This document shows, in pieces, positions 1-64,000 of a stretch of 64,000 bases of DNA. The stretch covers positions 787,865 to 851,864 of the forward strand of contig OY970314.1 of the NCBI GenBank assembly GCA_963716475.1, written 5' to 3'. Made by a program: the position numbers and the translations under genes. The notes under the pieces were generated by a model. That model was not told where the DNA came from. It worked only from the letters and a program-made list of their open reading frames with translations, and searched no databases. This DNA comes from Candidatus Woesebacteria bacterium. Lineage in GTDB: Bacteria > Patescibacteriota > Microgenomatia > UBA8517. How positions within the stretch are numbered: the first letter of the stretch is position 1; the number at the start of each line of letters is the position of its first letter.

Positions 1-501
1 GGCCCTTCCGGAGAAACAATAACCATTTCTATCCACTCTGAACAAATTCCTGCCCAGAACGTTCAAATACCGGGAAGCGGCTCATGGAGCTATAGCCCGT
101 CCACCCCGCTTTCTGATGGACCCCATTCAATTACCATTTCCTGGTTGGATGCAACAGGAATCACAAGAACATTAACCAGAAATTTTGTGGTGCAGGCGGG
201 AGAGGTACCGGCTTTTGTTGCCACACCATCAGGTAAAACACCTATCCCGACCCCAACGGCAAGCCCGACACCAAAGACTTCTTCAAGTCCGACACCAACT
301 CCCACTCCAAGACCGACTGTAACCGCTACCCCTTCAGCTATACCCAGTGCAAGACCTTCGACTACCCCCAGGGTAACACCCACGATAGCACCCGAGTCCT
401 TACCCGCCACAGGCGATTTGACTCCCACTCTTCTGCTATCTATCATGGGAATTGCCATAATCGCTTTCGGTTTTTTTGTTTGGAAAATAGCCGATCGCTA
501 A
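1..501 (+). CDS. Partial (5'-truncated) surface protein. It has a PT-rich linker and a C-terminal LPATG-like sorting signal, then a hydrophobic segment and a basic tail (KIADR).
   Basis: Frame 1 is open from base 1 with no stop, and the ORF-track protein ends ...ESLPATGDLTPTLLLSIMGIAIIAFGFFVWKIADR. The LPxTG + TM + charged-tail architecture is typical of sortase substrates. Confidence 0.55.
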   Translation, partial: GPSGETITISIHSEQIPAQNVQIPGSGSWSYSPSTPLSDGPHSITISWLDATGITRTLTRNFVVQAGEVPAFVATPSGKTPIPTPTASPTPKTSSSPTPTPTPRPTVTATPSAIPSARPSTTPRVTPTIAPESLPATGDLTPTLLLSIMGIAIIAFGFFVWKIADR

Positions 502-505
502 GCTC

Positions 506-1537
506 ATGCCCAACCAAGATAAGTCTACCCAAAACCAAAATCCGGTAAGTCTGTCTGCGGACCCGCCGGTCGATCAAGCCACTACGCCACCCGTGGCGCC
601 AGTACTTTTCCCTCAATCGGATCTCCCACCGCTTTCACCCGAGTTTCAAAACCTGTCAAAAAACGATGTTCCCGCTATTCCTCCGGTTAACAGCGATGCC
701 GGTTCGGCTACTCCACCTGACATTTCCTCCGTAATTCCCAAAGCCAAGAAAAAGTTCGGAGGAGGAAAAATAATTGCAACAATTTTGGGTCTGGTTCTGC
801 TTGTTGGAGGAATCGGGGCAGGAATAATTTTGATTCAACAAAAACAACTCGTGCCGCAACAGGCATCAACAACCGGTACTATAAGAATCTGCCACAGTAC
901 CGGCTCTGGCGCCAATCCCTATATAGTTAATAATCCAGACAAAACAGGTGATGTTGGTGGGCATGATGGACACAATGGTCCTATCTGGTATAGTGGCATT
1001 GCCGGAGCTTGGGGAGATATTATTCCTCCTTTTAACTATGATAACGGAGGTCACTATAACGGCAAGAATTGGACCGACGAGGGACAAGCTTTTTACAACA
1101 ATGGCTGCAGTACACCAGCCCAATCACCAACAGCTTCACCGACAGTATTGCCAACGGCATTGCCGACAGCATCGCCAACGGTATCACCAATGGCAACAGC
1201 TTCACCAACTGAATCACCCACGGCGTCACCAATTTCGCCATCTTGTATACCAGTTAGAGCATATGATGATTATTGGGTTACCTTAACAAATGTACAGCTA
1301 TCTGCTTTAACGGCCGGTGACCTTGTCAACTTCTGCGTTAATGGATCTGCTACTTCCGGTAGTTTTGACAAGGCGCAATTCATGATTAATTCAACCATCG
1401 AACCTGAAACTACAAACAAGCGGCCGGGTTCAAGCGATTTTTGCCAGTCCTACACAATTTTATCAACCGACACAACCGTAAGTGTTAAGGCAAAAATCCA
1501 TCACTCGTCGGGTATCTGGGTGGGGGAAAATTTCTAG
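506..1537 (+). CDS. Type-II membrane-anchored surface protein (cassette gene A1). It has a proline-rich N-terminal tail, one TM, a variable Gly/His/Asn-rich middle domain, a PT linker and a conserved C-terminal domain.
   Basis: The 343-aa ORF shares its N-terminus with ORF 2278..3444 (MPNQDKSTQNQNPVSLSADPP...). A single hydrophobic stretch (IIATILGLVLLVGGIGAGIILI) follows a KKKFGGGK motif. The C-terminal about 110 aa are conserved with the paralog. Confidence 0.6.
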   Translation: MPNQDKSTQNQNPVSLSADPPVDQATTPPVAPVLFPQSDLPPLSPEFQNLSKNDVPAIPPVNSDAGSATPPDISSVIPKAKKKFGGGKIIATILGLVLLVGGIGAGIILIQQKQLVPQQASTTGTIRICHSTGSGANPYIVNNPDKTGDVGGHDGHNGPIWYSGIAGAWGDIIPPFNYDNGGHYNGKNWTDEGQAFYNNGCSTPAQSPTASPTVLPTALPTASPTVSPMATASPTESPTASPISPSCIPVRAYDDYWVTLTNVQLSALTAGDLVNFCVNGSATSGSFDKAQFMINSTIEPETTNKRPGSSDFCQSYTILSTDTTVSVKAKIHHSSGIWVGENF

Positions 1538-1539
1538 TT

Positions 1540-2157
1540 ATGAAAAACTTTTTAAAAGGTAAAATTGGAACAATAATAATATTATTTTTCACTGTGATTC
1601 TGGCAGGGGTGGCGGTCTTCACAGCTCTTAGACTTTATCAACTCCGTCAAGAACCCGTTGCACCCAATGTCCCGTCAAGCATCCCCCGTGCAGAAGAAGC
1701 AACTTCGTCACCGGCTGGGGCTTGTACTCTGACGTTTACCATCTCTTCAGCGACAGCGTCACCGACGGAATCTCCGATGGCGTCACCAACTGCGTCACCC
1801 ACAGCCTCGCCAACAGAATCTCCGACGGCGTCACCAACAACCTCATCAACCGTCACACCGACAGCAACACCGACTGTTACTTCCACTGCCACTCCGACCC
1901 TTACCACAAATCCTTCAGGTGCACCTAATTCCTGCGGGGGTACCTGTGGAAGTGATTTAAATTGCGGAAGCGGTTTGTACTGTTACCAGGGTTTCTGTAG
2001 GAATCCTTCCTGCCCAACCCAAAGTAGTTGTAGTTGTCCGAATGCGCCGGCACCAACATCACCCGCCCTTCCTGCTTCCGGTACTGACTGGCCGACAATT
2101 GTCGGAGCAGGTTTCGGACTGTTCATAATAATCGGATCACTCCTTTTGGCACTATAG
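1540..2157 (+). CDS. Small Cys-rich surface protein (cassette gene B1). It has an N-terminal signal/anchor, a PT linker, a Cys-rich module and a C-terminal LPASG motif followed by a hydrophobic tail.
   Basis: The 205-aa ORF begins 3 nt after A1. It starts MKNFLKGKIGTIIILFFTVILAGVAVFTAL..., contains NSCGGTCGSDLNCGSGLYCYQGFCRNPSCPTQSSCSCP, and ends LPASGTDWPTIVGAGFGLFIIIGSLLLAL. Confidence 0.6.
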   Translation: MKNFLKGKIGTIIILFFTVILAGVAVFTALRLYQLRQEPVAPNVPSSIPRAEEATSSPAGACTLTFTISSATASPTESPMASPTASPTASPTESPTASPTTSSTVTPTATPTVTSTATPTLTTNPSGAPNSCGGTCGSDLNCGSGLYCYQGFCRNPSCPTQSSCSCPNAPAPTSPALPASGTDWPTIVGAGFGLFIIIGSLLLAL

Positions 2158-2277
2158 ACCGGCCTGTGTAAATTTTTATCCAATCTTACTGAAATCTCGG
2201 TTTTATCGGCTGTGTCTGCAATGTGATATATTTAAACTGTTTCGTAAATCTGATTTTCTTATCAAATAAAACAAGAA

Positions 2278-3444
2278 ATGCCCAACCAAGATAAGTCTAC
2301 CCAAAACCAAAATCCGGTAAGTCTGTCTGCGGACCCGCCGGTCGATCAAGCCACTACGCCACCCGTGGCGCCAGTACTTTTCCCTCAATCGGATCTCCCA
2401 CCGCTTTCACCCGAGTTTCAAAATCTGTCAAAAAACGATGCTCCCGCTGTTCCTCCGGGTAACAGTGATTCCGGTTCGGCTACTCCACCTGACATTTCCT
2501 CCGTAATTCCCAAGGCCAAGAAAAAGTTCGGAGGAGGAAAAATAATTGCAACAATTTTAGTACTGGCTGTGATTATTGGAGGACTCGGGGCAGGGGTACT
2601 GCTAACTCAACAACAACAACTTTTCAAACAAAAGGCGATTGGAGCTTGTGGTGACGATTGCACAACAATAGGAGAGACAAAGTGCGTTACTGGTCAAACC
2701 CAGTCCTGGATTACAATTTGTTCGGTACCTCTCGCCGGTTGTAGTAATAATTACTGGAAAATAGATCATTACGTAGATAGTTGTTCTTCACCGCCAACCA
2801 GTCCACCCAACCCGGAAAAATGCAGTAACCCGGGCGGAGGCAACCCAGATGGTTGTTATAATCAGTATCCTGGTTATGAATATTGTTCTGTCACCAATTT
2901 CGGTAACGGTGGGCTAAACCATATGCGCTGTGACAGAACTGGCGCTAGCGGATTGTGTACAAATACGTATATAGATCCCTGTGATAACCCCTGTCTTGAC
3001 CGGCCATCAACCCCTAGTTATGTTAAACCACCTGAATGCTCGGGCGGAACACCAACGCCTACTGTTACACCGACATCATCGCCGACCTTGTCACCTACCG
3101 CTACGGCCTCGCCAACAGAATCGCCTACCGCATCGCCAATCGCACCCTCCTGTATTGCGGTTAAAGCATATGATGATGGCTGGACTGTCCTAACGAATGT
3201 GCAACTTTCTGCTCTAACGGCAGGTGACATCGTTAACTTCTGTGTTAATGGGTCCGCAACTTCTGGGACGTTCGACAAAGCTCAATTTAAAATCAATTCC
3301 ATTCTCGAACCCGAAACCACAAACAAACGACCTAGTACGGACGACTTTTGCCAGTCCTACACAATTTTATCAACAGACACAACTGTAAGTGTTAAGGCAA
3401 AGATTCATCACACAACACTGGGATGGTTCGGGGAAGAAATCTAA
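2278..3444 (+). CDS. Paralog A2 of the surface protein. Its N- and C-terminal modules match A1, but the central domain is a different, Cys-rich one.
   Basis: The 388-aa ORF has its first roughly 95 aa and last roughly 110 aa near-identical to ORF 506..1537. The central ACGDDCTTIGETKC...CDNPCLD region is unrelated to the A1 centre. Confidence 0.6.
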   Translation: MPNQDKSTQNQNPVSLSADPPVDQATTPPVAPVLFPQSDLPPLSPEFQNLSKNDAPAVPPGNSDSGSATPPDISSVIPKAKKKFGGGKIIATILVLAVIIGGLGAGVLLTQQQQLFKQKAIGACGDDCTTIGETKCVTGQTQSWITICSVPLAGCSNNYWKIDHYVDSCSSPPTSPPNPEKCSNPGGGNPDGCYNQYPGYEYCSVTNFGNGGLNHMRCDRTGASGLCTNTYIDPCDNPCLDRPSTPSYVKPPECSGGTPTPTVTPTSSPTLSPTATASPTESPTASPIAPSCIAVKAYDDGWTVLTNVQLSALTAGDIVNFCVNGSATSGTFDKAQFKINSILEPETTNKRPSTDDFCQSYTILSTDTTVSVKAKIHHTTLGWFGEEI

Positions 3445-3447
3445 AAA

Positions 3448-4017
3448 ATGAAAAACTTTTTAAAAGGTAAAATTGGAACAATAATAATATTATTTTTCAC
3501 CGTGATTCTGGCAGGGGTGGCGGTCTTCACAGCTCTTAGACTTTATCAACTCCGTCAAGAACCCGTTGCACCCAATGTCCCGTCAAGTATTCCCCGTGCA
3601 GAAGAAGCAACTTCGTCACCGGCTGGGGCTTGTACTCTGACGTTTACCATCTCTTCAGCGACAGCGTCACCGACAGAATCTCCGACAGCATCACCAACTA
3701 CCACACCGACAGTTACCCCAACTGTCACACCAACGGTAACTCCTACAGCCACTTCCACCGTGACTCCAACTTCTTCAGGCTCTCCTAATTCCTGCGGGGG
3801 TACCTGTGGAAGTGATTTAAATTGTGGAAACGGTTTGTACTGTTACCAGGGCTTCTGCAGGAATCCGTCATGCCCAACCCAAAGTAGTTGTAGTTGTCCG
3901 AATGCGCCGGCACCAACATCACCTGCCCTTCCTGCTTCCGGTACTGACTGGCCGACAATTGTCGGAGCAGGTTTCGGACTGTTCATAATAATCGGGTCAC
4001 TCCTTTTGGCACTTTAG
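3448..4017 (+). CDS. Paralog B2 of the small Cys-rich surface protein.
   Basis: The 189-aa ORF is about 95% identical to B1 at the DNA level at both ends. The PT linker differs: TPTVTPTVTPTVTP against SPTASPTESP. Confidence 0.6.
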   Translation: MKNFLKGKIGTIIILFFTVILAGVAVFTALRLYQLRQEPVAPNVPSSIPRAEEATSSPAGACTLTFTISSATASPTESPTASPTTTPTVTPTVTPTVTPTATSTVTPTSSGSPNSCGGTCGSDLNCGNGLYCYQGFCRNPSCPTQSSCSCPNAPAPTSPALPASGTDWPTIVGAGFGLFIIIGSLLLAL

Positions 4018-4082
4018 CGGGATCGTCATCCTCAACTCGATACCCAATAGTAACTTTTACCAAGCTGTGCTGGAAAAGCCAT

Positions 4083-6527
4083 CTATCTCCATGAGGCAAC
4101 CCAGTAATAGCTTTTGTCCAGCCACAAAGGAACTTGAAGTCCTACCCAATGAGGATAAAAATAAACGAAAAGTGAAAAAGCGAGAACAAAAAACGGAAGT
4201 GCCAGCTTTGGATTCCGGCGCAAAACATACCCCGCAGCGATCGCCAAAAAAGGAATCGAGGGAAGATAGTGGTACAAAAACATAATCCTTGGTGAAACTG
4301 CCCAAGGTACAAAGAAAATTAAATAGGCAAAAACAACGAAAGCCAAATTTTTATTTTTCTCCAAAAATGAATAAATTAATGACAAAGCCACCGACGCCAG
4401 ACCAAACCAGAAAACCAGAGGATTCCCCATAGCATAGATTCTTGCAACCATTCCTCCCACTTCCTCACTTGTATAAAGATAAATCGGGCGCATAAGAAGC
4501 GGCCAGCTCCACCAGGGGGATGAATAGGGATGAGTAGCACGAAGGCCTGTGTGATACCACCACATCTGCTCCTGCATTCCCCACCAGATAGACAAATTGT
4601 GCCCCGTTAAAAACATCGGCAGATAAGTTAAAAGGTAAATAGTAATTGGTAAAAGCAAAAAATAAACAAACATTGGTAATCCAAACTTATTTTTACGTCT
4701 TAGCCAAAGAACAAAAATGATCGGGGTTACCCAAAGAGCCGACCATTTTGAGGCCATTGCAAGACCAAATGATAATGCCGACAAAAGATCTTTTTGTTTT
4801 AAGAATAGATAGATTGATAAAAGAGCAAAGAAAAGAATATAGCTGTCGTTCATTCCAATTCTACTCATTACAAGAGCAAGTCCGTCGAGGGAAAATACAG
4901 CCGCCGCCAGAAGCCCAACCGCTTCATCTTTGAAAAGTTCCTTTGCCAAAAGATACACAAGGAATACCGAACCCACCCCGAGGATCGCCCCCGGAATTCT
5001 CCAACCGAAAGAGTTTTCGCCAAAAACCAGCATTCCCAAAACCATTCCCAACTTCGCAAGCGGCGGATGGGTCCACTCGTAGGCAAAACCGGCGGGTGGC
5101 GTATTCCACCATTCCCAAGCCTTGGGATCACCGTGCAAAATGACCCGGGCAGTAAAAGCATGATAAACCTCATCGAAATAGTCATTCTTGGGAGACCACA
5201 AATCAAAAGTTCTGGTTGCAAAGGCAAACATTAATATCAAGATTAAGACAAGTCTTGCCCTTTGGGGGCTAAGTGAAAGCTTTGGCAACTTTTCCGGAGA
5301 CCCTGAAACCCCTCTCTTCTTCCAATGATTAACAAACCGGTTTACGATCAACAGCATCTTTCCCCATTCCGCTTTCAGACCACGGGCAATTGAATAAAAT
5401 ATAACAACCACAAGGCTAATATTTACTACCTCCAAAAGTTTAACTGTAAAGTCGGAAAAGATCTGCCTAAAGTTATCCGTGATCCAAACGTAAGAATAAT
5501 AAAGATTGGAAACATAAGTCAGGGAAAATCCAAGGTAGGGAATTAAAAATATCGGATTCTCAATAGCAATAATTGCCAGCGGGGCAAAAACAGGAAGTAA
5601 ATGCCTCTCGTGCATCCTCGTAAAAAAAATAAAACTGGCAGCGAAAACAAGTGCTGAAAGATAATAGGGTGCGTTCTTGCTTCTCCAAAGTTTAAAGGAC
5701 GCAAATAAAGCTAAAAGTAAAGTCAGCGTATAACCGCCAAGCTGGTAATAAATATTATCCGCTTTCCATAACCCGAACAGCCCCCAAAAGTTAAACGCAT
5801 TAACGGAAGTATAAGGGTACTGACTAAGTGATATTCCAAGCCGTTCATATATAAAAGAAATTAGGTTACCGTGATTCCAGAAGGGAATAAATAAACCAAT
5901 AAATACCAATAAACCAATAAGCAAATAAGCAATTATTTTTTGTACCTTCCACTTTTCTTTAAGCATCATGAATATAATCACAGGGAATATAAATGCGGTC
6001 TGGGGTTTAATCAAAGTCCCTACTGCCAAACTAACGGCCGACAAAATAAAACTAAAAGGCATTAGATACATTGAGAGAGTGGAGGTCAAAGCAGTCAGAG
6101 AATCGACCTGACCCCAAAGTGAGGAATTGGCAAGAATGGCAGGATTAAAAAGATAAATTCCGGCGCCAATAAGCGCCCACTTTTGACCTTTAGATCTTAC
6201 TAAAATTTTATAAATTAGATAACCTGTACCTATATCAGCAAGTACCGCAGGCAATTTATACAGTATCGTGTCGGGAACAATATTCCTGATTCTTCCGAGA
6301 AAATACAAAATATATAGATACCCAGGTAGGTAGTCACTCCAGGAATTATAAAAAACCTTAAATCCGTCTCTAACCAGGGCTGAACTCCAGCCAATAAAAG
6401 TCCCCTGATCAAGGTGTAACGTTCCGAAACCCGAGAAGAGAATTCTCACCATGAACCCGATGAGTAAAACATATACAATATTTGGTATGAAAAAGATTCT
6501 CTTTTTTGCCTTTGTGCTTTCTTTCAT
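4083..6527 (-). CDS. Large polytopic membrane glycosyltransferase that appears to fuse two GT-C modules. The C-terminal half is GT39 (PMT / protein O-mannosyltransferase-like).
   Basis: The 814-aa protein is hydrophobic with many TM segments. Its second half contains ...TRTFDLWSPKNDYFDEVYHAFTARVIL...WRIPGAILGVGSVFLVYLLAKELF, the FDEVYHA-type loop-1 motif of GT39/PMT enzymes. The start overlaps the divergent ORF 6451. Confidence 0.65.
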   Translation of the reverse strand: MKESTKAKKRIFFIPNIVYVLLIGFMVRILFSGFGTLHLDQGTFIGWSSALVRDGFKVFYNSWSDYLPGYLYILYFLGRIRNIVPDTILYKLPAVLADIGTGYLIYKILVRSKGQKWALIGAGIYLFNPAILANSSLWGQVDSLTALTSTLSMYLMPFSFILSAVSLAVGTLIKPQTAFIFPVIIFMMLKEKWKVQKIIAYLLIGLLVFIGLFIPFWNHGNLISFIYERLGISLSQYPYTSVNAFNFWGLFGLWKADNIYYQLGGYTLTLLLALFASFKLWRSKNAPYYLSALVFAASFIFFTRMHERHLLPVFAPLAIIAIENPIFLIPYLGFSLTYVSNLYYSYVWITDNFRQIFSDFTVKLLEVVNISLVVVIFYSIARGLKAEWGKMLLIVNRFVNHWKKRGVSGSPEKLPKLSLSPQRARLVLILILMFAFATRTFDLWSPKNDYFDEVYHAFTARVILHGDPKAWEWWNTPPAGFAYEWTHPPLAKLGMVLGMLVFGENSFGWRIPGAILGVGSVFLVYLLAKELFKDEAVGLLAAAVFSLDGLALVMSRIGMNDSYILFFALLSIYLFLKQKDLLSALSFGLAMASKWSALWVTPIIFVLWLRRKNKFGLPMFVYFLLLPITIYLLTYLPMFLTGHNLSIWWGMQEQMWWYHTGLRATHPYSSPWWSWPLLMRPIYLYTSEEVGGMVARIYAMGNPLVFWFGLASVALSLIYSFLEKNKNLAFVVFAYLIFFVPWAVSPRIMFLYHYLPSIPFLAIAAGYVLRRNPKLALPFFVLAFSLFVYFYPHWVGLQVPLWLDKSYYWVASWR

Positions 6528-7632
6528 TGTTTATTTTTTAACCTCAGCCGGAAAAACCCCTTTCGACTATTTTACTAGACTTTCGGATTCTTTTCTCCAA
6601 GGAAAAATTTACTTAACCGAAAAGCCCTCCTGGCTTACCGAGCTCATTCCTGCCGGACCGGGTAAATTCTATGTAGTTTACCCACCCATGCCCGCAATTT
6701 TATCTATGCCTTTTCGACTAATCTTCAAAGAAAATTTCCAACAGCAATACCTTGCCCACCTTCTGGGTGCGGGAATGGTGGCAATTACCATGCTCATATC
6801 GTGGAAGGTCAAAAAAAACATCAATCTCTTAATTTGGTCAGGACTTTTATCATCAATTGGAACAATAACTTGGTATTTGAGTGCGACCGGCTCTTCTTGG
6901 TTTTTGGGACAGGTAACCGCCGCGTTTTTTCTCACTCTAGCTATTTGGAAAGGAATTGAACGGAAAAACCCGTTTTTGGTTGGGGTTTTTTTGGGAGCCG
7001 CTTATTTATCGCGTTTACAAACAATACTTTCTTTACCACTTTTTTTATATCTTTTTTTCGACAAGAATTGGTTAAAAAAATATTTTTTCCTTTGTCTGGG
7101 AGTTTTACCGTTTATCCTTTTTAATTTTTATTACAACTTCATCCGATTCGGAACAATTTTTGATAAAGCCTATTATTTGATTCCCGGACTTCTGTCCGAA
7201 CCCTGGTTTTCAAAAGGGCTCTTTAACGCAGCTTATATTCCCAATAGTCTCAAGGCTATTTTTTGGTCTTTTCCGAGATTTTCAAGTAAATTCCCATATG
7301 TGACACCATCATGGGCCGGTCTTGCAATATGGATTACCACTCCCGCCTTCATTTACGCATTCCTTGCGAACATCAAAGAAAGGGTTGTAAAGTTTTCCTG
7401 GATTTCCATACTTCTGATATCACTTGTGATTTTCAGCCACGGGACAACTGGTTTTGCCCAATTTGGTTACCGATTCGCCGTAGACTTTTATCCGATTCTT
7501 GTATATCTGACAATAATGGGTGTCGCAAAAACCGGCCCAAAATGGCCACATTACCTGGTGTTGGTACTTGGCATTATTGTTAATCTATGGGGAGTTTTAT
7601 GGATAAACAAGTTTGGCTTCGTCGGATTTTAG
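6451..7632 (+). CDS. Polytopic integral membrane protein, possibly a GT-C-type glycosyltransferase or envelope polymer enzyme.
   Basis: The 393-aa protein has at least 10 predicted TM helices and sits inside the GT-C gene cluster. Alternative starts exist at 6460 and 6487. Confidence 0.4.
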   Translation: MNPMSKTYTIFGMKKILFFAFVLSFIVYFLTSAGKTPFDYFTRLSDSFLQGKIYLTEKPSWLTELIPAGPGKFYVVYPPMPAILSMPFRLIFKENFQQQYLAHLLGAGMVAITMLISWKVKKNINLLIWSGLLSSIGTITWYLSATGSSWFLGQVTAAFFLTLAIWKGIERKNPFLVGVFLGAAYLSRLQTILSLPLFLYLFFDKNWLKKYFFLCLGVLPFILFNFYYNFIRFGTIFDKAYYLIPGLLSEPWFSKGLFNAAYIPNSLKAIFWSFPRFSSKFPYVTPSWAGLAIWITTPAFIYAFLANIKERVVKFSWISILLISLVIFSHGTTGFAQFGYRFAVDFYPILVYLTIMGVAKTGPKWPHYLVLVLGIIVNLWGVLWINKFGFVGF

Positions 7633-9188
7633 CTAAACAAATTCGAATGGGTGGAATTTTAGGTAATGAAAAAGTTTTACTGGCTTGGTTTTTAAATAAA
7701 AAAACTTGGCAAAATATCGTTTTATATCTCATTCTTTTTCTTGCCTTTGCGGTCCGCATCTATCATCTTGGCACAAACCCACCAGAACTTTTTAGTGACG
7801 AAATAACCCAGGTTTTGTCGGCCAGAACCATTTTAGAAACTGGTCGTGATACTAATGGAAAACTAAATCTGTTTTTATACAATAAGATTAAACTCGGTAC
7901 ACCTATTTCCGGTTATTTATCCGCATTTTCGACGTACGTCCTCGGAAATAACAATTTTGCAGTCAGATTACCATCCGTTTTGGCAGGAACACTGGTGGTT
8001 TTCTTAATCTTTAAACTTAACCTTTTACTAACCAAAAATAAGCTGATATCTTTAATATCAGCACTTGTCTGTGCTTTGATTCCGTGGGCAATATATTTTA
8101 GCCGTATTGCCTGGGAACCAGCGTTTACAGTACCTTTTTTACTTGCTTCAATTTATATTTTCATAAACTCAATAAATAATAAATCCGATAAAGGAATTGT
8201 TGTCTCATATATCTTATTCGCAACTTCGGTTTACGCCTCAGACGCAGCAGAATTCTTGTCACCACTGTTCCTAATGTTACTGGGGATTATTTATTTTAAA
8301 AATATCTTGAACAATAAAAAAATTCACCTATTGGGCGGGCTTATTTTTGCGATCTTACTTGTTCCAATAATATTCGTTTCGTTAACCAACCCGTTAAAAA
8401 GTGAGCGAACAATCAAAATCTCCACTTTTGCAGAGGGTGTCAATTCACAAACATTAAGAACTTTCGCAGGTAATTATATTGACCATTTTACCTATAAATT
8501 TTTATTTACAAACGGCGATCCAAACTTGAGACACGGTACAGGCCAAGATGGGGTACTTTATTGGGTACTTTTGCCATTTATCCTTATTGGAACTATTTAT
8601 TTACTGACTCATATAAAAAATAAGGAGAACCAATTTCTTATCTTGTGGGTTCTGGCATTTCCTCTTGGCGGAGCGCTAACAAATGACGGTGTACCCCATG
8701 CTACGAGGACAATAATTGGCTATCCGGTTTTGATTCTAATTGCAGCACTAGGTTTAAAACAAATGTTAATCTATATTAAAAATGTATATGTACAAAAAAT
8801 ATTTGTTTTTATATTTCTTTTGATTCTCTCACTTGAGTTTGTAAAGTTTACCCAAAGCTATTTTATAAAATACCCCATCAATTCCCAGGGTTGGTGGGAC
8901 TACGGGACCAAAAATACTTTGACTTTCATTCAGAAAAACACACGAGGCGATGAAAGTTTATGTCTTCCAAATATAGAATATTGGCATGAGGATACTTACA
9001 CTAATTATTATTTGGGTACGAAAAACAATTATCAAATCACATTTGATGTAAACGATTCGAAATGTTTAGATTCTGATATTCTAGTACTACCAGCAGGTAC
9101 TAATCCGCCCCAAAACTATCACACAATCGATGTTGTCGACAATCTGCAGGGTCAAACAATCTGGAATGTCTATCGATCTGTGAATTGA
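7587..9188 (+). CDS. GT-C family glycosyltransferase (ArnT/PMT-like, GT39/83). The donor is probably a polyprenyl-phosphate sugar.
   Basis: A motif ...GTNPPELFSDEITQVLSARTILETGRD... follows TM1, then multi-TM. GGGGAG lies 4 nt upstream of ATG 7587, and there is an alternative ATG at 7647. Confidence 0.65.
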   Translation: MGSFMDKQVWLRRILAKQIRMGGILGNEKVLLAWFLNKKTWQNIVLYLILFLAFAVRIYHLGTNPPELFSDEITQVLSARTILETGRDTNGKLNLFLYNKIKLGTPISGYLSAFSTYVLGNNNFAVRLPSVLAGTLVVFLIFKLNLLLTKNKLISLISALVCALIPWAIYFSRIAWEPAFTVPFLLASIYIFINSINNKSDKGIVVSYILFATSVYASDAAEFLSPLFLMLLGIIYFKNILNNKKIHLLGGLIFAILLVPIIFVSLTNPLKSERTIKISTFAEGVNSQTLRTFAGNYIDHFTYKFLFTNGDPNLRHGTGQDGVLYWVLLPFILIGTIYLLTHIKNKENQFLILWVLAFPLGGALTNDGVPHATRTIIGYPVLILIAALGLKQMLIYIKNVYVQKIFVFIFLLILSLEFVKFTQSYFIKYPINSQGWWDYGTKNTLTFIQKNTRGDESLCLPNIEYWHEDTYTNYYLGTKNNYQITFDVNDSKCLDSDILVLPAGTNPPQNYHTIDVVDNLQGQTIWNVYRSVN

Positions 9189-10714
9189 TACACTGTGTAT
9201 GGACCACTTCTCAAAATCTTGGTAAATCTTGAGTCATTTTTGCCTATAGAATAATCAATCAGGTAATATCCAGTAGAATCTGAATTTTTATCGATATCTC
9301 TATTGATTTCGTAAACGTTTACAACTACATACCAGGCCGCCCAATCCAAAGCAAAGTTTTTAGGGTTCGTCTCATCACTACTTACGACAAACCTATTAAA
9401 TCCTTTTGAGCCAGAATCTTTGATAATAAAATCAATAGAGTTTTTAAGAAAATTATATTGAGTATCAGAATAAGTGCTCAGATGGCCGTTTGTAAAATTA
9501 TAGTTTTTGATAAAAATCTCATATCTGAAAACAAACACCGCCCAAAACACGGCAACTAGAATAGGTAGGGCTATAAATATCCTACCCTTTAGAATTGTTG
9601 AAATGTCGTTGGCAAAGATTCCCCATAGCAAAGCAAATGATGGCAAACTTATTAAAAAATATCTTGGTATCGGGGGAACGTTAGGTAACCTAACCAAAAC
9701 AAGAAAAAAGAGGGGGGAAATTGCCCAAAGAAAAATTGTTGCCCGTAGCATCTTTTTCTCTTTGCGTATAAATATTGCCAAGAAACTATAGACCAATACC
9801 AAAAAGTTCAAGAAAATAATTGGTAACCGAAAACTTGTTAACAACGCATTATCTTTCTCAAAATCGGTGTTTCCATATCCCAACTGGTACTCAAAACTAT
9901 TTCCAGACAACACCGATATCAAACCTATAGAAATAGTCTTAATTCTTGAAAAATAATCATCCCTTCCTTCAACCAGTTGGGTTTTAATGTTTTCATTATC
10001 ATTGAGTAGATAATTCTGAAGATTAAAGTTGTAAAAATATGGAACTGTTAATAACAGCGATGTGACTATACCAATAATCAAATATCTATTGATGAGCTTA
10101 AATTTGATAGATGCAAATAGAGAGACCGCACTAATCAAAACAAACGAAATCGAATGAACGTAAAGTTCAACCAAAAAAACCCAAGAAAAAATTGTCAATG
10201 CCAACCAAAATGAGTTGGGTTTTCGAAGAGTCATAAAAAACAACACCATAGAGATAGCAATAAGTGAGACGACTGCGGTCGGCTGATATATCATTCTGGA
10301 AAAAATGTACCACCAGGGGTGTGTGGCAAGCAGTAAACCTGCCACCAAACCTGCCACCTTAGAAAAATATTTTTGGCCTAGATATATTACAAGAACTACG
10401 CTAACCAAATTGAAAATTGCAATCATGTTTGACACTAAGAGAGGGTTTCTGCTTACAAGAAAGAATGGAGCATAAAAAAAGAACAGTGAAGGTCCCCAAG
10501 AAATGTTCCCCCAAGGACTTTTTTCGGCAAATTTTTGTGTATCAATTAATTTCCCATTATCTATATATTGGATAATCCTTGTAGCCAATCTCGGTTGGTC
10601 ATAACCAAACTCAATAGTGTCAAAATGTGACAATCTTAAAAATAGATAAATTGCACAAATTACCGTCGCTACAAAAAAGAACAAGTACTTTGTTACTGAA
10701 GATTTTTGAACCAT
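9170..10714 (-). CDS. GT-C family glycosyltransferase (ArnT/PMT-like) membrane protein.
   Basis: The 514-aa polytopic protein has an N-terminal TM followed by an extracytoplasmic loop, FGYDQPRLATRIIQYIDNGKL, with the same architecture as the neighbouring GT-C genes. Confidence 0.55.
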   Translation of the reverse strand: MVQKSSVTKYLFFFVATVICAIYLFLRLSHFDTIEFGYDQPRLATRIIQYIDNGKLIDTQKFAEKSPWGNISWGPSLFFFYAPFFLVSRNPLLVSNMIAIFNLVSVVLVIYLGQKYFSKVAGLVAGLLLATHPWWYIFSRMIYQPTAVVSLIAISMVLFFMTLRKPNSFWLALTIFSWVFLVELYVHSISFVLISAVSLFASIKFKLINRYLIIGIVTSLLLTVPYFYNFNLQNYLLNDNENIKTQLVEGRDDYFSRIKTISIGLISVLSGNSFEYQLGYGNTDFEKDNALLTSFRLPIIFLNFLVLVYSFLAIFIRKEKKMLRATIFLWAISPLFFLVLVRLPNVPPIPRYFLISLPSFALLWGIFANDISTILKGRIFIALPILVAVFWAVFVFRYEIFIKNYNFTNGHLSTYSDTQYNFLKNSIDFIIKDSGSKGFNRFVVSSDETNPKNFALDWAAWYVVVNVYEINRDIDKNSDSTGYYLIDYSIGKNDSRFTKILRSGPYTVYQFTDR

Positions 10715-11775
10715 TTATTAATTTCTTCCCATTTTCCGTTACCTAGTTTGGGTATTAAAACATATTGTTTGTCATACGTTAGCGAAATGGGTGGGTTTGC
10801 AAGAAGATCTGTAGATAGAACCCTCGAATTCATATTATTTCTGGATCCGAGAGCAGCCTTTGCCAGTGCTCCGATGGCGGTTGGATCTAAATCTGTTTCG
10901 ACTGATGCTTTAACCGCCCTGAGAATTCTATAATCTTTAATCGGATTGATAACTGTACCAAAAGAAAGAACTCTTTTACTTATCGCCGAAATTATTTTTT
11001 GCTGTCTCGCCGACCTTGCAAAATCAGTATTTTCTCCGTTATCTCCTTCGCGCGACCTGGCAAATTCAAGCGCCGTCGCCCCACCCATATGGATTAAGCC
11101 CTGGTCAAAATGTATAGTTTTATAGCGGCAGGCGAACGTCAGGTCACCACCACAGGCATCATTTTCCCTGCCGGCAATTGGATACTTGGTATCCGTAAAA
11201 CTATTTTCGACAGAGACATCAATCCCTCCGATAGTATCTATAATATCCTGAAACCCGGAAAAATCGATTACCATAGCATAGTCAACCGGCTGCCCCGTAA
11301 CCTCGGATGCAACTTGCTTAGCAAAGTTTAGGCCTCCTCCACGCTCAGGCTGTAAATTACCCCAGTAGTAGGCACTATTTATCTTGGCTCTGATTTCCGG
11401 TATCCAGATATCTCTAGGAACTGAGACCAATGTTATCGAGTGGTTTATCAAAGAAATCGAAGCAAAAATCATAGTGTCTGTCAGATCTCCTCCTTCGTGT
11501 CCCTTTCCCCCTATCCCTAGAATTAATACATTTACTCTTCCGTTTTCGGATTTAACTGCCGTGGCGTTGGAAAAAAGAAAGCTTTTAACCACCTCCTGAT
11601 ACCCTGTCACACCTGCACTTTTAAAAATTGCGTTCGCTGCAACAAATGGAAGAAGCAGTACCAGAGCCACAACTAAGACGATCCCGAACCAAACCGACGA
11701 TTTATGCCGTCGAGGCAAATCATGCCGTTGGGACACCTCCTTCGGGGTGATAGAATTGATTTGTTCTTTTTCCAT
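10693..11775 (-). CDS. LCP (LytR-CpsA-Psr) family cell-wall glycopolymer ligase.
   Basis: LCP-domain motifs are present: VLILGIGGKGHEGGDLTDTMIFASI...SVPRDIWIPEIRAKINSAYYWG...VDYAMVIDFSGFQDIIDTIGGIDV. The ORF track starts it at 11877; the internal Met at 11775 gives a short cytoplasmic tail plus TM and abuts the pcrA start. Confidence 0.8.
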   Translation of the reverse strand: MEKEQINSITPKEVSQRHDLPRRHKSSVWFGIVLVVALVLLLPFVAANAIFKSAGVTGYQEVVKSFLFSNATAVKSENGRVNVLILGIGGKGHEGGDLTDTMIFASISLINHSITLVSVPRDIWIPEIRAKINSAYYWGNLQPERGGGLNFAKQVASEVTGQPVDYAMVIDFSGFQDIIDTIGGIDVSVENSFTDTKYPIAGRENDACGGDLTFACRYKTIHFDQGLIHMGGATALEFARSREGDNGENTDFARSARQQKIISAISKRVLSFGTVINPIKDYRILRAVKASVETDLDPTAIGALAKAALGSRNNMNSRVLSTDLLANPPISLTYDKQYVLIPKLGNGKWEEINKWFKNLQ

Positions 11776-11776
11776 T

Positions 11777-13624
11777 ATGTCTATTCTATCCGATCTTAAC
11801 CCCGAACAAAAGGCTGCCGTAACATATAACGGTGGGCCTCTTTTGGTTTTAGCAGGCGCCGGGTCCGGAAAAACCAAAGTATTGACCCACCGCGTGGCCT
11901 ATTTTATTGAGCAGGGCTTAATCAAATCTGAAAACGCCCTTCTTTTAACCTTCACCAATAAAGCCGCAAACGAGATGAAGGAAAGAATTTCGGGTCTTAC
12001 CAAGGGAAATACTCCAATGACCGGAACTTTCCATTCTTTCTGTGCCAAGGTGCTTAGGATCGACGGAAGACACATTGGGATCCCCGTAAATTTTATAATA
12101 TATGATGAACAGGATCAGAAGGACGCGGTAAAGCAAATTCTTGAAGGAGCGGATATATCAACCGACCAGTACAACCCGGCGTCAATCTTAAACGGCATAA
12201 GCGAAGCCAAAAATCAAATGCTGACCCCCGAGGAATATAAAGATTTCGTCCGGGGTGAATGGCAGGAGGTTGTCGCCAGGGTTTACCCTGAATATGAAAA
12301 AATGCTCAAAGAAATCGGAGCACTGGATTTTGACGACCTTTTAATTAAAACTGTCGAGCTTTTCAAAAAAGTGCCGGAGGTTTTGGAAAAATGGCAAAGA
12401 ACACTTACTCACATTTTTGTCGATGAATGGCAAGATACAAATAAAATCCAGTACACGCTGACAAAACTTTTGGTCGGCAAACGTAAAAACATTACTGCGG
12501 TCGGGGATGCTTCCCAATCTATATACTCATGGCGCGGCGCGGACTTTAGGAATATTAATTATCTGATCCGCGATTACCCTGATATAAAAGTGCTTAATTT
12601 GGAGCAAAACTACCGCTCAACCCAAAATATTCTCGACGCCGCTAACCTGGTCATTTCTAAAAACACCACTCATCCGATTTTGAAACTTTGGACTCAAAAA
12701 GCAGCCGGAGCAAAAATCAAACTTTATGCTGCCAGAAACGGTTTCGACGAAGCGGATTTTGTGGTCGATGAAATCAACTGTCTGGGAAAATATTCCGACG
12801 TCGCGGTTTTATACCGCACCAATGCTCAGTCACGGGTACTCGAAGAGGCACTTCTTCACGCCGGAATTCCCTATGTATTGGTGGGTGGAGTAAGGTTTTA
12901 CGACCGGAAAGAAATTAAGGACGTAGTTTCTTACATTAAATTTCTGGTTAACCCCAAGGATTCCGTTTCCAAAAAAAGAATCGAAAAAATCGGCCTCAGG
13001 CGCTTTGAAAAATTGAAGGAAATGGCCTCGATCGATGGAATGACAACTCTTGATATTTTGGATGCCGTCATTCAAAAAACCGATTATCTGGCTCTTTTCC
13101 AAAAAGAATCCGAGGAAAACCTGGCCCGGCTGGAAAACCTGAAAGAACTAAGGTCTGTTGCAACGGAATTTCCCAACATTAATGATTTTTTGGAAAATGT
13201 AGCCTTGGTTGAAGCTGGTCCCAGAAATAAAACCAAAAATGCGGTAACACTCATGACCCTCCACGCCGCCAAGGGCCTTGAATTCCCGATTGTTTTTATT
13301 GTCGGAATGGAAGAAGGACTCTTTCCCCATTCCCGATCCTTAATGGATACAAATCAACTGGAAGAGGAGAGACGTCTTGCTTACGTTGGAATAACTCGGG
13401 CCAAAGAAATAATTTATCTAACTTACGCAAGTTCCCGTCTTTATTTCGGGGAAAGAATAAGTAACCCCCCCAGCCGGTTCATAATGGATATCCCCGAGAA
13501 CCTCATCGAAAATCTCGGATCAAATAGTTTTTCGAAACCGGATGGTCTAAAATTGGATTCAGCTGATGATATTAAAGGAACTTTCGACGATATCATTGAA
13601 AAATACCTGGAACATGATAACTAA
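11777..13624 (+). CDS. pcrA: ATP-dependent DNA helicase of the UvrD/PcrA family.
   Basis: Seen motifs are LNPEQKAAVTYNGGPLLVLAGAGSGKTKVLTHR (Walker A), DEWQDTN and LEQNYRST. The ORF-track start 11747 is upstream; MSILSDLNPEQ at 11777 matches the usual PcrA N-terminus. Confidence 0.85.
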   Translation: MSILSDLNPEQKAAVTYNGGPLLVLAGAGSGKTKVLTHRVAYFIEQGLIKSENALLLTFTNKAANEMKERISGLTKGNTPMTGTFHSFCAKVLRIDGRHIGIPVNFIIYDEQDQKDAVKQILEGADISTDQYNPASILNGISEAKNQMLTPEEYKDFVRGEWQEVVARVYPEYEKMLKEIGALDFDDLLIKTVELFKKVPEVLEKWQRTLTHIFVDEWQDTNKIQYTLTKLLVGKRKNITAVGDASQSIYSWRGADFRNINYLIRDYPDIKVLNLEQNYRSTQNILDAANLVISKNTTHPILKLWTQKAAGAKIKLYAARNGFDEADFVVDEINCLGKYSDVAVLYRTNAQSRVLEEALLHAGIPYVLVGGVRFYDRKEIKDVVSYIKFLVNPKDSVSKKRIEKIGLRRFEKLKEMASIDGMTTLDILDAVIQKTDYLALFQKESEENLARLENLKELRSVATEFPNINDFLENVALVEAGPRNKTKNAVTLMTLHAAKGLEFPIVFIVGMEEGLFPHSRSLMDTNQLEEERRLAYVGITRAKEIIYLTYASSRLYFGERISNPPSRFIMDIPENLIENLGSNSFSKPDGLKLDSADDIKGTFDDIIEKYLEHDN

Positions 13625-14564
13625 TAATTTGGACAGGATTTCCACACACCCTCTGCAAACCTCTGCATGGGCAGAGTTTAGACGAAGGTGGGGAAACGAA
13701 GTTCTCGAGACAAAATACGGAGTTCTAACTCTACACAAACTCCCCTTCACCAATTACAAAATTGCGATGTTTGAAAAGGGGCCGATTCCGACAAAAGCAA
13801 TGCTCGAGGACCTGAGAAAAATCGGAAAAGAAAATGATTTAGTCTTCATTAAGCTGGAGCCAAATTGCATCAAATCCGATGAATTATCCAAATTGGTCCA
13901 ATCGGAAGGTGCCATTGCCGGTCATAGGCTATTTACTCCAACAACTTTCTGGATCGATTTAACCCCAAGCGAAGAGGAATTGATGAAAAGTTTCTCCGGT
14001 AAGACCCGGTATAACATCCGCCTGGCCCAAAAGAAGGGTGTCATTGTTAAAGAAGACAATTCAGATAAGGCTTTTGATAAATATTTAGAATTAACCCGCG
14101 AAACAATCACCCGTCAGGGATTTTACGCACACACTGAAAAATATCACCGCCTGATGTGGAACGCCCTCAAAAAAGCCGGAATTGCACATCTCATGACAGC
14201 CACATATCAGGGTGAAATCATAACCACCTGGATAGTTTTTGCTTGGAAAAATTTTCTTTATTACCCGTACGGTGCCTCAACCGAAAAACACAAAGAAGTT
14301 ATGGCCAATAATTTGATTATGTGGGAGGCAATAAAATTCGGTAAAAAACTGGGGCTTGCCACATTCGATCTTTGGGGGAGAGAAGAGGGCAAAGGTTTTA
14401 CAAGATTCAAGGAAGGTTATAACCCCAAAGTAATTGAATTTTTGGGAACCTGGGACCTTGTAATTAATAAGCCGCTCTATGTACTCTACAAATTGGCGGA
14501 GTGGATCCGCTGGCCGACTCTCAAAATCGCCGCCACATTTGGTCTTTCCAAACACAGATTTTAA
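13614..14564 (+). CDS. FemAB-family aminoacyl-tRNA-dependent peptidyltransferase (peptidoglycan interpeptide-bridge formation).
   Basis: FemAB pattern ...TSAWAEFRRRWG...RYNIRLAQKKGV...YQGEIITTWIVFAWKNFLYYPYGAS...NNLIMWEAIKFGKKLGLATFDLWG. The ORF-track start is 13566; the internal Met is at 13614. Confidence 0.7.
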   Translation: MITNNLDRISTHPLQTSAWAEFRRRWGNEVLETKYGVLTLHKLPFTNYKIAMFEKGPIPTKAMLEDLRKIGKENDLVFIKLEPNCIKSDELSKLVQSEGAIAGHRLFTPTTFWIDLTPSEEELMKSFSGKTRYNIRLAQKKGVIVKEDNSDKAFDKYLELTRETITRQGFYAHTEKYHRLMWNALKKAGIAHLMTATYQGEIITTWIVFAWKNFLYYPYGASTEKHKEVMANNLIMWEAIKFGKKLGLATFDLWGREEGKGFTRFKEGYNPKVIEFLGTWDLVINKPLYVLYKLAEWIRWPTLKIAATFGLSKHRF

Positions 14565-14565
14565 A

Positions 14566-15420
14566 ATGGTAGATATTCGCCAATCTATTCACTATGCCAA
14601 TTATCTTAAGCGTGAAGGATGGATTGTCGAGAGAATCGGAGAGATTAACTACTTCATCAGAAAATTTCCATTGGCGGGTTCATTACTAAAAATACAAAGG
14701 CCTGAAGAAATCAACTACGACATAATTAACAAATTATACCGAAAATACCGCGTTTTTCAGGTTGTTCTCGAACCAAAACTAGCCTCCGTCATCAGCACCA
14801 CCGATAGTCATAATCCAATACTACAACACGGGTTTAAATTGTCAAAAAATCCTTATTTACCCTCAAAAACACTCCAAATTGACCTGACTCAGACACAAAA
14901 AGATATTTTTGAGCATTTTAAGAAGGATGCCCGATACGCGGTCAAGAGGGGAGAGGCCACAAATACTAAATCCTACTCGACCCCCGATGAAATTAGAAAG
15001 TGGCGCGAGGCGTGGAAAAAATCCGTTAAATATAATCGTTATGTACCGTCTGCCGAACAATTAATTAATTTACGCAAAAGTTTTCCCAGTAGTTACTCCC
15101 TTTTCCTTGCGTCGCACAATATATCTGGCAGAATTATAGGTGGAGTGCTTTTCACGCGATCTTTACACGATTTTGCTTACTACTGGTACGGATTTACAAA
15201 TGACGAGGGTCGTACTTCCCTCTCCCAGTACTCACTCCTCTATCAAGGAATACTATGGGCTAAAAAACTGGGCTGTAAGATTTTTGATTTCGAAGGAGTT
15301 TATGATCCCCGCTTCCCCAATAAGAGCTGGCTCGGTTTTTCCCATTTCAAGAAAAGTTTCGGTGGTTATGAAGTTCTCTATCCCGGCTGCTATACTAAGT
15401 TTATATTCCCTTTTATATGA
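14566..15420 (+). CDS. Second FemAB-family peptidyltransferase, tandem paralog.
   Basis: MVDIRQSIHYANYLKREGW...ARYAVKRGE...ISGRIIGGVLFTRSLHDFAYYWYGFTN...ILWAKKLGCKIFDFEGV. ATG 14566 lies 1 nt after the upstream stop. Confidence 0.7.
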   Translation: MVDIRQSIHYANYLKREGWIVERIGEINYFIRKFPLAGSLLKIQRPEEINYDIINKLYRKYRVFQVVLEPKLASVISTTDSHNPILQHGFKLSKNPYLPSKTLQIDLTQTQKDIFEHFKKDARYAVKRGEATNTKSYSTPDEIRKWREAWKKSVKYNRYVPSAEQLINLRKSFPSSYSLFLASHNISGRIIGGVLFTRSLHDFAYYWYGFTNDEGRTSLSQYSLLYQGILWAKKLGCKIFDFEGVYDPRFPNKSWLGFSHFKKSFGGYEVLYPGCYTKFIFPFI

Positions 15421-15701
15421 ATCTTGCCAAATATTTATCCCTCGGGATAATTTTTACATTGCTCGGTTATGCTATCGGTTATAAACTAGCTTCAACTCTG
15501 TTTAATCTGGAAAATAAAATCAAAAAAATGGTAAATATAAAAAGATTCCACGTCCATCACGATTTTTTTGGACTGTTTCTAATCCTCACTGCCACATTTT
15601 TAGCTAACTTATTTTGGCAGATTGCGGTGGCTGGAATAGGATTTGGTTTATTTATCCATCACACGACAACTGAGGGATTTAAGTTTATTACGAAAAATTA
15701 A
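15417..15701 (+). CDS. Small membrane protein (2-3 TM) with His-rich loops (HVHHD, HHTT).
   Basis: The 94-aa hydrophobic ORF overlaps the upstream stop by 4 nt. Confidence 0.3.
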   Translation: MNLAKYLSLGIIFTLLGYAIGYKLASTLFNLENKIKKMVNIKRFHVHHDFFGLFLILTATFLANLFWQIAVAGIGFGLFIHHTTTEGFKFITKN

Positions 15702-16027
15702 TGAAGGCGATTTCCCTTAAGCAACCCTGGGCTAATCTGGTGGCGTCAGGCAAGAAAACTATTGAAACCAGAAAGTGGTCCACGAGTTATCGCGGCGATC
15801 TGGTAATTTGTTCCTCGCAAAATCCAAAAATTGAACCTTACGGCAAAGCACTTTGTATTGTAGAGCTTTATGACATTGGGCCGATGGAAAAGAAACACGA
15901 AAAAAATGCCTGCATTAAAGTTTATCCCAAGGCTAAGTCTTGGTTTCTGAGAAACTTGCGCCAGGTAAACCCCCCAGTTCCTGTCAAAGGAAACTTGGGG
16001 ATATTTGACTTGAAGTTACCCCTCTGA
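15701..16027 (+). CDS. ASCH (PUA-like) domain protein.
   Basis: The N-terminal MKAISLKQPWANLVASGKKTIETRKW motif is characteristic of ASCH/YqfB-like domains. Confidence 0.5.
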   Translation: MKAISLKQPWANLVASGKKTIETRKWSTSYRGDLVICSSQNPKIEPYGKALCIVELYDIGPMEKKHEKNACIKVYPKAKSWFLRNLRQVNPPVPVKGNLGIFDLKLPL

Positions 16028-18943
16028 TTTACAAAACAGCGAGAACTCGCAACCCATTTGGCAGAACATATGATTGCTGCATTTAAAGTCGGATTTTTCT
16101 ATTTCGTCCCGAACTTTGATAATTTCGGTAACCGCGTCCTCCAACTGTTTCGAGGTTCTGGTTGTAGAAATTTTTTCCTGTTCGTCCAGATAATATAAAG
16201 AAAGCTTTACTTTTTCCGGAGCTTTTCCAAAAGGTGTTGTCGGAATCTTTGTTGCAGCAAGTGCGTAGAAAGAAAGCTGTAAGTTTATATCAACCTCTCT
16301 TTGGGTTGGAATTGTTGCGCCGGTTTTGTAGTCGATAATTTCTATTTCACCGTCGCCCAAATCGTCAACCCTGTCCACTCTTCCCCCAATCTTAAGATCT
16401 TTGCCAATAGGAACAGTGAACGGTTGTTCCAATGCAACCGGTAATATTTTGGGGTTAAATCCGTATTTTAGAAAACCCGCCAGATAATCTTTGCCCTTTT
16501 GCAAAAAATCCGATTCGTGTTTTTTGCCTTTATAACCTTCCCGGACCCAATTTTTATCGAGCAGACCAAACATTAATGACTCCGTTGGTTTTGATCCGGA
16601 AGCAACTTCCTCATAAAAACCTTTCAGGGTGGCATGGATTGCGGTTCCAAAACTTGCAGAGCCAGATGGCGGAGTCGGAACTTTATAAATATAACGTAGT
16701 TTGTAATGCAACGGACAAGTTTGGAAAGTTTCGATCTGGGAATAGGATAAATAATCAATATGCAAAGGTTCGCTTTCCGCCGTCTTGGTAGCTTTTATCG
16801 GTTTGTATTCAAGAAAAGACAATTGGTCAACTTTGGGCAACATTTTCTCGCTTGACACGGCTTTATCTCCCAAGGATTCGAAAATAAACGGCGAAAGTTT
16901 TTTCTCACGCCTTCCTTCTCCATAATAATCAGCAGCAGTCAAAATCAATTTTTCTTTTGCTCTGGTCATTCCCACATAAAATAGCCGGCGCTCTTCTTCA
17001 AGGTGATAATCCCCCACCGGCAAAATTTCTTTGATGAGGGCATCCGGAATCGGGATTTGCTCCCGCCTTTCCATCGTCGGAAATCTTTGCCCGACCAAGT
17101 TAACAATAAAAACCACCGGGAACTCCAATCCCTTGGCGGAATGCACAGTCAAAATATTAACGGCGTTGATCTCTGTCCAATCTTCATTTGTTGCCAACGG
17201 GGATTCCCCAAGCTCCATTGAAAGATCCAGCCAATCGGTAACCGCCGAGACAGTAGCATCCTCATGATCAACCTCATAAGTTTTAAGTTTATCGAAAAAT
17301 TTGGAGATATTTTTAGCCTCATTTTCCGCTTCTACGGACTCCGGAGATAAAAGTTTTTGAAGAAGTCCCGTCTCCTCCAGGAAATAATATAGCAGTTGCC
17401 CCGCTGTCTCCTTTTTGACCATATTAAGGTGTTTTCCGATTATTCCGAGTAATTTATGTACCGTTTCTTTTGCCTTTTGGGTTACAAAAATGTCATCAAT
17501 TTTTTCCGCAGATTCGAATAAACTCAGATTATATTTTCTCGCATAGTTTCCAATCGCCGCTAAGTCGCGCCCAGGGATATCAAAATAATCAATAGAAAGG
17601 ATTCTATAAAACGCGACCGAATCGGAAAAATCGTAAAGGACTTTAAGATATGAAATAAGATCAACTATTTCGGGTTGTTTGAAAAGTCTACCCGGACCCA
17701 AAAATTGATAAGGAATGCCGTTTCGCCCCAGAGCTCTCCCGATCGGTTCGGAATGATTATTGGCCCGAACAAGGATTGCAAAATCTTTATATGCATACTT
17801 GTCCTGAGCAATTAGTCGAAGGATTTCCTTGGCAATCCGGTCGGATTCATTTTCGACTCGATCCGAGTGGATAAAACTTATTTCGGTTCCGTCTTTGGAT
17901 GTTTGCGACTTCAACCTCTTGTCGATTTTCTCAACAACTTCCAACCGGTCCGGATTATTAAATTGAATAAGGTCGTAGCTCCTGTCCAAAATTTCCTGTG
18001 TACTTCTGTAGTTTTTTGTCAAAACTATAACTTTAGTTTTAGGAAAATTTTTTCTGAACTGAATAATATTACTTACCGCAGCGCCTCTAAACCTGTAAAT
18101 TGATTGGTCGTCATCCCCTACTACATTTATATTTCCTGTTTTTCCCACAAGAAGTTTGGTTAATTCGTTTTGGGCATAGTTTGTATCCTGAAACTCATCG
18201 ACAAGAAGATTTTTAAATTGTTTTTGATATTCTTTCAAAATATTAGGACGGTCTCTGAAAAGTTTAAGGGTCTTAACGATTAAATCCCCAAAATCCATTA
18301 AGCCTTCTTTCACTTTTATCTCGTCGTAAGCCTTATAAGCCTTGGAAAGTTCATGCCATTTTTCAATTTCAATTTTTTCTTCGTCTACTACCGCTTTTTG
18401 TTTTTTAACCCATTCCACATAATCATTTGGAGAAACGTCCTCATCCTGGAGACGAGAGAAATGCTGCAACATTCCGCTTAAAAATTTGGTCGGATTTCCC
18501 AGAGGACGGAAATAATTGAGTTCCAGTTTAAAAATATTGTTTCTTAAGAGTTGAATCGCCTCTGCTTCCGTCATTAATTTATATCTGGGGTCAAGCCCAA
18601 TATGAAGCGCCTCGCGTCGAAGTATCCGGTCGCAGAAGGAATGGAAGGTCATAATCCACATTTGCGTGTAACCGTAAGGCATAGCTACATCCACCCTCTC
18701 CTCCATTTCTCTTGCAGCTTTCTCGGTAAAAGTTAAGGCCAAGATTTCCGAGGGTTTTACCTTTTTGGATAGAATCAAATACTTAATCCTCTCGGTGATA
18801 ACTGTCGTCTTTCCTGTACCAGCTCCTGCGATAATAAGAAGCGGGCCGTTGCCAAATTTAATCGCATCCAATTGCTCTCTATTTAATTTAAGGTTTGAAG
18901 TTTTATCTATCATCCAACTCTTTCTTTTTTGCACTTCCACCAA
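16016..18943 (-). CDS. UvrD-type superfamily-1 helicase fused to a C-terminal RecB/Cas4-like PD-(D/E)xK nuclease, with a 4-Cys (Fe-S-type) cluster.
   Basis: The N-terminus has LNREQLDAIKFGNGPLLIIAGAGTGKTTVITER, DEFQDTN and KNYRST. The C-terminus has QTCPLHYKLRY...GGRVDRVDDLGDGEIEIIDYKTGA (nuclease motifs) and CSNHMFCQMGCEFSLFC. Confidence 0.75.
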   Translation of the reverse strand: MVEVQKRKSWMIDKTSNLKLNREQLDAIKFGNGPLLIIAGAGTGKTTVITERIKYLILSKKVKPSEILALTFTEKAAREMEERVDVAMPYGYTQMWIMTFHSFCDRILRREALHIGLDPRYKLMTEAEAIQLLRNNIFKLELNYFRPLGNPTKFLSGMLQHFSRLQDEDVSPNDYVEWVKKQKAVVDEEKIEIEKWHELSKAYKAYDEIKVKEGLMDFGDLIVKTLKLFRDRPNILKEYQKQFKNLLVDEFQDTNYAQNELTKLLVGKTGNINVVGDDDQSIYRFRGAAVSNIIQFRKNFPKTKVIVLTKNYRSTQEILDRSYDLIQFNNPDRLEVVEKIDKRLKSQTSKDGTEISFIHSDRVENESDRIAKEILRLIAQDKYAYKDFAILVRANNHSEPIGRALGRNGIPYQFLGPGRLFKQPEIVDLISYLKVLYDFSDSVAFYRILSIDYFDIPGRDLAAIGNYARKYNLSLFESAEKIDDIFVTQKAKETVHKLLGIIGKHLNMVKKETAGQLLYYFLEETGLLQKLLSPESVEAENEAKNISKFFDKLKTYEVDHEDATVSAVTDWLDLSMELGESPLATNEDWTEINAVNILTVHSAKGLEFPVVFIVNLVGQRFPTMERREQIPIPDALIKEILPVGDYHLEEERRLFYVGMTRAKEKLILTAADYYGEGRREKKLSPFIFESLGDKAVSSEKMLPKVDQLSFLEYKPIKATKTAESEPLHIDYLSYSQIETFQTCPLHYKLRYIYKVPTPPSGSASFGTAIHATLKGFYEEVASGSKPTESLMFGLLDKNWVREGYKGKKHESDFLQKGKDYLAGFLKYGFNPKILPVALEQPFTVPIGKDLKIGGRVDRVDDLGDGEIEIIDYKTGATIPTQREVDINLQLSFYALAATKIPTTPFGKAPEKVKLSLYYLDEQEKISTTRTSKQLEDAVTEIIKVRDEIEKSDFKCSNHMFCQMGCEFSLFCKSEG

Positions 18944-19865
18944 GATTTTGTGTGCTGGTTATTTTCTGTCCCAACTGCATAAATGAAGAGAATACATTCC
19001 CCATCATGTTGTAAGCATTGGTTAAGTGCTTTTGCAGGGTTCCGAGATTTTCTTCGACTTTTCCATAATCGGATTTTATAGCACGAAGCGAGGATAGAAT
19101 TTCTTTTGCCTGATCTTCAATTTTTTGTCCTTCAAAACTCATTAAAATAGCTTTTAGGTAAGCATAAAAAGTTGTCGGGGAAACCGGAAGAACTCTTTTT
19201 TGACCTGCATAATCAAAAAGTTCCTGATTGTTTACAATTTCGTAATAAATCGACTCGGAAGGAATATACATTAAAGCATAATCAATTGTCCCCTCCTCAG
19301 TTAAAATATACTTCCTCGAAATATCGTCGATGTGTTTTCGCACATCCCTTTCAAAATCGTGTCCCGCAATTTTCTTTGAGGCATCGTCCCCCCCGCCTGA
19401 CATTTTTCTGAAGTTTTCCATGGGAAACTTTGAATCAACCGGAATAATCCCTCCCGAGGTTTTTATGGCAGCGTCAACTTTTTCACCCGATTTGAAAGTG
19501 TACTGAAGATTAAAAGATTCTTTCGGTAAAAACTGCTTTAAAAGTTCTTTCAAGACCTGTTCGCCAATGTTTCCTCTGAGTTTTGGCGAACTCAAAAATT
19601 CCTGGAGATCCTTCATTCCCCGCCCGATTTCGCTAAACTCGCCGATATTCTTTTGCACCTGTCCGATTACTCTAGCTGCATTGTCAAGCCGTTCATTGAA
19701 ATTTTTCGTCTGCTCGTTTAGCCTGGTATTTGTGGTTTTTAAATACTCCAGGAGCTCCTCGGAAGGTTTTTGTGATTCTTTTAAGTCGGTTAATTTTTTA
19801 TTGATAAAAACGGCTACAATAACCAAGGCCGCTAATACTATAATTAGAATAATAATCGGGTCCAT
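18903..19865 (-). CDS. rmuC: DNA recombination protein RmuC.
   Basis: N-terminal TM, a coiled-coil region, then ...PVDSKFPMENFRKM...YALMYIPSESIYYEI..., the RmuC family pattern. Confidence 0.75.
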   Translation of the reverse strand: MDPIIILIIVLAALVIVAVFINKKLTDLKESQKPSEELLEYLKTTNTRLNEQTKNFNERLDNAARVIGQVQKNIGEFSEIGRGMKDLQEFLSSPKLRGNIGEQVLKELLKQFLPKESFNLQYTFKSGEKVDAAIKTSGGIIPVDSKFPMENFRKMSGGGDDASKKIAGHDFERDVRKHIDDISRKYILTEEGTIDYALMYIPSESIYYEIVNNQELFDYAGQKRVLPVSPTTFYAYLKAILMSFEGQKIEDQAKEILSSLRAIKSDYGKVEENLGTLQKHLTNAYNMMGNVFSSFMQLGQKITSTQNLGGSAKKKELDDR

Positions 19866-19918
19866 AATTCAGACTATTCTACCATTTAAAAAATTAAATG
19901 GCCAAGACAGCTTAGTAT

Positions 19919-20260
19919 ATGCGTAAAAGAAAGAATTCACATAGGGAGGAGGCCCTCAAAAGGAAAAACTTCCTGCCGACGCTTCTTATTACAATTTTTC
20001 TTTGGTCAATTCTTGGGGGTCTTATCTATTTTATCGACCCCGGTTCTTTCGGAGCGATTTTCTTCTTTTTTATAACAATGTTCTTCTGTCTCCTTTTTAC
20101 TTTTTCACTGATTTTTGCAAACAGCCGGCGCGGGATTGTAGCAACAATTGCTATAACTTCTTTTCTTCTCCTAATGTACTTGGGAGTTGGTAACATTCTT
20201 AATCTTATTTTGATTGTTGCAATAGCTGTCTGTATCGAGTTATATTTCAGCTTGAGATGA
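19919..20260 (+). CDS. Small integral membrane protein, hypothetical.
   Basis: A 113-aa ORF with a basic N-terminus and three hydrophobic segments. Confidence 0.3.
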   Translation: MRKRKNSHREEALKRKNFLPTLLITIFLWSILGGLIYFIDPGSFGAIFFFFITMFFCLLFTFSLIFANSRRGIVATIAITSFLLLMYLGVGNILNLILIVAIAVCIELYFSLR

Positions 20261-20589
20261 ATCCCTCTCTTAAACGTCAACTACTCCGGACATTTTCTCA
20301 GATGATTGATGATTTGGATGAACCTAAAGAAGTTGAAACTTTTTTGAAAGATTTTTTTGATGACGAGGAACTTGCAAGATATGTGAAAAGACTTGCCATC
20401 ACCTACTGGCTGAAAAAGGGTAGGGATAAAGAAAATATTACTAGAAACCTGCAAGCTACCTCTAAAGAAATAACTGAAGCAGGAAGGTTACTCAAAAAGG
20501 AAGGGGTCAAGCTAGCCCTTAAAAAAATTGAGGCTGAAGAATGGGCCAGCGTCTGGGCTGAGAGGATCAAGAAATTGAGAAAGAACTAG
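20257..20589 (+). CDS. TrpR-like YerC/YecD-family putative DNA-binding protein.
   Basis: The pattern ETFLKDFFDDEELARYVKRLAITYWLKKG...LQATSKEITEAGRL resembles the YerC/YecD TrpR-like fold signature. It overlaps the upstream stop (ATGA). Confidence 0.45.
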   Translation: MNPSLKRQLLRTFSQMIDDLDEPKEVETFLKDFFDDEELARYVKRLAITYWLKKGRDKENITRNLQATSKEITEAGRLLKKEGVKLALKKIEAEEWASVWAERIKKLRKN

Positions 20590-20622
20590 CTTCAAATACC
20601 CTTCAGGCTGTACAATAGGGGC

Positions 20623-22044
20623 ATGGACAAGAAATTCTATATTACTACCACACTACCGTACGTGAATGCGGAGCCTCATATTGGCTTTGCGTTGGAAATT
20701 ATCCAGGCAGATGCTGTAGCTCGTTATCACAAACTGCTTGGGGAAGAAGTTATTTTTAACTTCGGAACGGATGAGCATGGTCAAAAAATCTACAAAAAGG
20801 CTCTTGAGGTCAAAAAAGATCCCCAAGAATATTGTGATGAGTATGCGGCCAAATTCGACGCCCTCAAAAAGGCCTTAAACCTCAGTTATACAAACTTTAT
20901 AAGGACTACCGATCCCAAACACGTCGAGGCAGCCCAGGAATTCTGGAAACTTTGTGATAAAAACGGCGACATTTACAAAAAGTCATATAAAACCAAATAC
21001 TGTGTGGGCTGTGAACTGGAAAAGACTGATTCAGAGCTTGTTGATGGCAAATGCCCCCTCCACCCCACCCAAGAACTTGAAATTATTGAGGAGGAAAATT
21101 ATTTCTTCAAATTCAGTAAATATCAGAAACCTCTTTTGGAATTTTACGAGAAAAATCCGGATTTTGTGATTCCGAAAGGGAAATTTAACGAAATTAAAAC
21201 TTTCGTTAAGGAAGGATTACAAGATTTCAGTATTTCCCGCCTTAAAAGTAAGATGCCCTGGGGAATTCCTGTACCGGATGATCCCGAGCAGGTAATGTAT
21301 GTTTGGTTTGATGCCCTCATCAACTATATTTCCACTCTCGGCTGGCCGAAAGATATAAAAAATTACGAAGGTTTCTGGCCCGGAATTCAGGTTGCGGGAA
21401 AAGATAATTTGCGTCAACAAAGCGCCATATGGCAGGCGATGCTTGCTTCGGCGGGATTACCTTTTTCCAAACAGATTTTTATCCATGGATTTATAACTGT
21501 TAACGGACAAAAAATAAGTAAAAGCCTAGGGAATACCATTAACCCGATTGAAGTTGCTGAAAAATACGGAACGGATGCCCTCCGCTACTATCTTCTGGCC
21601 AAAATTAACCCCTACGACGACTCGGACTTTACTTTTGAAAAATTCGAGGAGGTCTACAATGGAGATTTGGCAAACGGGCTCGGAAATTTGGTAGCACGCA
21701 CAATGCAACTTGCGCAGACATATTTAGAAAAAGGGACCCGTCCGGAACCTACAAAATTACCCGAGGAATATACCAAGGCAATTGACAAATTCGAATTCAA
21801 TAAAGCCCTTGAAATGGTGTGGAGTCTTATCCAAAAATTAGATACAAAGATTACCGAAACTGAGCCGTTTAAATTGGTCAAGACTAACCTAGAAGCCGGT
21901 AAAAAATTAATTTTTGATTTAACACAAGAATTATATTTCATCGGACGATTGCTAAATCCTTTTCTTCCGGAAACCAATGCAATAATTAAAGATGCTGTTA
22001 TTGCAAATATTAAACCAAAGTCCCTTTTCCCCCATTTAAGTTAA
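20623..22044 (+). CDS. metG: Methionyl-tRNA synthetase, minimal form without the C-terminal tRNA-binding domain.
   Basis: TLPYVNAEPHIGFALEIIQADAVARYHKLLGEEVIFNFGTDEHGQKI, Cys-rich knuckle CVGCE...CPLH, and KMSKS-type KISKSLGN. Length 473 aa. Confidence 0.9.
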   Translation: MDKKFYITTTLPYVNAEPHIGFALEIIQADAVARYHKLLGEEVIFNFGTDEHGQKIYKKALEVKKDPQEYCDEYAAKFDALKKALNLSYTNFIRTTDPKHVEAAQEFWKLCDKNGDIYKKSYKTKYCVGCELEKTDSELVDGKCPLHPTQELEIIEEENYFFKFSKYQKPLLEFYEKNPDFVIPKGKFNEIKTFVKEGLQDFSISRLKSKMPWGIPVPDDPEQVMYVWFDALINYISTLGWPKDIKNYEGFWPGIQVAGKDNLRQQSAIWQAMLASAGLPFSKQIFIHGFITVNGQKISKSLGNTINPIEVAEKYGTDALRYYLLAKINPYDDSDFTFEKFEEVYNGDLANGLGNLVARTMQLAQTYLEKGTRPEPTKLPEEYTKAIDKFEFNKALEMVWSLIQKLDTKITETEPFKLVKTNLEAGKKLIFDLTQELYFIGRLLNPFLPETNAIIKDAVIANIKPKSLFPHLS

Positions 22045-22052
22045 AATTAAAT

Positions 22053-23543
22053 ATGCGCGAATTTATAATTAGGCATGAGAAAGGCATTCTGCGCGTCCTG
22101 GAAATATTGCCCGGCTTTGTCTCCTGGAATCTGATTCTTCTTCCCTACTGGGGAATTTTTGTTTTTCCGGTATTTGTTGCCTACTTTATACTTTTTTTCA
22201 ACATTTACTGGTTTTACCAATCCCTTCAAATTGCCGTTTCTTCAATTATTTCCCATACGCGCATACAGGCCGCAAAAATCTACGACTGGATGGGAGATGT
22301 TAGAGGTTTTCCCGATTGGGAAAAAGTCCGGCATGTTGTGATTATTCCAACTTATAAAGAACCACTTTATATTCTTGAAAGAACACTCGATTCTCTTGCA
22401 GCCCAGGAATTTCCGACCAAACAAATAATTCCTGTATTGGCCATGGAGGGAAAAGAAACAATCCAAGATAGGAATGCCAAATGGGAAGTGCTGAAAGCCA
22501 AATATTCAAGAGTTTTTCGGCATATGTTCATGACTGTACACGAGCTCGAATTGGGAGAGGTTTCCGGCAAGGCTTCAAACGAAAGGTTCGCGGCAATTTG
22601 GGTTAAAGAGAACTACATAGATCCGAATAAATTAGAAATTGACTATTTTACAGTCTCTTCCTGCGATGCAGACCATAAATTTCATCCCAAGCATTTCGCT
22701 TGTCTGACATACAAATTCTTAGATAACCCGAACCGCTACAAAACATTTTGGCAACCTTCCGTCATGTTCTACAACAACATCTGGGAAATACCGGCAATTA
22801 CGCGTGTCCCAAACACCCTGATGACAATTTGGAATCTTTCCCAACTTGCACGCAAAGACCGTCTGATTAACGCCCAAAATTATTGCCTGTCTTTTAAACT
22901 TCTTTACGAGGTCGGATATTGGGATGCCGATAAGATTCCGGAAGATTGGGGAATATTTTTCAAGGCTTTTTTCAAAAAGGGGGGCGGAATAGAGGTTGAG
23001 CCAATTTATCTTCCTTTAATGGCTGATGCAGCCCAATCTACTTCCTTCTGGAAAACAATAGTTAATCAATACCAGCAAATTCAAAGGTGGGCTTGGGGTG
23101 TAAGCGATGATCCCTGGATAATTAAAAGCTATTTTTTGGCCCGCAATATTCCTTTCTGGGACAAAACCACACGCCTCTTCCAAGTTATCTGGGCCCACTT
23201 TCTCTGGCCTGTCAACTGGTTTCTTATTACAATCGGTTTGACTCTCCCCACTCTTCTTAACCCGGCTTTCGGAAGAACCGCATTGGGCTACACCGTCCCC
23301 AAGCTTTCATCCTTCATTCTGACAGTCTCACTTGTGTTTCTCCTTATCATGATAATCATTGATAACATTCATAAACCCAAAAGGCCGAATAAGGTTTCGC
23401 TTTTCAGAGTGCTATTAACTCCGTTTGAATTTATCCTTATGCCCATTGCAGGATTTTTCTTCTCGGCTCTTCCGGGCCTTGACGCACACACCCGGCTGAT
23501 GTTGGGCAAATACATAGAGTATAGGGTCACTGAAAAAGTGTAA
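22053..23543 (+). CDS. Processive family-2 glycosyltransferase (cellulose/chitin/hyaluronan-synthase-like) integral membrane protein.
   Basis: Two N-terminal TMs are followed by VVIIPTYKEPLYILERTLDSLAAQ, then SCDADHKF (DxD), then QQIQRWAWG (QxxRW), then a C-terminal TM bundle. Confidence 0.7.
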   Translation: MREFIIRHEKGILRVLEILPGFVSWNLILLPYWGIFVFPVFVAYFILFFNIYWFYQSLQIAVSSIISHTRIQAAKIYDWMGDVRGFPDWEKVRHVVIIPTYKEPLYILERTLDSLAAQEFPTKQIIPVLAMEGKETIQDRNAKWEVLKAKYSRVFRHMFMTVHELELGEVSGKASNERFAAIWVKENYIDPNKLEIDYFTVSSCDADHKFHPKHFACLTYKFLDNPNRYKTFWQPSVMFYNNIWEIPAITRVPNTLMTIWNLSQLARKDRLINAQNYCLSFKLLYEVGYWDADKIPEDWGIFFKAFFKKGGGIEVEPIYLPLMADAAQSTSFWKTIVNQYQQIQRWAWGVSDDPWIIKSYFLARNIPFWDKTTRLFQVIWAHFLWPVNWFLITIGLTLPTLLNPAFGRTALGYTVPKLSSFILTVSLVFLLIMIIIDNIHKPKRPNKVSLFRVLLTPFEFILMPIAGFFFSALPGLDAHTRLMLGKYIEYRVTEKV

Positions 23544-23648
23544 AGTTATTGACCCTATACTATATCTCTTAGTTCACTTCATTTCTCAAAATAGACATTT
23601 TTCGAAAGCCGTGAACTGCGAGATTGAGTATCGTGTAACCGAAAAAGT

Positions 23649-24590
23649 CTAGAGGAATTTGTAGTACTCAATCGTTTTTTGAAGACCTTCTTCTAAATTT
23701 ACTTTTGGCTCCCAACACAGAACCTTTTTAGCTTTGGTAATGTCCGGTTGCCTTCTCATGGGATCATCCTTTCTGAAAGTTCCGCTGTATTTAATTTGGG
23801 ATTTGGAGTCTGTAAGCTTAATAATTTTGTCAGCCAGTTCCTTTACTTTGTATTCCTCGGGGTTCCCTAAATTAAATATCTCACCCTTGGTACCATCAGA
23901 AAACATGGCTTTTACAATTCCTTCCACCATATCATCGACATAACAAAAGGACCGGGTCTGACTTCCGTCACCGTCGATACTTACAACATCGCCCGAAAGC
24001 GATTCGTTGATAAAATTTGAAACAACTCTCCCATCATCTTTTTGCATCCGTGGCCCATAGGTATTAAAAATTCTCACTATCCGCGCGTCCAAGTTGTATT
24101 TATGAATATAAACGTAAGTTGCGGCTTCGGCAAATCTTTTGCTTTCATCGTAACAGGAACGAGGTCCAAAAGTATTTACATTTCCAAAGTATGTCTCTTT
24201 TTGTGGATGCTCCTTAGGATCTCCATAAACTTCGGATGTCGAGGCAACGAGGACCTTGGAGGCGATCTTTTTTGCCAGTTCTAATATTTTTAATATACCC
24301 GTAGAATTGGCCATAAGTGTTTCTTCCGGATAATTTTGATAATCAACAGGTGAGGCCGGCGAAGCCAGATGAAAAATACAATCTAAACCCGAAGTGTCTA
24401 GATCAAGAGGTTTTGTAATATCGGCTTCGACAAATTCAAAATTGGGGTCACCCAAAAGGTGCTTAATATTTTCCTTTGTGCCAGTAAGAAGATTGTCAAG
24501 ACAGATAACTTTATAACCATTATCAACCAAAAAGTCGCAAAGGTGGGAGCCAATGAATCCCGCCCCCCCGGTAACCAAAACGCTTTGCAT
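23649..24590 (-). CDS. uxs: UDP-glucuronate decarboxylase (UDP-xylose synthase), an NAD-dependent SDR.
   Basis: MQSVLVTGGAGFIGSHLCD...ASTSEVYGDP...CYDESKRFAE...RIFNTYGPRM is near-canonical UXS. Confidence 0.85.
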   Translation of the reverse strand: MQSVLVTGGAGFIGSHLCDFLVDNGYKVICLDNLLTGTKENIKHLLGDPNFEFVEADITKPLDLDTSGLDCIFHLASPASPVDYQNYPEETLMANSTGILKILELAKKIASKVLVASTSEVYGDPKEHPQKETYFGNVNTFGPRSCYDESKRFAEAATYVYIHKYNLDARIVRIFNTYGPRMQKDDGRVVSNFINESLSGDVVSIDGDGSQTRSFCYVDDMVEGIVKAMFSDGTKGEIFNLGNPEEYKVKELADKIIKLTDSKSQIKYSGTFRKDDPMRRQPDITKAKKVLCWEPKVNLEEGLQKTIEYYKFL

Positions 24591-26163
24591 ATGGGCAAAT
24601 TATACCATAAGCGAAGCTTGGCCATTTCTCAGAGAAATGGTAATATGGTTATATATGAAATCGGTTTGGGATAAACTTCATATCCTTTCGGAAAAACTTC
24701 GTATTCCCTCTCTCCCCAATTGGCTTGTCGGAATTCTGGCGCTTGTCTTTATTCTTAGAATCCCCTCTTTCTTCGAACCTTATTATTACGGCGACGAGAT
24801 GGTTTATCTGACTCTGGGCCAGGGGGTAAGACAAGGCCTTACGCTTTACAAAGATATCCACGACAATAAACCCCCTCTTTTGTATTTGACAGCAGCTGTA
24901 GCCGGAAATCTTTTCTGGTTTAAAATCATCTTGGCTTTTTGGAGTCTTATCACAGTTGTTGTTTTCTATAAACTCACAAAGCTCTTATTTGAAAGTAACC
25001 AAAAAGCACAAAAGATTGCGACTATTCTTTTCGGGCTTTTGACAACACTTCCACTTCTTGAGGGTCTTACTATCAATTCCGAACTCTTCATGATAGTTTT
25101 TACTATTTTGGCGTTTATTATACTGCTCAAGAAAGATGTCAAGTCGAACGGAATATTTTTGGCTGGGGTCTTTTTCGGCTTGGGAACTCTCTTCAAAATT
25201 CCCGCCGCATTTGATGCACCCGTTATCGTCTTTTATTGGTTAATTACCACGGGACTGGGCAATTGGAGAAAAATATTCAAAGACACATCCATGCTTATTG
25301 CAGGATTTACTACACCGCTTCTAATAACTTTTATTTGGTACTTTTTTAAAGGGGCTCTACCTGAGTACCTCAGAGCCGCATTTTTACAAAATGTCGGTTA
25401 TTTAAGCAGTTTCAGACCGGGAGATGTCCAAAAGTCATTTTTGGTACGGAATGCGCCACTTCTTATCCGAGGGTTTGTCGTACTTTTCGGATCATCAATT
25501 ATTTTTATATTTCGAAAAAAACTTTCGAATAAATTTGTTTTATTCTCTCTCTGGACTCTTTTTGCACTATTTGCAATTACCCTTTCGGAACGGCCATATC
25601 CGCATTATTTAATTCAGATGATTGCACCGATTTCACTTCTTTTGGCTACATTCTTTAGTGAAAAAAGCTTGGAACAATCTCTTGCTGTTATTCCCCTCGC
25701 TCTGGCATTTTTTGTACCGGTTTTTTATAAATTCTGGCTGTATCCGACGAGCAGTTATTATCTGCGTTTCATTAATTTTGCAATACATAGGCAAACGAAA
25801 GCCGAATATTTCAATGGTTTTTCCCCCACCACCAATAGAAATTATGAAATTGCTCAGTTTTTAGCTACATCAAGTGAGGTTTCCGACCGTGTATTTATGT
25901 GGGGACCGGATTCCGCCACTGTCTATGCACTCGCCAAGCGCCTCCCCCCGATTAAATACGTTGTTGATTATCACATACTGGACTATTCCTCAAAGGCACA
26001 GGAAGCCAAAAATATTGCCTCCAACCCTCCAAGGTTCATAATATTAACCAGTGACAATCCGTACCAAGAACTAAGGCCCCTAATCAGACAAAAATATATA
26101 TTGGTCAACACAATTGAAAATGCCAATATATATTCAAGGGTAAATTTTGCTCCAGAAAAGTGA
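24553..26163 (+). CDS. GT-C family glycosyltransferase (ArnT-like, GT83/39).
   Basis: A loop motif PSFFEPYYYGDEMVYLTLGQG after TM1 with DIHDNKPPLLYL, then 12+ TMs. Alternative starts at 24637 and 24655 would avoid overlap with uxs. Confidence 0.6.
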   Translation: MNPAPPVTKTLCIWANYTISEAWPFLREMVIWLYMKSVWDKLHILSEKLRIPSLPNWLVGILALVFILRIPSFFEPYYYGDEMVYLTLGQGVRQGLTLYKDIHDNKPPLLYLTAAVAGNLFWFKIILAFWSLITVVVFYKLTKLLFESNQKAQKIATILFGLLTTLPLLEGLTINSELFMIVFTILAFIILLKKDVKSNGIFLAGVFFGLGTLFKIPAAFDAPVIVFYWLITTGLGNWRKIFKDTSMLIAGFTTPLLITFIWYFFKGALPEYLRAAFLQNVGYLSSFRPGDVQKSFLVRNAPLLIRGFVVLFGSSIIFIFRKKLSNKFVLFSLWTLFALFAITLSERPYPHYLIQMIAPISLLLATFFSEKSLEQSLAVIPLALAFFVPVFYKFWLYPTSSYYLRFINFAIHRQTKAEYFNGFSPTTNRNYEIAQFLATSSEVSDRVFMWGPDSATVYALAKRLPPIKYVVDYHILDYSSKAQEAKNIASNPPRFIILTSDNPYQELRPLIRQKYILVNTIENANIYSRVNFAPEK

Positions 26164-26215
26164 ATGTTGGTCTGTTTTGGAAATATCCGGAAGTATCGTA
26201 CAATAGGAGACGCGT

Positions 26216-26548
26216 ATGTGGAAAAAAGTGCCTTACAGGAACTACTTTCTGACGGCAATTGTAATTAATTTCGGTGTCCTTGCCACGTTAATTCTTCTTA
26301 AAAGTTTTCTGCCACCCCTCGCACCGCTTTTTTACGGACGTCCGGCAGGCGAAGCGCAACTCACAAATACGCTTGGCCTTCTTATCACTCCAGGTGTATC
26401 ACTCCTAATAACAATAATAAATTTACTTCTTTGCTCCTGGATTAAGGACACTTTTCTGGAAAAACTTTTGGCCGTTTCTACTGTTGTCGTGTCCGTGCTA
26501 ACGGCCATCACTATAATTAAGATTATTCTCTTGGTAGGCTTTTTTTAA
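26216..26548 (+). CDS. Small polytopic membrane protein, hypothetical.
   Basis: 110 aa with 3-4 hydrophobic segments, immediately upstream of the WecA-like gene. Confidence 0.3.
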   Translation: MWKKVPYRNYFLTAIVINFGVLATLILLKSFLPPLAPLFYGRPAGEAQLTNTLGLLITPGVSLLITIINLLLCSWIKDTFLEKLLAVSTVVVSVLTAITIIKIILLVGFF

Positions 26549-26556
26549 ATCCGGCT

Positions 26557-27648
26557 ATGAATAATTTACGTAATCTTTTTCTCCTCCCCTGGCTCGTAGC
26601 TGCCATTGTGGCGTTTCTTACAACCCCACTTGTAATAAAGTTCGCCGGGAAAATCGGAATAATAGATGATCCGAGACATAATAAGCATCCGAAAGTGATC
26701 CACACCTACCCTGTTCCCAGGGGCGGGGGGATCCCTATTTTTTTGGCGCTCCTGGTTAGCAGCCTTTTTTTTCTGCCGATCGATAAGCATGCTGTAGGGA
26801 TATTAATCGGGGCTGCAATTTTAGTCGTAATGGGGACGCTAGATGACAAATTAAATCTCAATCCCTACCTACGATTGGCTTTGGGTTTTGTGGCCGCTGC
26901 AGCTCCGATTGCAGCCGGAATCGGAATCTCCTTCATTTCCAACCCTCTGGGAGGAATAATTAACTTAAGTCAGCCCCAAATCAGCTTTACCCTCCTAGGG
27001 GCTACTCATACTATCTGGGTTTTTTCGGACATATTCGCACTTATTTGGATTACTTTCCTCATGAATATGGTAAATATGGGGGCCAAGGGAGTCGACGGAC
27101 AGCTTAGCGGCGTAACTGTGATTGCAGCGTTAACCATTGCTTTCCTTTCTCTGAGATTTTCTGCAGACATCACTCAATGGCCAGTAATAATCCTGGCAGC
27201 AATTACGGCAGGAGCATACTTAGGATTTTTGCCGTGGCATATATTTCCCCAAAAAATTATGCCGGGTTATGGGGGAAGCACTATGGCCGGATACCTTCTG
27301 GCAGTTCTTTCAATTCTCTCTACAACTAAAGTAGGGGCACTTATGGTGGTTCTCGGAATTCCGCTTATCGATACAGGCTACACCATCGTAAGGCGCATTG
27401 CGGGTGGCAAATCCCCCGTTTGGGGCGATAGAGGGCATCTCCACCATAGACTCCTCGACGCAGGGCTAACAAAAAGACAGGTAGCATATTTTTACTGGGG
27501 AATCACAGCAATTTTGGGATTCCTTGCTCTTAATTTGAATACTGCCACAAAGCTCTATACAATGATCGGTGTGGCCCTTGGAATTGGAGGACTTATCGTA
27601 TGGCTGACGTCACGACCGAAACTGACAGAAAAACAAAAGACTCCTTAA
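26557..27648 (+). CDS. Polyprenyl-phosphate N-acetylhexosamine-1-phosphate transferase (GT4 MraY/WecA/TagO family).
   Basis: LDDKLNLNP (DDxxD), NMVNMGAKGVDGQLSG and C-terminal GDRGHLHHRLLDAGLTKRQ match WecA/TagO motifs. Confidence 0.75.
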   Translation: MNNLRNLFLLPWLVAAIVAFLTTPLVIKFAGKIGIIDDPRHNKHPKVIHTYPVPRGGGIPIFLALLVSSLFFLPIDKHAVGILIGAAILVVMGTLDDKLNLNPYLRLALGFVAAAAPIAAGIGISFISNPLGGIINLSQPQISFTLLGATHTIWVFSDIFALIWITFLMNMVNMGAKGVDGQLSGVTVIAALTIAFLSLRFSADITQWPVIILAAITAGAYLGFLPWHIFPQKIMPGYGGSTMAGYLLAVLSILSTTKVGALMVVLGIPLIDTGYTIVRRIAGGKSPVWGDRGHLHHRLLDAGLTKRQVAYFYWGITAILGFLALNLNTATKLYTMIGVALGIGGLIVWLTSRPKLTEKQKTP

Positions 27649-28580
27649 TTATTGGCGCATTCAAGGCTATGCGGCCGGTACATTGGATAAAAAATCTTTC
27701 GCTGTTTGCCGCGGTTTTCCTTTCCGGGACCATGTTTGACAAGGGGCAATTCGAAAAAGTCGTCTGGGCTTTTATCGCTTTTTGCCTGGTAACATCGGCT
27801 ACATATTTAATTAATGACGTCTTCGATGTGAAGGCTGACAGGCTCCATCCGACTAAAAAATTCCGGCCTGTTGCCTCGGGGTCGCTCCCTATTTCCGTAG
27901 CTCTTATTGAGGCTATTATTCTCGCCCTATCTTCAATCTTTATTGCAATCCTGGGCGGACTAAACTCGCTTTTCCTTTCGGTTATTGTCGTCTACCTTAT
28001 TATGCAGTTTTTCTATAGTGCAGGGCTTAAAAATGTTGCAATTCTCGATATTATTATCATCGCCGCCGGATTCGTATTAAGAGTGTACGCGGGTGCATTT
28101 GCAATTGATGCCCATCTTTCAGCCTGGTTTTTGCTTTGCGTGATTTCCGCCGCTCTTTTTCTGGCTTCGGGCAAAAGGAGAGCAGAAATTAATATTGCCC
28201 AAAATTTTAACTACGCTACCAGAAAAAGCTTAGGAACTTACAAAAAGGAACTTCTTAATTCTTACGTCACCATGTTTGGCAACGCTTCCTGGATGAGCTG
28301 GGCTCTTTTTACATTTTTTGAAAGCCCAAAAGCCTCACTTCCTTTTTGGTTGGCTCTGGCCGAGCTTTCCCGAACTACGACTATCGATAAGCTTTTAATG
28401 TCTACAATTCCTATCACAATTTTTGGAATAATGAGATATGAGTCTTTGATTTTCGAAGGTAAAAGTGAAACACCGGAAAAACTTCTTTTGACCGATAGAT
28501 CCCTTATAATTGCAGTCGGACTTTGGCTCCTCTTTATTTACTGGGTTCTTTATAGCGGCGTTTCTGCTACTGGTATTTAA
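27600..28580 (+). CDS. UbiA-family prenyl-phosphate phosphoribosyltransferase (decaprenyl-phosphate 5-phosphoribosyltransferase / DPPR synthase-like).
   Basis: LINDVFDVKADRLHPTKKFRPVASGSL closely follows the Rv3806c-type NDxxDxxxD...HPTKRFRP signature, with 8-9 TMs. GGAGGA lies 8 nt upstream of ATG 27600; an alternative ATG at 27669 avoids the 49-nt overlap with the upstream gene. Confidence 0.65.
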   Translation: MADVTTETDRKTKDSLIIGAFKAMRPVHWIKNLSLFAAVFLSGTMFDKGQFEKVVWAFIAFCLVTSATYLINDVFDVKADRLHPTKKFRPVASGSLPISVALIEAIILALSSIFIAILGGLNSLFLSVIVVYLIMQFFYSAGLKNVAILDIIIIAAGFVLRVYAGAFAIDAHLSAWFLLCVISAALFLASGKRRAEINIAQNFNYATRKSLGTYKKELLNSYVTMFGNASWMSWALFTFFESPKASLPFWLALAELSRTTTIDKLLMSTIPITIFGIMRYESLIFEGKSETPEKLLLTDRSLIIAVGLWLLFIYWVLYSGVSATGI

Positions 28581-28582
28581 TA

Positions 28583-29458
28583 CTATTTAAGATTTGCACT
28601 CCCAGTGGCTTCCTCTACTTGAGTAATCTTTTTAACATATTGTCCTGCCACCCAACCTTCAATTCCGTTCGGTAAACCAGATGCCGGTGCCTCATACTGA
28701 ATTTTTACCCACCCCGTCGCCACGTCTTCGTCAAGAAACAGATATTGCTCCCCCGGCTTGACTTGAGCAATCTCACTGCCGGCTGTACCGGGGCCGGATC
28801 TGACCCTCAAAAATCCTGTAGGGGTAGAAAGTATTTGAACGTAAGTTTTCACCACAGGAACCGGGGTGGGTGTGGGCTGCGGTGTAAGAACCTTGGCAAG
28901 TTTTGCAAACAAGGAGAGCCGAAAGCCAACTAGTGTTTTTACTGTCATTATTCTGTCGGTATAGCCCGGCGCCCTGACTGTAATTTGATGCTGGGCGGGT
29001 GAAATATCCGAAGTTTTATACGGCGCAAAGCCTTGAGGTAAGCCGTCTACCGAAACTTGAGCATTTTCCGGTGTTGATATTACAATTAAGCCAGTTTCTG
29101 CACCCCCGATTCTGTCGAAGGAAATTACGTCTCCGGAAGATTCATCTTCAGTCCCGCCAAACTCTCTCCTTACAATGGTTTGTATGCCGGGAACAAGTGT
29201 TATTTTTGTTTCATAGGCAATCAGATTTTGCCCGGTTGAGTCAGGAACTAATTTAAGCATTATCTCCCCCGCCTTGAAAGCGCTTGTGTATGGAGTTTTG
29301 CCCACCAAATTTTCGTTAACGTAAACGTCTGAAACAGGGCTGGTATCAATAAATACGCCGCCAGGTTTCTCTCTGAAATATCCAATCAAAAAAAAGACTG
29401 CAACAATCAGGGCCGTTAGGGAGATGAGCGAAATAATTACAATTTTGGCTATCTTCAC
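28583..29458 (-). CDS. Membrane-anchored protein with two PEGA-like beta-sandwich domains and a C-terminal SH3b-like domain.
   Basis: N-terminal TM, then repeats such as VYVNENLVGKTPYTS and VSVDGLPQGFAPYKTSDISPAQHQITVRAPGY, then a C-terminus ...GFLRVRSGPGTAGSEIAQVKPGEQYLFLDEDVATGWVKIQ. Confidence 0.45.
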   Translation of the reverse strand: MKIAKIVIISLISLTALIVAVFFLIGYFREKPGGVFIDTSPVSDVYVNENLVGKTPYTSAFKAGEIMLKLVPDSTGQNLIAYETKITLVPGIQTIVRREFGGTEDESSGDVISFDRIGGAETGLIVISTPENAQVSVDGLPQGFAPYKTSDISPAQHQITVRAPGYTDRIMTVKTLVGFRLSLFAKLAKVLTPQPTPTPVPVVKTYVQILSTPTGFLRVRSGPGTAGSEIAQVKPGEQYLFLDEDVATGWVKIQYEAPASGLPNGIEGWVAGQYVKKITQVEEATGSANLK

Positions 29459-29522
29459 TTCGATCCGAGTGTATCATATGGTATAGGTGAAGCAAGGCTT
29501 GACACTCGCGTGATAAGCTAAC

Positions 29523-29551
29523 TTGGCCATTCATCTAATGAATGGTAAAAT
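29523..29551 (+). promoter_or_regulatory. Putative sigma-70-type promoter for tRNA-Cys. A weak -35 TTGGCC and an extended -10 TGGTAAAAT end 10 nt before the tRNA.
   Basis: Sequence cttggccattcatctaatgaatggtaaaat with 17-nt spacing. Confidence 0.3.
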
Positions 29552-29561
29552 ACAAGCACCT

Positions 29562-29637
29562 GGCCGGATGGCGAAGTGGAAACGCGGGAGTCTGCAAAAC
29601 TTCTATCGCGCGGGTTCGATTCCCGCTCCGGCCTCCA
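29562..29637 (+). tRNA. tRNA-Cys (anticodon GCA) with an encoded CCA end.
   Basis: It folds manually: acceptor GGCCGGA/TCCGGCC, D-arm GCGA..., anticodon stem GGAGT/ACTTC with loop CTGCAAA (anticodon GCA), T-arm GCGGG-TTCGATT-CCCGC, discriminator T, then CCA. Confidence 0.85.
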
Positions 29638-29708
29638 AAAAACCCTTAAGAAATCTGTCCTCTTCTAAACTTGACTTTCAGTCTTTTCATGGGTTAGAAT
29701 AGCGACTC

Positions 29709-29732
29709 ATCCCGCAATTCGCGGGATTTTTT
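29709..29732 (+). terminator. Rho-independent terminator: a 7-bp GC-rich stem (ATCCCGC/GCGGGAT), a 5-nt loop and a T6 run.
   Basis: atcccgcaattcgcgggatttttt lies downstream of tRNA-Cys. The T-run ends 1 nt before ATG 29733. Confidence 0.5.
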
Positions 29733-30404
29733 ATGAGAAAAATTAGCCTTGAACTGCCTAAGTACCGCCTCCAGCTTCACGTCAAGCTGGTTAAAAGGCG
29801 CAAGCCTCTTTTGGCCGAGCCGATCCTGCCTACAAAGGCTTTTGTAAACAAAAAATATAGAACCGGCACCTTTGTCGGACGTCTTGTCAGGTACTTCGCA
29901 GATCATAAAAGTATCAGGAAAATCTTTGCCACAGGTTTTGTCTTTACGGCCGTTTTGGCCGGTTTTGCCCCCCAAAGCACCAACATTCAGGTGCAGGCTG
30001 ATGAAACCGTAATTCAGCCCCAAACAACCCTTACTACACAAAAGGGTATGCAATATCCCGTAGAGCCCGTAAAAATCAACCAGGGATACAGCTTTTTCCA
30101 CCCGGCAATTGACCTTGGCGGACAAATAGGAGAACCCATAAAACCCGTCATGCCCGGTGTTGTTGCCTACGCCGGCTGGGACATTTCAGGCTATGGAAAT
30201 TTGGTGGTATTAAACCATATAAACGGTCTTCAATCTTACTACGCCCATCTTTCTAAAATTGAGGTTAAAACCGGCGAAACTGTCGGTATGGATACCGAAA
30301 TCGGGAAAATTGGAGTAACGGGGCACTCAACGGGGCCGCATCTTCATCTGGAAATTCATCAAAACGGAATCTCCCTTAATCCCCTAATGGTCCTGAGCAG
30401 ATAA
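29733..30404 (+). CDS. M23-family (LytM-like) metallopeptidase, membrane-anchored.
   Basis: HPAIDLGG...GVVAYAGWDISGYGNLVVLNHINGLQSYYAHLSKI...GVTGHSTGPHLHLEI gives the HxxxD and HxH motifs. An N-terminal anchor IFATGFVFTAVLAGFA is present. Confidence 0.75.
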   Translation: MRKISLELPKYRLQLHVKLVKRRKPLLAEPILPTKAFVNKKYRTGTFVGRLVRYFADHKSIRKIFATGFVFTAVLAGFAPQSTNIQVQADETVIQPQTTLTTQKGMQYPVEPVKINQGYSFFHPAIDLGGQIGEPIKPVMPGVVAYAGWDISGYGNLVVLNHINGLQSYYAHLSKIEVKTGETVGMDTEIGKIGVTGHSTGPHLHLEIHQNGISLNPLMVLSR

Positions 30405-30824
30405 ACCTCTCTCGACAAGATCTAATATTTGCTGAGTAACCGGGTGTCCACACAATACTCTTGCTTTCCCAAAAGTTGTCTCGAAATGAATATTTCGTCC
30501 CTCGGGACTAGACAATTTTCCCTTCCATTTTGTTACCAAATATACATGTCTCAAATTCAATGTTCCGTCAGGCTCTACTGCAAAATTTATTCCCAGTTTT
30601 TTGTAGCTCAAGGCTCTCACATCATACTCCTCGCGAACTTCTCTTCTGAGAGCTTCTTCCACAGTTTCTCCGGATTTAAGACTACCTCCAGGAACGATAG
30701 TATATCCATAATACGGGTCTCCTATTTCCACTCTTTTCTCAAGCTGTAATTTCTGACCGTCAAATAAAGCAAAGATAACTCCGTGTTTTTCGGTTTTTTC
30801 TTTTCTCTCCATCATGAAGCCCAA
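30384..30824 (-). CDS. NUDIX hydrolase.
   Basis: Nudix box GGSLKSGETVEEALRREVREEYDV. Confidence 0.75.
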   Translation of the reverse strand: MGFMMERKEKTEKHGVIFALFDGQKLQLEKRVEIGDPYYGYTIVPGGSLKSGETVEEALRREVREEYDVRALSYKKLGINFAVEPDGTLNLRHVYLVTKWKGKLSSPEGRNIHFETTFGKARVLCGHPVTQQILDLVERGLSAQDH

Positions 30825-30836
30825 TCTATCACAAAT

Positions 30837-31433
30837 CTAATTGTTTTCAAGACTCCGCCATAAATACCATGAAGCGACCGTACGGTACGGTTTCCAATAT
30901 TTTTCGGCAAACTTGGCAGAAGTCACCTTATCAAACTTATTTCCTGTGACTTTTTCGAAACCATTTTTAATTCCCAAATCCTCGACCGGAAAAATATCAG
31001 GACGTCCCAAAGAAAACATAAGAAACATGTCCGCAGTCCACGGGCCAATTCCTTTCACTGCCAAGAGTTCACTTTTGACCGTACTATCGGACTTTTCCGT
31101 TAGTTTATTTACATGAAGTTGGTTGTTTTTTACTCTTATAGACAAATCCTCGATTGCCCTCACTTTGCTCCAGGCCATTCCGCAATTTCTGAGTTCGTCA
31201 TCTGCTAGGGCCAATACTTTATCGGGGGTTAGCCTCCCTTTAACCTTAGCTTTTAGCCGTCCTTCGATTACATCCGCTACCCGGCCGGAAAGCTGTTGTC
31301 CGATTATTGCACTCACCAAACCTTGATAGTAATCAGTATGAACTCTGGGTTTTATTGTACAACGCCCCCACTTTTTAATCAGGGGTGCAATATGTTTGTC
31401 TTTGAGAAGAAATTTTTCTGCCTCACTCCACAT
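30837..31433 (-). CDS. HhH-GPD base-excision glycosylase, AlkA-like (3-methyladenine DNA glycosylase II).
   Basis: LVSAIIGQQLSGRVADVI...LLAVKGIGPWTADMFLMFSLGRPDIFPVEDLGI shows the HhH + GPD with catalytic Asp arrangement. Confidence 0.7.
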   Translation of the reverse strand: MWSEAEKFLLKDKHIAPLIKKWGRCTIKPRVHTDYYQGLVSAIIGQQLSGRVADVIEGRLKAKVKGRLTPDKVLALADDELRNCGMAWSKVRAIEDLSIRVKNNQLHVNKLTEKSDSTVKSELLAVKGIGPWTADMFLMFSLGRPDIFPVEDLGIKNGFEKVTGNKFDKVTSAKFAEKYWKPYRTVASWYLWRSLENN

Positions 31434-33061
31434 TAATAGTCCATTCCGCCCATTCCGCCTTGTGGCATTACGGGTTCTTTCTTTTCCTCGGGTATATCTG
31501 TCACAAGTCCCTCGGTTGTAAGGACCATCATGGCAACGCTGGCTGCATTTTGGAGTGCGCTTCTGGTTACCTTTACGGGGTCTATCACTCCAAATTTTGT
31601 CATTGATCCGTATTCCCCTGTCAGGGCATTATATCCGTAATCGTTGTCCTTACTTGCCAACACTTTTTTCAAAACCGCTTCCCCATCCTCCCCGGCATTT
31701 TTGGATAGCCACTTAATCGGTTCCTCGAGTGCCTCCCAAACAATATCAACCCCGATTTGTTCGTCACCTTTCTCAACCTTGAGTTTCTTTACGGCACCTC
31801 GGGCTCTGAGAAACGCCGTTTCGCCACCCGGAACAATCCCTTCCTCAGTTGCAGCTTTTGTAGCTCCAACCGCATCTTTTACTCTTTCTTTTTTATCATT
31901 AAGTTCAATTTCAGTAGCGGCTCCAACGTTTATCTGGGCGACTCCGCCAGCAAGTTTTGCCAACCTTTCTTCAAACTTCTCCTTATCAAAATCACTATCT
32001 GTAACCTCTATCTGCTTCTTAATCGAGCCTATTCTGGCATCAATTGCTCCCTTGTCACCCTTACCACCGATCAGTCTGGCGTTATCCTTGTCTGCCCAAA
32101 CTTTATCTGCCTGTCCCAAATCCGTCACTTCAATGGATTCAAAATTGCGTCCAGTATCTTCCGATATTACCGTCCCGCCGGTTAGAACCGCAATGTCTTC
32201 GAGCATTTCTTTCCTTCTGTCACCAAACCCGGGGGCTTTAATTGCCAAAACATTAAAAGTTCCCCGGAGTTTATTTACCACCAGGGTGGCTAAAGCTTCT
32301 CCTTCAATTTCGTCGGCAATAATTACCAAATTCTTGGAAACTTTTACAAATTTTTCCAGGAAAGGAAGAAGATCCTGAATCGCAGAAATCTTTTTATCCG
32401 TGATAAGTATGTATGCCCCTTCAATTTCAGCTTCCATCTTATCAGGATTGGTTACAAAATATGCTGAAGCATAACCCCTGTCAAACTCCATTCCTTCCTT
32501 ATATTCAATATCTATGGTCAAACCTTTTCCTTCTTCAACAGTGACAACACCGTCACGGCCGACTTTATCAAGCGCTTCGGCAATCTTGGCTCCAATTTCG
32601 GTATCCCCGGCGGAAATTGCGGCCACCTGCGCAATTTCTTCTTTATTCTTAATGGGTTTTGCCATTTTTTTGAGTTCCGCTGTCACGGCTTCAACTGCCT
32701 TTTCAATGCCCTTTTTGACAATCATTGGGTTGGCGCCAGCATTAATTTTGGCCATTCCCTTTTGGGTCATAACCTGAGCCAGAAGAGTTGATGTTGTAGT
32801 TCCGTCTCCCGCATTATCGTTGGTTTTACTCGCAGCCTCTTTAACAAGTTGTGCACCCATGTTTTCAAAAGGGTCCGGAAGGTCGATTTCTTTTGCAACA
32901 GACACCCCGTCATGAACAATGTTTGGGGCACCCCACTTTTTATCGAGGGCGATATTTCTTCCCTTGGGGCCAAGAGTGGTCACCACGGCTTTAGCTACAG
33001 TATCAATTCCTTTTAAAAGCGCTTCTCTGGCTTTGTTGGAAAATTTTAATTGTTTCGCCAT
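31433..33061 (-). CDS. groL: Chaperonin GroEL.
   Basis: [59 protein letters not shown]... with a C-terminal GGMGGM tail. Confidence 0.95.
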
Positions 33062-33063
33062 GT

Positions 33064-33363
33064 TTATTTTGTTTCAACAGCTAAAACATCCTCAAATTTT
33101 ACGAAAAGATATTCAATATTTCCGACTTTGACTTCATTTCCGCCCCACTTTTTGTAAATGACAATGTCGTTAACTTTTACGGGCGAGGCTCTCTTTACTC
33201 CTTTTTCCGTGATCTCGGAGGCGCCAACTGCTAAGACTTTTCCTTTTTGGGGTTTTTCTCCGGCCGTGTCGGGAAGGTAGATTCCGGAAGCTGTTTTAAC
33301 CTCTTTTTCAAGAGGTTCGATAAGAAGATATCCCGCGGTTGGTTTTAGGTTTAGTTTTGTCAT
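33064..33363 (-). CDS. groS: Co-chaperonin GroES.
   Basis: A 99-aa protein [47 protein letters not shown]..., 2 nt upstream of groL. Confidence 0.9.
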
Positions 33364-33390
33364 TTTTTCGAAAAAATAAATGCTAATTGC

Positions 33391-33417
33391 TTAGCATTCT
33401 AACTAGCTGAGTGCTAT
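33391..33417 (-). promoter_or_regulatory. CIRCE (HrcA operator) inverted repeat upstream of groES.
   Basis: TTAGCATTC-N9-GAGTGCTAT against the consensus TTAGCACTC-N9-GAGTGCTAA, 28-54 nt upstream of the groES start. A second short palindrome TGCTAATTGCTTAGCA lies just upstream. Confidence 0.6.
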
Positions 33418-33440
33418 TCTAAAGGCTGTGTTGTGCCTTG

Positions 33441-34307
33441 TCAAGAGCCGAGACGTGAGATTACAAGCTTCCCGAGGTCTTGCGGATGGAAGACGGCGCG
33501 GGTCGGAGTAGCCACCTCTCTTGTCATTTTAGACTTCATAAATCCGTATTGAGACTTGAATGCAATTTTTTCAACTAATAAAAAAATAGGGTTTTTAAAA
33601 ACGTGCTTCTTGCCCCCTTCTTCCTGCTCCCCGATTTTTACAGCATTTGGCCAATACTTTAAAATCCACCTGTTTTTATGCAAAAATCTTTCGTAAATAC
33701 CATCCTTATCTACCAGCGGCAAAACCTGAGCTATTTCATGAGCCGTATACAGATTCCTATCGCCTTTCCTCCAGACAAGATCTTTTTCATCCATCCACAT
33801 GTTCAGACACAATTTATCTTTTTCGTTGGCGTCACCAGCCTTCCTTAATTTAAAGCCGGTAACTTTCAAAACAAAATAGGACAAGATCCTGGTTGTCCAG
33901 AGAAGATTTCTATGGGTAACTATAAAAAGGTCTATATCGCTTTCGTCCGCGGCATTGCTCATTGCCAGTGAACCCGTCACCGCTACCATTTTTATACTCG
34001 GGATCAGAGAAAGTGTATTAGCAGCTTTTTTGGCAATTTCCATTTTCTTTGCAGAAATCCTGTTTCGAAGTGCTCTTTTATAAACCAAGCCCCCCCTCCC
34101 GTCCAAAAAGTAGTAACCATTTTGATAAATAACAGGAATTTTATACTGTCTTAGCAACAGGTATTTTGACGGTTCCCATTTAATAAGATCTGCAAATGTA
34201 AGCGGAAAGTCAAACAGATCGTGATAGTATATGCTAAGTTTTTCCGGCTTTCCCAACATTTTCCTATCTTTGGATTTATCTGAAGCAATCGGGTAAAGAC
34301 TATGCAT
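33441..34307 (-). CDS. Nucleotidyltransferase-fold (Pol-beta superfamily) protein with a C-terminal extension.
   Basis: GSLAMSNAADESDIDLFIV matches the GS-x(n)-DxD NTase motif. Start chosen at the Met giving a TAATG overlap with the upstream gene; the ORF track extends to 34361. Confidence 0.4.
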   Translation of the reverse strand: MHSLYPIASDKSKDRKMLGKPEKLSIYYHDLFDFPLTFADLIKWEPSKYLLLRQYKIPVIYQNGYYFLDGRGGLVYKRALRNRISAKKMEIAKKAANTLSLIPSIKMVAVTGSLAMSNAADESDIDLFIVTHRNLLWTTRILSYFVLKVTGFKLRKAGDANEKDKLCLNMWMDEKDLVWRKGDRNLYTAHEIAQVLPLVDKDGIYERFLHKNRWILKYWPNAVKIGEQEEGGKKHVFKNPIFLLVEKIAFKSQYGFMKSKMTREVATPTRAVFHPQDLGKLVISRLGS

Positions 34308-35731
34308 TATTTGACCACAAGGCGATATTGGGCAAGTACTTGGGCAACCCCTTGCGCGCACGTAGCAAGGGCCTGGGTTACAGACTCCTTATTATCGGCA
34401 ACTGAGTTAACAGCGTCGCCAAAATAATTTGAAAGTTGAGTATTAATGCCCGTTGGTCCGTCAAATGTGCGGGAAGCCAGATACCAACTCCGGGCACCCG
34501 GAGCCTGTGATGTTATTGACCCAAGAATCGGATGATCGGTTAAAAGTTGTGCCATGTCGATCCTTGGGTAAACTTCCCCAAGTCCCCTGGCAGCTGTTGC
34601 GTTTTGATACATCTTCTGCAAAGAATCTTGCGTGCTTAGAAATCCTAAGAAATCCCAGGCTGCAGCCTTACTAGGACTTTTTGCCCAAACACCCTGCGCC
34701 CAGTATGTAGCATACGTAATGTCTTGCTGACTTGGGTTATCTTTGGGAAGCTGAGGAATGGGAGCTGTTTTAAATTTCAGGTTTGGATTTGCTTGCTTAA
34801 TCTCAAAATAGCGCCACGACGGACCTATATACATGGCAAGTTTCCCTGCCGAAAACGATTGTGTGGAAGGAGGAAGTGTAGCATCCCACACTCCGTCAAC
34901 CGAAGAAAAATGAGTGAAAAATGTAAGAGCTCCTTCGGCGTTTTTACCGGTAGGATTCGCCAGATCGACGTTGTTCTGAATCATCATAAGCGCCAATATT
35001 TCCTGCCAGTGATCCACATTTTCGGTTCTTCCCAGGGCAACCCCCGCCTGGACAATCGCACCCTGATCATTTTTTATTGTAAGTCTTATTGCCAAAGCCC
35101 TTAGTTCATCCCATGTGGCAGGAGGAGACACACCCGCTCCATTAAAAATATCCTCATTTATGTAAAGCGTAAGAGCATCGTACCCGAGCGGTATCCCGAC
35201 AATTGAATTTCCAGTAGATAAATCCGACGATGCTGTACGGTAAAAAGTTTTTACATAATCCGCAGGATTCATTACATTTGCAGGAAGGCTGTCTAGATCA
35301 TTCCTAAACATCGGTACCCAAGAATTGTGGAAGGTAAAAATATCCGGTCCTGTTCCTTTTGCCAATGAATTCGTCAGTCTTTCCCGATAGTCCTGCTGTG
35401 ACTGTTCAATATAATTGATCTTGATCCCCGGGTGAGACGCCTGATACTCCGTAATAAGCGGCGTTACTATGGCCGGATCCTCCCAAAGACCCCACCAGGT
35501 TATTTGTCCTGATGTACCGCTCTTCGAACTCATCAGTTGCCGGACCACAAATAGAGCAGCTATAACAAGTATCAAACCGACAGCTATAAATATTAATGCC
35601 TTAGGAAAATGTTTTTTAGCTTTAACAACGGGTGAAGGTGTCTGTTGTACCGAAACCCCCGCAACGGGGATCTGAGCTACCGGCGGCGAACTAAAAGATG
35701 GATCGTTTTGGTAAATATTTTTTGGTGGCAT
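34307..35731 (-). CDS. Extracellular solute-binding protein (ABC-type family 1, sugar-binding MalE-like), TM-anchored.
   Basis: A Pro-rich N-tail, a TM (ALIFIAVGLILVIAALFVV), then ITWWGLWEDPAIVTPLITEYQASHPGIKINYIEQSQQDYRERL...GPDIFTFHNSW... SBP_bac_1-like pattern. Confidence 0.6.
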   Translation of the reverse strand: MPPKNIYQNDPSFSSPPVAQIPVAGVSVQQTPSPVVKAKKHFPKALIFIAVGLILVIAALFVVRQLMSSKSGTSGQITWWGLWEDPAIVTPLITEYQASHPGIKINYIEQSQQDYRERLTNSLAKGTGPDIFTFHNSWVPMFRNDLDSLPANVMNPADYVKTFYRTASSDLSTGNSIVGIPLGYDALTLYINEDIFNGAGVSPPATWDELRALAIRLTIKNDQGAIVQAGVALGRTENVDHWQEILALMMIQNNVDLANPTGKNAEGALTFFTHFSSVDGVWDATLPPSTQSFSAGKLAMYIGPSWRYFEIKQANPNLKFKTAPIPQLPKDNPSQQDITYATYWAQGVWAKSPSKAAAWDFLGFLSTQDSLQKMYQNATAARGLGEVYPRIDMAQLLTDHPILGSITSQAPGARSWYLASRTFDGPTGINTQLSNYFGDAVNSVADNKESVTQALATCAQGVAQVLAQYRLVVK

Positions 35732-37538
35732 GCTTATCTCTTGGCTCTCTATCCTTTCTAAATGGTATCATATCGGTGTGAGAAGATCGATACTGCATTT
35801 GAATAAAAAACGGGTTAAAATATTCGCCTGGATCGGGCTTTCTCTCATCACAGCAATTCTGGGCGTCTTTGCTATCTATTTTTTACTATTCACGGGTAAG
35901 GTTTATCCAAATACTAGTGTTGCCGGCGTTGAAATCGGAGGGCTATCTGTTAATGAAGCCACCACTTTTCTGTCTTCAAATATTAATGTGCCGCAAAAAA
36001 TCCAGTTAACCGATGCCGGTCAGACTTTCAACATAGATACCAAAAATATTGATTTTTCATACAACTTTACGTACTCGGTGCAAAGAGCTTTTAATTTAAC
36101 CAGAACCGGAAACTTTTTCTACGATATCTCAGAACGTATTAACCTCCTTTTTAAGCCCATAAACATTGGTCTCGCCGTTAATCTGGACGAAGGTAAACTG
36201 GATAAAATAATTTCGGTTATTTCCGGCCAAGTCTCGAAAGACCCCGTAGAACCCTCCATTACACCTACCAACGGTGCCATAACAATTGATAAGGGTGCCG
36301 CCGGGACAGAGGTGGACTCAATTACGTTAAGAGCGGTAATCGGGGAAAATCTGTCACTTGTTAGAACCGGTGATATAGAAATACCGATTAATGCAGTTGA
36401 TCACACTCTCAGTCAAAACGCGGCCGACGAACTCAAAAAGCGTGCGGAAAAATACATAGGTAGGTCGTTACAATTGAAATTTGAATACAATACCTATACC
36501 TTGGCCGATAAAGATTTAATTAAACTTCTCGATACCGGAACCGGATATAATGACCAATCAATAGAAGCGCTGATTCCGGACTTTTCCGCCAAGGTTAACC
36601 GCGACCCGCAAAATCCCAAGTTTATTTTCGAAAACGGCCGAGTAACCGAGTTCCAACCGGCTCTCGATGGTATTCGGATTGATAGCGAAAATTTTAAAAA
36701 CCAAATTATCGTCGCCCTTAGCCAAATCGAGAACGGGACTGATAAAATCGTCGCTCTCAATATTCCGGTCTTTAGAACCCCATCGGAAGTTTCAACCGAA
36801 AGTATAAACAATCTTGGAATTAAAGAATTAATAGGGCGTGGTACCTCTATCTACTTTCACTCAATTCCGGGCAGGGTTCACAACGTAGTCCTCGCCGCAA
36901 GTAGAATCAACGGAACATTGGTTAAGCCGGGAGACACCTTTTCTTTTAATGACGCCTTAGGGGATGTATCGGCGTTTACCGGATACCAGCAGGCGTATAT
37001 AATTTCCGGGGGCAAAACTATTTTAGGCGACGGCGGCGGTGTGTGCCAAGTTTCAACTACCCTTTTTCGGGCACTTCTTAACGCCGGTTTACCGATTGTC
37101 GAACGGGCTGCTCACGCCTATAGAGTAGGTTATTATGAACAGGATTCTCCACCCGGATTTGATGCAACAGTTTATGCCCCCTCGCCGGATTTAAAATTTA
37201 TAAATGACACGCCAGGCTATATTTTAATCGAGGCTGTGGCTAATCCTAAAAATTATTCGTTGGTCTTCGAATTATATGGTACCAGCGACGGAAGAGTAGC
37301 AACAGCCTCTAAACCTGTTGTTTCAAATGTTACACCCGCTCTTCCGACGGTTTACCAGGATGATCCCACTCTCCCGGCCGGAACTCTTAAACAAACAGAT
37401 TTCAGCGCGGCCGGGGCTACGGTTAAATTTAACTATGTGGTAAATAGAGGCGGCCAAACTATTTTCCAAAAAACATTCATAAGTAACTACAGGCCCTGGG
37501 CTGCCGTTTATCTCCGTGGTACAGGACCAGCAATTTAG
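35730..37538 (+). CDS. VanW-family protein, membrane-anchored, with N-terminal repeats.
   Basis: ...FSFNDALGDVSAFTGYQQAYIISGGKTILGDGGGVCQVSTTLFRALLNAGLPIVERAAHAYRVGYYE is the VanW domain signature, with an N-terminal TM. Confidence 0.7.
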   Translation: MLISWLSILSKWYHIGVRRSILHLNKKRVKIFAWIGLSLITAILGVFAIYFLLFTGKVYPNTSVAGVEIGGLSVNEATTFLSSNINVPQKIQLTDAGQTFNIDTKNIDFSYNFTYSVQRAFNLTRTGNFFYDISERINLLFKPINIGLAVNLDEGKLDKIISVISGQVSKDPVEPSITPTNGAITIDKGAAGTEVDSITLRAVIGENLSLVRTGDIEIPINAVDHTLSQNAADELKKRAEKYIGRSLQLKFEYNTYTLADKDLIKLLDTGTGYNDQSIEALIPDFSAKVNRDPQNPKFIFENGRVTEFQPALDGIRIDSENFKNQIIVALSQIENGTDKIVALNIPVFRTPSEVSTESINNLGIKELIGRGTSIYFHSIPGRVHNVVLAASRINGTLVKPGDTFSFNDALGDVSAFTGYQQAYIISGGKTILGDGGGVCQVSTTLFRALLNAGLPIVERAAHAYRVGYYEQDSPPGFDATVYAPSPDLKFINDTPGYILIEAVANPKNYSLVFELYGTSDGRVATASKPVVSNVTPALPTVYQDDPTLPAGTLKQTDFSAAGATVKFNYVVNRGGQTIFQKTFISNYRPWAAVYLRGTGPAI

Positions 37539-37562
37539 CTTCAAAATTGATACAATTGCTGC

Positions 37563-38627
37563 ATGCAGATAATCAAAAGTGATAAAGGGGCGGTCAAGGT
37601 TGCTATCAAGGTTTTAAAAACCGGCGGTCTGGTCGTTTATCCGACTGAAACTCTATACGGAATTGGGGCTGATGCTACAAACCGCGAGGCAGTCAAAAAA
37701 CTTACCGAATATAAAGATAGGCCTTTCGGGAAACCGTATTCCATTGCCGTGACGGATCTGAAAATGGCGGAGGAATATGTTAAATTGAATTCTACTGCCA
37801 GAAATCTTTATAGAGAATTCCTTCCCGGACCCCTAACCATTATTTCAAGCGGAAAGCACAAAGTTGCCAAGGGAGTTGAATCCGAGGACGGAACTCTCGG
37901 AATCAGAATTCCTGACTATAAATTGGCCACCAATATTGTTAAGGAATACGGCAAACCCATTACAGCAACTAGTGCAAATGCCAGTTATAAAAAACGTCCG
38001 TATAAGATATCCGACATTTTGGAAAATATCAGCGGTAAGCAAAAAGGTTTAATAGACTTGATAATTGACGCCGGTGAACTTCCCCACAATGAACCGTCTA
38101 CTGTCATTGATACAACTCTTGATAATACCGTTACGCTTCGTCAGGGGAAAATTAAATTCAGCAACAAAAATGAAGTTCTAACTAAAAGTGAGGAATCTAC
38201 CCAAAATTTGGCCAAGGAAATCTGGCAAAAATACGAAGTCCAAAAAGGCAAGCGTGCGATTGTTTTCGCTCTTCAGGGAGATATGGGTACAGGAAAAACT
38301 ATTTTTACAAAAGGCCTGGCCCGGGCAATAGGAATAACCGAAGTTGTTACCTCCCCCACTTTCGCTTTGGAGAATCAATACTTAATACCTAATACCAAAC
38401 ACTCTCTTTACCATTTTGATGCTTGGCGTCTCGAAAAATCGGACGGGCTAAGAGCTCTTGGTTTTGAGAATCTGATCAAAAATAAATCTGTAATCTCTAT
38501 TGAATGGGCCGATAGGGTTTCTGGTGCGATCCGTGAATTTGATGATGAAGCAATCATTCTTTGGGTAAAATTGGAGTTTGGAAATAAGGAAAATGAGAGG
38601 ATTATTTCTTGGGGGGTCGCGCAGTGA
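37563..38627 (+). CDS. tsaC-tsaE: Fusion of TsaC/Sua5 (YrdC domain) with TsaE (YjeE P-loop ATPase) for t6A37 tRNA modification.
   Basis: The N-terminus KVLKTGGLVVYPTETLYGIGADATNREAVKKL is the YrdC signature. The C-terminus AIVFALQGDMGTGKTIFTKGLARAIGITEVVTSPTFALENQY...HFDAWRL is the TsaE signature. Confidence 0.8.
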   Translation: MQIIKSDKGAVKVAIKVLKTGGLVVYPTETLYGIGADATNREAVKKLTEYKDRPFGKPYSIAVTDLKMAEEYVKLNSTARNLYREFLPGPLTIISSGKHKVAKGVESEDGTLGIRIPDYKLATNIVKEYGKPITATSANASYKKRPYKISDILENISGKQKGLIDLIIDAGELPHNEPSTVIDTTLDNTVTLRQGKIKFSNKNEVLTKSEESTQNLAKEIWQKYEVQKGKRAIVFALQGDMGTGKTIFTKGLARAIGITEVVTSPTFALENQYLIPNTKHSLYHFDAWRLEKSDGLRALGFENLIKNKSVISIEWADRVSGAIREFDDEAIILWVKLEFGNKENERIISWGVAQ

Positions 38628-39646
38628 AAATACTATCAATCGACACATCGTGCGATGAGACAGCCGTAGCTGTAACAGAAGATACAAAAATTCTAAGTAA
38701 CGTTATTTGGTCCCAGGCAAGCGCCCATGCTAAATTTGGCGGAGTAATGCCCTCTCTCGCCCAGCGAATGCACGAGGAACGAATCGATTGGGTTATAGAT
38801 AAAGCCTTAAAAATATTAAAAACCGAAAGATTAGATGTAATTGCAGTGACTGTCGGACCGGGGCTTTCAATCGCACTCGGCGTCGGAATCGACAGAGCCA
38901 AAAAACTGGCTACAAAGTACGACAAGAAATTAATTGCGGTAAACCATCTTGAGGGACATGTGTTGAGCTCCTTATTAAATCATGAGAATCTTATCTCGGG
39001 AATCAAGTATCCCGCCTTAGGCCTAGTCGTTTCCGGTGGAAACACAATTCTTGTAAAAATTAATAAAATTGGGTCTTACGAAACCTTGGCACAAACAACT
39101 GATGATGCACTCGGCGAAGCTTTGGATAAAGGGGCAAGGATGTTGGGGCTGGGATACCCCGGCGGGGCTATTTTAGAAGAGTTCGCACGTGGTGGAAATG
39201 TAAAAGATTATTCATTACCCATCCCAATAGCCGGTCAAGAAGAAAGGAAAATATTTACCTACTCGGGATTAAAAACCTCTTTCTCTCGATTGGTAGAATC
39301 CGAAAAACCTTTAACTAAAAAGAAAATTATTAATCTTGTGGCTTGCTTCCAAAATGTCGCTTTCACTCACCTGATCCGTATTTGTTCGCACGTAATTAGA
39401 AATTCGAAATTTAAATTTACTACTCTTCTTGTTGGAGGCGGCGTCTCAGCAAACATAGAACTTAGAAGACGTTTAAGAAAACTGGGTAAGGAAACAGGAA
39501 TTGAAGTCTTATTTCCCTCCTCCAGGAAACTTACGGGTGATAATGCTGCAATGATTGGAATAGCTGCATATTTTAAAGCCAAACGTAGAGAGTTTGTTGA
39601 AGTTGATAAAATCGATCGAAATCCAAGCGCAAAGATTACTGATTGA
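38624..39646 (+). CDS. tsaD: tRNA N6-adenosine threonylcarbamoyltransferase TsaD (Kae1/Gcp family).
   Basis: KILSIDTSCDETAVAV...VNHLEGHVLS (HxEGH metal site)...GGVSAN. A GTG start overlaps the tsaC-tsaE stop (GTGA); the ORF track begins at 38609. Confidence 0.8.
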   Translation: MKILSIDTSCDETAVAVTEDTKILSNVIWSQASAHAKFGGVMPSLAQRMHEERIDWVIDKALKILKTERLDVIAVTVGPGLSIALGVGIDRAKKLATKYDKKLIAVNHLEGHVLSSLLNHENLISGIKYPALGLVVSGGNTILVKINKIGSYETLAQTTDDALGEALDKGARMLGLGYPGGAILEEFARGGNVKDYSLPIPIAGQEERKIFTYSGLKTSFSRLVESEKPLTKKKIINLVACFQNVAFTHLIRICSHVIRNSKFKFTTLLVGGGVSANIELRRRLRKLGKETGIEVLFPSSRKLTGDNAAMIGIAAYFKAKRREFVEVDKIDRNPSAKITD

Positions 39647-39662
39647 TGTTACAATATTAGGC

Positions 39663-41726
39663 ATGGAACCCCAGTACGATCACACAAAATACGAGAGTGA
39701 TATTTATAAAAAATGGGAAGACTCCGGCGCCTTTTCTCCAAAACATGATGGTAATAACCCGTTTACTATCATTATGCCCCCTCCAAATGCCAATGATCCC
39801 CTTCACATCGGACATGCCAGATTTGTCGCCATTGAGGATATCTTAATCCGCTACCACAGAATGAAAGGGGAACCAACCCTCTGGCTTCCGGGAAGCGATC
39901 ACGCAGGAATCGAAACCCAGTTCGTTTTTGAAAAGAAACTAAGGGAAAAAGGAAAAAGCCGTTTCGATTACGACCGCGATACTTTATATAAAATGATTTG
40001 GGATTATGTTCAGGAAAATACCGGATTAATGGAATCCCAACTCAAAAAACTCGGTGCCTCCTGTGACTGGAGTAGATTTAAGTACACACTTGATCCCGAA
40101 ATTATAAAAATCGTGTATAAAACCTTTAAGAAACTTTACGACGACGGGTTGGTATATCGGGGTGAAAGAATTGTAAATTATTGTCCCCGCTGCGGTACTG
40201 CCTATTCGCAACTAGAGGTAGATTACGTCGAACGCGATGATAATTTCTACTATCTGGATTACGGTACGATCACAATCGCCACAACCCGGCCCGAAACAAT
40301 ATTTGCAGACGTTGCGGTTGCCGTTAATCCCAAGGATAAAAGATACACTAAACTAATCGGATTAAACGCAAAAATACCGCTTATTAACCGCGACGTTGCC
40401 ATAATTGATGATAATCTTGTAGATATAAGCCTAGGAACCGGGGCTCTTAAAATTACACCTGCACATGACTCTACAGATTTCGAGATCGGGCAAACCCACA
40501 AACTCCCCATCATATCCGTAATTGATGAAAAAGGTCGTATGACAGGTACTCCCGAGAAATACATCGGTCTGAAAGCGGAAATGGCAAGAGCTGAAGTCGT
40601 AAAGGACTTACAGGCTGCAGGTAAGATAAAGGAAATCGACGTCATTCACCATTCGGTAGGCACTTGCTACAAGGATCACGGCTTAATCGAACCCATGGTT
40701 TCCAAACAGTGGTATATAAAGGTAGAAAGTTTAACTAAAAAAGCTCTTGGGTCAGTAAGAAACAAGGAAGTCAAGTTTGCCGTTAAAAAGTACGAGAAGA
40801 TAGCAACTAATTGGCTAAAAAACCTTAAAGATTGGAATATAAGCCGTCAAATTGTCTGGGGAATAAGAATTCCGGCCTGGAGATGCGAGAAGTGTTTGGA
40901 ATGGACAATCACCGACGGAGATATTCCGACCGAATGTTCAAGTTGCAACAATAAAGTTTTATCGCAAGACCCGGACACGTTTGATACCTGGTTTTCCTCG
41001 GGTCAATGGCCATTCGTCACTTTACAAACGGGAAAATCCGGCGATTTTGAAAAGTTTTATCCGACAAGTGTTATGGAAACGGCCTACGATATACTACCTT
41101 TCTGGGTGATAAGAATGATTATGCTCGGGGTTTATGCAACCGGAAAAGTTCCGTTTAAAGAAGTTGTTATCCATGGGCTTGTCAGGGACCGCGAAGGACA
41201 AAAAATAAGTAAGTCCAAAGGGAATGTCATAAATCCAATTGAGATGACCGAAAAATATGGTGCTGATTCTTTACGGATGGGGCTTGTTTGGGGAGGGCTT
41301 ATTGAAAACGATATCACCCTTGATGAACAAAAGATTAACGGTCAGAGAAAATTTGCAAACAAAATTTGGAATATCGCCAGGTTTGTCACTTCAAGTCAAT
41401 CCGTTAAAAAAGCCACAAAAAATGCCGACGATGAACTTGTTCTAAGCGAATTGAAACAAACAATTAAAAATGTTTCAAAAGATTTGAACAAATTCCGTTT
41501 AAACGAAGCCGCTGAAAAAATATATGATTTTGTATGGCATAAGTTCGCCGATGTCTATATTGAAAAAACCAAGGACAGACGCAAAGAAGCCCAACCTACT
41601 CTGGAAAAAGTCCTTGTCAATTCACTTAAACTTCTCCACCCGTTTATGCCCTTTGTCACAGAACAAATCTGGCACGAAATGGGGAATAATGAGCTTCTGA
41701 TTACTTCCGAGTGGCCTAAAACTTAA
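39663..41726 (+). CDS. valS: Valyl-tRNA synthetase, short form without the C-terminal coiled-coil.
   Basis: PPPNANDPLHIGHARFVAIEDILIRYHRMKGEPTLWLPGSDHAGIETQ (HIGH), KMSKS KISKSKGN, and CPRCGT Zn knuckle. The N-terminal region is ValRS-like rather than IleRS/LeuRS-like. Start at the internal Met; the ORF track begins at 39594. Confidence 0.8.
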   Translation: MEPQYDHTKYESDIYKKWEDSGAFSPKHDGNNPFTIIMPPPNANDPLHIGHARFVAIEDILIRYHRMKGEPTLWLPGSDHAGIETQFVFEKKLREKGKSRFDYDRDTLYKMIWDYVQENTGLMESQLKKLGASCDWSRFKYTLDPEIIKIVYKTFKKLYDDGLVYRGERIVNYCPRCGTAYSQLEVDYVERDDNFYYLDYGTITIATTRPETIFADVAVAVNPKDKRYTKLIGLNAKIPLINRDVAIIDDNLVDISLGTGALKITPAHDSTDFEIGQTHKLPIISVIDEKGRMTGTPEKYIGLKAEMARAEVVKDLQAAGKIKEIDVIHHSVGTCYKDHGLIEPMVSKQWYIKVESLTKKALGSVRNKEVKFAVKKYEKIATNWLKNLKDWNISRQIVWGIRIPAWRCEKCLEWTITDGDIPTECSSCNNKVLSQDPDTFDTWFSSGQWPFVTLQTGKSGDFEKFYPTSVMETAYDILPFWVIRMIMLGVYATGKVPFKEVVIHGLVRDREGQKISKSKGNVINPIEMTEKYGADSLRMGLVWGGLIENDITLDEQKINGQRKFANKIWNIARFVTSSQSVKKATKNADDELVLSELKQTIKNVSKDLNKFRLNEAAEKIYDFVWHKFADVYIEKTKDRRKEAQPTLEKVLVNSLKLLHPFMPFVTEQIWHEMGNNELLITSEWPKT

Positions 41727-42238
41727 GGGGCCGCAGTTGGAGAACTTGAAGGCCTTGCTGTTGGGCTGGCAGTAGGGCTTGCGGTCAGACTAGCAGATGG
41801 GGACGCTGTTGAAATTGGTCTTCCGGAACCGCTTGCTGTCGGTACTTCTATCGGAGTAGCGGCCGGAATAATGGTTGGTGTAAATGTGGCCACCGTCGTT
41901 GGGGTTGGCTGAGGTGAAAGAAGTTTTGCACCAAAAACATACGCCGCAACTGCCAAAACAGCAACTAATGCCAAAATTATCGCTATTATCAATAAAGGTG
42001 ATTTTTTCTTTGGACTTTCCTGCACAGGAGTCACTGTTTCAGCCGGAGGGGGTGACGCGGTCTCTAAAGGAATCACTGACGGAGATTCCTGTGCCTGTGG
42101 GTTCTGTACAACGGGCTGTTCCACGGGTACCGGCTGCTGCGGAACGGTAACATCCTGTTTAACGGGGTTTTGCAAATCCTGTCCGGGGTTCTTTACTCCA
42201 CCATCTTCCCCTTGCGGATTTTGATTATTTGGGTCCAT
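41723..42238 (-). CDS. Pro/Gln/Thr-rich single-pass membrane protein, hypothetical.
   Basis: 171 aa with a low-complexity N-terminal half, a TM LLIIAIILALVAVLAVAAYVF, and a PT-rich tail. Confidence 0.35.
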   Translation of the reverse strand: MDPNNQNPQGEDGGVKNPGQDLQNPVKQDVTVPQQPVPVEQPVVQNPQAQESPSVIPLETASPPPAETVTPVQESPKKKSPLLIIAIILALVAVLAVAAYVFGAKLLSPQPTPTTVATFTPTIIPAATPIEVPTASGSGRPISTASPSASLTASPTASPTARPSSSPTAAP

Positions 42239-42253
42239 ACTCTACATTAACAT

Positions 42254-42517
42254 ATGTCTGCCAAACGGGTCAACAAGGCCGCCATTGAACTCTTCATCTT
42301 TGTTGCTGCGCTTCTTGTTTTGCTTCTCTCCGCAGTAAACATAGAAAGTTTTCAGTCTCCCAAAAAAGTCTTAGGTGCTGAAGTCCAAATAAACTCCGAC
42401 GATAAATTCTGGCAAGATTTTCTAAATAAAAACCCGGATTATATTCCCGGCTGGATGGAAATAGGAAGAATAGATAAAGTAAAAGAAATCGATCCCAACT
42501 ATTCAAAAGTGAAGTAA
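42254..42517 (+). CDS. Small secreted or membrane-anchored protein, hypothetical.
   Basis: 87 aa with an N-terminal hydrophobic segment and no recognisable motif. Confidence 0.3.
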   Translation: MSAKRVNKAAIELFIFVAALLVLLLSAVNIESFQSPKKVLGAEVQINSDDKFWQDFLNKNPDYIPGWMEIGRIDKVKEIDPNYSKVK

Positions 42518-42519
42518 AT

Positions 42520-42708
42520 TTAATGCTCTCCGTCTTCCTCCTGGCCTAGAATGTCATCAGGCAAGTTCCGAAAGTCTGTAGTAGGTTTTTTAGATGATAA
42601 CAATAAATCCTTAATTGTCTGGATAAGACTTCTTCTGTCCATTGAATTTACAAATCCGTCAGGATCCCTTCCATCTAATTCTTGCAAAAAGCCGTTTTCA
42701 AGACTCAT
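42520..42708 (-). CDS. Possible small acidic protein (62 aa) encoded 4 nt downstream of rplY.
   Basis: ATG 42708 follows the rplY stop (42713-42715) by 4 nt. The protein is MSLENGFLQELDGRDPDGFVNSMDRRSLIQTIKDLL.... It is part of the longer ORF-track entry 42520..42924, whose 5' part overlaps rplY out of frame. Confidence 0.2.
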   Translation of the reverse strand: MSLENGFLQELDGRDPDGFVNSMDRRSLIQTIKDLLLSSKKPTTDFRNLPDDILGQEEDGEH

Positions 42709-42712
42709 AAAA

Positions 42713-43411
42713 TTATTTTTGAGGTTCTTCTTTCGAAGCAGGGGCACCTTCAGCGGGAACCTCACCTTCAACTGGCACTTCTCCCTCAGCAGGTACGGAT
42801 CCCTCGGCAGGAACTTCTCCTTCAGCGGGGGGTGGAGGAGCAACAACTTCCTCTTTTTGAGGAGGTTCAACTTTAACAACAATTTCATCCGCTCCTGTTT
42901 TAATATCAACCTTGCTTCGATCAACCTTCAGGTCTTTTACTAAGATTGATTGATCAACATCGGATAATTCAGACGTATCCACAACAAACTTCTCAGGGAG
43001 ATCCGTTGGAAGGGCCTCAACTTTAATTTCGTTAAGGTATTGGACAACTGTGCCTATTGCCTGCTTTTCCGCCGGGGCTTCACCTGCCAATTCGACAGGC
43101 ACTCCCGCTTCAACTTTTTCTTTAAGGTCTACCTGTAAGAAATCGACATGAACGGGAATGTCGCTAACCGGATTAACCTGAAGATTATGAATTAGAACGG
43201 GTTTTTCTTCTTTTCCGATTTCAAGAGTCAAAAGACCCGTTTCCCCTACCTCTTTGTAAACTTTCTCAAAATCTTTGAATATAACCTGAACAGCCTCGGA
43301 CTTTATTTTTTTCCCGGAAATATTTCCAGGTAGAATCCCCTCTCTGCGGAGATTTTTTACCTTTCTGCCGGAAATTTTCCTAACTTCTGCTTTTAGCGTA
43401 AATTTGTCCAT
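42713..43411 (-). CDS. rplY: Ribosomal protein L25 / general stress protein Ctc (long form) with an acidic repetitive C-terminal tail.
   Basis: MDKFTLKAEVRKISGRKVKNLRREGILPGNISGKK...LTLEIGKEEKPVLIHNLQVNPVSDIPVHVDFLQV... Confidence 0.85.
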   Translation of the reverse strand: MDKFTLKAEVRKISGRKVKNLRREGILPGNISGKKIKSEAVQVIFKDFEKVYKEVGETGLLTLEIGKEEKPVLIHNLQVNPVSDIPVHVDFLQVDLKEKVEAGVPVELAGEAPAEKQAIGTVVQYLNEIKVEALPTDLPEKFVVDTSELSDVDQSILVKDLKVDRSKVDIKTGADEIVVKVEPPQKEEVVAPPPPAEGEVPAEGSVPAEGEVPVEGEVPAEGAPASKEEPQK

Positions 43412-43412
43412 A

Positions 43413-46046
43413 TTACCAAGCGAGGCGCAGGAACAAATCCCGTGCCAAGGTTGTATTATAACTGTAAGAACCCTCCCTGGTCAAGGCAAACCTCGGGTCA
43501 GGATTGGACTGTGTTCCACCGCCCTCAATAATAATATTTATCGGGTCGGAATCGGTACCCGCCTGTTTTCTAATATACAGGCCGTAATTCGCCAAATGAG
43601 TTGTTTCTTCCGACCCCGATGTCCAGGAAAATTCTATGTTTTTATCGCCACCGGCCAAAAGATCCACCAGTACGCCTATCTCTATATGACCCCTCACCTC
43701 AGTCAACTCGGGAGATAACGTTTCCTGAACTCCGGCATTATAACTTATAACAGAAACTGTAGATGCATCGTCAGGAACCAAAATCCTCACATAAGCCTTA
43801 TATCTGCCCGAGGGCCCGAGTGCGGGGTTGGCCGGATTTTTAAGGGATAGTGTCAATTTGTGATTTATTTCGCTTGCGCCGAGAGTTACGTCAAGGTTGA
43901 TATTTCTCTGAATAAAATAATTTGTTTTATTATCACCAACGTTTGCCTCAACAACACCTACCAGATCGGCATAACAACTTGTTCCGCAAGTAGGTGTTGC
44001 CACAGCTCCGTCCCAGCCGAGTGCTGAGAAAGCATCTTGTGAAACGTTTTCGTGTAAATATACTTGAATGTGACGTTCGTCAAGGCTTGCATAAAAAGTT
44101 CTGAGCATGTCTACTTTTTGGTTTGTCTTTAGGCTGCTAAAATCAGCCAAAAGACTTCGTGAAAGAGCGGTCAGGAAACTAGCTTTGTTGTGGGTCCCCG
44201 GGAAAAAACTGCTATCTACTTCACTTTGTGTTTTTTCGTATAAATTATCTGAGGTAATGTCCAAATTGTAATCAGACAAAAATATCGGGCCGGTATTTTT
44301 AAGCATTTCCTTTATCGGAAATAGATCTACTGCTACGACCCCATCAACCTGTTTACTTATTTCTTTGTCCAAAAACCATTCCGCCCTTTTGGCCGAAGTC
44401 GGAAAATCGGGATCCCAGTTGGAATCTCTGAACCACCAATTTGCCTCGCCCAAATAGTTTTTAATCGGGGCCGGGGGTTCTACGTGCCCGTTAAGTTGTC
44501 CGTCTGCAGAGTAAACATCGTTAACGGTAAGATCGGTAAGACGCCCGCTGTCAAAAGTAAGTAATCCAAAAGAACCAATAAAACCACCCGTAGGCCTTAG
44601 TTCCATGTTGTTTTCAAAAAGAACCAAATACGTTTTACTTTTATCTTGTCCCAGGAGTTCGGGAGCATTGGCGGCGAGAATCCGGCACTCTGAAATTAGA
44701 TTGATAAACCGCTCAAAATCAATTTTGCTCAATATTTTTTTTGCCAGAATAATGTTTTGTTCTGAGGCGTTATCTGTCAACGATTTTGTTAATAGAACGT
44801 CATTGTAAAGAAATTCCACCTCAGATTCAATTTTGCGGGACTGGTTGGTCGAGTCGTAAACCTGATCCCCGAATACACTTTCAAACAGTTTGGTTGTATC
44901 TTTGACAACAGGTATAGCATGAGTTCCGATGGTATCGGATTGCTCTGTGAAAACTGATGCAAATTCTGTTTCTTTGTAAATTAAACGAAACCCCGGAATG
45001 TAGCTAAAAACTTTACTTGTCTTTTCTGAGACTACGGCGAAAGTCCGGGCCAACAAAAAAGAATTTTGAGAAAAACCGTCATTACCTGCTACAAAACTTT
45101 TGTATGCTATAAAAGTAATAAGCAGACTTATTAATACGGTAACAAAAGGAAACACTAAAAGGAGAAAAAGTGCCAGAATTACGGTCTTAAATTTCCTGAA
45201 GGACGGCTTCTTGATTTTAACAATCTTTTTTTTGTCTTCTTTCGTCTCCGTCGCCGGCGCCGGGTGTTTGGGCCAGTTATTTCTTAGCCAGCCGTATGTT
45301 TCATTCAAAGTAAAGCCTAAATTACTACTCACAATTTCTCTTTCAAAATCCTTAGGTATGCTTCTTGCAGCAATTTTTAAGTCATATTTTAATTTAAGGT
45401 CACCAACATATTTTTGGTTGTAGTTCCAAAAAGTATCGCCAGAGGTCTGGCTTCCTAGAAGAAAAACCACTTTACCATAAGGTCCGAACGAAAAAAGCCA
45501 CCTGACTATTACTTTCACTGCATCCGCTATAAAAATTGGGAATAGTACGTCCCCAACCGCCAATGTCATTTTTCTTTCATAAAGAATCTCCGATAACAAC
45601 CTCGAGGCCAACAGATCACTTTCGAGATCAATCCTCGGACCAAGTAAATCCCCCACAAAGAGCACTACTAAGCTGTCAGGAACTTTAAATTTTTCAACCC
45701 GGCTCCTGTCAAACGCCTCAAGGGGAAAAATAACCAAAGTCTTTACTTGGGTTATGTCTATTAGTGAACTAAAATCGGCATATTCTTTGTAAGCATTAAA
45801 TGAATTTACAAAGCCTCCAAAAAAGATCGCGTAATCATATAGGTTATTGCTGTCAAGGTTTTTTCTATCGATAATGCTAAATTTATTGTTTGTTGATAAC
45901 TGGCGTGTTCTACTTTTCCAGTTGCTCGTGTCTTTTGTTATAACATTAACAATACAATTTTTGGAAAGAAGGTTTTCAAGAATATTTACTGCCAAAAAGT
46001 TTGCGTCCGAAAATAAACAAATTAAAAGTTTGCCTTGAGGGTTCAT
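43413..46046 (-). CDS. Large membrane protein with an N-terminal Rossmann-like domain, one TM and a C-terminal DUF4012-like extracytoplasmic domain (capsule/exopolysaccharide-locus type).
   Basis: 877 aa with the TM VILALFLLLVFPFVTVLISLLITFIAY. The C-terminal LRPTGGFIGSFGLLTFDSGRLTDLTVNDVYSADGQ...NWWFRDSNWDPDFP resembles DUF4012. It sits directly upstream of rplY. Confidence 0.5.
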   Translation of the reverse strand: MNPQGKLLICLFSDANFLAVNILENLLSKNCIVNVITKDTSNWKSRTRQLSTNNKFSIIDRKNLDSNNLYDYAIFFGGFVNSFNAYKEYADFSSLIDITQVKTLVIFPLEAFDRSRVEKFKVPDSLVVLFVGDLLGPRIDLESDLLASRLLSEILYERKMTLAVGDVLFPIFIADAVKVIVRWLFSFGPYGKVVFLLGSQTSGDTFWNYNQKYVGDLKLKYDLKIAARSIPKDFEREIVSSNLGFTLNETYGWLRNNWPKHPAPATETKEDKKKIVKIKKPSFRKFKTVILALFLLLVFPFVTVLISLLITFIAYKSFVAGNDGFSQNSFLLARTFAVVSEKTSKVFSYIPGFRLIYKETEFASVFTEQSDTIGTHAIPVVKDTTKLFESVFGDQVYDSTNQSRKIESEVEFLYNDVLLTKSLTDNASEQNIILAKKILSKIDFERFINLISECRILAANAPELLGQDKSKTYLVLFENNMELRPTGGFIGSFGLLTFDSGRLTDLTVNDVYSADGQLNGHVEPPAPIKNYLGEANWWFRDSNWDPDFPTSAKRAEWFLDKEISKQVDGVVAVDLFPIKEMLKNTGPIFLSDYNLDITSDNLYEKTQSEVDSSFFPGTHNKASFLTALSRSLLADFSSLKTNQKVDMLRTFYASLDERHIQVYLHENVSQDAFSALGWDGAVATPTCGTSCYADLVGVVEANVGDNKTNYFIQRNINLDVTLGASEINHKLTLSLKNPANPALGPSGRYKAYVRILVPDDASTVSVISYNAGVQETLSPELTEVRGHIEIGVLVDLLAGGDKNIEFSWTSGSEETTHLANYGLYIRKQAGTDSDPINIIIEGGGTQSNPDPRFALTREGSYSYNTTLARDLFLRLAW

Positions 46047-46192
46047 GTCATTAGTATTATCTCCGCAAAAATATTTATTTAACTGGTGCCAATTTTTGCT
46101 TCTAAAACTGTTTTCAAGTTTTACGTAAAAAATATTTTACTTCCCTTGCACGAAAACGTGAAATTTTCATACTAAATTTTCCCAAATATATA

Positions 46193-46615
46193 TTAACTAT
46201 TTTTGTCCAGCTCTCTGTTTACTAAAACGTCTGCTTTCTTGTTTTTTGAACGGGGAATGTTTTTATACAAAATCGTTAGTTCAATTGTTTTTGACAACTT
46301 ATTTACCTGAAGGAAAAGCTCTGTAAGTTTTTTGTCTTTTACCTTATAGACTCCGCTAATTTGCCGTGCAACCAACTCGGAATCCAAATAAAATATTGCC
46401 GACCTTGCCGTAAGGTTTTTATGGTTAGTGCTAAGCCACTTAAGAGCAAGTATCACACCCTGATATTCTGCGCAGTTATTCGTTGAGTTCCCTAAAAAAC
46501 CAGACTCTTCCTGAATTATTTTTCCGCCGACTTCAGCAACAAAAGCGCAGGCGGCCGGCCCCGGATTACCTCTGGCCCCCCCGTCGGTATGAATAACAAT
46601 TCCGTCTTCATTCAT
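46193..46615 (-). CDS. rnhA: Ribonuclease HI-like (type 1 RNase H).
   Basis: IVIHTDGGARGNPGPAACAFV...NCAEYQGVILALKW...LDSELV carries the DEDD-type catalytic residues in context. Confidence 0.7.
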   Translation of the reverse strand: MNEDGIVIHTDGGARGNPGPAACAFVAEVGGKIIQEESGFLGNSTNNCAEYQGVILALKWLSTNHKNLTARSAIFYLDSELVARQISGVYKVKDKKLTELFLQVNKLSKTIELTILYKNIPRSKNKKADVLVNRELDKNS

Positions 46616-47985
46616 GCAAACAGTTTACCATTTCGACTCGAAACGGCCAAGCTACGCTTACCAGTGCTCTGGCTGGACAAGCTACGCTTATCAGTGCTCT
46701 GACTGGCTAAGCTTGGCTTATCACTAAACTTGTTTTCCGCTTCAAGGGAGTTTCCTAATACAAATGCCAAAAGAAACATGTTTTGTTGTAAAGTAAACCA
46801 GTAGTGATCGACAAGCCCCGTCGTTAATACAAACACCAGAGCCAAAAATATAATTTTATCGTTTAATAAAAACGCTTTCCGGTTTGTTTTGACCAGTAGA
46901 AAATAGACAAAAGACAAACCGATTATTCCAGTTTCGCTAAAAATTAGGAGGAAAATGTTGTGAACCGGCTGTAAAATCCACAAGAATGATCCTGCGTATG
47001 GAATTTTGGTTTCATTTATAACAAAAGTATTAAGCCCCTCCCCTTGCCAGAATTTTTCTGAAATCATGCTACCTGCGATCGAAGACAAGTCGAGTCTCTG
47101 TATAATGTTTGAGGGATAATTAAATTTGTTGCTAAAATATTTTGCTGAAACAAAAGGAAGAACTAAACTAATCAATAAAAATACGGATGGAATAAATACA
47201 AGAGCCCCGGTTCTAAAATATTTTCTTCTTATAAGCATGTACAAAATACCACAAGCAATAATTCCGACTACTGACGAAAGTGAGAATGTCAGCAAGAAGG
47301 CAATAAAAACAATCGTTATTCCCAAGATCCTTTTAACGAGTTCTTTTTGGGAATAAGTGAACGATATCACTAGAAGCCCCAAGCCCAAATACCCGGCAAA
47401 AGAGTTGGGGTGAGAAAACGTAGAGTATGCCCTCATAAAATTTCTACCCAAAATTTGAGTAAGTGCGATCCCTGGGGTTGAAACATTAAAACTGCGTTCT
47501 CCTAACAAATAGAATGGTCCGCCCAGGGTTCTTCTCAAAATAAATTGGAAAATCCCGATCACGGAAAAAAATATAAGAGAGTAAAACAAAGTGGCAATCA
47601 AGGTTTTTGATTTAAAAATGTCACTCCTAACCCGAACATAAAAATAAAATATTACAAGTTCCGATAATTTTAACCATTTGTAAACCGATGGGAAAACCGA
47701 TGTTGAGAATGCTATGTTTACTACCGCCAAGAAAATGAATAGAAAAATATAGATTTTGTTTTTCTCGACAGTTTCAAGAAATATTTTGTGATAACTTCTC
47801 ATCCAAATAACAAACAATGTCAGAAACAAAGCATCGGTTAAATAAATACTCGGCGCCAGATAGTCAACTCTTATGCCGAATACAAATGCTGTGGGCGGCC
47901 AAAAATGAAGCGCCAACTGTGTAGGAAGCAAAAAAATAAGAAGGTAATTTAAATACTTTTCCAGCCGGACCCAGCAAGAAATCAC
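46612..47985 (-). CDS. O-antigen ligase / Wzy_C-family polymerase-ligase membrane protein with a repetitive basic C-terminal tail.
   Basis: 12 TMs and LQPVHNIFLLIFSETGIIGLSF (HNxFL...E.GiiGL, the Wzy_C signature). The C-terminal tail has 10-aa repeats SQSTDKRSLS/SQSTGKRSLA. Confidence 0.6.
   Translation of the reverse strand: MISCWVRLEKYLNYLLIFLLPTQLALHFWPPTAFVFGIRVDYLAPSIYLTDALFLTLFVIWMRSYHKIFLETVEKNKIYIFLFIFLAVVNIAFSTSVFPSVYKWLKLSELVIFYFYVRVRSDIFKSKTLIATLFYSLIFFSVIGIFQFILRRTLGGPFYLLGERSFNVSTPGIALTQILGRNFMRAYSTFSHPNSFAGYLGLGLLVISFTYSQKELVKRILGITIVFIAFLLTFSLSSVVGIIACGILYMLIRRKYFRTGALVFIPSVFLLISLVLPFVSAKYFSNKFNYPSNIIQRLDLSSIAGSMISEKFWQGEGLNTFVINETKIPYAGSFLWILQPVHNIFLLIFSETGIIGLSFVYFLLVKTNRKAFLLNDKIIFLALVFVLTTGLVDHYWFTLQQNMFLLAFVLGNSLEAENKFSDKPSLASQSTDKRSLSSQSTGKRSLAVSSRNGKLFA
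46649..46726 (-). repeat. 30-nt tandem repeat (about 2.6 copies) encoding the C-terminal tail of the O-antigen-ligase-like protein.
   Basis: caagctacgcttaccagtgctctggctgga / caagctacgcttatcagtgctctgactggc / taagcttggcttatcact. Confidence 0.6.
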
Positions 47986-48443
47986 TTTTTTGGCTTAATT
48001 ATTAAGAAACGTTCCTCTCCTTCCCCTTGAGATTCTGTTGTTATGCTGTCGTCCTCGGAAAGGGCAAGGTGAATAACTCTTCTTTGCCAGGACTTCAGGT
48101 TGTATAGGTTTTGCGGTTCTCCTGTTTCCTTCGCCCTCTGGGCGGTAGAGGTGGCCAGATCTTTAAGATAGCCTTCTTCCTTCTCTCTATAATCACCCAC
48201 GTTGATAAGAACTCTGTTCCATTCCCCTGTTTTTTGCTTTAGGAGAAACCCCAGAACCGTCTGGATGCCCAAAAGCGTTTCACCCTTTTTACCTATCAGA
48301 AGTCCTGTTTCGTCACCCGCGTCTATATTAACGGTAAAGGCTTCGTTTTCCTTATCGTAAGAGACTGCCGCCTTAGCTTTGGTTAACATCAGGGACAACA
48401 GTTCGTCGGTTAGTTTTTGTAAAATTTTTACTTTCTTTTCCAT
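47982..48443 (-). CDS. jag: Jag/KhpB (SpoIIIJ-associated) RNA-binding protein with KH and R3H domains.
   Basis: ...LLIGKKGETLLGIQTVL... (KH GxxG) and ...SWQRRVIHLALSEDDSITTESQGEGEERFLII (R3H), downstream of yidC. Confidence 0.8.
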   Translation of the reverse strand: MEKKVKILQKLTDELLSLMLTKAKAAVSYDKENEAFTVNIDAGDETGLLIGKKGETLLGIQTVLGFLLKQKTGEWNRVLINVGDYREKEEGYLKDLATSTAQRAKETGEPQNLYNLKSWQRRVIHLALSEDDSITTESQGEGEERFLIIKPKK

Positions 48444-48486
48444 ATTAACTTTTTGTGAATTTCGATTTTACGCTAGCAAGCGAAGA

Positions 48487-49320
48487 TCATGTTTCCGGAC
48501 GTGATCTTATCAAATTTAACCTCTTAATAAAAGGAGTCAAACTCCCCCATCCTGACATGCTTACCTGCTGCCATACGTTAACTACCGAAAAAACCAACCA
48601 GTAAAGTGCAAGCCCTGATTGAAATGTCAAACCAAAATAAAGGGTCATAAGCGGCAACATATAAGTCATTGAGCTCTGCATGGCAACTTGCATGTCGTCG
48701 GTCTGGGACTTGGTTTTTTTGGCAATTTTTTGCTCTTCCGAAATATATGGTGCCATTATCTTAACGGATAGAAACTGTGCAATCGCTGCCAAGATGACAA
48801 AAATCCCAGGAATTATGTCAGGTAACCCCGGTATCAACTTGTTTAACTTGTCCGGCTGGTTGATATCCATGTACAAAAATTTTGTATTTATTGTTTGGCC
48901 TTGCGAAAATTGTAGAGGAGCATAGAGTCGCTTATTAAGATTGGCTGTCACGTCTCCACTCCTGGCAAGAGCGGTGTTAAAAACGTTGAAAAGCGCTATC
49001 AATATTACAAATTGCAAAATATACGGAAGGCATCCTGCGGTTGGATTAATTTTGTTCTGCTTGTAAAGCTCTGCCTGTGCTTGAGACATTTTAAGTTTAT
49101 CTGTACCGAATTTTTTCCTAAGTTTTGCCAACTGAGGTTCCATCTCTTTTATTCTTTTCATTGATTGCATATAAGGTTTTGTCAGGGGTCGAAGGAGAAA
49201 GACGAGGACAAGACTAAAAACCAGTATCGCAATACCCAAATTTTGTCCCAAAACTTTATAAAAAAGAATAAGGCCGTTAGTTAGCGGTTGGACAAGAATG
49301 ATTGTAAAAATATTTCCCAT
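48487..49320 (-). CDS. yidC: Membrane protein insertase YidC/Oxa1, short form.
   Basis: ...MEPQLAKLRKKFGTDKLKMSQAQAELYKQNKINPTAGCLPYILQFVILIALF... with the conserved rpmH-rnpA-yidD-yidC-jag order. Confidence 0.85.
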   Translation of the reverse strand: MGNIFTIILVQPLTNGLILFYKVLGQNLGIAILVFSLVLVFLLRPLTKPYMQSMKRIKEMEPQLAKLRKKFGTDKLKMSQAQAELYKQNKINPTAGCLPYILQFVILIALFNVFNTALARSGDVTANLNKRLYAPLQFSQGQTINTKFLYMDINQPDKLNKLIPGLPDIIPGIFVILAAIAQFLSVKIMAPYISEEQKIAKKTKSQTDDMQVAMQSSMTYMLPLMTLYFGLTFQSGLALYWLVFSVVNVWQQVSMSGWGSLTPFIKRLNLIRSRPET

Positions 49321-49325
49321 GCTAT

Positions 49326-49562
49326 TTAATGACTACTTAATTCTGGTACGGGATCCCAGCCGGACCCTCCCCAAGGATGACACCTCGCAAATCTTTTAAT
49401 TCCCACAGCCAATCCTCTCTTGGTTCCAAATCTTTCCAGGGCGGTAATTGTATACTCGCTGCACGTTGGTGTAAACCTGCAGGCCTTCCCAAAAACCATC
49501 TCTAGAACCGGCGAAATAATGTTTTTGTAAAATTTGAGTATTTTAATAATAAGTATATTCAT
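49326..49562 (-). CDS. yidD: Membrane protein insertion efficiency factor YidD.
   Basis: [51 protein letters not shown]. Confidence 0.85.
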
Positions 49563-49903
49563 TTTGACAAACCGCTTTCTTTAAGGGAAATGCGGACCTC
49601 CTTCATAATCTCAGATGTAGAAACTCTGGCAATGGACGTTTTGGCCAAAAATATAACGTCAAAACCACTGCTTAAGTCAATGCTGGCGATCCTTACCGCC
49701 TCGCTCATGGCTCTCTTAAATCTGTTCCGATCTACCGCGTCTTTGGCAATTTTTGTGGAAACTATAAAACCAAAACGGCTTGGGTCAGTATCCCCTCTCC
49801 TTATATATGCAATTCCAAAATTTGCGGACTGGTAAACCGTCCCCTCTTTTTGAATCTTGGCAAAACTCTTCGCTCCTGTAAGCCTAAATTTTTTGGCAAG
49901 CAT
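49559..49903 (-). CDS. rnpA: RNase P protein component.
   Basis: [21 protein letters not shown]...[11 protein letters not shown], with an ATGA overlap to yidD. Confidence 0.85.
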
Positions 49904-49911
49904 TTTGGAGT

Positions 49912-50055
49912 TTACGAGACCGCAAGGTGTTTCCTTCCTTTAAGTCTTCTTCTTTTTAATACCTGTCTGCCTTTTTTTGATTCCATCCTGGTTCTAAAAC
50001 CGTGTACTTTAATTCTTTTGGTTTTACTTGGTTGGTAAGTCCTTTTCGTCGACAT
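49912..50055 (-). CDS. rpmH: 50S ribosomal protein L34. The ORF track misses it because it is under 60 aa.
   Basis: Manual translation of the minus strand gives [47 protein letters not shown], the canonical L34, ending 8 nt before rnpA. Confidence 0.85.
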
Positions 50056-50113
50056 GTGAGCATTATATCAACTAAACGGTTAATTAATCAACCTTTTAAC
50101 TGCCAATTGGCCC

Positions 50114-50131
50114 TTGACGAATTGTGGATAA
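50114..50131 (+). promoter_or_regulatory. dnaA promoter region with a -35-like TTGACG overlapped by a perfect DnaA box (TGTGGATAA, 50123..50131), suggesting autoregulation.
   Basis: cccTTGACGaatTGTGGATAActttgtaaac lies 25-40 nt upstream of the dnaA ATG. Confidence 0.5.
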
Positions 50132-50155
50132 CTTTGTAAACAGTACTTTCAAGAT

Positions 50156-51517
50156 ATGGATAATGGTCAAGTCTGGAAAGATTCACTGGAAATAATAAAG
50201 GTCTCCGTTTCCCCGGCAATTTTTTCCACATGGTTTTCACAAAGCCACCTTTCCTCTATCGAGGCTGTGGGCGAGAGGGTTGTTGCCGAAGTCGGGTGTC
50301 CCACATCTTTTGCAAAAAACACAATCGAATCGAGATACTTTGGGCTGGTTCAAGACTCTTTAAGTAAGGTTGTAGGCAAAAACTGCGATTTGACGTTCAT
50401 TGTTAAAACCAACCCAAATAAACAAAAATTACCCGAGGAGACGGCGGCTCCTCTATTTTCGGTAGAAAAAGAGGGAAACGATTTGCTTGAAGTATTACAA
50501 AGAGCCCGTCTTAGACCCAGTTTTACATTCGAGAATTTTGCCGTTTCTTCGTCTAACCAAATGGCCCACGCAGCTGCCGAGGCCGTATCACAAAGCCTGG
50601 GAAGTGCTTATAACCCCTTATTCATCTGGGGTGGGGTGGGAGTTGGGAAAACCCACCTTATGGCCTCTGTCGGAAATTATATTCTAAGGGTTAACCCGGA
50701 TAAAAAAGTTATTTTTTGCACAGGCGAGGATTTCACTAACGACATTGTCGAGGGAATCAGAAACAAAACCACCCAGGCTTTCAGAAATAAATACAGAAAG
50801 CTGGATTTACTTCTAATCGATGATATTCAATTCATTGCAGGCAAGGATACTGTACAGGAGGAGTTCTTCCATACCTTTAATGCTGTCACCTCCGTCGGCG
50901 GGCAAATTATTTTAACTTCGGATCGACCACCCTCAGAAATATCCAAACTTGAAGAAAGGCTTAGAAGCAGGTTTGAGGCGGGCTTAATCGTAGATATTGC
51001 CCCGCCTGATTTCGAACTTAGGTGTGCAATAACTCAAATAAAGGCTCGGGAAAAGGGAATCGCCCTGACTCCGGAACAAGCCCAAATGATAGCCGCCAAC
51101 TCCGAATCGGCCAGAAAAATTGAAGGCCTGCTTACCAAGCTCCTGACCGAGATCCATGTTAAAAAGGTCCCGATTACAAACGAGCTTATTGAATCGTCTT
51201 TTGCAAAAAATCTGGAAATGGGGAGCAAAATTACAAGAAGCACTCCTGATGAGGTGACAGAGGTTGTTTCCAAGTATTACCAGGTAGGCAAAAGACTTCT
51301 TATGGGGGACAGCCGGGCCCGTCCGATTGCGCGTCCCAGACAGGTTCTAATGTATTTACTTCGAACACACCTTGGTGTGCCGTTGGAAGAAGTCGGAAGG
51401 GTCGTTGGGGGAAGGGACCACACCACCGTCATGCATGCTGTGGAGAAAATCACCCAGCTGGCCACCAACGATGTGCAGATCCGTGAGGATATCTTAAAAC
51501 TAAAACAAAGCATTTGA
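50156..51517 (+). CDS. dnaA: Chromosomal replication initiator DnaA.
   Basis: AAA+ motifs GGVGVGKTHLMASVGNYI, LLLIDDIQFIAGK, and C-terminal DNA-binding VGGRDHTTVMHAVEKI. Confidence 0.95.
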   Translation: MDNGQVWKDSLEIIKVSVSPAIFSTWFSQSHLSSIEAVGERVVAEVGCPTSFAKNTIESRYFGLVQDSLSKVVGKNCDLTFIVKTNPNKQKLPEETAAPLFSVEKEGNDLLEVLQRARLRPSFTFENFAVSSSNQMAHAAAEAVSQSLGSAYNPLFIWGGVGVGKTHLMASVGNYILRVNPDKKVIFCTGEDFTNDIVEGIRNKTTQAFRNKYRKLDLLLIDDIQFIAGKDTVQEEFFHTFNAVTSVGGQIILTSDRPPSEISKLEERLRSRFEAGLIVDIAPPDFELRCAITQIKAREKGIALTPEQAQMIAANSESARKIEGLLTKLLTEIHVKKVPITNELIESSFAKNLEMGSKITRSTPDEVTEVVSKYYQVGKRLLMGDSRARPIARPRQVLMYLLRTHLGVPLEEVGRVVGGRDHTTVMHAVEKITQLATNDVQIREDILKLKQSI

Positions 51518-51785
51518 GGATAACTATTTACGTATATAGAGTTATGAACAATGGGTTTACTTTTATCCACAAATCTATCAACATTCTGCCAGGCTTGTTA
51601 TTAACACGAAATTGTCCCGAAAGATGTATTTAAAAAATGATAATTCTCAACTTATCAACACCACCTACTACTAGAACTACTAGTTAATATATGATAAACA
51701 CAGTTTGTCACAAACTTCGTTTTGTGATAAATAACAAGATATTCACAGGGACAGTGAAACGAAAATGTAAAGATAAAATCATCCT
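51518..51785 (+). other. Candidate oriC: the dnaA-dnaN intergenic region with DnaA boxes and an AT-rich unwinding element.
   Basis: Perfect TTATCCACA at 51563..51571, a 1-mismatch TTATCAACA at 51652..51660, and AT-rich aaagatgtatttaaaaaatgataattctcaac at 51620..51650. Confidence 0.6.
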
Positions 51786-52910
51786 ATGAAACTACAAATC
51801 CTTCAGGAAAATCTGGAAAAAGCTGTCAGTACGACATCCCGTTTTGCCAGTACTAGAGCCCAACTTCCTGTTTTAGGAAACATTCTTCTTTCTACCAAAA
51901 AAACTAAAATTTATATTTCCTCAACAAACTTGGAAATTTCTGCTTCAGTCCAGGTAGGAGCAAAAATCGAAGAAGAAGGGGAAATAAGTATTCCGGCCAA
52001 GGTAATCTCCGAACTGGTCGCCAATTTACCCAAAGAAACAGTAAGCCTGGTATCAGAAAAGGAGCAGTTAAAAGTGTCTGTGTCAGGTTTTTCCTCAACT
52101 GTTTTGGGAATGAACTCTTCCGACTTCCCCAAAATACCAAATAGTGTAGATAAAGAAAAATCGATAAGTTTTCCACAAAGCGAATTGGTAAAAGCTCTTG
52201 GACAGGTCATATTTGCGACTTCTACAGACGAGACAAGACCCGTTTTAACAGGGGTACTCTTCTTGTTTGGAAAAAATTCACTATCACTGGTCGCAACGGA
52301 CGGATTTAGGTTGTCCAGGAAGACGCTTCCTTTGAAGGTAGGTAAGGGGGCGGATGACAGTGTGGTTATACCGAAGGGTGTTCTTAGTGAAATTTCAAGA
52401 ACAGAAGCGGAGGATGGTGAAATACTTTTCGGTGTGCAGGACAAAGAAAAGCAGGTACTTTTTGGGATAGGGGATACAGTACTAACTTCCCGTCTTTTGG
52501 AAGGAGAATACCCGGATTTTGAGAAAATAATTCCAAAAAGCTCGTCAATAAAAGTACTTTTGGATAAGGAAGAACTTATGAGGGCGGTAAAACTGGCATC
52601 TATCTTTGCCAGGGAATCCGCAAATATAGTAAAAATTAAGGTTTTGAAGGAATCGATCAAAGTTTCCGCCGAGAGCGGAACTGCGGGTAGCCAGGAAACC
52701 AGGGTAGATGCAAAAGTAACCACTGAAGGCCCCGATCTTGCCGAATGGGAAATAGCTTTTAACTACCGTTTTGTGGAGGAATTTTTACACTCGGTCGGCG
52801 GAGAAGAAGTAAAAATGGAATTCTCCGGCGTTTCCGCTCCGGGAGTTTTTACGGATACATCCGACACATCATATCTTCACCTGATAATGCCGGTTAAAGT
52901 TCAAACTTAA
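51786..52910 (+). CDS. dnaN: DNA polymerase III beta sliding clamp.
   Basis: MKLQILQENLEKAVSTTSRFASTRAQLPVLGNILLS... with three-domain length and position after dnaA. Confidence 0.9.
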   Translation: MKLQILQENLEKAVSTTSRFASTRAQLPVLGNILLSTKKTKIYISSTNLEISASVQVGAKIEEEGEISIPAKVISELVANLPKETVSLVSEKEQLKVSVSGFSSTVLGMNSSDFPKIPNSVDKEKSISFPQSELVKALGQVIFATSTDETRPVLTGVLFLFGKNSLSLVATDGFRLSRKTLPLKVGKGADDSVVIPKGVLSEISRTEAEDGEILFGVQDKEKQVLFGIGDTVLTSRLLEGEYPDFEKIIPKSSSIKVLLDKEELMRAVKLASIFARESANIVKIKVLKESIKVSAESGTAGSQETRVDAKVTTEGPDLAEWEIAFNYRFVEEFLHSVGGEEVKMEFSGVSAPGVFTDTSDTSYLHLIMPVKVQT

Positions 52911-53905
52911 AGACCTTCTAGGGCCGGTAAATAAAGTATCACTTGGACATCACCCACACCTAAGAGTGTTGCTGTCCCTGTTAGCTTATATACAGGTTGG
53001 AGACTTGTTGACGAAGTTGTGTCAAGTAGGTATGCAATATCTATTTGATCTATAACAATTTCCTTTACAAAATCCGAGGGTAAATCCTTCATAGGGGTTT
53101 CTACTCCGTCAAGACTGATTAAAACAGAGTTTCCGATAGAATCACCGATTTCTTTATAAGTCTTAATTGCATATTCAGTAGGCCCTTTTTGCGCATCATC
53201 AAAAACAACCAGTTGGAGCGAATAAACGTTCCCGCCTTTTGTTAGTTGTATGTAGTTGGTACTTTCAGTTGAAGTGGGTGAGATAATCTCGTATTCGGAC
53301 GATTTGGGTAAAATGTCTATTTGATATAACGAAAAATCGTCCCTGGTTGATTTTTTGAAACCTTCGCGTAAACCACCGTCTTTGAGGAATTGTACGTTTC
53401 CTAAAGAAAAGGCATTCGTATTTAAAATACCGGCATCTGTCAGGAATTTGCTGGCAGTGGCCTTAACAGCATCTTCCGATAGCTGCTTGTCGGTAACGAG
53501 GAAAGATTCTCCTGAGCTATAACGGATGCTCGACGTGTTTGTGTATGCAAAAAGGGTTGAGTTGTCGTTTTTCCAAAAATACGTCAGACCTTCTTGGGTG
53601 TCGTTTATTGTCGTAGGGAGACCTGTAAAGCCTATAAAGGAAGCAATATTATTGAGATAGTCTTCCGTAATGACTCTTTTTGTAATATTTAAAAAGGGAA
53701 GCCGGGCGACATATTTAAATTGGTTTTCCTTTATGTTTAAAGATATCGATAAAGCGCCATTGTAAGTTTGAACAAGATTTGGTTTATGGGGAACAAGGCC
53801 GGCATTTTTATTTGGAGTCCCTTTTAGATAAAGATATACGATCCAGACAATACTTATCAGGGATACGACAACCAAGGCTATTTTGATCAATTTCTTCACA
53901 TTCAT
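52907..53905 (-). CDS. Type-II membrane-anchored extracytoplasmic protein, hypothetical. It may be an accessory (VirB8-like position) of the adjacent T4SS-like module.
   Basis: A 332-aa protein with an N-terminal anchor LIKIALVVVSLISIVWIVYLYL and no motif I can name. It is the last gene of the minus-strand block 63611->52907, with a 9-nt gap after the giant gene. Confidence 0.35.
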   Translation of the reverse strand: MNVKKLIKIALVVVSLISIVWIVYLYLKGTPNKNAGLVPHKPNLVQTYNGALSISLNIKENQFKYVARLPFLNITKRVITEDYLNNIASFIGFTGLPTTINDTQEGLTYFWKNDNSTLFAYTNTSSIRYSSGESFLVTDKQLSEDAVKATASKFLTDAGILNTNAFSLGNVQFLKDGGLREGFKKSTRDDFSLYQIDILPKSSEYEIISPTSTESTNYIQLTKGGNVYSLQLVVFDDAQKGPTEYAIKTYKEIGDSIGNSVLISLDGVETPMKDLPSDFVKEIVIDQIDIAYLLDTTSSTSLQPVYKLTGTATLLGVGDVQVILYLPALEGL

Positions 53906-53914
53906 ATTATATGT

Positions 53915-56900
53915 TTAATTACAAGTTGCCGTACTTGTACAGCCAAGCGGAACATTTCTTTTAAGATAAGGTTTTTGAGTTGTGGGAATAGGCCCCGTGT
54001 CAAAGAATTGGAAGTGTAAATGAGGACCACTGGTACAGCTACCTGTGTTGTCACTGATTCCGAGAGGTTGGCCAATTGTTACTCTTTGACCGTTGCCAAC
54101 CATAACAGAACCCAAATGTCCGTAATATGAACTAAACGACGATCCGCCGCAGGACGAAGCCACACGAACCCACCTTCCCCCACAGGCGCTTTCCCCGGTG
54201 CTTATGGTTCCGCTATGCATGGCAATGATGGTTGCACCATTTACGCCAATGTCGATTGCATTTGGGGTGTTGTAATGTGTCCACCCCAGGGGTGTCATGG
54301 ACCCTTGGGTAATAAGATTTATGCCTGCGTCGTTGGCAAGAGGCCAGGCATTATTTGGGCATTCCATTGGCGGGGCGCCAATTATTATTGAGGCAGATCC
54401 TGCCGAAACCACACCCTTTTGGTCCGTCGTGTCTGCAGTAACAGTAAACGTGTTTACCGTTGCAGAATTGTCATAGTTGTGAGAGGTAAAACTTCGTGTG
54501 TAAGTGAAGCTAAAAGGTTTGGTCGGCGAAATCGAAACAGGCGCCGCAGGTGTCCCTTGAGAAGGGCTTGGGCAAGAGGGAGGTGTCCCTGTTTTGATAA
54601 CTTTGCATTCATCTTTAAAGGAAACATTGGTTAATACGCCTTTTTTAGCAGAAACAGTAATTGTATAGGTAATCTTGGTTTTTGTGGGAATGTCGGAGTT
54701 ATTGAAAGGGCCTGCGGGATTGGCAGTTTTTTCAACACTGATATAAGGGTTACTTAAAGCGGCAAGATAACCGGTTGGGGTTGACGGAGGAACGACATAG
54801 GCGCCGGAGTTAATAATAAAAAGAATCAGGGCAACCAGAACGGGGATGACGAGAAGGGCTATTAATATAGGCATAACAGCGGCTGTCAAAAAGGTCCTCC
54901 CTACGGCGCGAAAAAATACCGCAATTCCACTTCCAACTCCGGCCATTGTTACTCCGGCCGTGGAAGCGACACCAACGCCGACCACCGTGATCCCACCCAA
55001 AATAAGACCCGTACTACCGATGACCAAGCCACCAACCAGCATAGGCGCCCCAATAATGGCGCTTCCAATTGCCATGCCGTTTTCTTTTACCTTTTTCCAG
55101 TTGATCTTTTCAATAATTTTTCCTACCACCCAACCCAATGCCAAGGCAATCGCATTCCCGATAATCGGTATCCATGACCCTAGAGTCTGAAGAGCTGTGT
55201 TGAGAGCAACCATCGTGCCCTTGCCCACCACTGATACAGCGGCTTTTGTTGCCGCAGATGCAGCAGCCTTTCCCACTACTGGTGTTAGTAATTTTGTTAC
55301 CGCCTCGGTTTCAATTCCCGTTGCGAGACCTTCCGCGGCGACAATCCCGGTAGCACCCTCGGCCAATAAGGTTCCTCCCTCGACAACGGCTGCTTCTTCG
55401 ACCAACGCAGTGCCCTCAGTTACTAAAAGAGACGCTTCGGCAATTTCGGCAGGGGCAGCTGCACCGATCAGATCAATTCCCAAAACGTCGCCGAGACCTT
55501 CGAGAAAATTCGAACCACCCGGAATTTTTTGAATAAGACCCCCGAGCGGGCTTTCACCAATTGGCGTGGTCTTACTAAATCCCGCAGACGATAAGACTTG
55601 TTGTCCCAGCTCACTGTTGTAAAATTTGGAAATGGCGCTGTCTGCAGGCAGGTTGGCTATTTTAGAATCAAGAAAGTCTCTGGCACGACCCGTTAGTAAA
55701 CTTTTAGCCTTATCGCTAGCAAAAGAGCCAATATTGTCCAGAACATCTGACTGTGATTCCAGAAGATTAGTGTAGCCTTCATTAAGTTGCCCGAGGTCTA
55801 TTTCGTGTGTGTATCCTTCGTTCGGTTGACCTAAAAAGGAAACTTTTAAATTTTCGGGACCCGTACCAAAAACAGAAACTGCAAGATTTTCGTCTATTGA
55901 AGAGAGAATGTTCTTACTAAGTTGGGCGCTATTCTTAAAATGACCCAGATCCGCGGAGGCCTTTTTTAGAAGTTCGGCAGTGTTTGTTTCGGCGACCAAC
56001 TTTGGCAGAATCTTTGAATCCTCGGCTAAAGCACCCAGAATAGCGGATTGAGTGTTTGCGGATGATTGGGCGGGGAAATTATTAATTGCAGAAACCGTAT
56101 CAAATGCCGTTTTTTTGACTATAAAATCAATTTGTTCCGGGGTAAGTTTCTTTGAAAGCTCCGGGGTTATTTTTGCTTTTATACTTTCTGCCAAATCTTT
56201 TTCAAAGGATGCGGGATAATTTTTCGCTTCTTCTATAAACTTGATCGTACTTTCACTTGGTGGAGGAGCCTCTTTTGAAATTTCCACCCGGGCGTAAATC
56301 TTTTTACCCGTTAAAGGTTCCTGGATATCTTTTTGTCTACTAATAGCTTCTTCCAACTTTTCTTTTGCCCCCTCGCTTATGGTTGGTTGTTCCGGAATTA
56401 CCATTTTTTCTTCTGGTAGCTCAGCCGTAGGTCCCGCCTGTCGGGTAAAAAGAAGCGGTACGGATGTTATTGATTCAGAGGTAGGAGATGTTTCTATCGG
56501 TTGGCCTGAAAGTGAGACGTATGGGGTTAGTGTTGGAGCAGCAACCGCAACTGCGACAGCCGACGGTTCCACATTTAGTACCACAGGCTTAACTTCAGGG
56601 AGAACAACCTTGTCTAAAAGAACAGAGGTTTGCTTTGCAGATTCGCTCATTTTCCCGGGATAGTTAGCAGGCATAGACATCTTGGGCAGAACGGAAGGAG
56701 GTTCAATTTGACCGATTTCTACTTGTGAAGTAATAGTTGTGACACTGTTGCCAAAACTGTGAACATCGCTAATGTTGATTGCAGGTAAACTTTGATTCTC
56801 CTGATTCTCGGCTATTTTAAATTGGGTTGCCTCCTCGGGGCCGTAAGCAGCCACAACCACGTTTTCCGGTAGAAAAGTCTTCAAGAGAGCGGTGTTTGTT

Positions 56901-59900
56901 TGGTACTGTGTATTTGCGACGTCTGCGGCTGTTTTTGCAGCAGAAGCAAACTTCACCCTTTCTTCTGTGTCAGGAATGATGTTCTTAAGACCGGGATCGC
57001 GTGCGTCTGCTACAGCACTAAAATAAGCAACGGGATTAATGGGTGAGGCAATCTCTTTGGGAAGATCTTCTACGGTATTTATATTCTTACCTGCATCAAC
57101 CATACGCAAGGTGAAGTCTTGCGCTGTTTTTCCAATTACGGCCGGGGTTATAGATGCCTGTAGTGGTGGGTTTTTGGCAACAGCCGAACTGATATTTTCC
57201 TCAACGATTTTTTCGAAGGCGGGAGGGTCGTTTTTGGCGGCCTTCACAACATTAAAGAAGGCCGTTCGATCCTTGTTGCTTTGGAGAGGAATTGTTACTG
57301 TTTCAGTAGCAGGCTCAATTCTTATTTCCTTGACCGCAGTTGATGTTGTTTTTGGGGGGGTGGCAACCGCGACGGTTCCTCCGAAAAGCTCTTCCGGGAG
57401 AGAAACCTTTTCCTTGTTTATTGGGGATGGTTGGGAGGTGGTCTGGGAAGCTCCGAATTCGTCTGAAACAGGCATTTCTGATACGGAAAAAGGTGTTTCG
57501 GGAGCAGTGGTTTGTAGTATTGTGGCATGGGCGACGGGTGTTTCAGTTGTGGACAGCTCCGGCGCCAAGTTCTTTGCTTGAGTTAGGGGTTCTTCAATGG
57601 GGGCATTTTTAACACCAAAAAACGCCCTTATTCGGTCATTAATTTTTAGTTTGGTTGACGGAACCGTCGGAGTGGTGGAGACATTGATCTGAGAAACACT
57701 GGTGGGAGTTCCTACTTCGGGGGAATGCTCAGCCTCGTTAACGGGTAGCTGGGAATATGATGGTGGAAAGCCCGTTTCTTCGGTGGTAGGTAAGGGTTTG
57801 GGATTTGAAGCGGCATTCTTGTTTACAGGTATCAGGGCCGGGATTGGGGTAACAACAGGCTCCTCTGAAATGGGTGATGGTGTTTCGGAAGTGGGGGTGG
57901 TCTCCGAAGGAGTTTGACTTACTGTCGCCTGAGCAAATTGAACAGGAGGAGCAAAAACGGTCGGTGGAAACGGCGTCTGACTTGGCTCTGGAATTTGAGG
58001 AGTTTTCCCCAAGCCTTTAACAACACTATCCGTGGGCTTAACCTCTTGTGTTTGTACTACCACTGTTGGAATCACCGGTGGTATAAGCGTTACGGATGGT
58101 TCTTCGAAAACCGGTTGTGGGGACTCTTCCGTCACGGGAACGAAAGGCGGGTTCTCCGTTATTGTGGGTTGTGGTGTGCCTGGTGTAACCTGTGTTAGGT
58201 AAGGCGGTGGCGTGTATGTTACGGGTTGTGTTATGCCGGCTGCGCCTACCGAACCGGGTACACTTGTTGTTTCTTCATACGGTATCGGAGGGGTGGTATA
58301 TATCGCGGTTTCCTCTTCCGGGATCGGTTGTAACGGTTGTGGGGATTCCTCCTCTGTCCTTGCAATATGTCCAACGGCCTTTTCTCGTGAGGGCTCCCTG
58401 GTGCTGGATTCCTCTTTGGCTAGACCTTCGTTTTCCACCGGTGCCGGTTTTTTCTCAGGAGCTTTTTCAAATGTTTTTCTGATCCCTTCAAAGAAATTTT
58501 TCGGTGGGGCCTCGTCTGTAGTTTGTCTTGATTCGCCAGGTGTCCCTTTGGCCTTAGGAATTGTTCCATATACCATGGGTTGTTCTTCAGGAACGGGTTG
58601 TGATGCAGCGGATGTACCCAGAATTGACACATCTTGGGTTGGTTGAGTGGGCCGGTTAGACTGAATTGGCTGAATAGTCGGAATATACGCTACGGGTTTT
58701 TCCTCCTGGATTGGTTGCACCCCCTCTTCTCCTGCCGCCTCCTCCGTCTTTTTTGGTTTAGCTACTTTTATGGGTTGAGAGGTGTTTGGAGTATTTTGTG
58801 TGTTTGACGGTTGTTGATACCATGCCGATTGAACCTGTTGAGTGGGTTGAATCGGAATGTTTGCTGTACCCGGATTTTTTTGTATCTCTTCCGGCGCTCC
58901 CTGCGGAACAGACTGAGCCGGGTTATCGTTCTCTTTGGGAGCGGCCTTCCCGATAATGGCCGCTTGAAACGTTTTTGTTAGATTTTGAAAAGCCTGTTGG
59001 GGTGAAAACCTTCCCTTTGGTTTTGGTACACTTGGTAATTTTGACTCACCTGTTGCCTGCGTGAATGTTTGTGGCTGTTTTTCAAAAACATCCTGTGCAA
59101 GGAACGGCTCCCTGCTCAATTCGGGAGATTCTTGGATCTCCTCTTCTGTCGCTTGCGCTTCTTCTTGCCGGATTTTTTTCTGAAGATCGGCCTTACCGGT
59201 AAGCTCCTCCTGTCTACGGATTGCTGTTTTAATAGCATTTCCCAAAGCGTCGGATACTGTTTGTGTAGAGAATAGCTTTTTTGATTCCGACTTACTTGGG
59301 TTTACTGGTGAACGCATATCTTGCCTGTTTATTTCCGGTTGTTTTAATATGACACCGGGTGTCACAACGACCTCTGATGGGTGTGCGGACGGAATATGTT
59401 GTTTGAATTCTGGAGGTTTTAAAATAGCCTTTGCCTTTTGTACCTGCGGGGTCGCTTGCGGGGTAGGTTGTTTAACGGTCGTTTCCTTACCTTTTTCTGG
59501 AGCATTCTCGGCAGCTTTGACTTTTGAAGCTTCCGCCAGTGCCTGTTTTTTTTCTATTGAAGCCTGAACCTTTGCTTGGGCTTGCAGTTTTGTTTGTTTT
59601 ATCTTGCCTGTTCTTAAATTTTCCTCCGCCTGTAGTTGTGCCAGTTGATCCGGAGTTAAGGTGGTTGGGTGTACGGGGTATTCCGGCGCGCTTGTAACTG
59701 TCCGATATAAGATATTACTGGCAGACCTGATGTCGCTTGTTTTGGTTAGGTCTGTTATATAAACAAAGAAATCTTTATTGCTTGGCCAGTGGTATTTCCC
59801 GTCGATTGTCGTGAAAGATTCGTCGAGGCTCCTGTTTTCTCCTTCACCGAACAAATCGGACTTGAAAACTTGTTCGGTTCCATGAATAAGACCTTGAAGA

Positions 59901-59953
59901 TCCTGCCTGGTACATTGATCAAGAGTTTTGGGTGGAGCCAAATATTTCGCCAT
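53915..59953 (-). CDS. Giant (2012 aa) multidomain envelope protein. It has an N-terminal globular region, a roughly 1000-aa Pro/Thr/Gln/Glu-rich low-complexity region, a central folded region, a Gly/Ala-rich multi-TM block and a C-terminal M23 (LytM-type) peptidoglycan peptidase domain.
   Basis: The C-terminal about 130 aa read AIDIGVNGATIIAMHSGTIS...GGRWVRVASSCGGSSFSSYYGHLGSVMVGNGQRVTIGQPLGISDNTGSCTSGPHLHFQF, giving the HxxxD and HxH motifs. The TM cluster spans about aa 1530-1760 (nt ~54670..55370), and low complexity spans about aa 150-1150. It has no signal peptide and lies 24 nt downstream of the VirB4-like fragments. Confidence 0.7.
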   Translation of the reverse strand: MAKYLAPPKTLDQCTRQDLQGLIHGTEQVFKSDLFGEGENRSLDESFTTIDGKYHWPSNKDFFVYITDLTKTSDIRSASNILYRTVTSAPEYPVHPTTLTPDQLAQLQAEENLRTGKIKQTKLQAQAKVQASIEKKQALAEASKVKAAENAPEKGKETTVKQPTPQATPQVQKAKAILKPPEFKQHIPSAHPSEVVVTPGVILKQPEINRQDMRSPVNPSKSESKKLFSTQTVSDALGNAIKTAIRRQEELTGKADLQKKIRQEEAQATEEEIQESPELSREPFLAQDVFEKQPQTFTQATGESKLPSVPKPKGRFSPQQAFQNLTKTFQAAIIGKAAPKENDNPAQSVPQGAPEEIQKNPGTANIPIQPTQQVQSAWYQQPSNTQNTPNTSQPIKVAKPKKTEEAAGEEGVQPIQEEKPVAYIPTIQPIQSNRPTQPTQDVSILGTSAASQPVPEEQPMVYGTIPKAKGTPGESRQTTDEAPPKNFFEGIRKTFEKAPEKKPAPVENEGLAKEESSTREPSREKAVGHIARTEEESPQPLQPIPEEETAIYTTPPIPYEETTSVPGSVGAAGITQPVTYTPPPYLTQVTPGTPQPTITENPPFVPVTEESPQPVFEEPSVTLIPPVIPTVVVQTQEVKPTDSVVKGLGKTPQIPEPSQTPFPPTVFAPPVQFAQATVSQTPSETTPTSETPSPISEEPVVTPIPALIPVNKNAASNPKPLPTTEETGFPPSYSQLPVNEAEHSPEVGTPTSVSQINVSTTPTVPSTKLKINDRIRAFFGVKNAPIEEPLTQAKNLAPELSTTETPVAHATILQTTAPETPFSVSEMPVSDEFGASQTTSQPSPINKEKVSLPEELFGGTVAVATPPKTTSTAVKEIRIEPATETVTIPLQSNKDRTAFFNVVKAAKNDPPAFEKIVEENISSAVAKNPPLQASITPAVIGKTAQDFTLRMVDAGKNINTVEDLPKEIASPINPVAYFSAVADARDPGLKNIIPDTEERVKFASAAKTAADVANTQYQTNTALLKTFLPENVVVAAYGPEEATQFKIAENQENQSLPAINISDVHSFGNSVTTITSQVEIGQIEPPSVLPKMSMPANYPGKMSESAKQTSVLLDKVVLPEVKPVVLNVEPSAVAVAVAAPTLTPYVSLSGQPIETSPTSESITSVPLLFTRQAGPTAELPEEKMVIPEQPTISEGAKEKLEEAISRQKDIQEPLTGKKIYARVEISKEAPPPSESTIKFIEEAKNYPASFEKDLAESIKAKITPELSKKLTPEQIDFIVKKTAFDTVSAINNFPAQSSANTQSAILGALAEDSKILPKLVAETNTAELLKKASADLGHFKNSAQLSKNILSSIDENLAVSVFGTGPENLKVSFLGQPNEGYTHEIDLGQLNEGYTNLLESQSDVLDNIGSFASDKAKSLLTGRARDFLDSKIANLPADSAISKFYNSELGQQVLSSAGFSKTTPIGESPLGGLIQKIPGGSNFLEGLGDVLGIDLIGAAAPAEIAEASLLVTEGTALVEEAAVVEGGTLLAEGATGIVAAEGLATGIETEAVTKLLTPVVGKAAASAATKAAVSVVGKGTMVALNTALQTLGSWIPIIGNAIALALGWVVGKIIEKINWKKVKENGMAIGSAIIGAPMLVGGLVIGSTGLILGGITVVGVGVASTAGVTMAGVGSGIAVFFRAVGRTFLTAAVMPILIALLVIPVLVALILFIINSGAYVVPPSTPTGYLAALSNPYISVEKTANPAGPFNNSDIPTKTKITYTITVSAKKGVLTNVSFKDECKVIKTGTPPSCPSPSQGTPAAPVSISPTKPFSFTYTRSFTSHNYDNSATVNTFTVTADTTDQKGVVSAGSASIIIGAPPMECPNNAWPLANDAGINLITQGSMTPLGWTHYNTPNAIDIGVNGATIIAMHSGTISTGESACGGRWVRVASSCGGSSFSSYYGHLGSVMVGNGQRVTIGQPLGISDNTGSCTSGPHLHFQFFDTGPIPTTQKPYLKRNVPLGCTSTATCN

Positions 59954-59977
59954 TTTATTTAACCTGATGTTGCGGGT

Positions 59978-60634
59978 CTATTTCGTCTCATAAGGGTTTG
60001 TGTTTACCTTGGCAACTTCCTCGGGCTTTGTGGTAATTAATTTATTTTCTTCTTCGGAAGCAACGACCCTGATTGGTGCATGGTGTGGCCCTGCAAAAAA
60101 TATTCCCTCCCCGACATTTGCCGCCAGAAGTAATTGTTTTTCTCCTTGCGAAAGATAAAACACTTCCCCGATTTTATCTATCGCCGCAGGACTCTGTTTA
60201 AGAAGAACCTGCATGGAGCTATTTGTGACAATGGCCTTACCGATATCCTGACCCAAAAAGTCTTCAACATCCTGTGTAATTGTTGTGAGGCCAAGATAGT
60301 ATTTTCTTGCCCTTTTAACAACACTCCATAAAAATTGGGCACTATCCGGGTACTTCATCATTTGCCAGGCCTCCTCGGCGACTAGGATGCGTTTCTTGAG
60401 GTCTTTTTTGACTCTTGTCCAAATAAAATCAAGAATGATAAACATGGCGATCGGGCGAAGAGCGTCCTGCATATCCTTGACTGAAAAAACGGTGAACGGA
60501 TTATTGATGTTGATATTTGTTTGCTTGTCAAAGATTCCGACGAAAGAACCTCTCACGAATTTTTCAATTCTGGCAGCAAGGTCGAGTGCTTCCGGCATTT
60601 CCATTCCGATTAGGGTTTTATATAAATCTTCCAT
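59978..60634 (-). CDS. C-terminal fragment of a VirB4/TrbE/CagE-family T4SS ATPase (Walker-B region to C-terminus).
   Basis: ...RILVAEEAWQMM...GEGIFFAGPHHAPIRVVASEEENKLI. It overlaps the preceding fragment by 17 nt in another frame. Confidence 0.5.
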   Translation of the reverse strand: MEDLYKTLIGMEMPEALDLAARIEKFVRGSFVGIFDKQTNININNPFTVFSVKDMQDALRPIAMFIILDFIWTRVKKDLKKRILVAEEAWQMMKYPDSAQFLWSVVKRARKYYLGLTTITQDVEDFLGQDIGKAIVTNSSMQVLLKQSPAAIDKIGEVFYLSQGEKQLLLAANVGEGIFFAGPHHAPIRVVASEEENKLITTKPEEVAKVNTNPYETK

Positions 60635-61802
60635 GAGAGGAGGCTCCCTTCCCTTGAGTGTCCGGATCTGTGGTTATTCCTTTGTTTCTGTAGGTTATAA
60701 CCAGGGCTCTGTCGAGAATAGCTTCCTGGATTGGAGTGATTTTGCCCATGATTACTTTTAAAAGAGAGTGCAGCGACAGAATTTTCTGGCCCAGCTGGTT
60801 TTCTCCTTCTTCCCTGATTTGAGCCAGATCAAAGGGATTTATTTTTGCCGGAGCATTGTAAGAGAAAGAAATATATTCTCCGCCGACAGCGGCAGTTAGA
60901 GGTTTATATTCACTTTCGGGGTCAATGACGATAACCTCCGTGCCGATCATGAGTGATCTTAAGGCCTCAAGTTTTACGAAATAAGATTTTCCGGCCCCGG
61001 ATGTCGCAAAGATCGTCATGTTTGCATTTTCAAGGCTAAATCGGTCAAAAATAATAAATGATTCATTTTGGGAATTTATACCGTACAAAACCCCGCGGTC
61101 GCTTGAAAGTTCTGTTGACGTTAGAGGAAAGGTTGTAGCAACTGAAGTTGTATCCATATTCCTTGTGACGTTTAGCCTGTCCATTCCAAACGGGGCAGTG
61201 GAAAGGAACCCGCTTTCCATGTCGAGAAGCGCGTGTTTGCTGACGATAAGGAGTGACCCAAGCTGAGACTCTACCTGTTTGGTTATGTGATTAAGCTCTT
61301 CTACCGAATTGGCGGGAATTGTAATGTAAAAACTGAATTCGAAAAATCTTTCAATTCCTTTAACGAGCTGTTCCTGGATGGCTAGGGCATCTTCGAGTTT
61401 GGCCTGGGTTACCGGGTCAACTATTTTACCGCGTTCAATGTCTGTGGACATTTCGGCTTCCATTTCCGCGATTTTTCGTCTAAGGTCGTCGAGGACGCTT
61501 TTCCCGTCAACGGGATATATATAAAAAGAAATATCGAGTGACGTATCGATATTAACTACCGGCTCAAGCCACCCGGGAGTGACGAATCTAGGGTAACCAC
61601 CCACAAAAATCGTGCGGAAATAGATATCGTTAATTTTTATATAATCAAAATCCTCATCAACCGTTTGTGGGGCAATCGCATCAAGCAAATTCATGCCCTG
61701 AGAAATTGCAAGGTTGGGATCGGTTATTTTAGGTTTAGTTTCGGCAGGGCCAATTGGCGGAACCGCCATTTGCTGCGTTTGTTTATTTGGATCTTGTTTC
61801 AT
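60618..61802 (-). CDS. Central fragment of a VirB4/TrbE/CagE-family T4SS ATPase, including the Walker A motif.
   Basis: ...DFDYIKINDIYFRTIFVGGYPRFVTPGWLEPVV... and P-loop MTIFATSGAGKSYF. It ends ...ITYRNKGITTDPDTQGKGASSHGRFI* after an apparent frame change. Confidence 0.55.
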   Translation of the reverse strand: MKQDPNKQTQQMAVPPIGPAETKPKITDPNLAISQGMNLLDAIAPQTVDEDFDYIKINDIYFRTIFVGGYPRFVTPGWLEPVVNIDTSLDISFYIYPVDGKSVLDDLRRKIAEMEAEMSTDIERGKIVDPVTQAKLEDALAIQEQLVKGIERFFEFSFYITIPANSVEELNHITKQVESQLGSLLIVSKHALLDMESGFLSTAPFGMDRLNVTRNMDTTSVATTFPLTSTELSSDRGVLYGINSQNESFIIFDRFSLENANMTIFATSGAGKSYFVKLEALRSLMIGTEVIVIDPESEYKPLTAAVGGEYISFSYNAPAKINPFDLAQIREEGENQLGQKILSLHSLLKVIMGKITPIQEAILDRALVITYRNKGITTDPDTQGKGASSHGRFI

Positions 61803-61807
61803 AATTT

Positions 61808-62533
61808 TTAATTCTTGTTTTGTTCATGTTCTAACGTAACCTCCGGCTCTTTTTTTACTGCAGGGTGTTCGGGATTATAGATAGAATAGAAAAGAGCAAT
61901 CAGGTCTGCTGTTCCAAGTTGCTTGAATTTTATTCCAAGGCGCCCTGCCTGGCGGATCAGATGGTCGCGTCTTGGATAAAGAGCAATTTTTGCCTTTTTG
62001 ACAACATAGGACTCGGCGAAAGGAAGCGGTCCCGCCCGTTTTGTTATGCTGGCGACAGAGTTTCCTACCCCCAGCTCCAGCGGCGAAAAGTAGAGTACTA
62101 CAAAAAATCTTTTTCCAAGAACATTCTTCTTTTTAACCGAATCGACAACGAAGTTTTTATAATTTTGCATGAGTTTAATAAGTATCGGTCGCGTAAGTTT
62201 TTTTGCCTCTTCATCCAGAAAGCTTAGGTATGAAGACACATCCTTTCTTTGCGTAAGGACTATCAACTGGATAGCAAAGGTCAGGGAATTGATCATTGCG
62301 GCGTAAGCCGCAATAACCGCGACCTGTTCCCTTTCGGACAGAAGGCCGAAGTTTAAGGATGTAGATTCCATGACAAGAGCCGCTCCGCCATCCTTATAGA
62401 CAACGACGTCGTTTGTGATGTCGGCAATAGGAAGATGTTCCTGAGTGGTTGCGATAAGGGGTTTATCGGGAGTTGATAGAATAGGTATTTTGGGAAAATT
62501 TTTCATCGTAAATTGATTATTGATAATTGGCAC
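61808..62533 (-). CDS. N-terminal-domain-like fragment of VirB4 (CagE_TrbE_VirB N-terminal pattern), or a separate small subunit.
   Basis: EHLPIADITNDVVVYKDGGAALVMESTSLNFGLLSEREQ... matches the VirB4 N-terminal pattern (IPY..hV.d.ii.tkdGsl..v..l.G..FE..s.ee). Its stop lies 5 nt before the next ATG, out of frame. Confidence 0.4.
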   Translation of the reverse strand: MPIINNQFTMKNFPKIPILSTPDKPLIATTQEHLPIADITNDVVVYKDGGAALVMESTSLNFGLLSEREQVAVIAAYAAMINSLTFAIQLIVLTQRKDVSSYLSFLDEEAKKLTRPILIKLMQNYKNFVVDSVKKKNVLGKRFFVVLYFSPLELGVGNSVASITKRAGPLPFAESYVVKKAKIALYPRRDHLIRQAGRLGIKFKQLGTADLIALFYSIYNPEHPAVKKEPEVTLEHEQNKN

Positions 62534-63611
62534 TAAAACCGGGATCTACTGATTGAACAATTGGTTGTGGCATGCCCCCTTGATCAAAAGTAACAGAGTC
62601 CTGTATCTTTCGGCCCTCGACAAGTATGGGAGGGATTAAAGTTCCTGCCGCATCAAAACTTATGGGTGCAAATTGATAGCCGTCTTTTTCGGTTGCTATT
62701 TGGTATCTGCCGCTGTCAAGTGGAGTAACAGTAATGAAATGTCCGACCTTGTTGCTTCTCAGGGCCCGCACGGGACGCCCCATCTCATTCCTGATTTCCA
62801 TGATGGCCCCCTCGATGATCTTTCTGTTTTCATCAACCACCTGTCCGACCACAACATTAGGAGTTTCGGGAGGATTGGGGGGAGCTGCATCAACCGAGAA
62901 AATAGCCTGTTTGGTCGAAACAATTTCATCGCCGGCGACGATCGGCGCAACGTTATGAGAGGTTGCGTTGACGGATGGAGCCATTTTTGTTTTTTCCTCT
63001 ACTACCAGACGGGGTGTGTTCTGCGGCACTATTTTCATCGGAATAGAAACGGGAACACTTAAAACACTTTTTGCTTCGGTAGGGGTAGGTGCGGGAGCAG
63101 CAGGCGCGGGAGCAGGAGTTTGAGTTTTCATCCCGGCGAAAATTCCGCTAAGAGCCGCTAAAAATCCCTGCTCGGCCAGCTCAAACCTGGAGAACGGGCT
63201 AGTATTTTGTTTTGGGGTGGTAAGGTAAACCTTAAGTGCGGCTTCCTGGGTGGTGGTGCCGGATACGGTGGGAGTTTCTACAGCTTCGTCTTGGAAAAAC
63301 TTGACGGGAGAAGTGGTTTGTTTCCAAAAAAATTCTGTGGGTGAATAAATTACCTTGAAGAAAGCAAAAATCCAACGTTCAAGCGGCCTCTCCTCCAAAG
63401 GGACAAAGGCCATACCGGCGCCAAGAAGAGCAGAAAGAATCGCCAGAGGCCATTTAATAATGCCGATAAGAGGAAGGGAGTAGATAATAAATGCGATGAC
63501 TAAACCGCCGGCCAACTCAAAGAACTGCTTAAGAGTCATGTCTCCCACCAACCGGAATTGGTAGGATGATATATTTTGCGGGATTGCGTGTTGTTCCATG
63601 CTCTTCGGCAA
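62517..63611 (-). CDS. VirB3/PrgI-like two-TM protein with a Pro/Ala-rich linker and a C-terminal extracytoplasmic domain.
   Basis: The N-terminal 100 aa LKQFFELAGGLVIAFIIYSLPLIGIIKWPLAILSALLGAGMAFVPL form a helical hairpin in the position usually held by VirB3/PrgI just upstream of VirB4. A TQTPAPAPAAPAPTPTEAKS linker is followed by about 180 aa more. Confidence 0.35.
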   Translation of the reverse strand: MPKSMEQHAIPQNISSYQFRLVGDMTLKQFFELAGGLVIAFIIYSLPLIGIIKWPLAILSALLGAGMAFVPLEERPLERWIFAFFKVIYSPTEFFWKQTTSPVKFFQDEAVETPTVSGTTTQEAALKVYLTTPKQNTSPFSRFELAEQGFLAALSGIFAGMKTQTPAPAPAAPAPTPTEAKSVLSVPVSIPMKIVPQNTPRLVVEEKTKMAPSVNATSHNVAPIVAGDEIVSTKQAIFSVDAAPPNPPETPNVVVGQVVDENRKIIEGAIMEIRNEMGRPVRALRSNKVGHFITVTPLDSGRYQIATEKDGYQFAPISFDAAGTLIPPILVEGRKIQDSVTFDQGGMPQPIVQSVDPGFSANYQ

Positions 63612-63748
63612 GGTAAAAGAGCATCAAAAGCGAAGCTTTTATGCTTTACCCTACTTTTAGAGTACGTCGTGAACGTATTGTTTCAAGCGGTAAGCCTTTT
63701 CACGCACCGTTATTTACCTTTTGCCTGCCTCCGTGCTACAATTTCGGT

Positions 63749-64000
63749 ATGCCCGACAATATGTCTCCGGAACAGTCGTCAGTCGATTTTATGAGAACGT
63801 TGGGCCAACCGGTCAAACTTCCCGGTGCTGAAGAAGCAGCAAAAGCCGCGCAAGAATTTCCTATGCCGGAAGCTACGGGTTTCATACCTGATATAAGAAT
63901 GCAAGTGCAAGAGGAGGAAGAGGATAGAAACCCTCTAAAGGAGAGGTTGGAACATGAGCGTAGATTACAAGAAATGTACAGTGAGACGGGTTCTCTGAGA
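63749..64000 (+). CDS. Partial (3'-truncated) hypothetical protein, divergent from the T4SS-like block.
   Basis: The frame from ATG 63749 stays open to the window end (MPDNMSPEQSSVDFMRTLGQPVKLPGAEEAAKAAQEF...). It is not in the ORF track because no stop falls within the window. Confidence 0.3.
   Translation, partial: MPDNMSPEQSSVDFMRTLGQPVKLPGAEEAAKAAQEFPMPEATGFIPDIRMQVQEEEEDRNPLKERLEHERRLQEMYSETGSLR

Follow-up and report, generated by a model that had tools for sequence, protein, structure and literature searches.

What does a 2012-residue protein ending in a wall-cutting domain do directly behind virB4 in a patescibacterial chromosome, and is so large an open reading frame real? The question is raised by the window, a stretch of 64,000 nucleotides from the genome of an uncultured Candidatus Woesebacteria (Microgenomatia) bacterium, which carries the following gene:

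53915..59953, minus strand: the whole open reading frame, 2012 aa plus stop codon, with the exact protein on record as P0001

As a sequence-only reading of the window had claimed, this is a single uninterrupted ATG-to-stop frame. A 1-nt indel splits virB4 just upstream in the same assembly, making indel errors conceivable, and one could hence suppose that neighboring genes were fused through assembly errors or lost stop codons. However, dozens of relatives carry the N-terminal domain and the C-terminal module within one frame, and a stop-free run of 2012 codons at about 46% G+C is not possible by chance. Moreover, the identical P0001 is on record from a 982,852-bp contig, and P0002, a homolog of 1885 aa from an independent metagenome with 41–44% identity to the window protein, matches it in the N-terminus, the inserted arm, the duplicated helical domains, the transmembrane (TM) block and the Ig-like domain. 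Thus, the chimera against which the sequence-only reading had itself cautioned is rejected, and we consider an artefactual origin scarcely credible.

A search with the whole protein as the query yielded 2 proteins; the family was therefore gathered with aa 1301–1881. It comprises at least 621 sequence clusters at 50% identity, and the median length of its proteins is 898 aa; at 2012 aa, the window protein has about 2.3 times this length. Across the family, the part preceding the TM helix ranges from 277 to 1713 aa, whereas the predicted extracellular part keeps to narrow bounds (median 305 aa, 5–95% range 205–327). On this comparison of sequences, the gene is real and encodes a much enlarged representative of the predicted membrane-anchored wall-cutting proteins that make up this family, and its giant size is a rare lineage-specific expansion rather than a defining feature of the family. 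Its parts, from the N-terminus onwards, are:

59669..59953, minus strand: N-terminal domain (aa 1–95), conserved family-wide, without a signal peptide
59504..59668, minus strand: charged K/E/Q-rich segment (aa 96–150, TLTPDQL...), also conserved family-wide
57374..59503, minus strand: low-complexity P/T/Q/E-rich arm (aa 151–860), delineated by composition and charge-hydropathy
56654..57373, minus strand: conserved domain copy 1 (aa 861–1100), corresponding to the single domain found there in some relatives
55724..56368, minus strand: helical domain copy 2 (aa 1196–1410), AlphaFold pLDDT about 90
55184..55723, minus strand: pre-membrane region (aa 1411–1590), poorly modelled and not TM
54914..55183, minus strand: Gly-rich hydrophobic block (aa 1591–1680), up to three marginal membrane segments, pLDDT <50
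54788..54913, minus strand: robust TM helix (about aa 1688–1713), Hessa sum -5.7, invariant alignment columns
54359..54754, minus strand: one Ig-like beta-sandwich (aa 1734–1865), seven-stranded in the model
53984..54316, minus strand: M23 (LytM-type) metallopeptidase head (aa 1880–1990), by Pfam and fold

At least 54 family proteins begin with the domain at aa 1–95, and the charged segment following it might, at a guess, form a helix or coiled coil. The P/T/Q/E-rich region noted earlier is indeed present, and the first ~1100 aa have neither a signal peptide nor a hydrophobic segment, also as noted; nevertheless, the N-terminal 1500 aa are not mostly low-complexity as had been proposed, such sequence being confined to about aa 150–860, with three conserved or folded parts outside it (aa 1–95, 861–1100 and 1196–1410). 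By its composition the arm is probably disordered. It is missing from the ~900-aa relatives, while a similar one is present in P0002, and on these alignments it is a lineage-specific insertion common to the two proteins. No tandem repeats were found in the DNA of the arm, nor any internal repeats in a protein self-BLAST of aa 1–1250 at E <= 1, with only a short F..KTF-type motif recurring in that range. The AlphaFold model of copy 2 is all-helical plus two short strand pairs, and copy 1, which shows weak similarity to it (26% identity over 145 aa, E 6e-4), is on that basis probably helical too. The N-terminal domain and the two helical copies have no match in Pfam (best E 0.016) or, by profile search, among PDB sequences (best E 0.078). 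The best reading of the giant size is thus a lineage-specific cytoplasmic insertion of ~1050 aa, apparently comprising a ~700-aa disordered P/T/Q/E-rich part and a duplicate of the helical domain that has since diverged.

The Gly/Ala-rich hydrophobic block described upstream of the head is present; however, instead of about six TM helices it offers one robust helix and up to three marginal Gly-rich segments. The C-terminal part of the pre-membrane region (about aa 1497–1590) is A/G/E/V-rich, acidic and not TM. Kyte–Doolittle analysis gives four candidate segments (aa 1591–1613, 1626–1648, 1650–1673 and 1688–1712), of which the last alone is robust by a rough Hessa-scale sum, both in the window protein and in all 33 scorable of 34 aligned sequences. 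This helix lies between FFRAVGRTF on its N-terminal side and the nearly invariant motif ILFIINSGAYVVPP on its C-terminal side, while a conserved K-rich loop, KIIEKINWKKVKEN (aa 1612–1625), lies within the Gly-rich block. Neither that block nor the INSGAYVVPP motif has a Pfam match. Cysteines are strikingly partitioned about the robust helix: the window protein has 1 in aa 1–1713 versus 8 in aa 1714–2012, and 159 family proteins average 0.044 per 100 aa before the TM helix versus 2.59 after it, a 59-fold enrichment. Likewise, Lys and Arg cluster in loop 1 and ahead of TM4, with almost none after TM4. From the robust last helix, the cysteine distribution and the flanking charges, we infer an N-in/C-out topology, as in PrgK. 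Were all four Kyte–Doolittle segments to cross the membrane, the N- and C-termini would fall on one side.

Under the N-in/C-out topology, the long flexible arm, which had been placed in the cytoplasm or on the surface, exists as proposed, but is more likely cytoplasmic than surface-exposed, and its reading as a cell–cell contact device is weakened accordingly. As a counterpoint on its location, Pro/Thr-rich linkers are typical of extracellular proteins too. We also considered whether the protein might be a VirB6-like polytopic subunit (PrgH, TrbL, Orf15). This was rejected given the lack of VirB6, TrbL or PrgH matches in Pfam or NCBIfam, the single robust helix rather than at least five, and the presence of another candidate, a conserved polytopic protein of 566 aa encoded upstream in 25 or more related loci. 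A Pfam search with the upstream proteins (1083, 566 and 307 aa) of one such locus, L001, gave no matches.

Beyond the membrane, the two Ig-like segments of the sequence-only reading resolve in the model into one seven-stranded beta-sandwich, in which Cys1783 and Cys1794 are nearly invariant. The C-terminal domain has the M23 fold on structure prediction, and its PF01551 match (aa 1898–1985) scores 51.4 bits versus a curated cut-off of 28.7. The candidate active-site residues are H1893, D1901, H1946 (YGHL), and H1978 and H1980 (HLH). The HxxxD motif previously assigned to it is absent, as the canonical His position is occupied by Pro (PNAID); motif 1 is instead H-x7-D (H1893...D1901), and the H1893 equivalent with H-x6-8-D spacing is kept in nearly all of the canonical M23-bearing relatives listed. 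Active M23 members carry the canonical HxxxD, and degenerate LytM domains such as that of EnvC are regulatory rather than catalytic. Since its first zinc-ligand motif is non-canonical, the head is given here as a predicted, not an established, active zinc peptidoglycan endopeptidase. No SLT, muramidase or CHAP domain (as in the TrsG/CD419 profiles) was matched in the window protein, leaving M23 as the sole hydrolase domain found. The proposal of a peptidoglycan-cutting head tethered to the membrane is supported. Unlike LytM, lysostaphin, EnvC and ShyA/MepM, which are secreted or periplasmic and shorter (matched chains of about 130 to 490 residues), the domain here forms the last ~130 aa of a probable N-in/C-out membrane protein with an H-x7-D motif, encoded in a type IV secretion system (T4SS) operon. 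The neighboring genes are:

62517..63611, minus strand: PrgI-like (VirB3-like) membrane protein, Pfam PrgI (E 2.5e-6), syntenic
61808..62533, minus strand: TrsD-like protein, 241 aa, NCBIfam TrsD (E 1.3e-5, under the curated cut-off)
59978..61802, minus strand: virB4 (CD1110-type), frameshifted into two ORFs of 394 aa and 218 aa
52907..53905, minus strand: downstream partner, 332 aa, with an N-terminal TM anchor and a predicted extracellular domain

The PrgI-like protein has a hydrophobic stretch at aa 25–73 and a C-terminal CarboxypepD_reg-like domain. We examined synteny in 40 related loci from GTDB species genomes, all labelled or inferred to be Patescibacteria MAGs. As far as the contigs reach, all 40 keep the order PrgI-like, TrsD-like, virB4, family gene, bitopic partner, dnaN and dnaA; the TrsD-like gene is syntenic in 39 of them, the remaining locus beginning inside virB4. 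Homologs next to virB4 in other genomes, which the sequence-only reading had suggested looking for, are therefore the rule, with the family gene directly following virB4 in 40/40 loci. In the window, 24 nt separate it from virB4 and 9 nt from the partner gene that follows, all three lying on one strand. Compared with three aligned relatives, virB4 has one extra nucleotide, which causes the split; barring an assembly error, the T4SS of this particular genome is possibly impaired.

The extracellular domain of the partner has a tandem alpha+beta fold resembling YycI and YpeB, over which a VirB8/TcpC reading, calling for an NTF2-like extracellular domain behind the N-terminal TM, was not supported. 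YycI and YycH, both of whose folds the partner recalls, regulate the cell-wall homeostasis kinase WalK. This resemblance, together with the synteny of the entire dnaA/dnaN-adjoining region across the class, would suit a hydrolase of general wall growth or division, for instance in the manner of FtsEX–EnvC, where an extracellular LytM domain separates cells under the control of a cytoplasmic ATPase; the adjacency to virB4 would then stem from a gene order conserved around the origin and not from a common function. We consider this improbable: against it stand the same-strand packing, with gaps of 24 nt to virB4 and 9 nt to the partner gene, an order as in Gram-positive conjugation modules, where the hydrolase follows VirB4 (PMC12102498, PMC12857230), and the exchange of M23, CHAP, amidase and zincin heads among close relatives, unusual for housekeeping hydrolases. 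Of the two roles previously envisaged, channel building or cell contact, the former is best supported, as the gene directly follows virB4 in a PrgI/TrsD/VirB4 cluster in 40/40 loci.

Known systems offer precedence for such a role. Patescibacterial T4SSs resemble the MPF-FATA type and, in many classes, are found close to dnaA (PMC12102498). In Ca. Southlakia epibionticum, the essential T4SS genes (SEML1_0006–0019) lie near the chromosome start (PMC10633639), and the peptidase and lysozyme homologs immediately after virB4 are likewise given as essential (PMC12102498, citing Wang et al. 2023, PMC10633639). The window shares this layout, with the T4SS near the chromosome start and a predicted wall hydrolase right after virB4, although S. 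epibionticum is of Saccharimonadia and the window of Microgenomatia, so that the two are compared by gene position and description; the cited passages describe neither a giant arm nor a head–partner cassette. The architecture had been held to be unlike standard LytM factors, but it is not unprecedented: PrgK of Enterococcus faecalis pCF10 (VirB1-like, DELTA class), the Gram-positive T4SS hydrolase, already has a long intracellular domain and a TM helix followed by extracellular LytM, muramidase and CHAP domains (PMC12857230), its gene lying, as here, within an MPF-FATA-type T4SS cluster. Whereas PrgK has these three extracellular domains, of which the muramidase is active and the LytM apparently regulatory (PMC12857230), the window protein has an Ig-like domain followed by one head, whose candidate residues would make up a full catalytic set. 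We found no sequence similarity between them outside M23; by its T4SS gene position, the window protein would be a functional analog of VirB1-like hydrolases of the PrgK, TraG and Orf14/CwlT type.

Accordingly, our preferred reading, with a probability of roughly 0.6, is that the gene encodes a membrane-anchored peptidoglycan hydrolase of the chromosomal, origin-proximal T4SS, a functional counterpart of VirB1/PrgK. The first ~1690 residues, with the N-terminal domain, the disordered arm, both helical domains and the membrane-associated Gly-rich block, would remain cytoplasmic; the final helix (about aa 1688–1713), which is strongly hydrophobic, would serve as an N-in/C-out signal anchor; and the M23 zinc endopeptidase would lie outside the membrane together with its Cys-rich Ig-like spacer. 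There, the head would cut peptide cross-links locally, allowing the T4SS to span the wall, presumably the cell's own. The cytoplasmic domains might couple the enzyme to the VirB4/TrsD/PrgI machinery, and the downstream bitopic YycI/YpeB-like protein might act as a head-specific partner, be it inhibitor, chaperone or scaffold.

The behavior of the head, in our view the most interesting result, complicates this picture. Across relatives the head belongs to the M23, CHAP, Amidase_2 or zincin-like classes, and every identifiable alternative is a peptidoglycan hydrolase (M23, CHAP/NlpC-P60 or Amidase_2). Head and downstream gene classes pair one-to-one in 33/33 loci, the 332-aa partner class accompanying canonical M23 heads only. 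The head classes are patchy on the DnaA tree, with four in a single clade whose DnaA is ~81–83% identical to that of the window. By these patterns, the head is exchanged together with the downstream gene. Among the partner classes, hhalign probabilities do not exceed 77% and fall mostly over the TM anchor, a weak negative given the shallow alignments. Set beside the T4SS-hydrolase reading, the rapid swapping of heads among close relatives (DnaA >80% identical) is not obviously expected of an enzyme acting on its own, slowly changing wall.

Such covariation recalls polymorphic toxin–immunity systems and an operon of Patescibacteria that fuses a single membrane-anchored N-terminal region to peptidases of papain-like or Gly-Gly type (PMC12419801): as here, a conserved N-terminal and membrane module carries alternative C-terminal enzymatic heads, and the downstream gene changes along with the head. 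That operon has an ABC transporter/VanZ context, unlike the T4SS context of the present family, in which all identified heads are wall hydrolases tethered to the producer's membrane, with no secretion or processing signal found. Xanthomonas T4SS effector–immunity pairs offer a parallel for a head-specific immunity protein. The enzyme might thus be a weapon by which this T4SS-linked protein breaches the wall of the epibiont's host bacterium, with heads tracking host wall chemistry or an arms race and the downstream membrane-anchored protein serving as the cognate immunity protein or inhibitor. The one-to-one pairing, the scattered heads and the partner classes without detectable mutual homology beyond the TM anchor fit this, as does rapid evolution, the helical and TM–Ig parts of the family protein being 55–56% identical to those of L001 as against 93–95% for VirB4; the reported need of S. 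epibionticum for its T4SS in epibiotic growth (PMC10633639) is also in keeping. Conversely, the head is separated from the producer's membrane by the Ig-like domain and short linkers alone, of tightly constrained length, which speaks for activity inside the producer's own envelope; neither a release site nor a secretion signal was found in the family protein; any cut that opens the mesh serves channel building, which also accounts for head diversity; and a co-evolving scaffold or regulator equally predicts the covariation of head and partner. We therefore hold the weapon unlikely and retain the T4SS-coupled hydrolase.

Patescibacteria account for a sizeable part of bacterial diversity, and attachment to other bacteria is their usual way of life; in the sole genetically tractable species an origin-proximal T4SS is described as essential for epibiotic growth (PMC10633639). 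A published survey found few VirB1, VirB6 or VirB8 homologs beside virB4 in Microgenomatia (PMC12102498). The present analysis places a large uncharacterized family directly downstream of virB4 and supplies it with a domain map and a likely topology, while the head and the downstream gene behave like a unit that is swapped as a whole. Concrete candidates are thereby offered for two missing parts of the T4SS, namely the component that opens the wall and the one that regulates it. As a rare expansion, the giant arm matters less than the family reached through it, even if in the few lineages that have it the ~700-aa disordered stretch may provide an ultra-small cell with a tether or hub. Tentatively, and with considerable doubt, we raise the idea of a modular T4SS-coupled interface enzyme, in which a conserved cytoplasmic and membrane chassis bears interchangeable heads, each inherited with its cognate inhibitor or immunity protein, with recombination among Woesebacteria reshuffling the cassette to match host walls or stay ahead of them. 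If true, a core secretion machine would here contain, as an integral part, a polymorphic system for breaching walls.

The giant coding region at 53915–59953 on the minus strand is a single uninterrupted ORF of 2012 aa running from ATG to stop, with no tandem repeats in its DNA. An assembly artefact, in which neighbouring genes have been fused, is a less likely reading: the exact protein is already on record on a 982,852-bp contig, and P0002, an independent metagenomic homologue of 1885 aa with 41–44% identity to it, combines in one protein the same N-terminus, a similar low-complexity arm, both helical domains, the TM block and the Ig-like domain. Hence, the ORF is real and does not join adjacent genes. 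A Pfam search recovers Peptidase_M23 at aa 1898–1985 (E = 1.3e-13), confirming the C-terminal peptidase domain noted earlier, along with a weak match to the Ig-like DUF7507 at aa 1735–1849; the non-M23 parts otherwise gave zero matches in Pfam, NCBIfam and PDB-sequence searches. The hydropathy scan detects no hydrophobic segment in the first ~1100 residues and, consequently, the N-terminal part lacks a signal peptide, as had been stated. The low complexity ascribed to most of the N-terminal 1500 residues is genuine in its P/T/Q/E-rich composition and in a charge-hydropathy balance that falls in the disordered range, but is confined to aa ~150 to 860.

The ORF lies in a T4SS (type IV secretion system) neighborhood:

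Genes flanking the ORF
62517–63611, minus strand, upstream: PrgI-like (VirB3-like) protein
61808–62533, minus strand, upstream: TrsD-like protein (weak match, E = 1.3e-5)
59978–61802, minus strand, upstream: VirB4 of the CD1110 type
52907–53905, downstream, 9 nt after the ORF stop codon: gene for a 332-aa protein

The 332-aa gene is convergent with dnaN, which is followed by dnaA and, past these, by rnpA, yidC and a jag/khpB-like gene with KH and R3H domains. Scanning one genome per GTDB species yielded 40 related loci, 24 of which are labelled Patescibacteria, Woesebacteria or Microgenomates. The remaining titles read "uncultured Gammaproteobacteria" (14), "Alphaproteobacteria" (1) or "bacterium" (1); given that these 16 loci agree with the rest in synteny and in DnaA and VirB4 similarity, we regard the titles as mislabels. 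As far as each contig extends, the order PrgI-like, TrsD-like, VirB4, family protein, bitopic gene, dnaN and dnaA is kept in all 40, and the proposed T4SS link is upheld by the family gene directly following VirB4 in every one of them. A housekeeping division hydrolase is a less likely reading of a gene with this placement. The context also matches the Patescibacteria T4SS as described in PMC12102498, namely MPF-FATA-like, without a relaxase and close to dnaA, with VirB1 homologues mostly not detected near virB4 and VirB6 homologues scarce in Microgenomatia. Ca. Southlakia epibionticum requires its T4SS genes (SEML1_0006-0019) for epibiotic growth (PMC10633639), and PMC12102498 reports that homologues of peptidase and lysozyme encoded directly after virB4 are essential there too.

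Several further features of these loci deserve mention. The PrgI-like protein has 364 aa, comprising a two-TM PrgI part, a Pro/Ala/Thr-rich linker and a C-terminal extension outside the 91-position Pfam PrgI model, with a weak match to a CarboxypepD_reg-like β-sandwich (E = 3.5e-4). Beyond the end of the window, at a distance of a few kb on the upstream side of the PrgI-like gene, lies a conserved 566-aa protein (1032–2732, plus strand, in the related locus L001) with equivalents in at least 25 loci; it has a signal-like N-terminus, about seven hydrophobic segments and zero Pfam matches, and is a candidate for the VirB6 analogue so far missing from Microgenomatia. A large divergent gene starting in the window (63650–64000, plus strand; only the first roughly 110 codons lie inside) is transcribed away from the T4SS genes; it shows poor conservation across relatives, has zero Pfam matches and encodes 1083 aa in L001 (2735–5986, minus strand). 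The window virB4 is split around 60640 into ORFs of 394 and 218 aa overlapping by 17 nt, owing to a 1-nt insertion (CTCAAGGGAAGGG versus CTCAA-GGGCGCG in the aligned L001, L007 and L002), which reflects an indel in the assembly or else a genuine frameshift; in L001 virB4 is a single ORF of 593 aa. Some relatives have a VirB4 of 1191 or 1349 aa (L014:5580-9155, L019:5127-9176 and probably also L016), in whose P-loop domain sits an in-frame intein (Intein_splicing, E = 1e-17 to 2e-19) with a LAGLIDADG homing endonuclease (LAGLIDADG_3, E about 1e-20).

A homologue search with aa 1301–1881 returned 53 proteins, most of 750–1005 aa, whose source-named entries are from Woesebacteria, Microgenomates or Patescibacteria. 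When aa 1190–1880 were run by HMMER against the full set of 1.84 billion cluster representatives, 621 clusters matched at E ≤ 1e-3, of which 264 reached E ≤ 1e-30. The typical member consists of an N-domain, a charged segment, one helical domain, a Gly-rich block, a last TM carrying the nearly invariant ILFIINSGAYVVPP, an Ig-like domain (missing from some members) and a head, i.e., the C-terminal enzymatic domain. At least 54 members begin with the N-domain (aa 1–95 of the window protein) at their very N-terminus. Relative to this layout, the window protein has as extras the ~700-aa arm and a second helical domain; its copy 1 (aa 861–1100) and copy 2 (aa 1196–1410) share 26% identity across 145 aa (E = 6e-4), and relatives differ in which copy they match. 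The window protein has the longest pre-motif part, and only three retrieved members exceed 1200 aa; the giant arm is thus a rare expansion.

Lengths in the 159 retrieved members carrying the motif IN[STA]G[AS]Y
Whole protein: median 898 aa; interquartile range 775–934
Before the motif: median 594 aa; 5–95% range 277–707; outliers 1349, 1567 and 1713
After the motif (predicted extracellular): median 305 aa; 5–95% range 205–327

Where about six TM helices had been proposed, the hydropathy scan finds four candidate segments (aa 1591–1613, 1626–1648, 1650–1673 and 1688–1712), and by a rough Hessa-scale sum the sole robust TM is the last helix (−5.7), as it is in the 33 sequences, out of 34 aligned, that were amenable to scoring. 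Scores for the Gly-rich segments are marginal (about +1 to +1.5), and the A/G/E-rich stretch at aa 1500–1590 is acidic and not TM. Given the lack of a signal peptide, the simplest model is an N-in/C-out orientation, in which the last helix would serve as a signal anchor and the Gly-rich block would form a membrane-associated hairpin with its first segment peripheral. That all four Kyte-Doolittle segments cross the membrane, placing both termini on the same side, is unlikely. Positive charges gather in two places, the conserved loop KIIEKINWKKVKEN and the residues immediately ahead of the last TM, with almost none thereafter. Cysteines number one in aa 1–1713 as against eight in aa 1714–2012; across the 159 members their density is 0.044 per 100 aa before the motif versus 2.59 after it (median counts 0 and 8), and two in the Ig-like domain are nearly invariant. 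ILFIINSGAYVVPP itself (aa 1714–1722; nt 54788–54814), located where the last TM is predicted to emerge outside, exceeds every other stretch in conservation family-wide, the catalytic domain included, and might be a docking or processing site. Under the N-in/C-out model the arm is probably cytoplasmic; its E/Q/K content is more in keeping with a cytoplasmic linker, of which the P/Q-rich one in FtsK is an example, than with a Pro/Thr linker that spans the wall.

Elsewhere in the window, two PMT-family (protein O-mannosyltransferase-like) membrane glycosyltransferases (4083–6527, minus strand; 7587–9188, plus strand) near a LytR_cpsA_psr gene (10693–11877) suggest glycosylation of envelope proteins or polymers, with no evidence tying these glycosyltransferases to the Pro/Thr-rich arm.

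An AlphaFold model of aa 1190–2012, computed from 34 aligned sequences, shows a confident helical domain at aa 1190–1410 (pLDDT about 90), a poorly modelled region at aa 1410–1690 (pLDDT below 50) and a long helix at aa 1673–1715. The two Ig-like segments described earlier resolve into one seven-stranded β-sandwich (aa about 1737–1858), and the M23 domain is modelled with confidence. Its first motif is not the HxxxD initially read: T-H1893-YNTPNAI-D1901 has a proline at the canonical histidine position and a histidine eight residues before the aspartate. This shifted histidine, with H-x6-8-D spacing, is kept, with few exceptions, among the listed relatives that bear a canonical M23 head, and YGH1946L and H1978-L-H1980 are likewise conserved; it is because of this conservation that a candidate complete catalytic set appears plausible.

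After ORF calling in the 40 loci, the C-terminal heads and the proteins encoded downstream were grouped into classes by BLAST clustering. In all 33 loci where both classes are callable, the two correspond one-to-one.

Head classes and their downstream partners
H0, canonical M23: D0, 330–344 aa; 10 of 10 loci
H1, divergent M23: D1, about 150 aa; 9 of 9 loci
H2, HExxH zincin-like: D2, about 190 aa; 5 of 5 loci
H3, CHAP: D5; 2 of 2 loci
H4, Amidase_2: D6; 2 of 2 loci
H5 and H11, M23 without Ig-like domain: D4; 3 of 3 loci
H6 and H10, CHAP/NlpC-P60-like (H10 itself without a Pfam match): D3; 3 of 3 loci
H9, another M23 without Ig-like domain: D9, its own class; single locus (L026)

The heads with a Pfam match are M23, CHAP/NlpC-P60 or Amidase_2, all peptidoglycan hydrolases. 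Every downstream protein has a basic N-terminus, which is short, and a single TM anchor; beyond these, homology among the downstream classes was undetected (hhalign probability 77% or less, on shallow alignments). Head classes are scattered across the DnaA neighbor-joining tree: the window's nearest neighbor (L007; DnaA 93% identical) has a zincin-like head, and four head classes occur in one clade with DnaA about 81–83% identical to the window's. Compared with L001, VirB4 and DnaA are 93–95% and 91% identical, as against 55–56% for the helical and TM-Ig parts, 78% for the M23 head and 70% for the partner. The family protein has thus diverged far more quickly than the neighboring genes, and head and partner behave as a cassette.

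Such rapid cassette exchange would be accounted for by the main rival reading, in which a polymorphic enzyme breaches the host's wall and is paired with a cognate immunity protein; this reading is, however, hard to square with the short, tightly constrained tether predicted to lie outside the membrane. The best-supported reading is that of a predicted T4SS-dedicated, membrane-anchored peptidoglycan hydrolase, which would work in the manner of PrgK of the Enterococcus faecalis plasmid pCF10. PrgK is built from a long region inside the cell, a TM and several hydrolase domains outside, LytM among them (PMC12857230), and provides a precedent for an architecture previously deemed unlike standard LytM factors. 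We do not assign the window protein as a homologue of VirB1, TrsG or CD419: likeness is limited to M23, and transglycosylase, muramidase and CHAP domains are lacking. Relative to the studies consulted, what is new is the definition of this Microgenomatia family as a component downstream of virB4, and the covariation of its heads with their partners.

Follow-up and report, generated by a model that had tools for sequence, protein, structure and literature searches.

Three consecutive ORFs on the minus strand of the chromosome of a Candidatus Woesebacteria bacterium, a member of the ultra-small Patescibacteria, resemble parts of VirB4, the ATPase of type IV secretion systems (T4SS), and raise the question of whether one gene has been broken there or several genes lie side by side. 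They were found in a stretch of 64,000 nucleotides (contig OY970314.1, assembly GCA_963716475.1), here called the window, at 61808..62533, 60618..61802 and 59978..60634 (ORF1, ORF2 and ORF3; 241, 394 and 218 aa). A sequence-only reading had described these ORFs correctly, each out of frame with the next, and had interpreted them as one VirB4 in three pieces. It is highly probable that the locus holds two genes, one of them with a single-base frameshift. The part of that interpretation which stands is the pairing of ORF2 and ORF3 as halves of one ATPase, but ORF1 is a gene of its own.

Gene context

The cluster made up of a prgI (VirB3-like) gene, trsD, virB4 and the gene of a giant M23-peptidase protein, located by dnaN and dnaA, is a chromosomal, origin-proximal T4SS typical of Patescibacteria/Microgenomates (Table 1). 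The minimum of the cumulative GC skew was observed at 48-52 kb, around dnaA/dnaN, and the synteny of these two genes is the same in the closest relative (locus L001). The prgI-like ORF is open from a TTG at 63611, the ATG at 63599 being the likely start. Its match to Pfam PrgI (PF12666; ORF 62517..63611, residues 10-91) reached 28.4 bits for a cut-off of 27, that of its protein to CarboxypepD_reg had E=3.5e-4, and a syntenic gene of 334 aa is present in L001. At the other end of the cluster, the 2012-aa protein contains a Peptidase_M23 match at residues 1898-1985 (E=1.3e-13) and is probably a cell-wall hydrolase or a surface component of the T4SS; genes of 918-980 aa occupy the syntenic position in L001 and L085. 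Pfam scans covering 38 large ORFs of the window returned no VirB6, VirB2-like pilin, relaxase or coupling protein.

Table 1. Features of the T4SS cluster and of the neighbouring replication genes, with positions in the window.
Feature	Position	Strand	Remarks
prgI/VirB3-like membrane protein gene	62517..63599	-	First gene of the T4SS cluster; C-terminal CarboxypepD_reg-like domain
trsD-family gene (ORF1)	61808..62506	-	Separate, intact; PF26593 on the identical protein P0138
Spacer AAATT, 5 nt, from trsD stop to virB4 ATG	61803..61807	-	Ordinary operon boundary
virB4 5' part (ORF2)	60618..61802	-	N-terminal VirB4 domain and Walker A
Walker A GAGKS	60984..60998	-	ORF2 residues 269-273
Frameshift site GGGAAGGG	60646..60653	-	One extra G compared with every relative
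virB4 3' part (ORF3)	59978..60634	-	Walker B and C-terminal part of the ATPase domain
Walker B VAEEAW	60365..60382	-	Asp-to-Glu variant, clade-wide
M23-peptidase protein, 2012 aa, intact	53915..59953	-	Directly downstream of virB4
dnaA	50156..51517	+	Pfam match
dnaN	51786..52910	+	Pfam match

The first junction is a gene boundary

ORF1 is open from a GTG at 62533, and the source record begins the gene at the ATG at 62506, giving a protein of 232 aa (P0138) that is 100% identical to the ORF1 product and carries a precomputed PF26593 (TraC-like) match. The best 120 homologues of ORF1 are all stand-alone proteins of 213-241 aa with PF26593. The match to the NCBIfam TrsD model was a weak one (E=1.3e-5 but 25 bits for a cut-off of 200), none was found in the local Pfam copy, and the AlphaFold model of ORF1, with a pLDDT of 38.7, is unusable. 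As judged from these comparisons, ORF1 is a predicted TrsD-family protein, remotely related to VirB4 N-termini and encoded by its own gene. The label of VirB3-interacting domain that it had been given found no support.

Among 73 related loci, trsD is an ORF separate from virB4 and directly upstream of it in 70. The spacers between the two genes have a median of 3 nt, 13 of them are ATGA overlaps, and all three frame offsets are represented (16/24/30). The closest relative has a trsD gene of 239 aa that ends 4 nt upstream of virB4, and the overlap of 60 nt seen in L078 is not a fusion. The spacer TAA-AAATT-ATG of the window, which the earlier interpretation had rightly located, is confirmed in the sequence. 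Junction 1 is a normal gene boundary and not a lesion, and ORF1, lying a few nucleotides upstream of virB4, would be translated from a start codon that belongs to it.

If two lesions had cut a single ancestral VirB4 of about 853 aa into three pieces, ORF1 would have to be the N-terminal part of the ATPase. Fused TrsD-VirB4 proteins of 797-897 aa do exist (P0001-P0012, P0014, P0018 and P0036), the 73 loci include fusion ORFs in L022 and L044, and ORF1 has a match to Mycoplasma ICE VirB4 (profile positions 109-234). However, identity to the window is only 63-70% for the fused forms, whereas in all relatives at 84-94% identity trsD stands apart from a virB4 of 600-630 aa; moreover, the boundary is marked by a stop and a start in 70 species, with every frame offset represented. 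Of the best 150 representatives of ORF1 homologues at 50% clustering, one is long enough for a VirB4 fusion. Fusions occur in more distant lineages, so the likeness of the three ORFs to one VirB4 in size and domain order is real but not diagnostic, and VirB4 of this clade measures about 600-630 aa rather than about 853. The three-piece reading was rejected at this junction because trsD is separate in L001, in the best homologues and in the 70 loci, and it is given very little credence.

ORF2 and ORF3 belong to one virB4 gene

On the contrary, the second junction divides a single gene. In the source record, ORF2 and ORF3 are called as two genes (P0258 and P0121), the former beginning at Met12 of ORF2 (383 aa). 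Both were compared with the VirB4 profile conju_CD1110 (NF045971; 752 positions, cut-off 325 bits), on which ORF2 covers positions 181-533 (208.9 bits, E=1.2e-61) and ORF3 positions 545-735 (139.7 bits, E=1.1e-40). The two are thus contiguous on the profile, while ORF1 goes to the TrsD family, so that only part of the proposed alignment to a full-length VirB4 was borne out. Neither ORF passes the cut-off alone, but their bits add up to 348.6, as compared with 365.8 for the intact relative P0013. The CagE_TrbE_VirB domain was found at residues 58-204 of ORF2, which also matches positions 26-100 of the P-loop_TraG profile. ORF3 matches positions 195-348 of the same profile and can be aligned to the C-terminal domain of VirB4 from Thermoanaerobacter pseudethanolicus (PDB 4AG5); the repaired VirB4 aligns to this structure with E=2.4e-45.

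In all 81 related loci, ORF2 and ORF3 correspond to a single ORF, with one alignment segment each across the junction, and the closest VirB4 homologues are single proteins of 600-630 aa at 84-94% identity. The intact single ORF to be looked for in relatives was therefore present for ORF2 and ORF3 and not for the trio, ORF1 being separate in the 70 loci; genes conserved as separate in relatives are found at junction 1 and not at junction 2. A 218-aa cluster member (P0128) was considered as an independent split at this site and discarded, as its gene, on a 1.6-kb contig, starts 9 nt from one end and was most likely cut there. ORF2 and ORF3 are one virB4 gene of about 607 codons.

The P-loop GAGKS reported in the central piece was recovered there. 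GAGKS is found in 61 of 82 aligned sequences and the remainder have G[SGC]GKS, so Walker A is kept in 82/82. Walker B of the window reads ILVAEE, which departs from the canonical hhhhDE, and VAEEAW was considered as a unique second lesion that would speak for pseudogenisation. This was rejected, since [VI]AEEAW is common to L001 and 53 of 103 close intact homologues: its presence in intact relatives makes it a clade variant and not damage. The clade-wide pair of changes, Asp to Glu and Val to Ala, might be the signature of a VirB4 subgroup whose catalysis is altered.

One extra G inside the ATPase domain

Junction 2 is a 17-nt out-of-frame overlap (60618..60634), as had been reported. Upstream, the frame of ORF3 stays open as far as 60673 and meets a stop codon at 60674-60676, which agrees with the earlier limit of 60676. 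A single indel in 60640..60675 had been predicted to fuse the two ORFs, and in the DNA alignment with L001 the window is longer by a single base at about 60655, the sole indel over the 1.8-kb gene formed by ORF2 and ORF3. The inserted base is a G and belongs to one or the other of two GGG runs (60651-60653 or 60646-60648) within CAAGGGAAGGGAG. Deleting one G gives the conserved DTQGKEPPLMEDLY, identical to L002 and L003, or DTQGREPPL... by the alternative deletion. Situated between Walker A and Walker B, the conserved motif KGITxDPxTQxK|EPPLMEDLY in which the shift falls may sit in a loop according to a low-confidence model.

At junction 2 the reading frame is truly broken within the ATPase domain, either by an ordinary lesion or by a sequencing error. 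The extra G in GGGAAGGG shifts the virB4 frame by +1, so that ORF2 ends in nine out-of-frame codons (GASSHGRFI) followed by a stop. Translation as written would give an N-terminal product of 383-394 aa that has Walker A and lacks Walker B and the remaining ATPase core, and such a truncated product would be unable to form the VirB4 ATPase. In characterised T4SS it is this ATPase that energises the system.

A programmed +1 ribosomal frameshift, either at the G run or at UUU-AUA-UAA, would yield a full-length VirB4 from the sequence as it stands. With a +1 shift on GGG-A, DTQGREPPLMEDLY would be recovered, and a G-rich Shine-Dalgarno-like stretch lies nearby. But the 81 relatives are all in frame with codons that differ freely at the site, no known +1 signal is present (slippery codon then stop, or hungry codon at the right spacing), and the distal shift at UUU-AUA would replace the conserved EPPLMEDL motif. 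Such recoding is scarcely credible here.

In a different way, the frameshift might be tolerated if two chains reassembled into an active split ATPase, with ORF3 initiating at an internal Met (ATG 60634) 17 nt before the ORF2 stop. This Met is conserved in most relatives (PPLMEDLY; Ile in a few), and neither half shows decay. The break falls in a coil between two helices of a helical insertion in a low-confidence model of the relative P0016 (mean pLDDT 49.9), of which only the secondary structure around the junction was used, and it aligns to about residues 163-182 of the crystallised domain 4AG5. The motif AAGGGAG lies 9 nt upstream of the ORF3 ATG; however, the gene starts of this genome show no enrichment of Shine-Dalgarno-like motifs (11/44 versus a background of 19%), so that it carries little weight, and the argument for independent translation of ORF3 was dropped. 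None of the 81 relatives is split at this site, and no working VirB4 is known to us in which Walker A and Walker B reside on different chains. A working two-chain enzyme is accordingly considered improbable.

Signs of selection and decay

Both sides of the shift still carry the marks of purifying selection. Among columns with at least 95% conservation, the window departs from 0 of 91 in the ORF2 part and from 1 of 74 in the ORF3 part, the latter being the clade-wide Glu of Walker B. When 103 close homologues were taken as the reference, the ORF2 part deviated 8 times and the ORF3 part once, each time by a conservative change. For the ORF2 part, the 8 lineage-specific changes of the window compare with a median of 3 in the relatives, 10 of the 103 having at least 8. 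No pile-up of substitutions was seen downstream of the shift in this conserved-column comparison with relatives.

The surroundings are equally sound. There are no split domains or genes among the 38 other large ORFs of the window, none of its approximately 50 homopolymers of at least 7 nt contains a frameshift, and trsD, the prgI-like gene and the neighbouring 6-kb ORF are all intact. As nothing else is degraded, the lesion is either very recent or an error of the consensus.

Recent mutation or consensus error

A genuine and very recent loss of function would mean that the population carries the extra G, that virB4 is a young pseudogene and that the T4SS is non-functional. The deposited sequence has the shift and its source record has the two genes, while the unbroken large ORFs and the intact long homopolymers suggest that the assembly is accurate. 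Because these longer runs are free of frameshifts, a random indel error in a run going from 2 to 3 G is less expected, which favours a real mutation; polymerase slippage at short G runs is indeed a common spontaneous mutation. In addition, the independent Logan assembly of run ERR12035932 contains a contig (L083) that is 100% identical to the window over 2.5 kb nearby (51667-54227). Against this reading, virB4 is intact in 81/81 species-level relatives, substitutions are not in excess downstream of the shift, and trsD, the prgI-like gene and the 6-kb ORF, which depend on the ATPase, have all remained intact. T4SS genes were moreover reported to be essential in one tested Patescibacterium (PMC12102498). 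The chance that the mutation is genuine is put somewhat below even.

The other reading holds that the extra G arose as an artefact of sequencing or of the consensus, or that the assembler chose a minor variant that is not fixed, and that virB4 is intact and the T4SS working. It is consistent with an indel located in a G run, with signatures of purifying selection that are complete on both sides of it and with the integrity of all partner genes. Furthermore, the broken virB4 of L084 and L086 sit in assemblies in which most or all genes are shredded, the case of L085 being less clear, and it is in the NCBI/ENA record alone that ORF2 and ORF3 have separate products; the Logan assembly with which it has neighbouring genes in common contains neither. 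It has against it that the event is the sole one of its kind in 64 kb and that the run is short when many longer ones are error-free.

No intact copy of this exact gene was retrieved from the protein collection or from the JGI metagenomes, which speaks against an artefact. The repaired full-length VirB4, in two repairs and with two starts, had no exact match in the protein collection, the junction, sought in JGI metagenome contigs with both lengths of the G run, had 0 matches, and a homologue search with the 101-aa junction peptide returned short fragments only, none above 87% identity. Exact-protein look-ups for the products of ORF1, ORF2, ORF3 and prgI gave no gene on record, and a Logan contig over virB4, sought via exact matches of neighbouring proteins, led only to L083. 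The probability of an artefact or unfixed variant is set at about even or just under. The odds between a real recent lesion and a consensus error are near equal, with a slight lean to an error or unfixed variant because virB4, intact in all relatives that were examined, and all of its partners appear to be under full selection.

Relation to known systems

Chromosomal T4SS related to MPF-FATA have been described in Patescibacteria (Quinonero-Coronel et al. 2025, Microb Genom; PMC12102498). TrsD is their most abundant component, mostly adjoining virB4, and the systems are sited near dnaA (PMC12102498), so the arrangement of trsD and virB4 is already published. The window resembles them by its adjacent PrgI/VirB3-like, TrsD and VirB4 genes near dnaA/dnaN, and its named close homologues are labelled Microgenomates, Woesebacteria or other Patescibacteria. 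It differs by the 1-nt insertion in virB4 and by the unusual length of the downstream gene (2012 aa).

VirB4 of the CD1110 family (NF045971) shares with the window the contiguous coverage of ORF2 and ORF3 over positions 181-735 and the Walker A GAGKS. Unlike this family, the virB4 of the window lacks the first 180 or so profile positions, a separate TrsD being present upstream instead, has AEE and not DE in Walker B, and is frameshifted in the assembly. In the same way as TrsD/TraD of the pGO1/pSK41-type conjugative plasmids of Gram-positive bacteria (NF041427; PF26593), the TrsD of the window is a small protein whose gene lies immediately upstream of a VirB4 homologue (PMC12102498), with remote similarity to VirB4 N-termini. 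Its gene is nevertheless chromosomal, with no relaxase evident nearby, and matches the model weakly (25 versus 200 bits). Finally, the single-chain model of Mycoplasma ICE VirB4 (NF045975, Mbov_0397 family) spans the ORF1-like region (109-234) together with the ATPase, as the fused Patescibacteria forms do, whereas two separate genes are found in the clade of the window and the scores are far below the cut-off of 590 bits.

Implications

For annotation, the locus is to be read as trsD followed by a frameshifted virB4, and not as three genes or as a pseudogene in three pieces. It illustrates that what looks like a split can turn out to be a conserved boundary between genes, here trsD|virB4, and that a catalytic motif that looks damaged, such as AEEAW, can be a clade trait. 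It is a long shot that the extra G is fixed and that the T4SS runs with a two-chain VirB4 through re-initiation at the conserved Met, or that a Microgenomates lineage is seen just after the loss of an otherwise universally retained T4SS. T4SS genes were reported to be essential for epibiotic growth of the one Patescibacterium tested (PMC12102498), and a genuinely dead virB4, if true, would therefore be informative on the lifestyle of this organism.

ORFs and junctions

The three consecutive minus-strand ORFs that the sequence-only reading had taken as one VirB4 of about 853 aa in pieces were found exactly where it had placed them; the source record (a 982,852-bp contig in NCBI and ENA) gives gene calls of 232, 383 and 218 aa for ORF1, ORF2 and ORF3, respectively. 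ORF1 and ORF2 meet at TAA-AAATT-ATG (junction 1), and ORF2 and ORF3 overlap out of frame by 17 nt (junction 2). The idea of a single VirB4 in pieces held at junction 2, where a frameshift lies within one ATPase gene, and failed at junction 1, which is an ordinary gene boundary.

Coordinates of the features in the window
Feature	Position	Strand	Remarks
ORF1 (trsD)	61808..62533	-	241 aa, start GTG
ORF2 (virB4, 5' part)	60618..61802	-	394 aa
ORF3 (virB4, 3' part)	59978..60634	-	218 aa
Walker B motif, [VI]AEEAW type	60365-60382	-	also in L001 (nearest DNA relative), database proteins P0013, P0015, P0016 and others
M23-peptidase ORF	53915-59953	-	intact, 2012 aa, directly downstream of virB4
dnaN	51786..52910		just beyond T4SS cluster
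dnaA	50156..51517		just beyond T4SS cluster
yidC	48487-49320		upstream of dnaA; KH/R3H gene also upstream
Leucyl-tRNA synthetase ORF	39594-41726	+	stops at residue 710
FemAB-family ORF pair	13566-15420	+	332 and 313 aa, adjoining

A separate trsD gene

ORF1 had no strong match in local Pfam and weak matches to the TrsD/TraD family (E=1.3e-5) and to a Mycoplasma ICE VirB4 model (positions 109-234). PF26593 'TraC-like' is carried by the database entry identical to ORF1 and by all its close homologues. The ORF1 family counts 1516 homologues in the protein database, the best 120 of which are all stand-alone (213-241 aa), and the trsD of the window matches every invariant column of its family. A library clustered at 50% identity contained 2123 matching representatives; in the best 150 of these the TrsD domain is N-terminal and the tails vary, a single one (787 aa) being long enough for a VirB4 fusion. 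In the TrsD-domain database proteins P0280-P0429, the domain takes up about 200 aa at the N-terminus and the C-terminal tails differ greatly, for total lengths of about 115 to 787 aa, many of them 300-600 aa.

In the 73 related loci with an ORF1 homologue upstream, it was an adjacent separate ORF in 70, fused in two (L022, L044) and distant in one. Together with the stand-alone state of the best 120 homologues, this argues against junction 1 as a break within virB4, as had been proposed. At the trsD-virB4 boundary of related loci, frame offsets were distributed 16/24/30 over three classes, the median spacer was 3 nt and an ATGA overlap was present in 13. Such mixed offsets, short spacers and overlaps point to junction 1 as a normal operon boundary with translational coupling, neither lesion nor recoding site.

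When the conceptual fusion of the ORFs (851 aa) was used as query, the closest homologues (84-94% identity) were single proteins, most of them 600-630 aa long within a range of about 570-670 aa, that cover only the ORF2 and ORF3 part. A second, smaller and more distant group (63-70% identity, 797-897 aa) includes the ORF1 part. TrsD-VirB4 fusions of 797-897 aa occur in a minority of lineages (loci L022 and L044; proteins P0001-P0012, P0014, P0018 and P0036), and at least one fusion or fission event has thus crossed the boundary.

One frameshifted virB4 gene

In Pfam, ORF2 residues 58-204 correspond to the VirB4 N-terminal domain, and ORF2 also holds the start of the P-loop domain including GAGKS (P-loop_TraG profile 26-100), which resumes in ORF3 (195-348). 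In the same way, the CD1110-family VirB4 model NF045971 of NCBIfam (752 positions) is matched at 181-533 by ORF2 and at 545-735 by ORF3. By both collections, the two ORFs are consecutive stretches of a single VirB4-type ATPase. Repaired VirB4 matched the crystallised VirB4 ATPase domain 4AG5 (E=2.4e-45), with junction 2 falling inside the domain. Junction 2 thus interrupts the ATPase core, with Walker A on one side and Walker B on the other. Two close VirB4 homologues, P0026 (1429 aa) and P0099 (1202 aa), contain intein and LAGLIDADG domains (PF14890, PF14528) and are predicted to derive from virB4 genes of related Patescibacteria interrupted by inteins.

Upstream of its start, the ORF3 frame is free of stops for 13 codons, up to a stop at 60674-60676. 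Alignment with L001 (78% nucleotide identity, on a 604-kb contig) over the full ORF2 and ORF3 span contained exactly one indel, a surplus base in the window at about 60655, which bears out the single fusing indel suggested from sequence. The site (60646-60653) reads CAAGGGAAGGGAGCC on the minus strand; removing one G from the second run yields DTQGKEPPLMEDLY, the same as in related loci L002 and L003, and removing one from the first run yields DTQGREPPL..., either deletion regaining the highly conserved motif KGITxDPxTQxKEPPLMEDLY. An intact single ORF across junction 2, which the sequence-only reading had proposed to look for in related genomes, was found in 81/81 loci, with a single alignment segment spanning the junction in each. 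These comprise L001 and 80 loci found by scanning one genome per GTDB species; those with meaningful record titles belong to Microgenomates, Woesebacteria, Gottesmanbacteria or another Patescibacteria group. The one-base insertion is unique to this assembly. Programmed +1 frameshifting in virB4 is very improbable, being needed by no relative, and the codons at the site vary freely.

A two-chain VirB4 is improbable as well. The start of ORF3 is the conserved Met of PPLMEDLY, and the break falls at a predicted coil between helices in a low-confidence model (pLDDT 49.9). However, the AAGGGAG upstream of this ATG carries little weight, since the starts of this genome show no enrichment of Shine-Dalgarno-like motifs: such tetramers precede 11/44 candidate starts vs 19% of random 17-mers. 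The leaders of well-defined starts (dnaA, dnaN, yidC and the 2012-aa ORF) are A/T-rich instead.

Selection on virB4 and nature of the extra G

At columns conserved in at least 95% of 81 relatives, the window deviates at 0/91 in the ORF2 part and 1/74 in the ORF3 part, this sole deviation being a Walker B Glu common to relatives. Against 103 close homologues, it shows 8 and 1 deviations in these parts, all conservative, the medians of the others being 3 and 2. Relative-rate counts gave no surplus of changes downstream of the frameshift. The prgI-like gene and the M23-peptidase ORF are both open. As neither virB4 half, trsD nor these neighbours show decay, any real inactivation of virB4 would have to be very recent.

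VAEEAW, in place of [VI][VI]DEAW, was considered as a second, unique lesion and ruled out, as [VI]AEEAW is also present in L001 and in 53 of the 103 close intact homologues, the other 50 having [VI]DEAW. Covariation is strict (Ala-Glu vs Val/Ile-Asp), and the motif, with a catalytic-site Asp-to-Glu change and a preceding Val-to-Ala, is a clade-level Walker B variant of an otherwise highly conserved ATPase. In the WWE3 locus L066, IIEEAW has arisen independently.

Artefact or unfixed variant and real mutation stand about even. The former, just short of an even chance, is favoured by the intact virB4 of all relatives examined, full selection signatures in both parts, the lack of any broken partner gene and the nature of the change, one base gained in a G run. 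A real mutation, quite possible though somewhat below even, is favoured by the absence of split domains in 38 other large window ORFs and of frameshifts in about 50 homopolymers of at least 7 nt; moreover, other broken virB4 genes in public data come from assemblies with all genes shredded (L084, L086). In these two loci (ENA ERZ1286166) the entire prgI-trsD-virB4-dnaN locus is broken into 40-300-aa ORFs, a sign of assemblies full of errors, unlike the clean window. L085 (JGI 3300076001) has at least 5 fragments for virB4 alone and an apparently short dnaN. Repaired full-length VirB4 sequences are absent from the protein collection as exact entries, and neither G-run state was found in a JGI metagenome scan. 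A Logan contig of the same organism (run ERR12035932) was 100% identical over window 51667-54227, the only stretch retrieved.

Other genes in the window

Each ORF of the FemAB-family pair matches the C-terminal part of the FemAB model, and they look like tandem paralogues rather than a split gene. The leucyl-tRNA synthetase ORF ends within its anticodon-binding domain match (profile 1-106 of 148) and adjoins an opposite-strand gene; it may be either a naturally short or a truncated LeuRS. The 2012-aa ORF contains long low-complexity regions rich in Pro, Thr and Gln, a hydrophobic stretch rich in Gly, Ala, Val and Ile, and the M23 peptidase at its C-terminus, and its syntenic counterparts in relatives reach just 918-980 aa.

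The T4SS cluster

L001 has the order prgI-like (334 aa), TraC-like (239 aa) and virB4 (621 aa, start 4 nt later), then a 918-aa gene, a 191-aa gene, dnaN and dnaA. In the window, the minimum of cumulative GC skew lies at 48000-52000, beside dnaA/dnaN, and the replication origin is probably within the window, with the T4SS cluster abutting it. Among the T4SS components of Patescibacteria, TrsD is reported to be the most abundant. In Southlakia epibionticum it is essential, and it shows remote homology to the N-termini of VirB4; its gene mostly adjoins virB4, and the cluster is often located close to dnaA (Quinonero-Coronel et al. 2025, PMC12102498). The window is alike in both respects, and its trsD and virB4 arrangement is already published for Patescibacteria (PMC12102498). 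Nothing novel is found at the trsD-virB4 locus beyond the corrected annotation: the cluster is of the MPF-FATA-like T4SS type that is standard in Patescibacteria, whose trsD and virB4 are normally two separate genes, as they are here.
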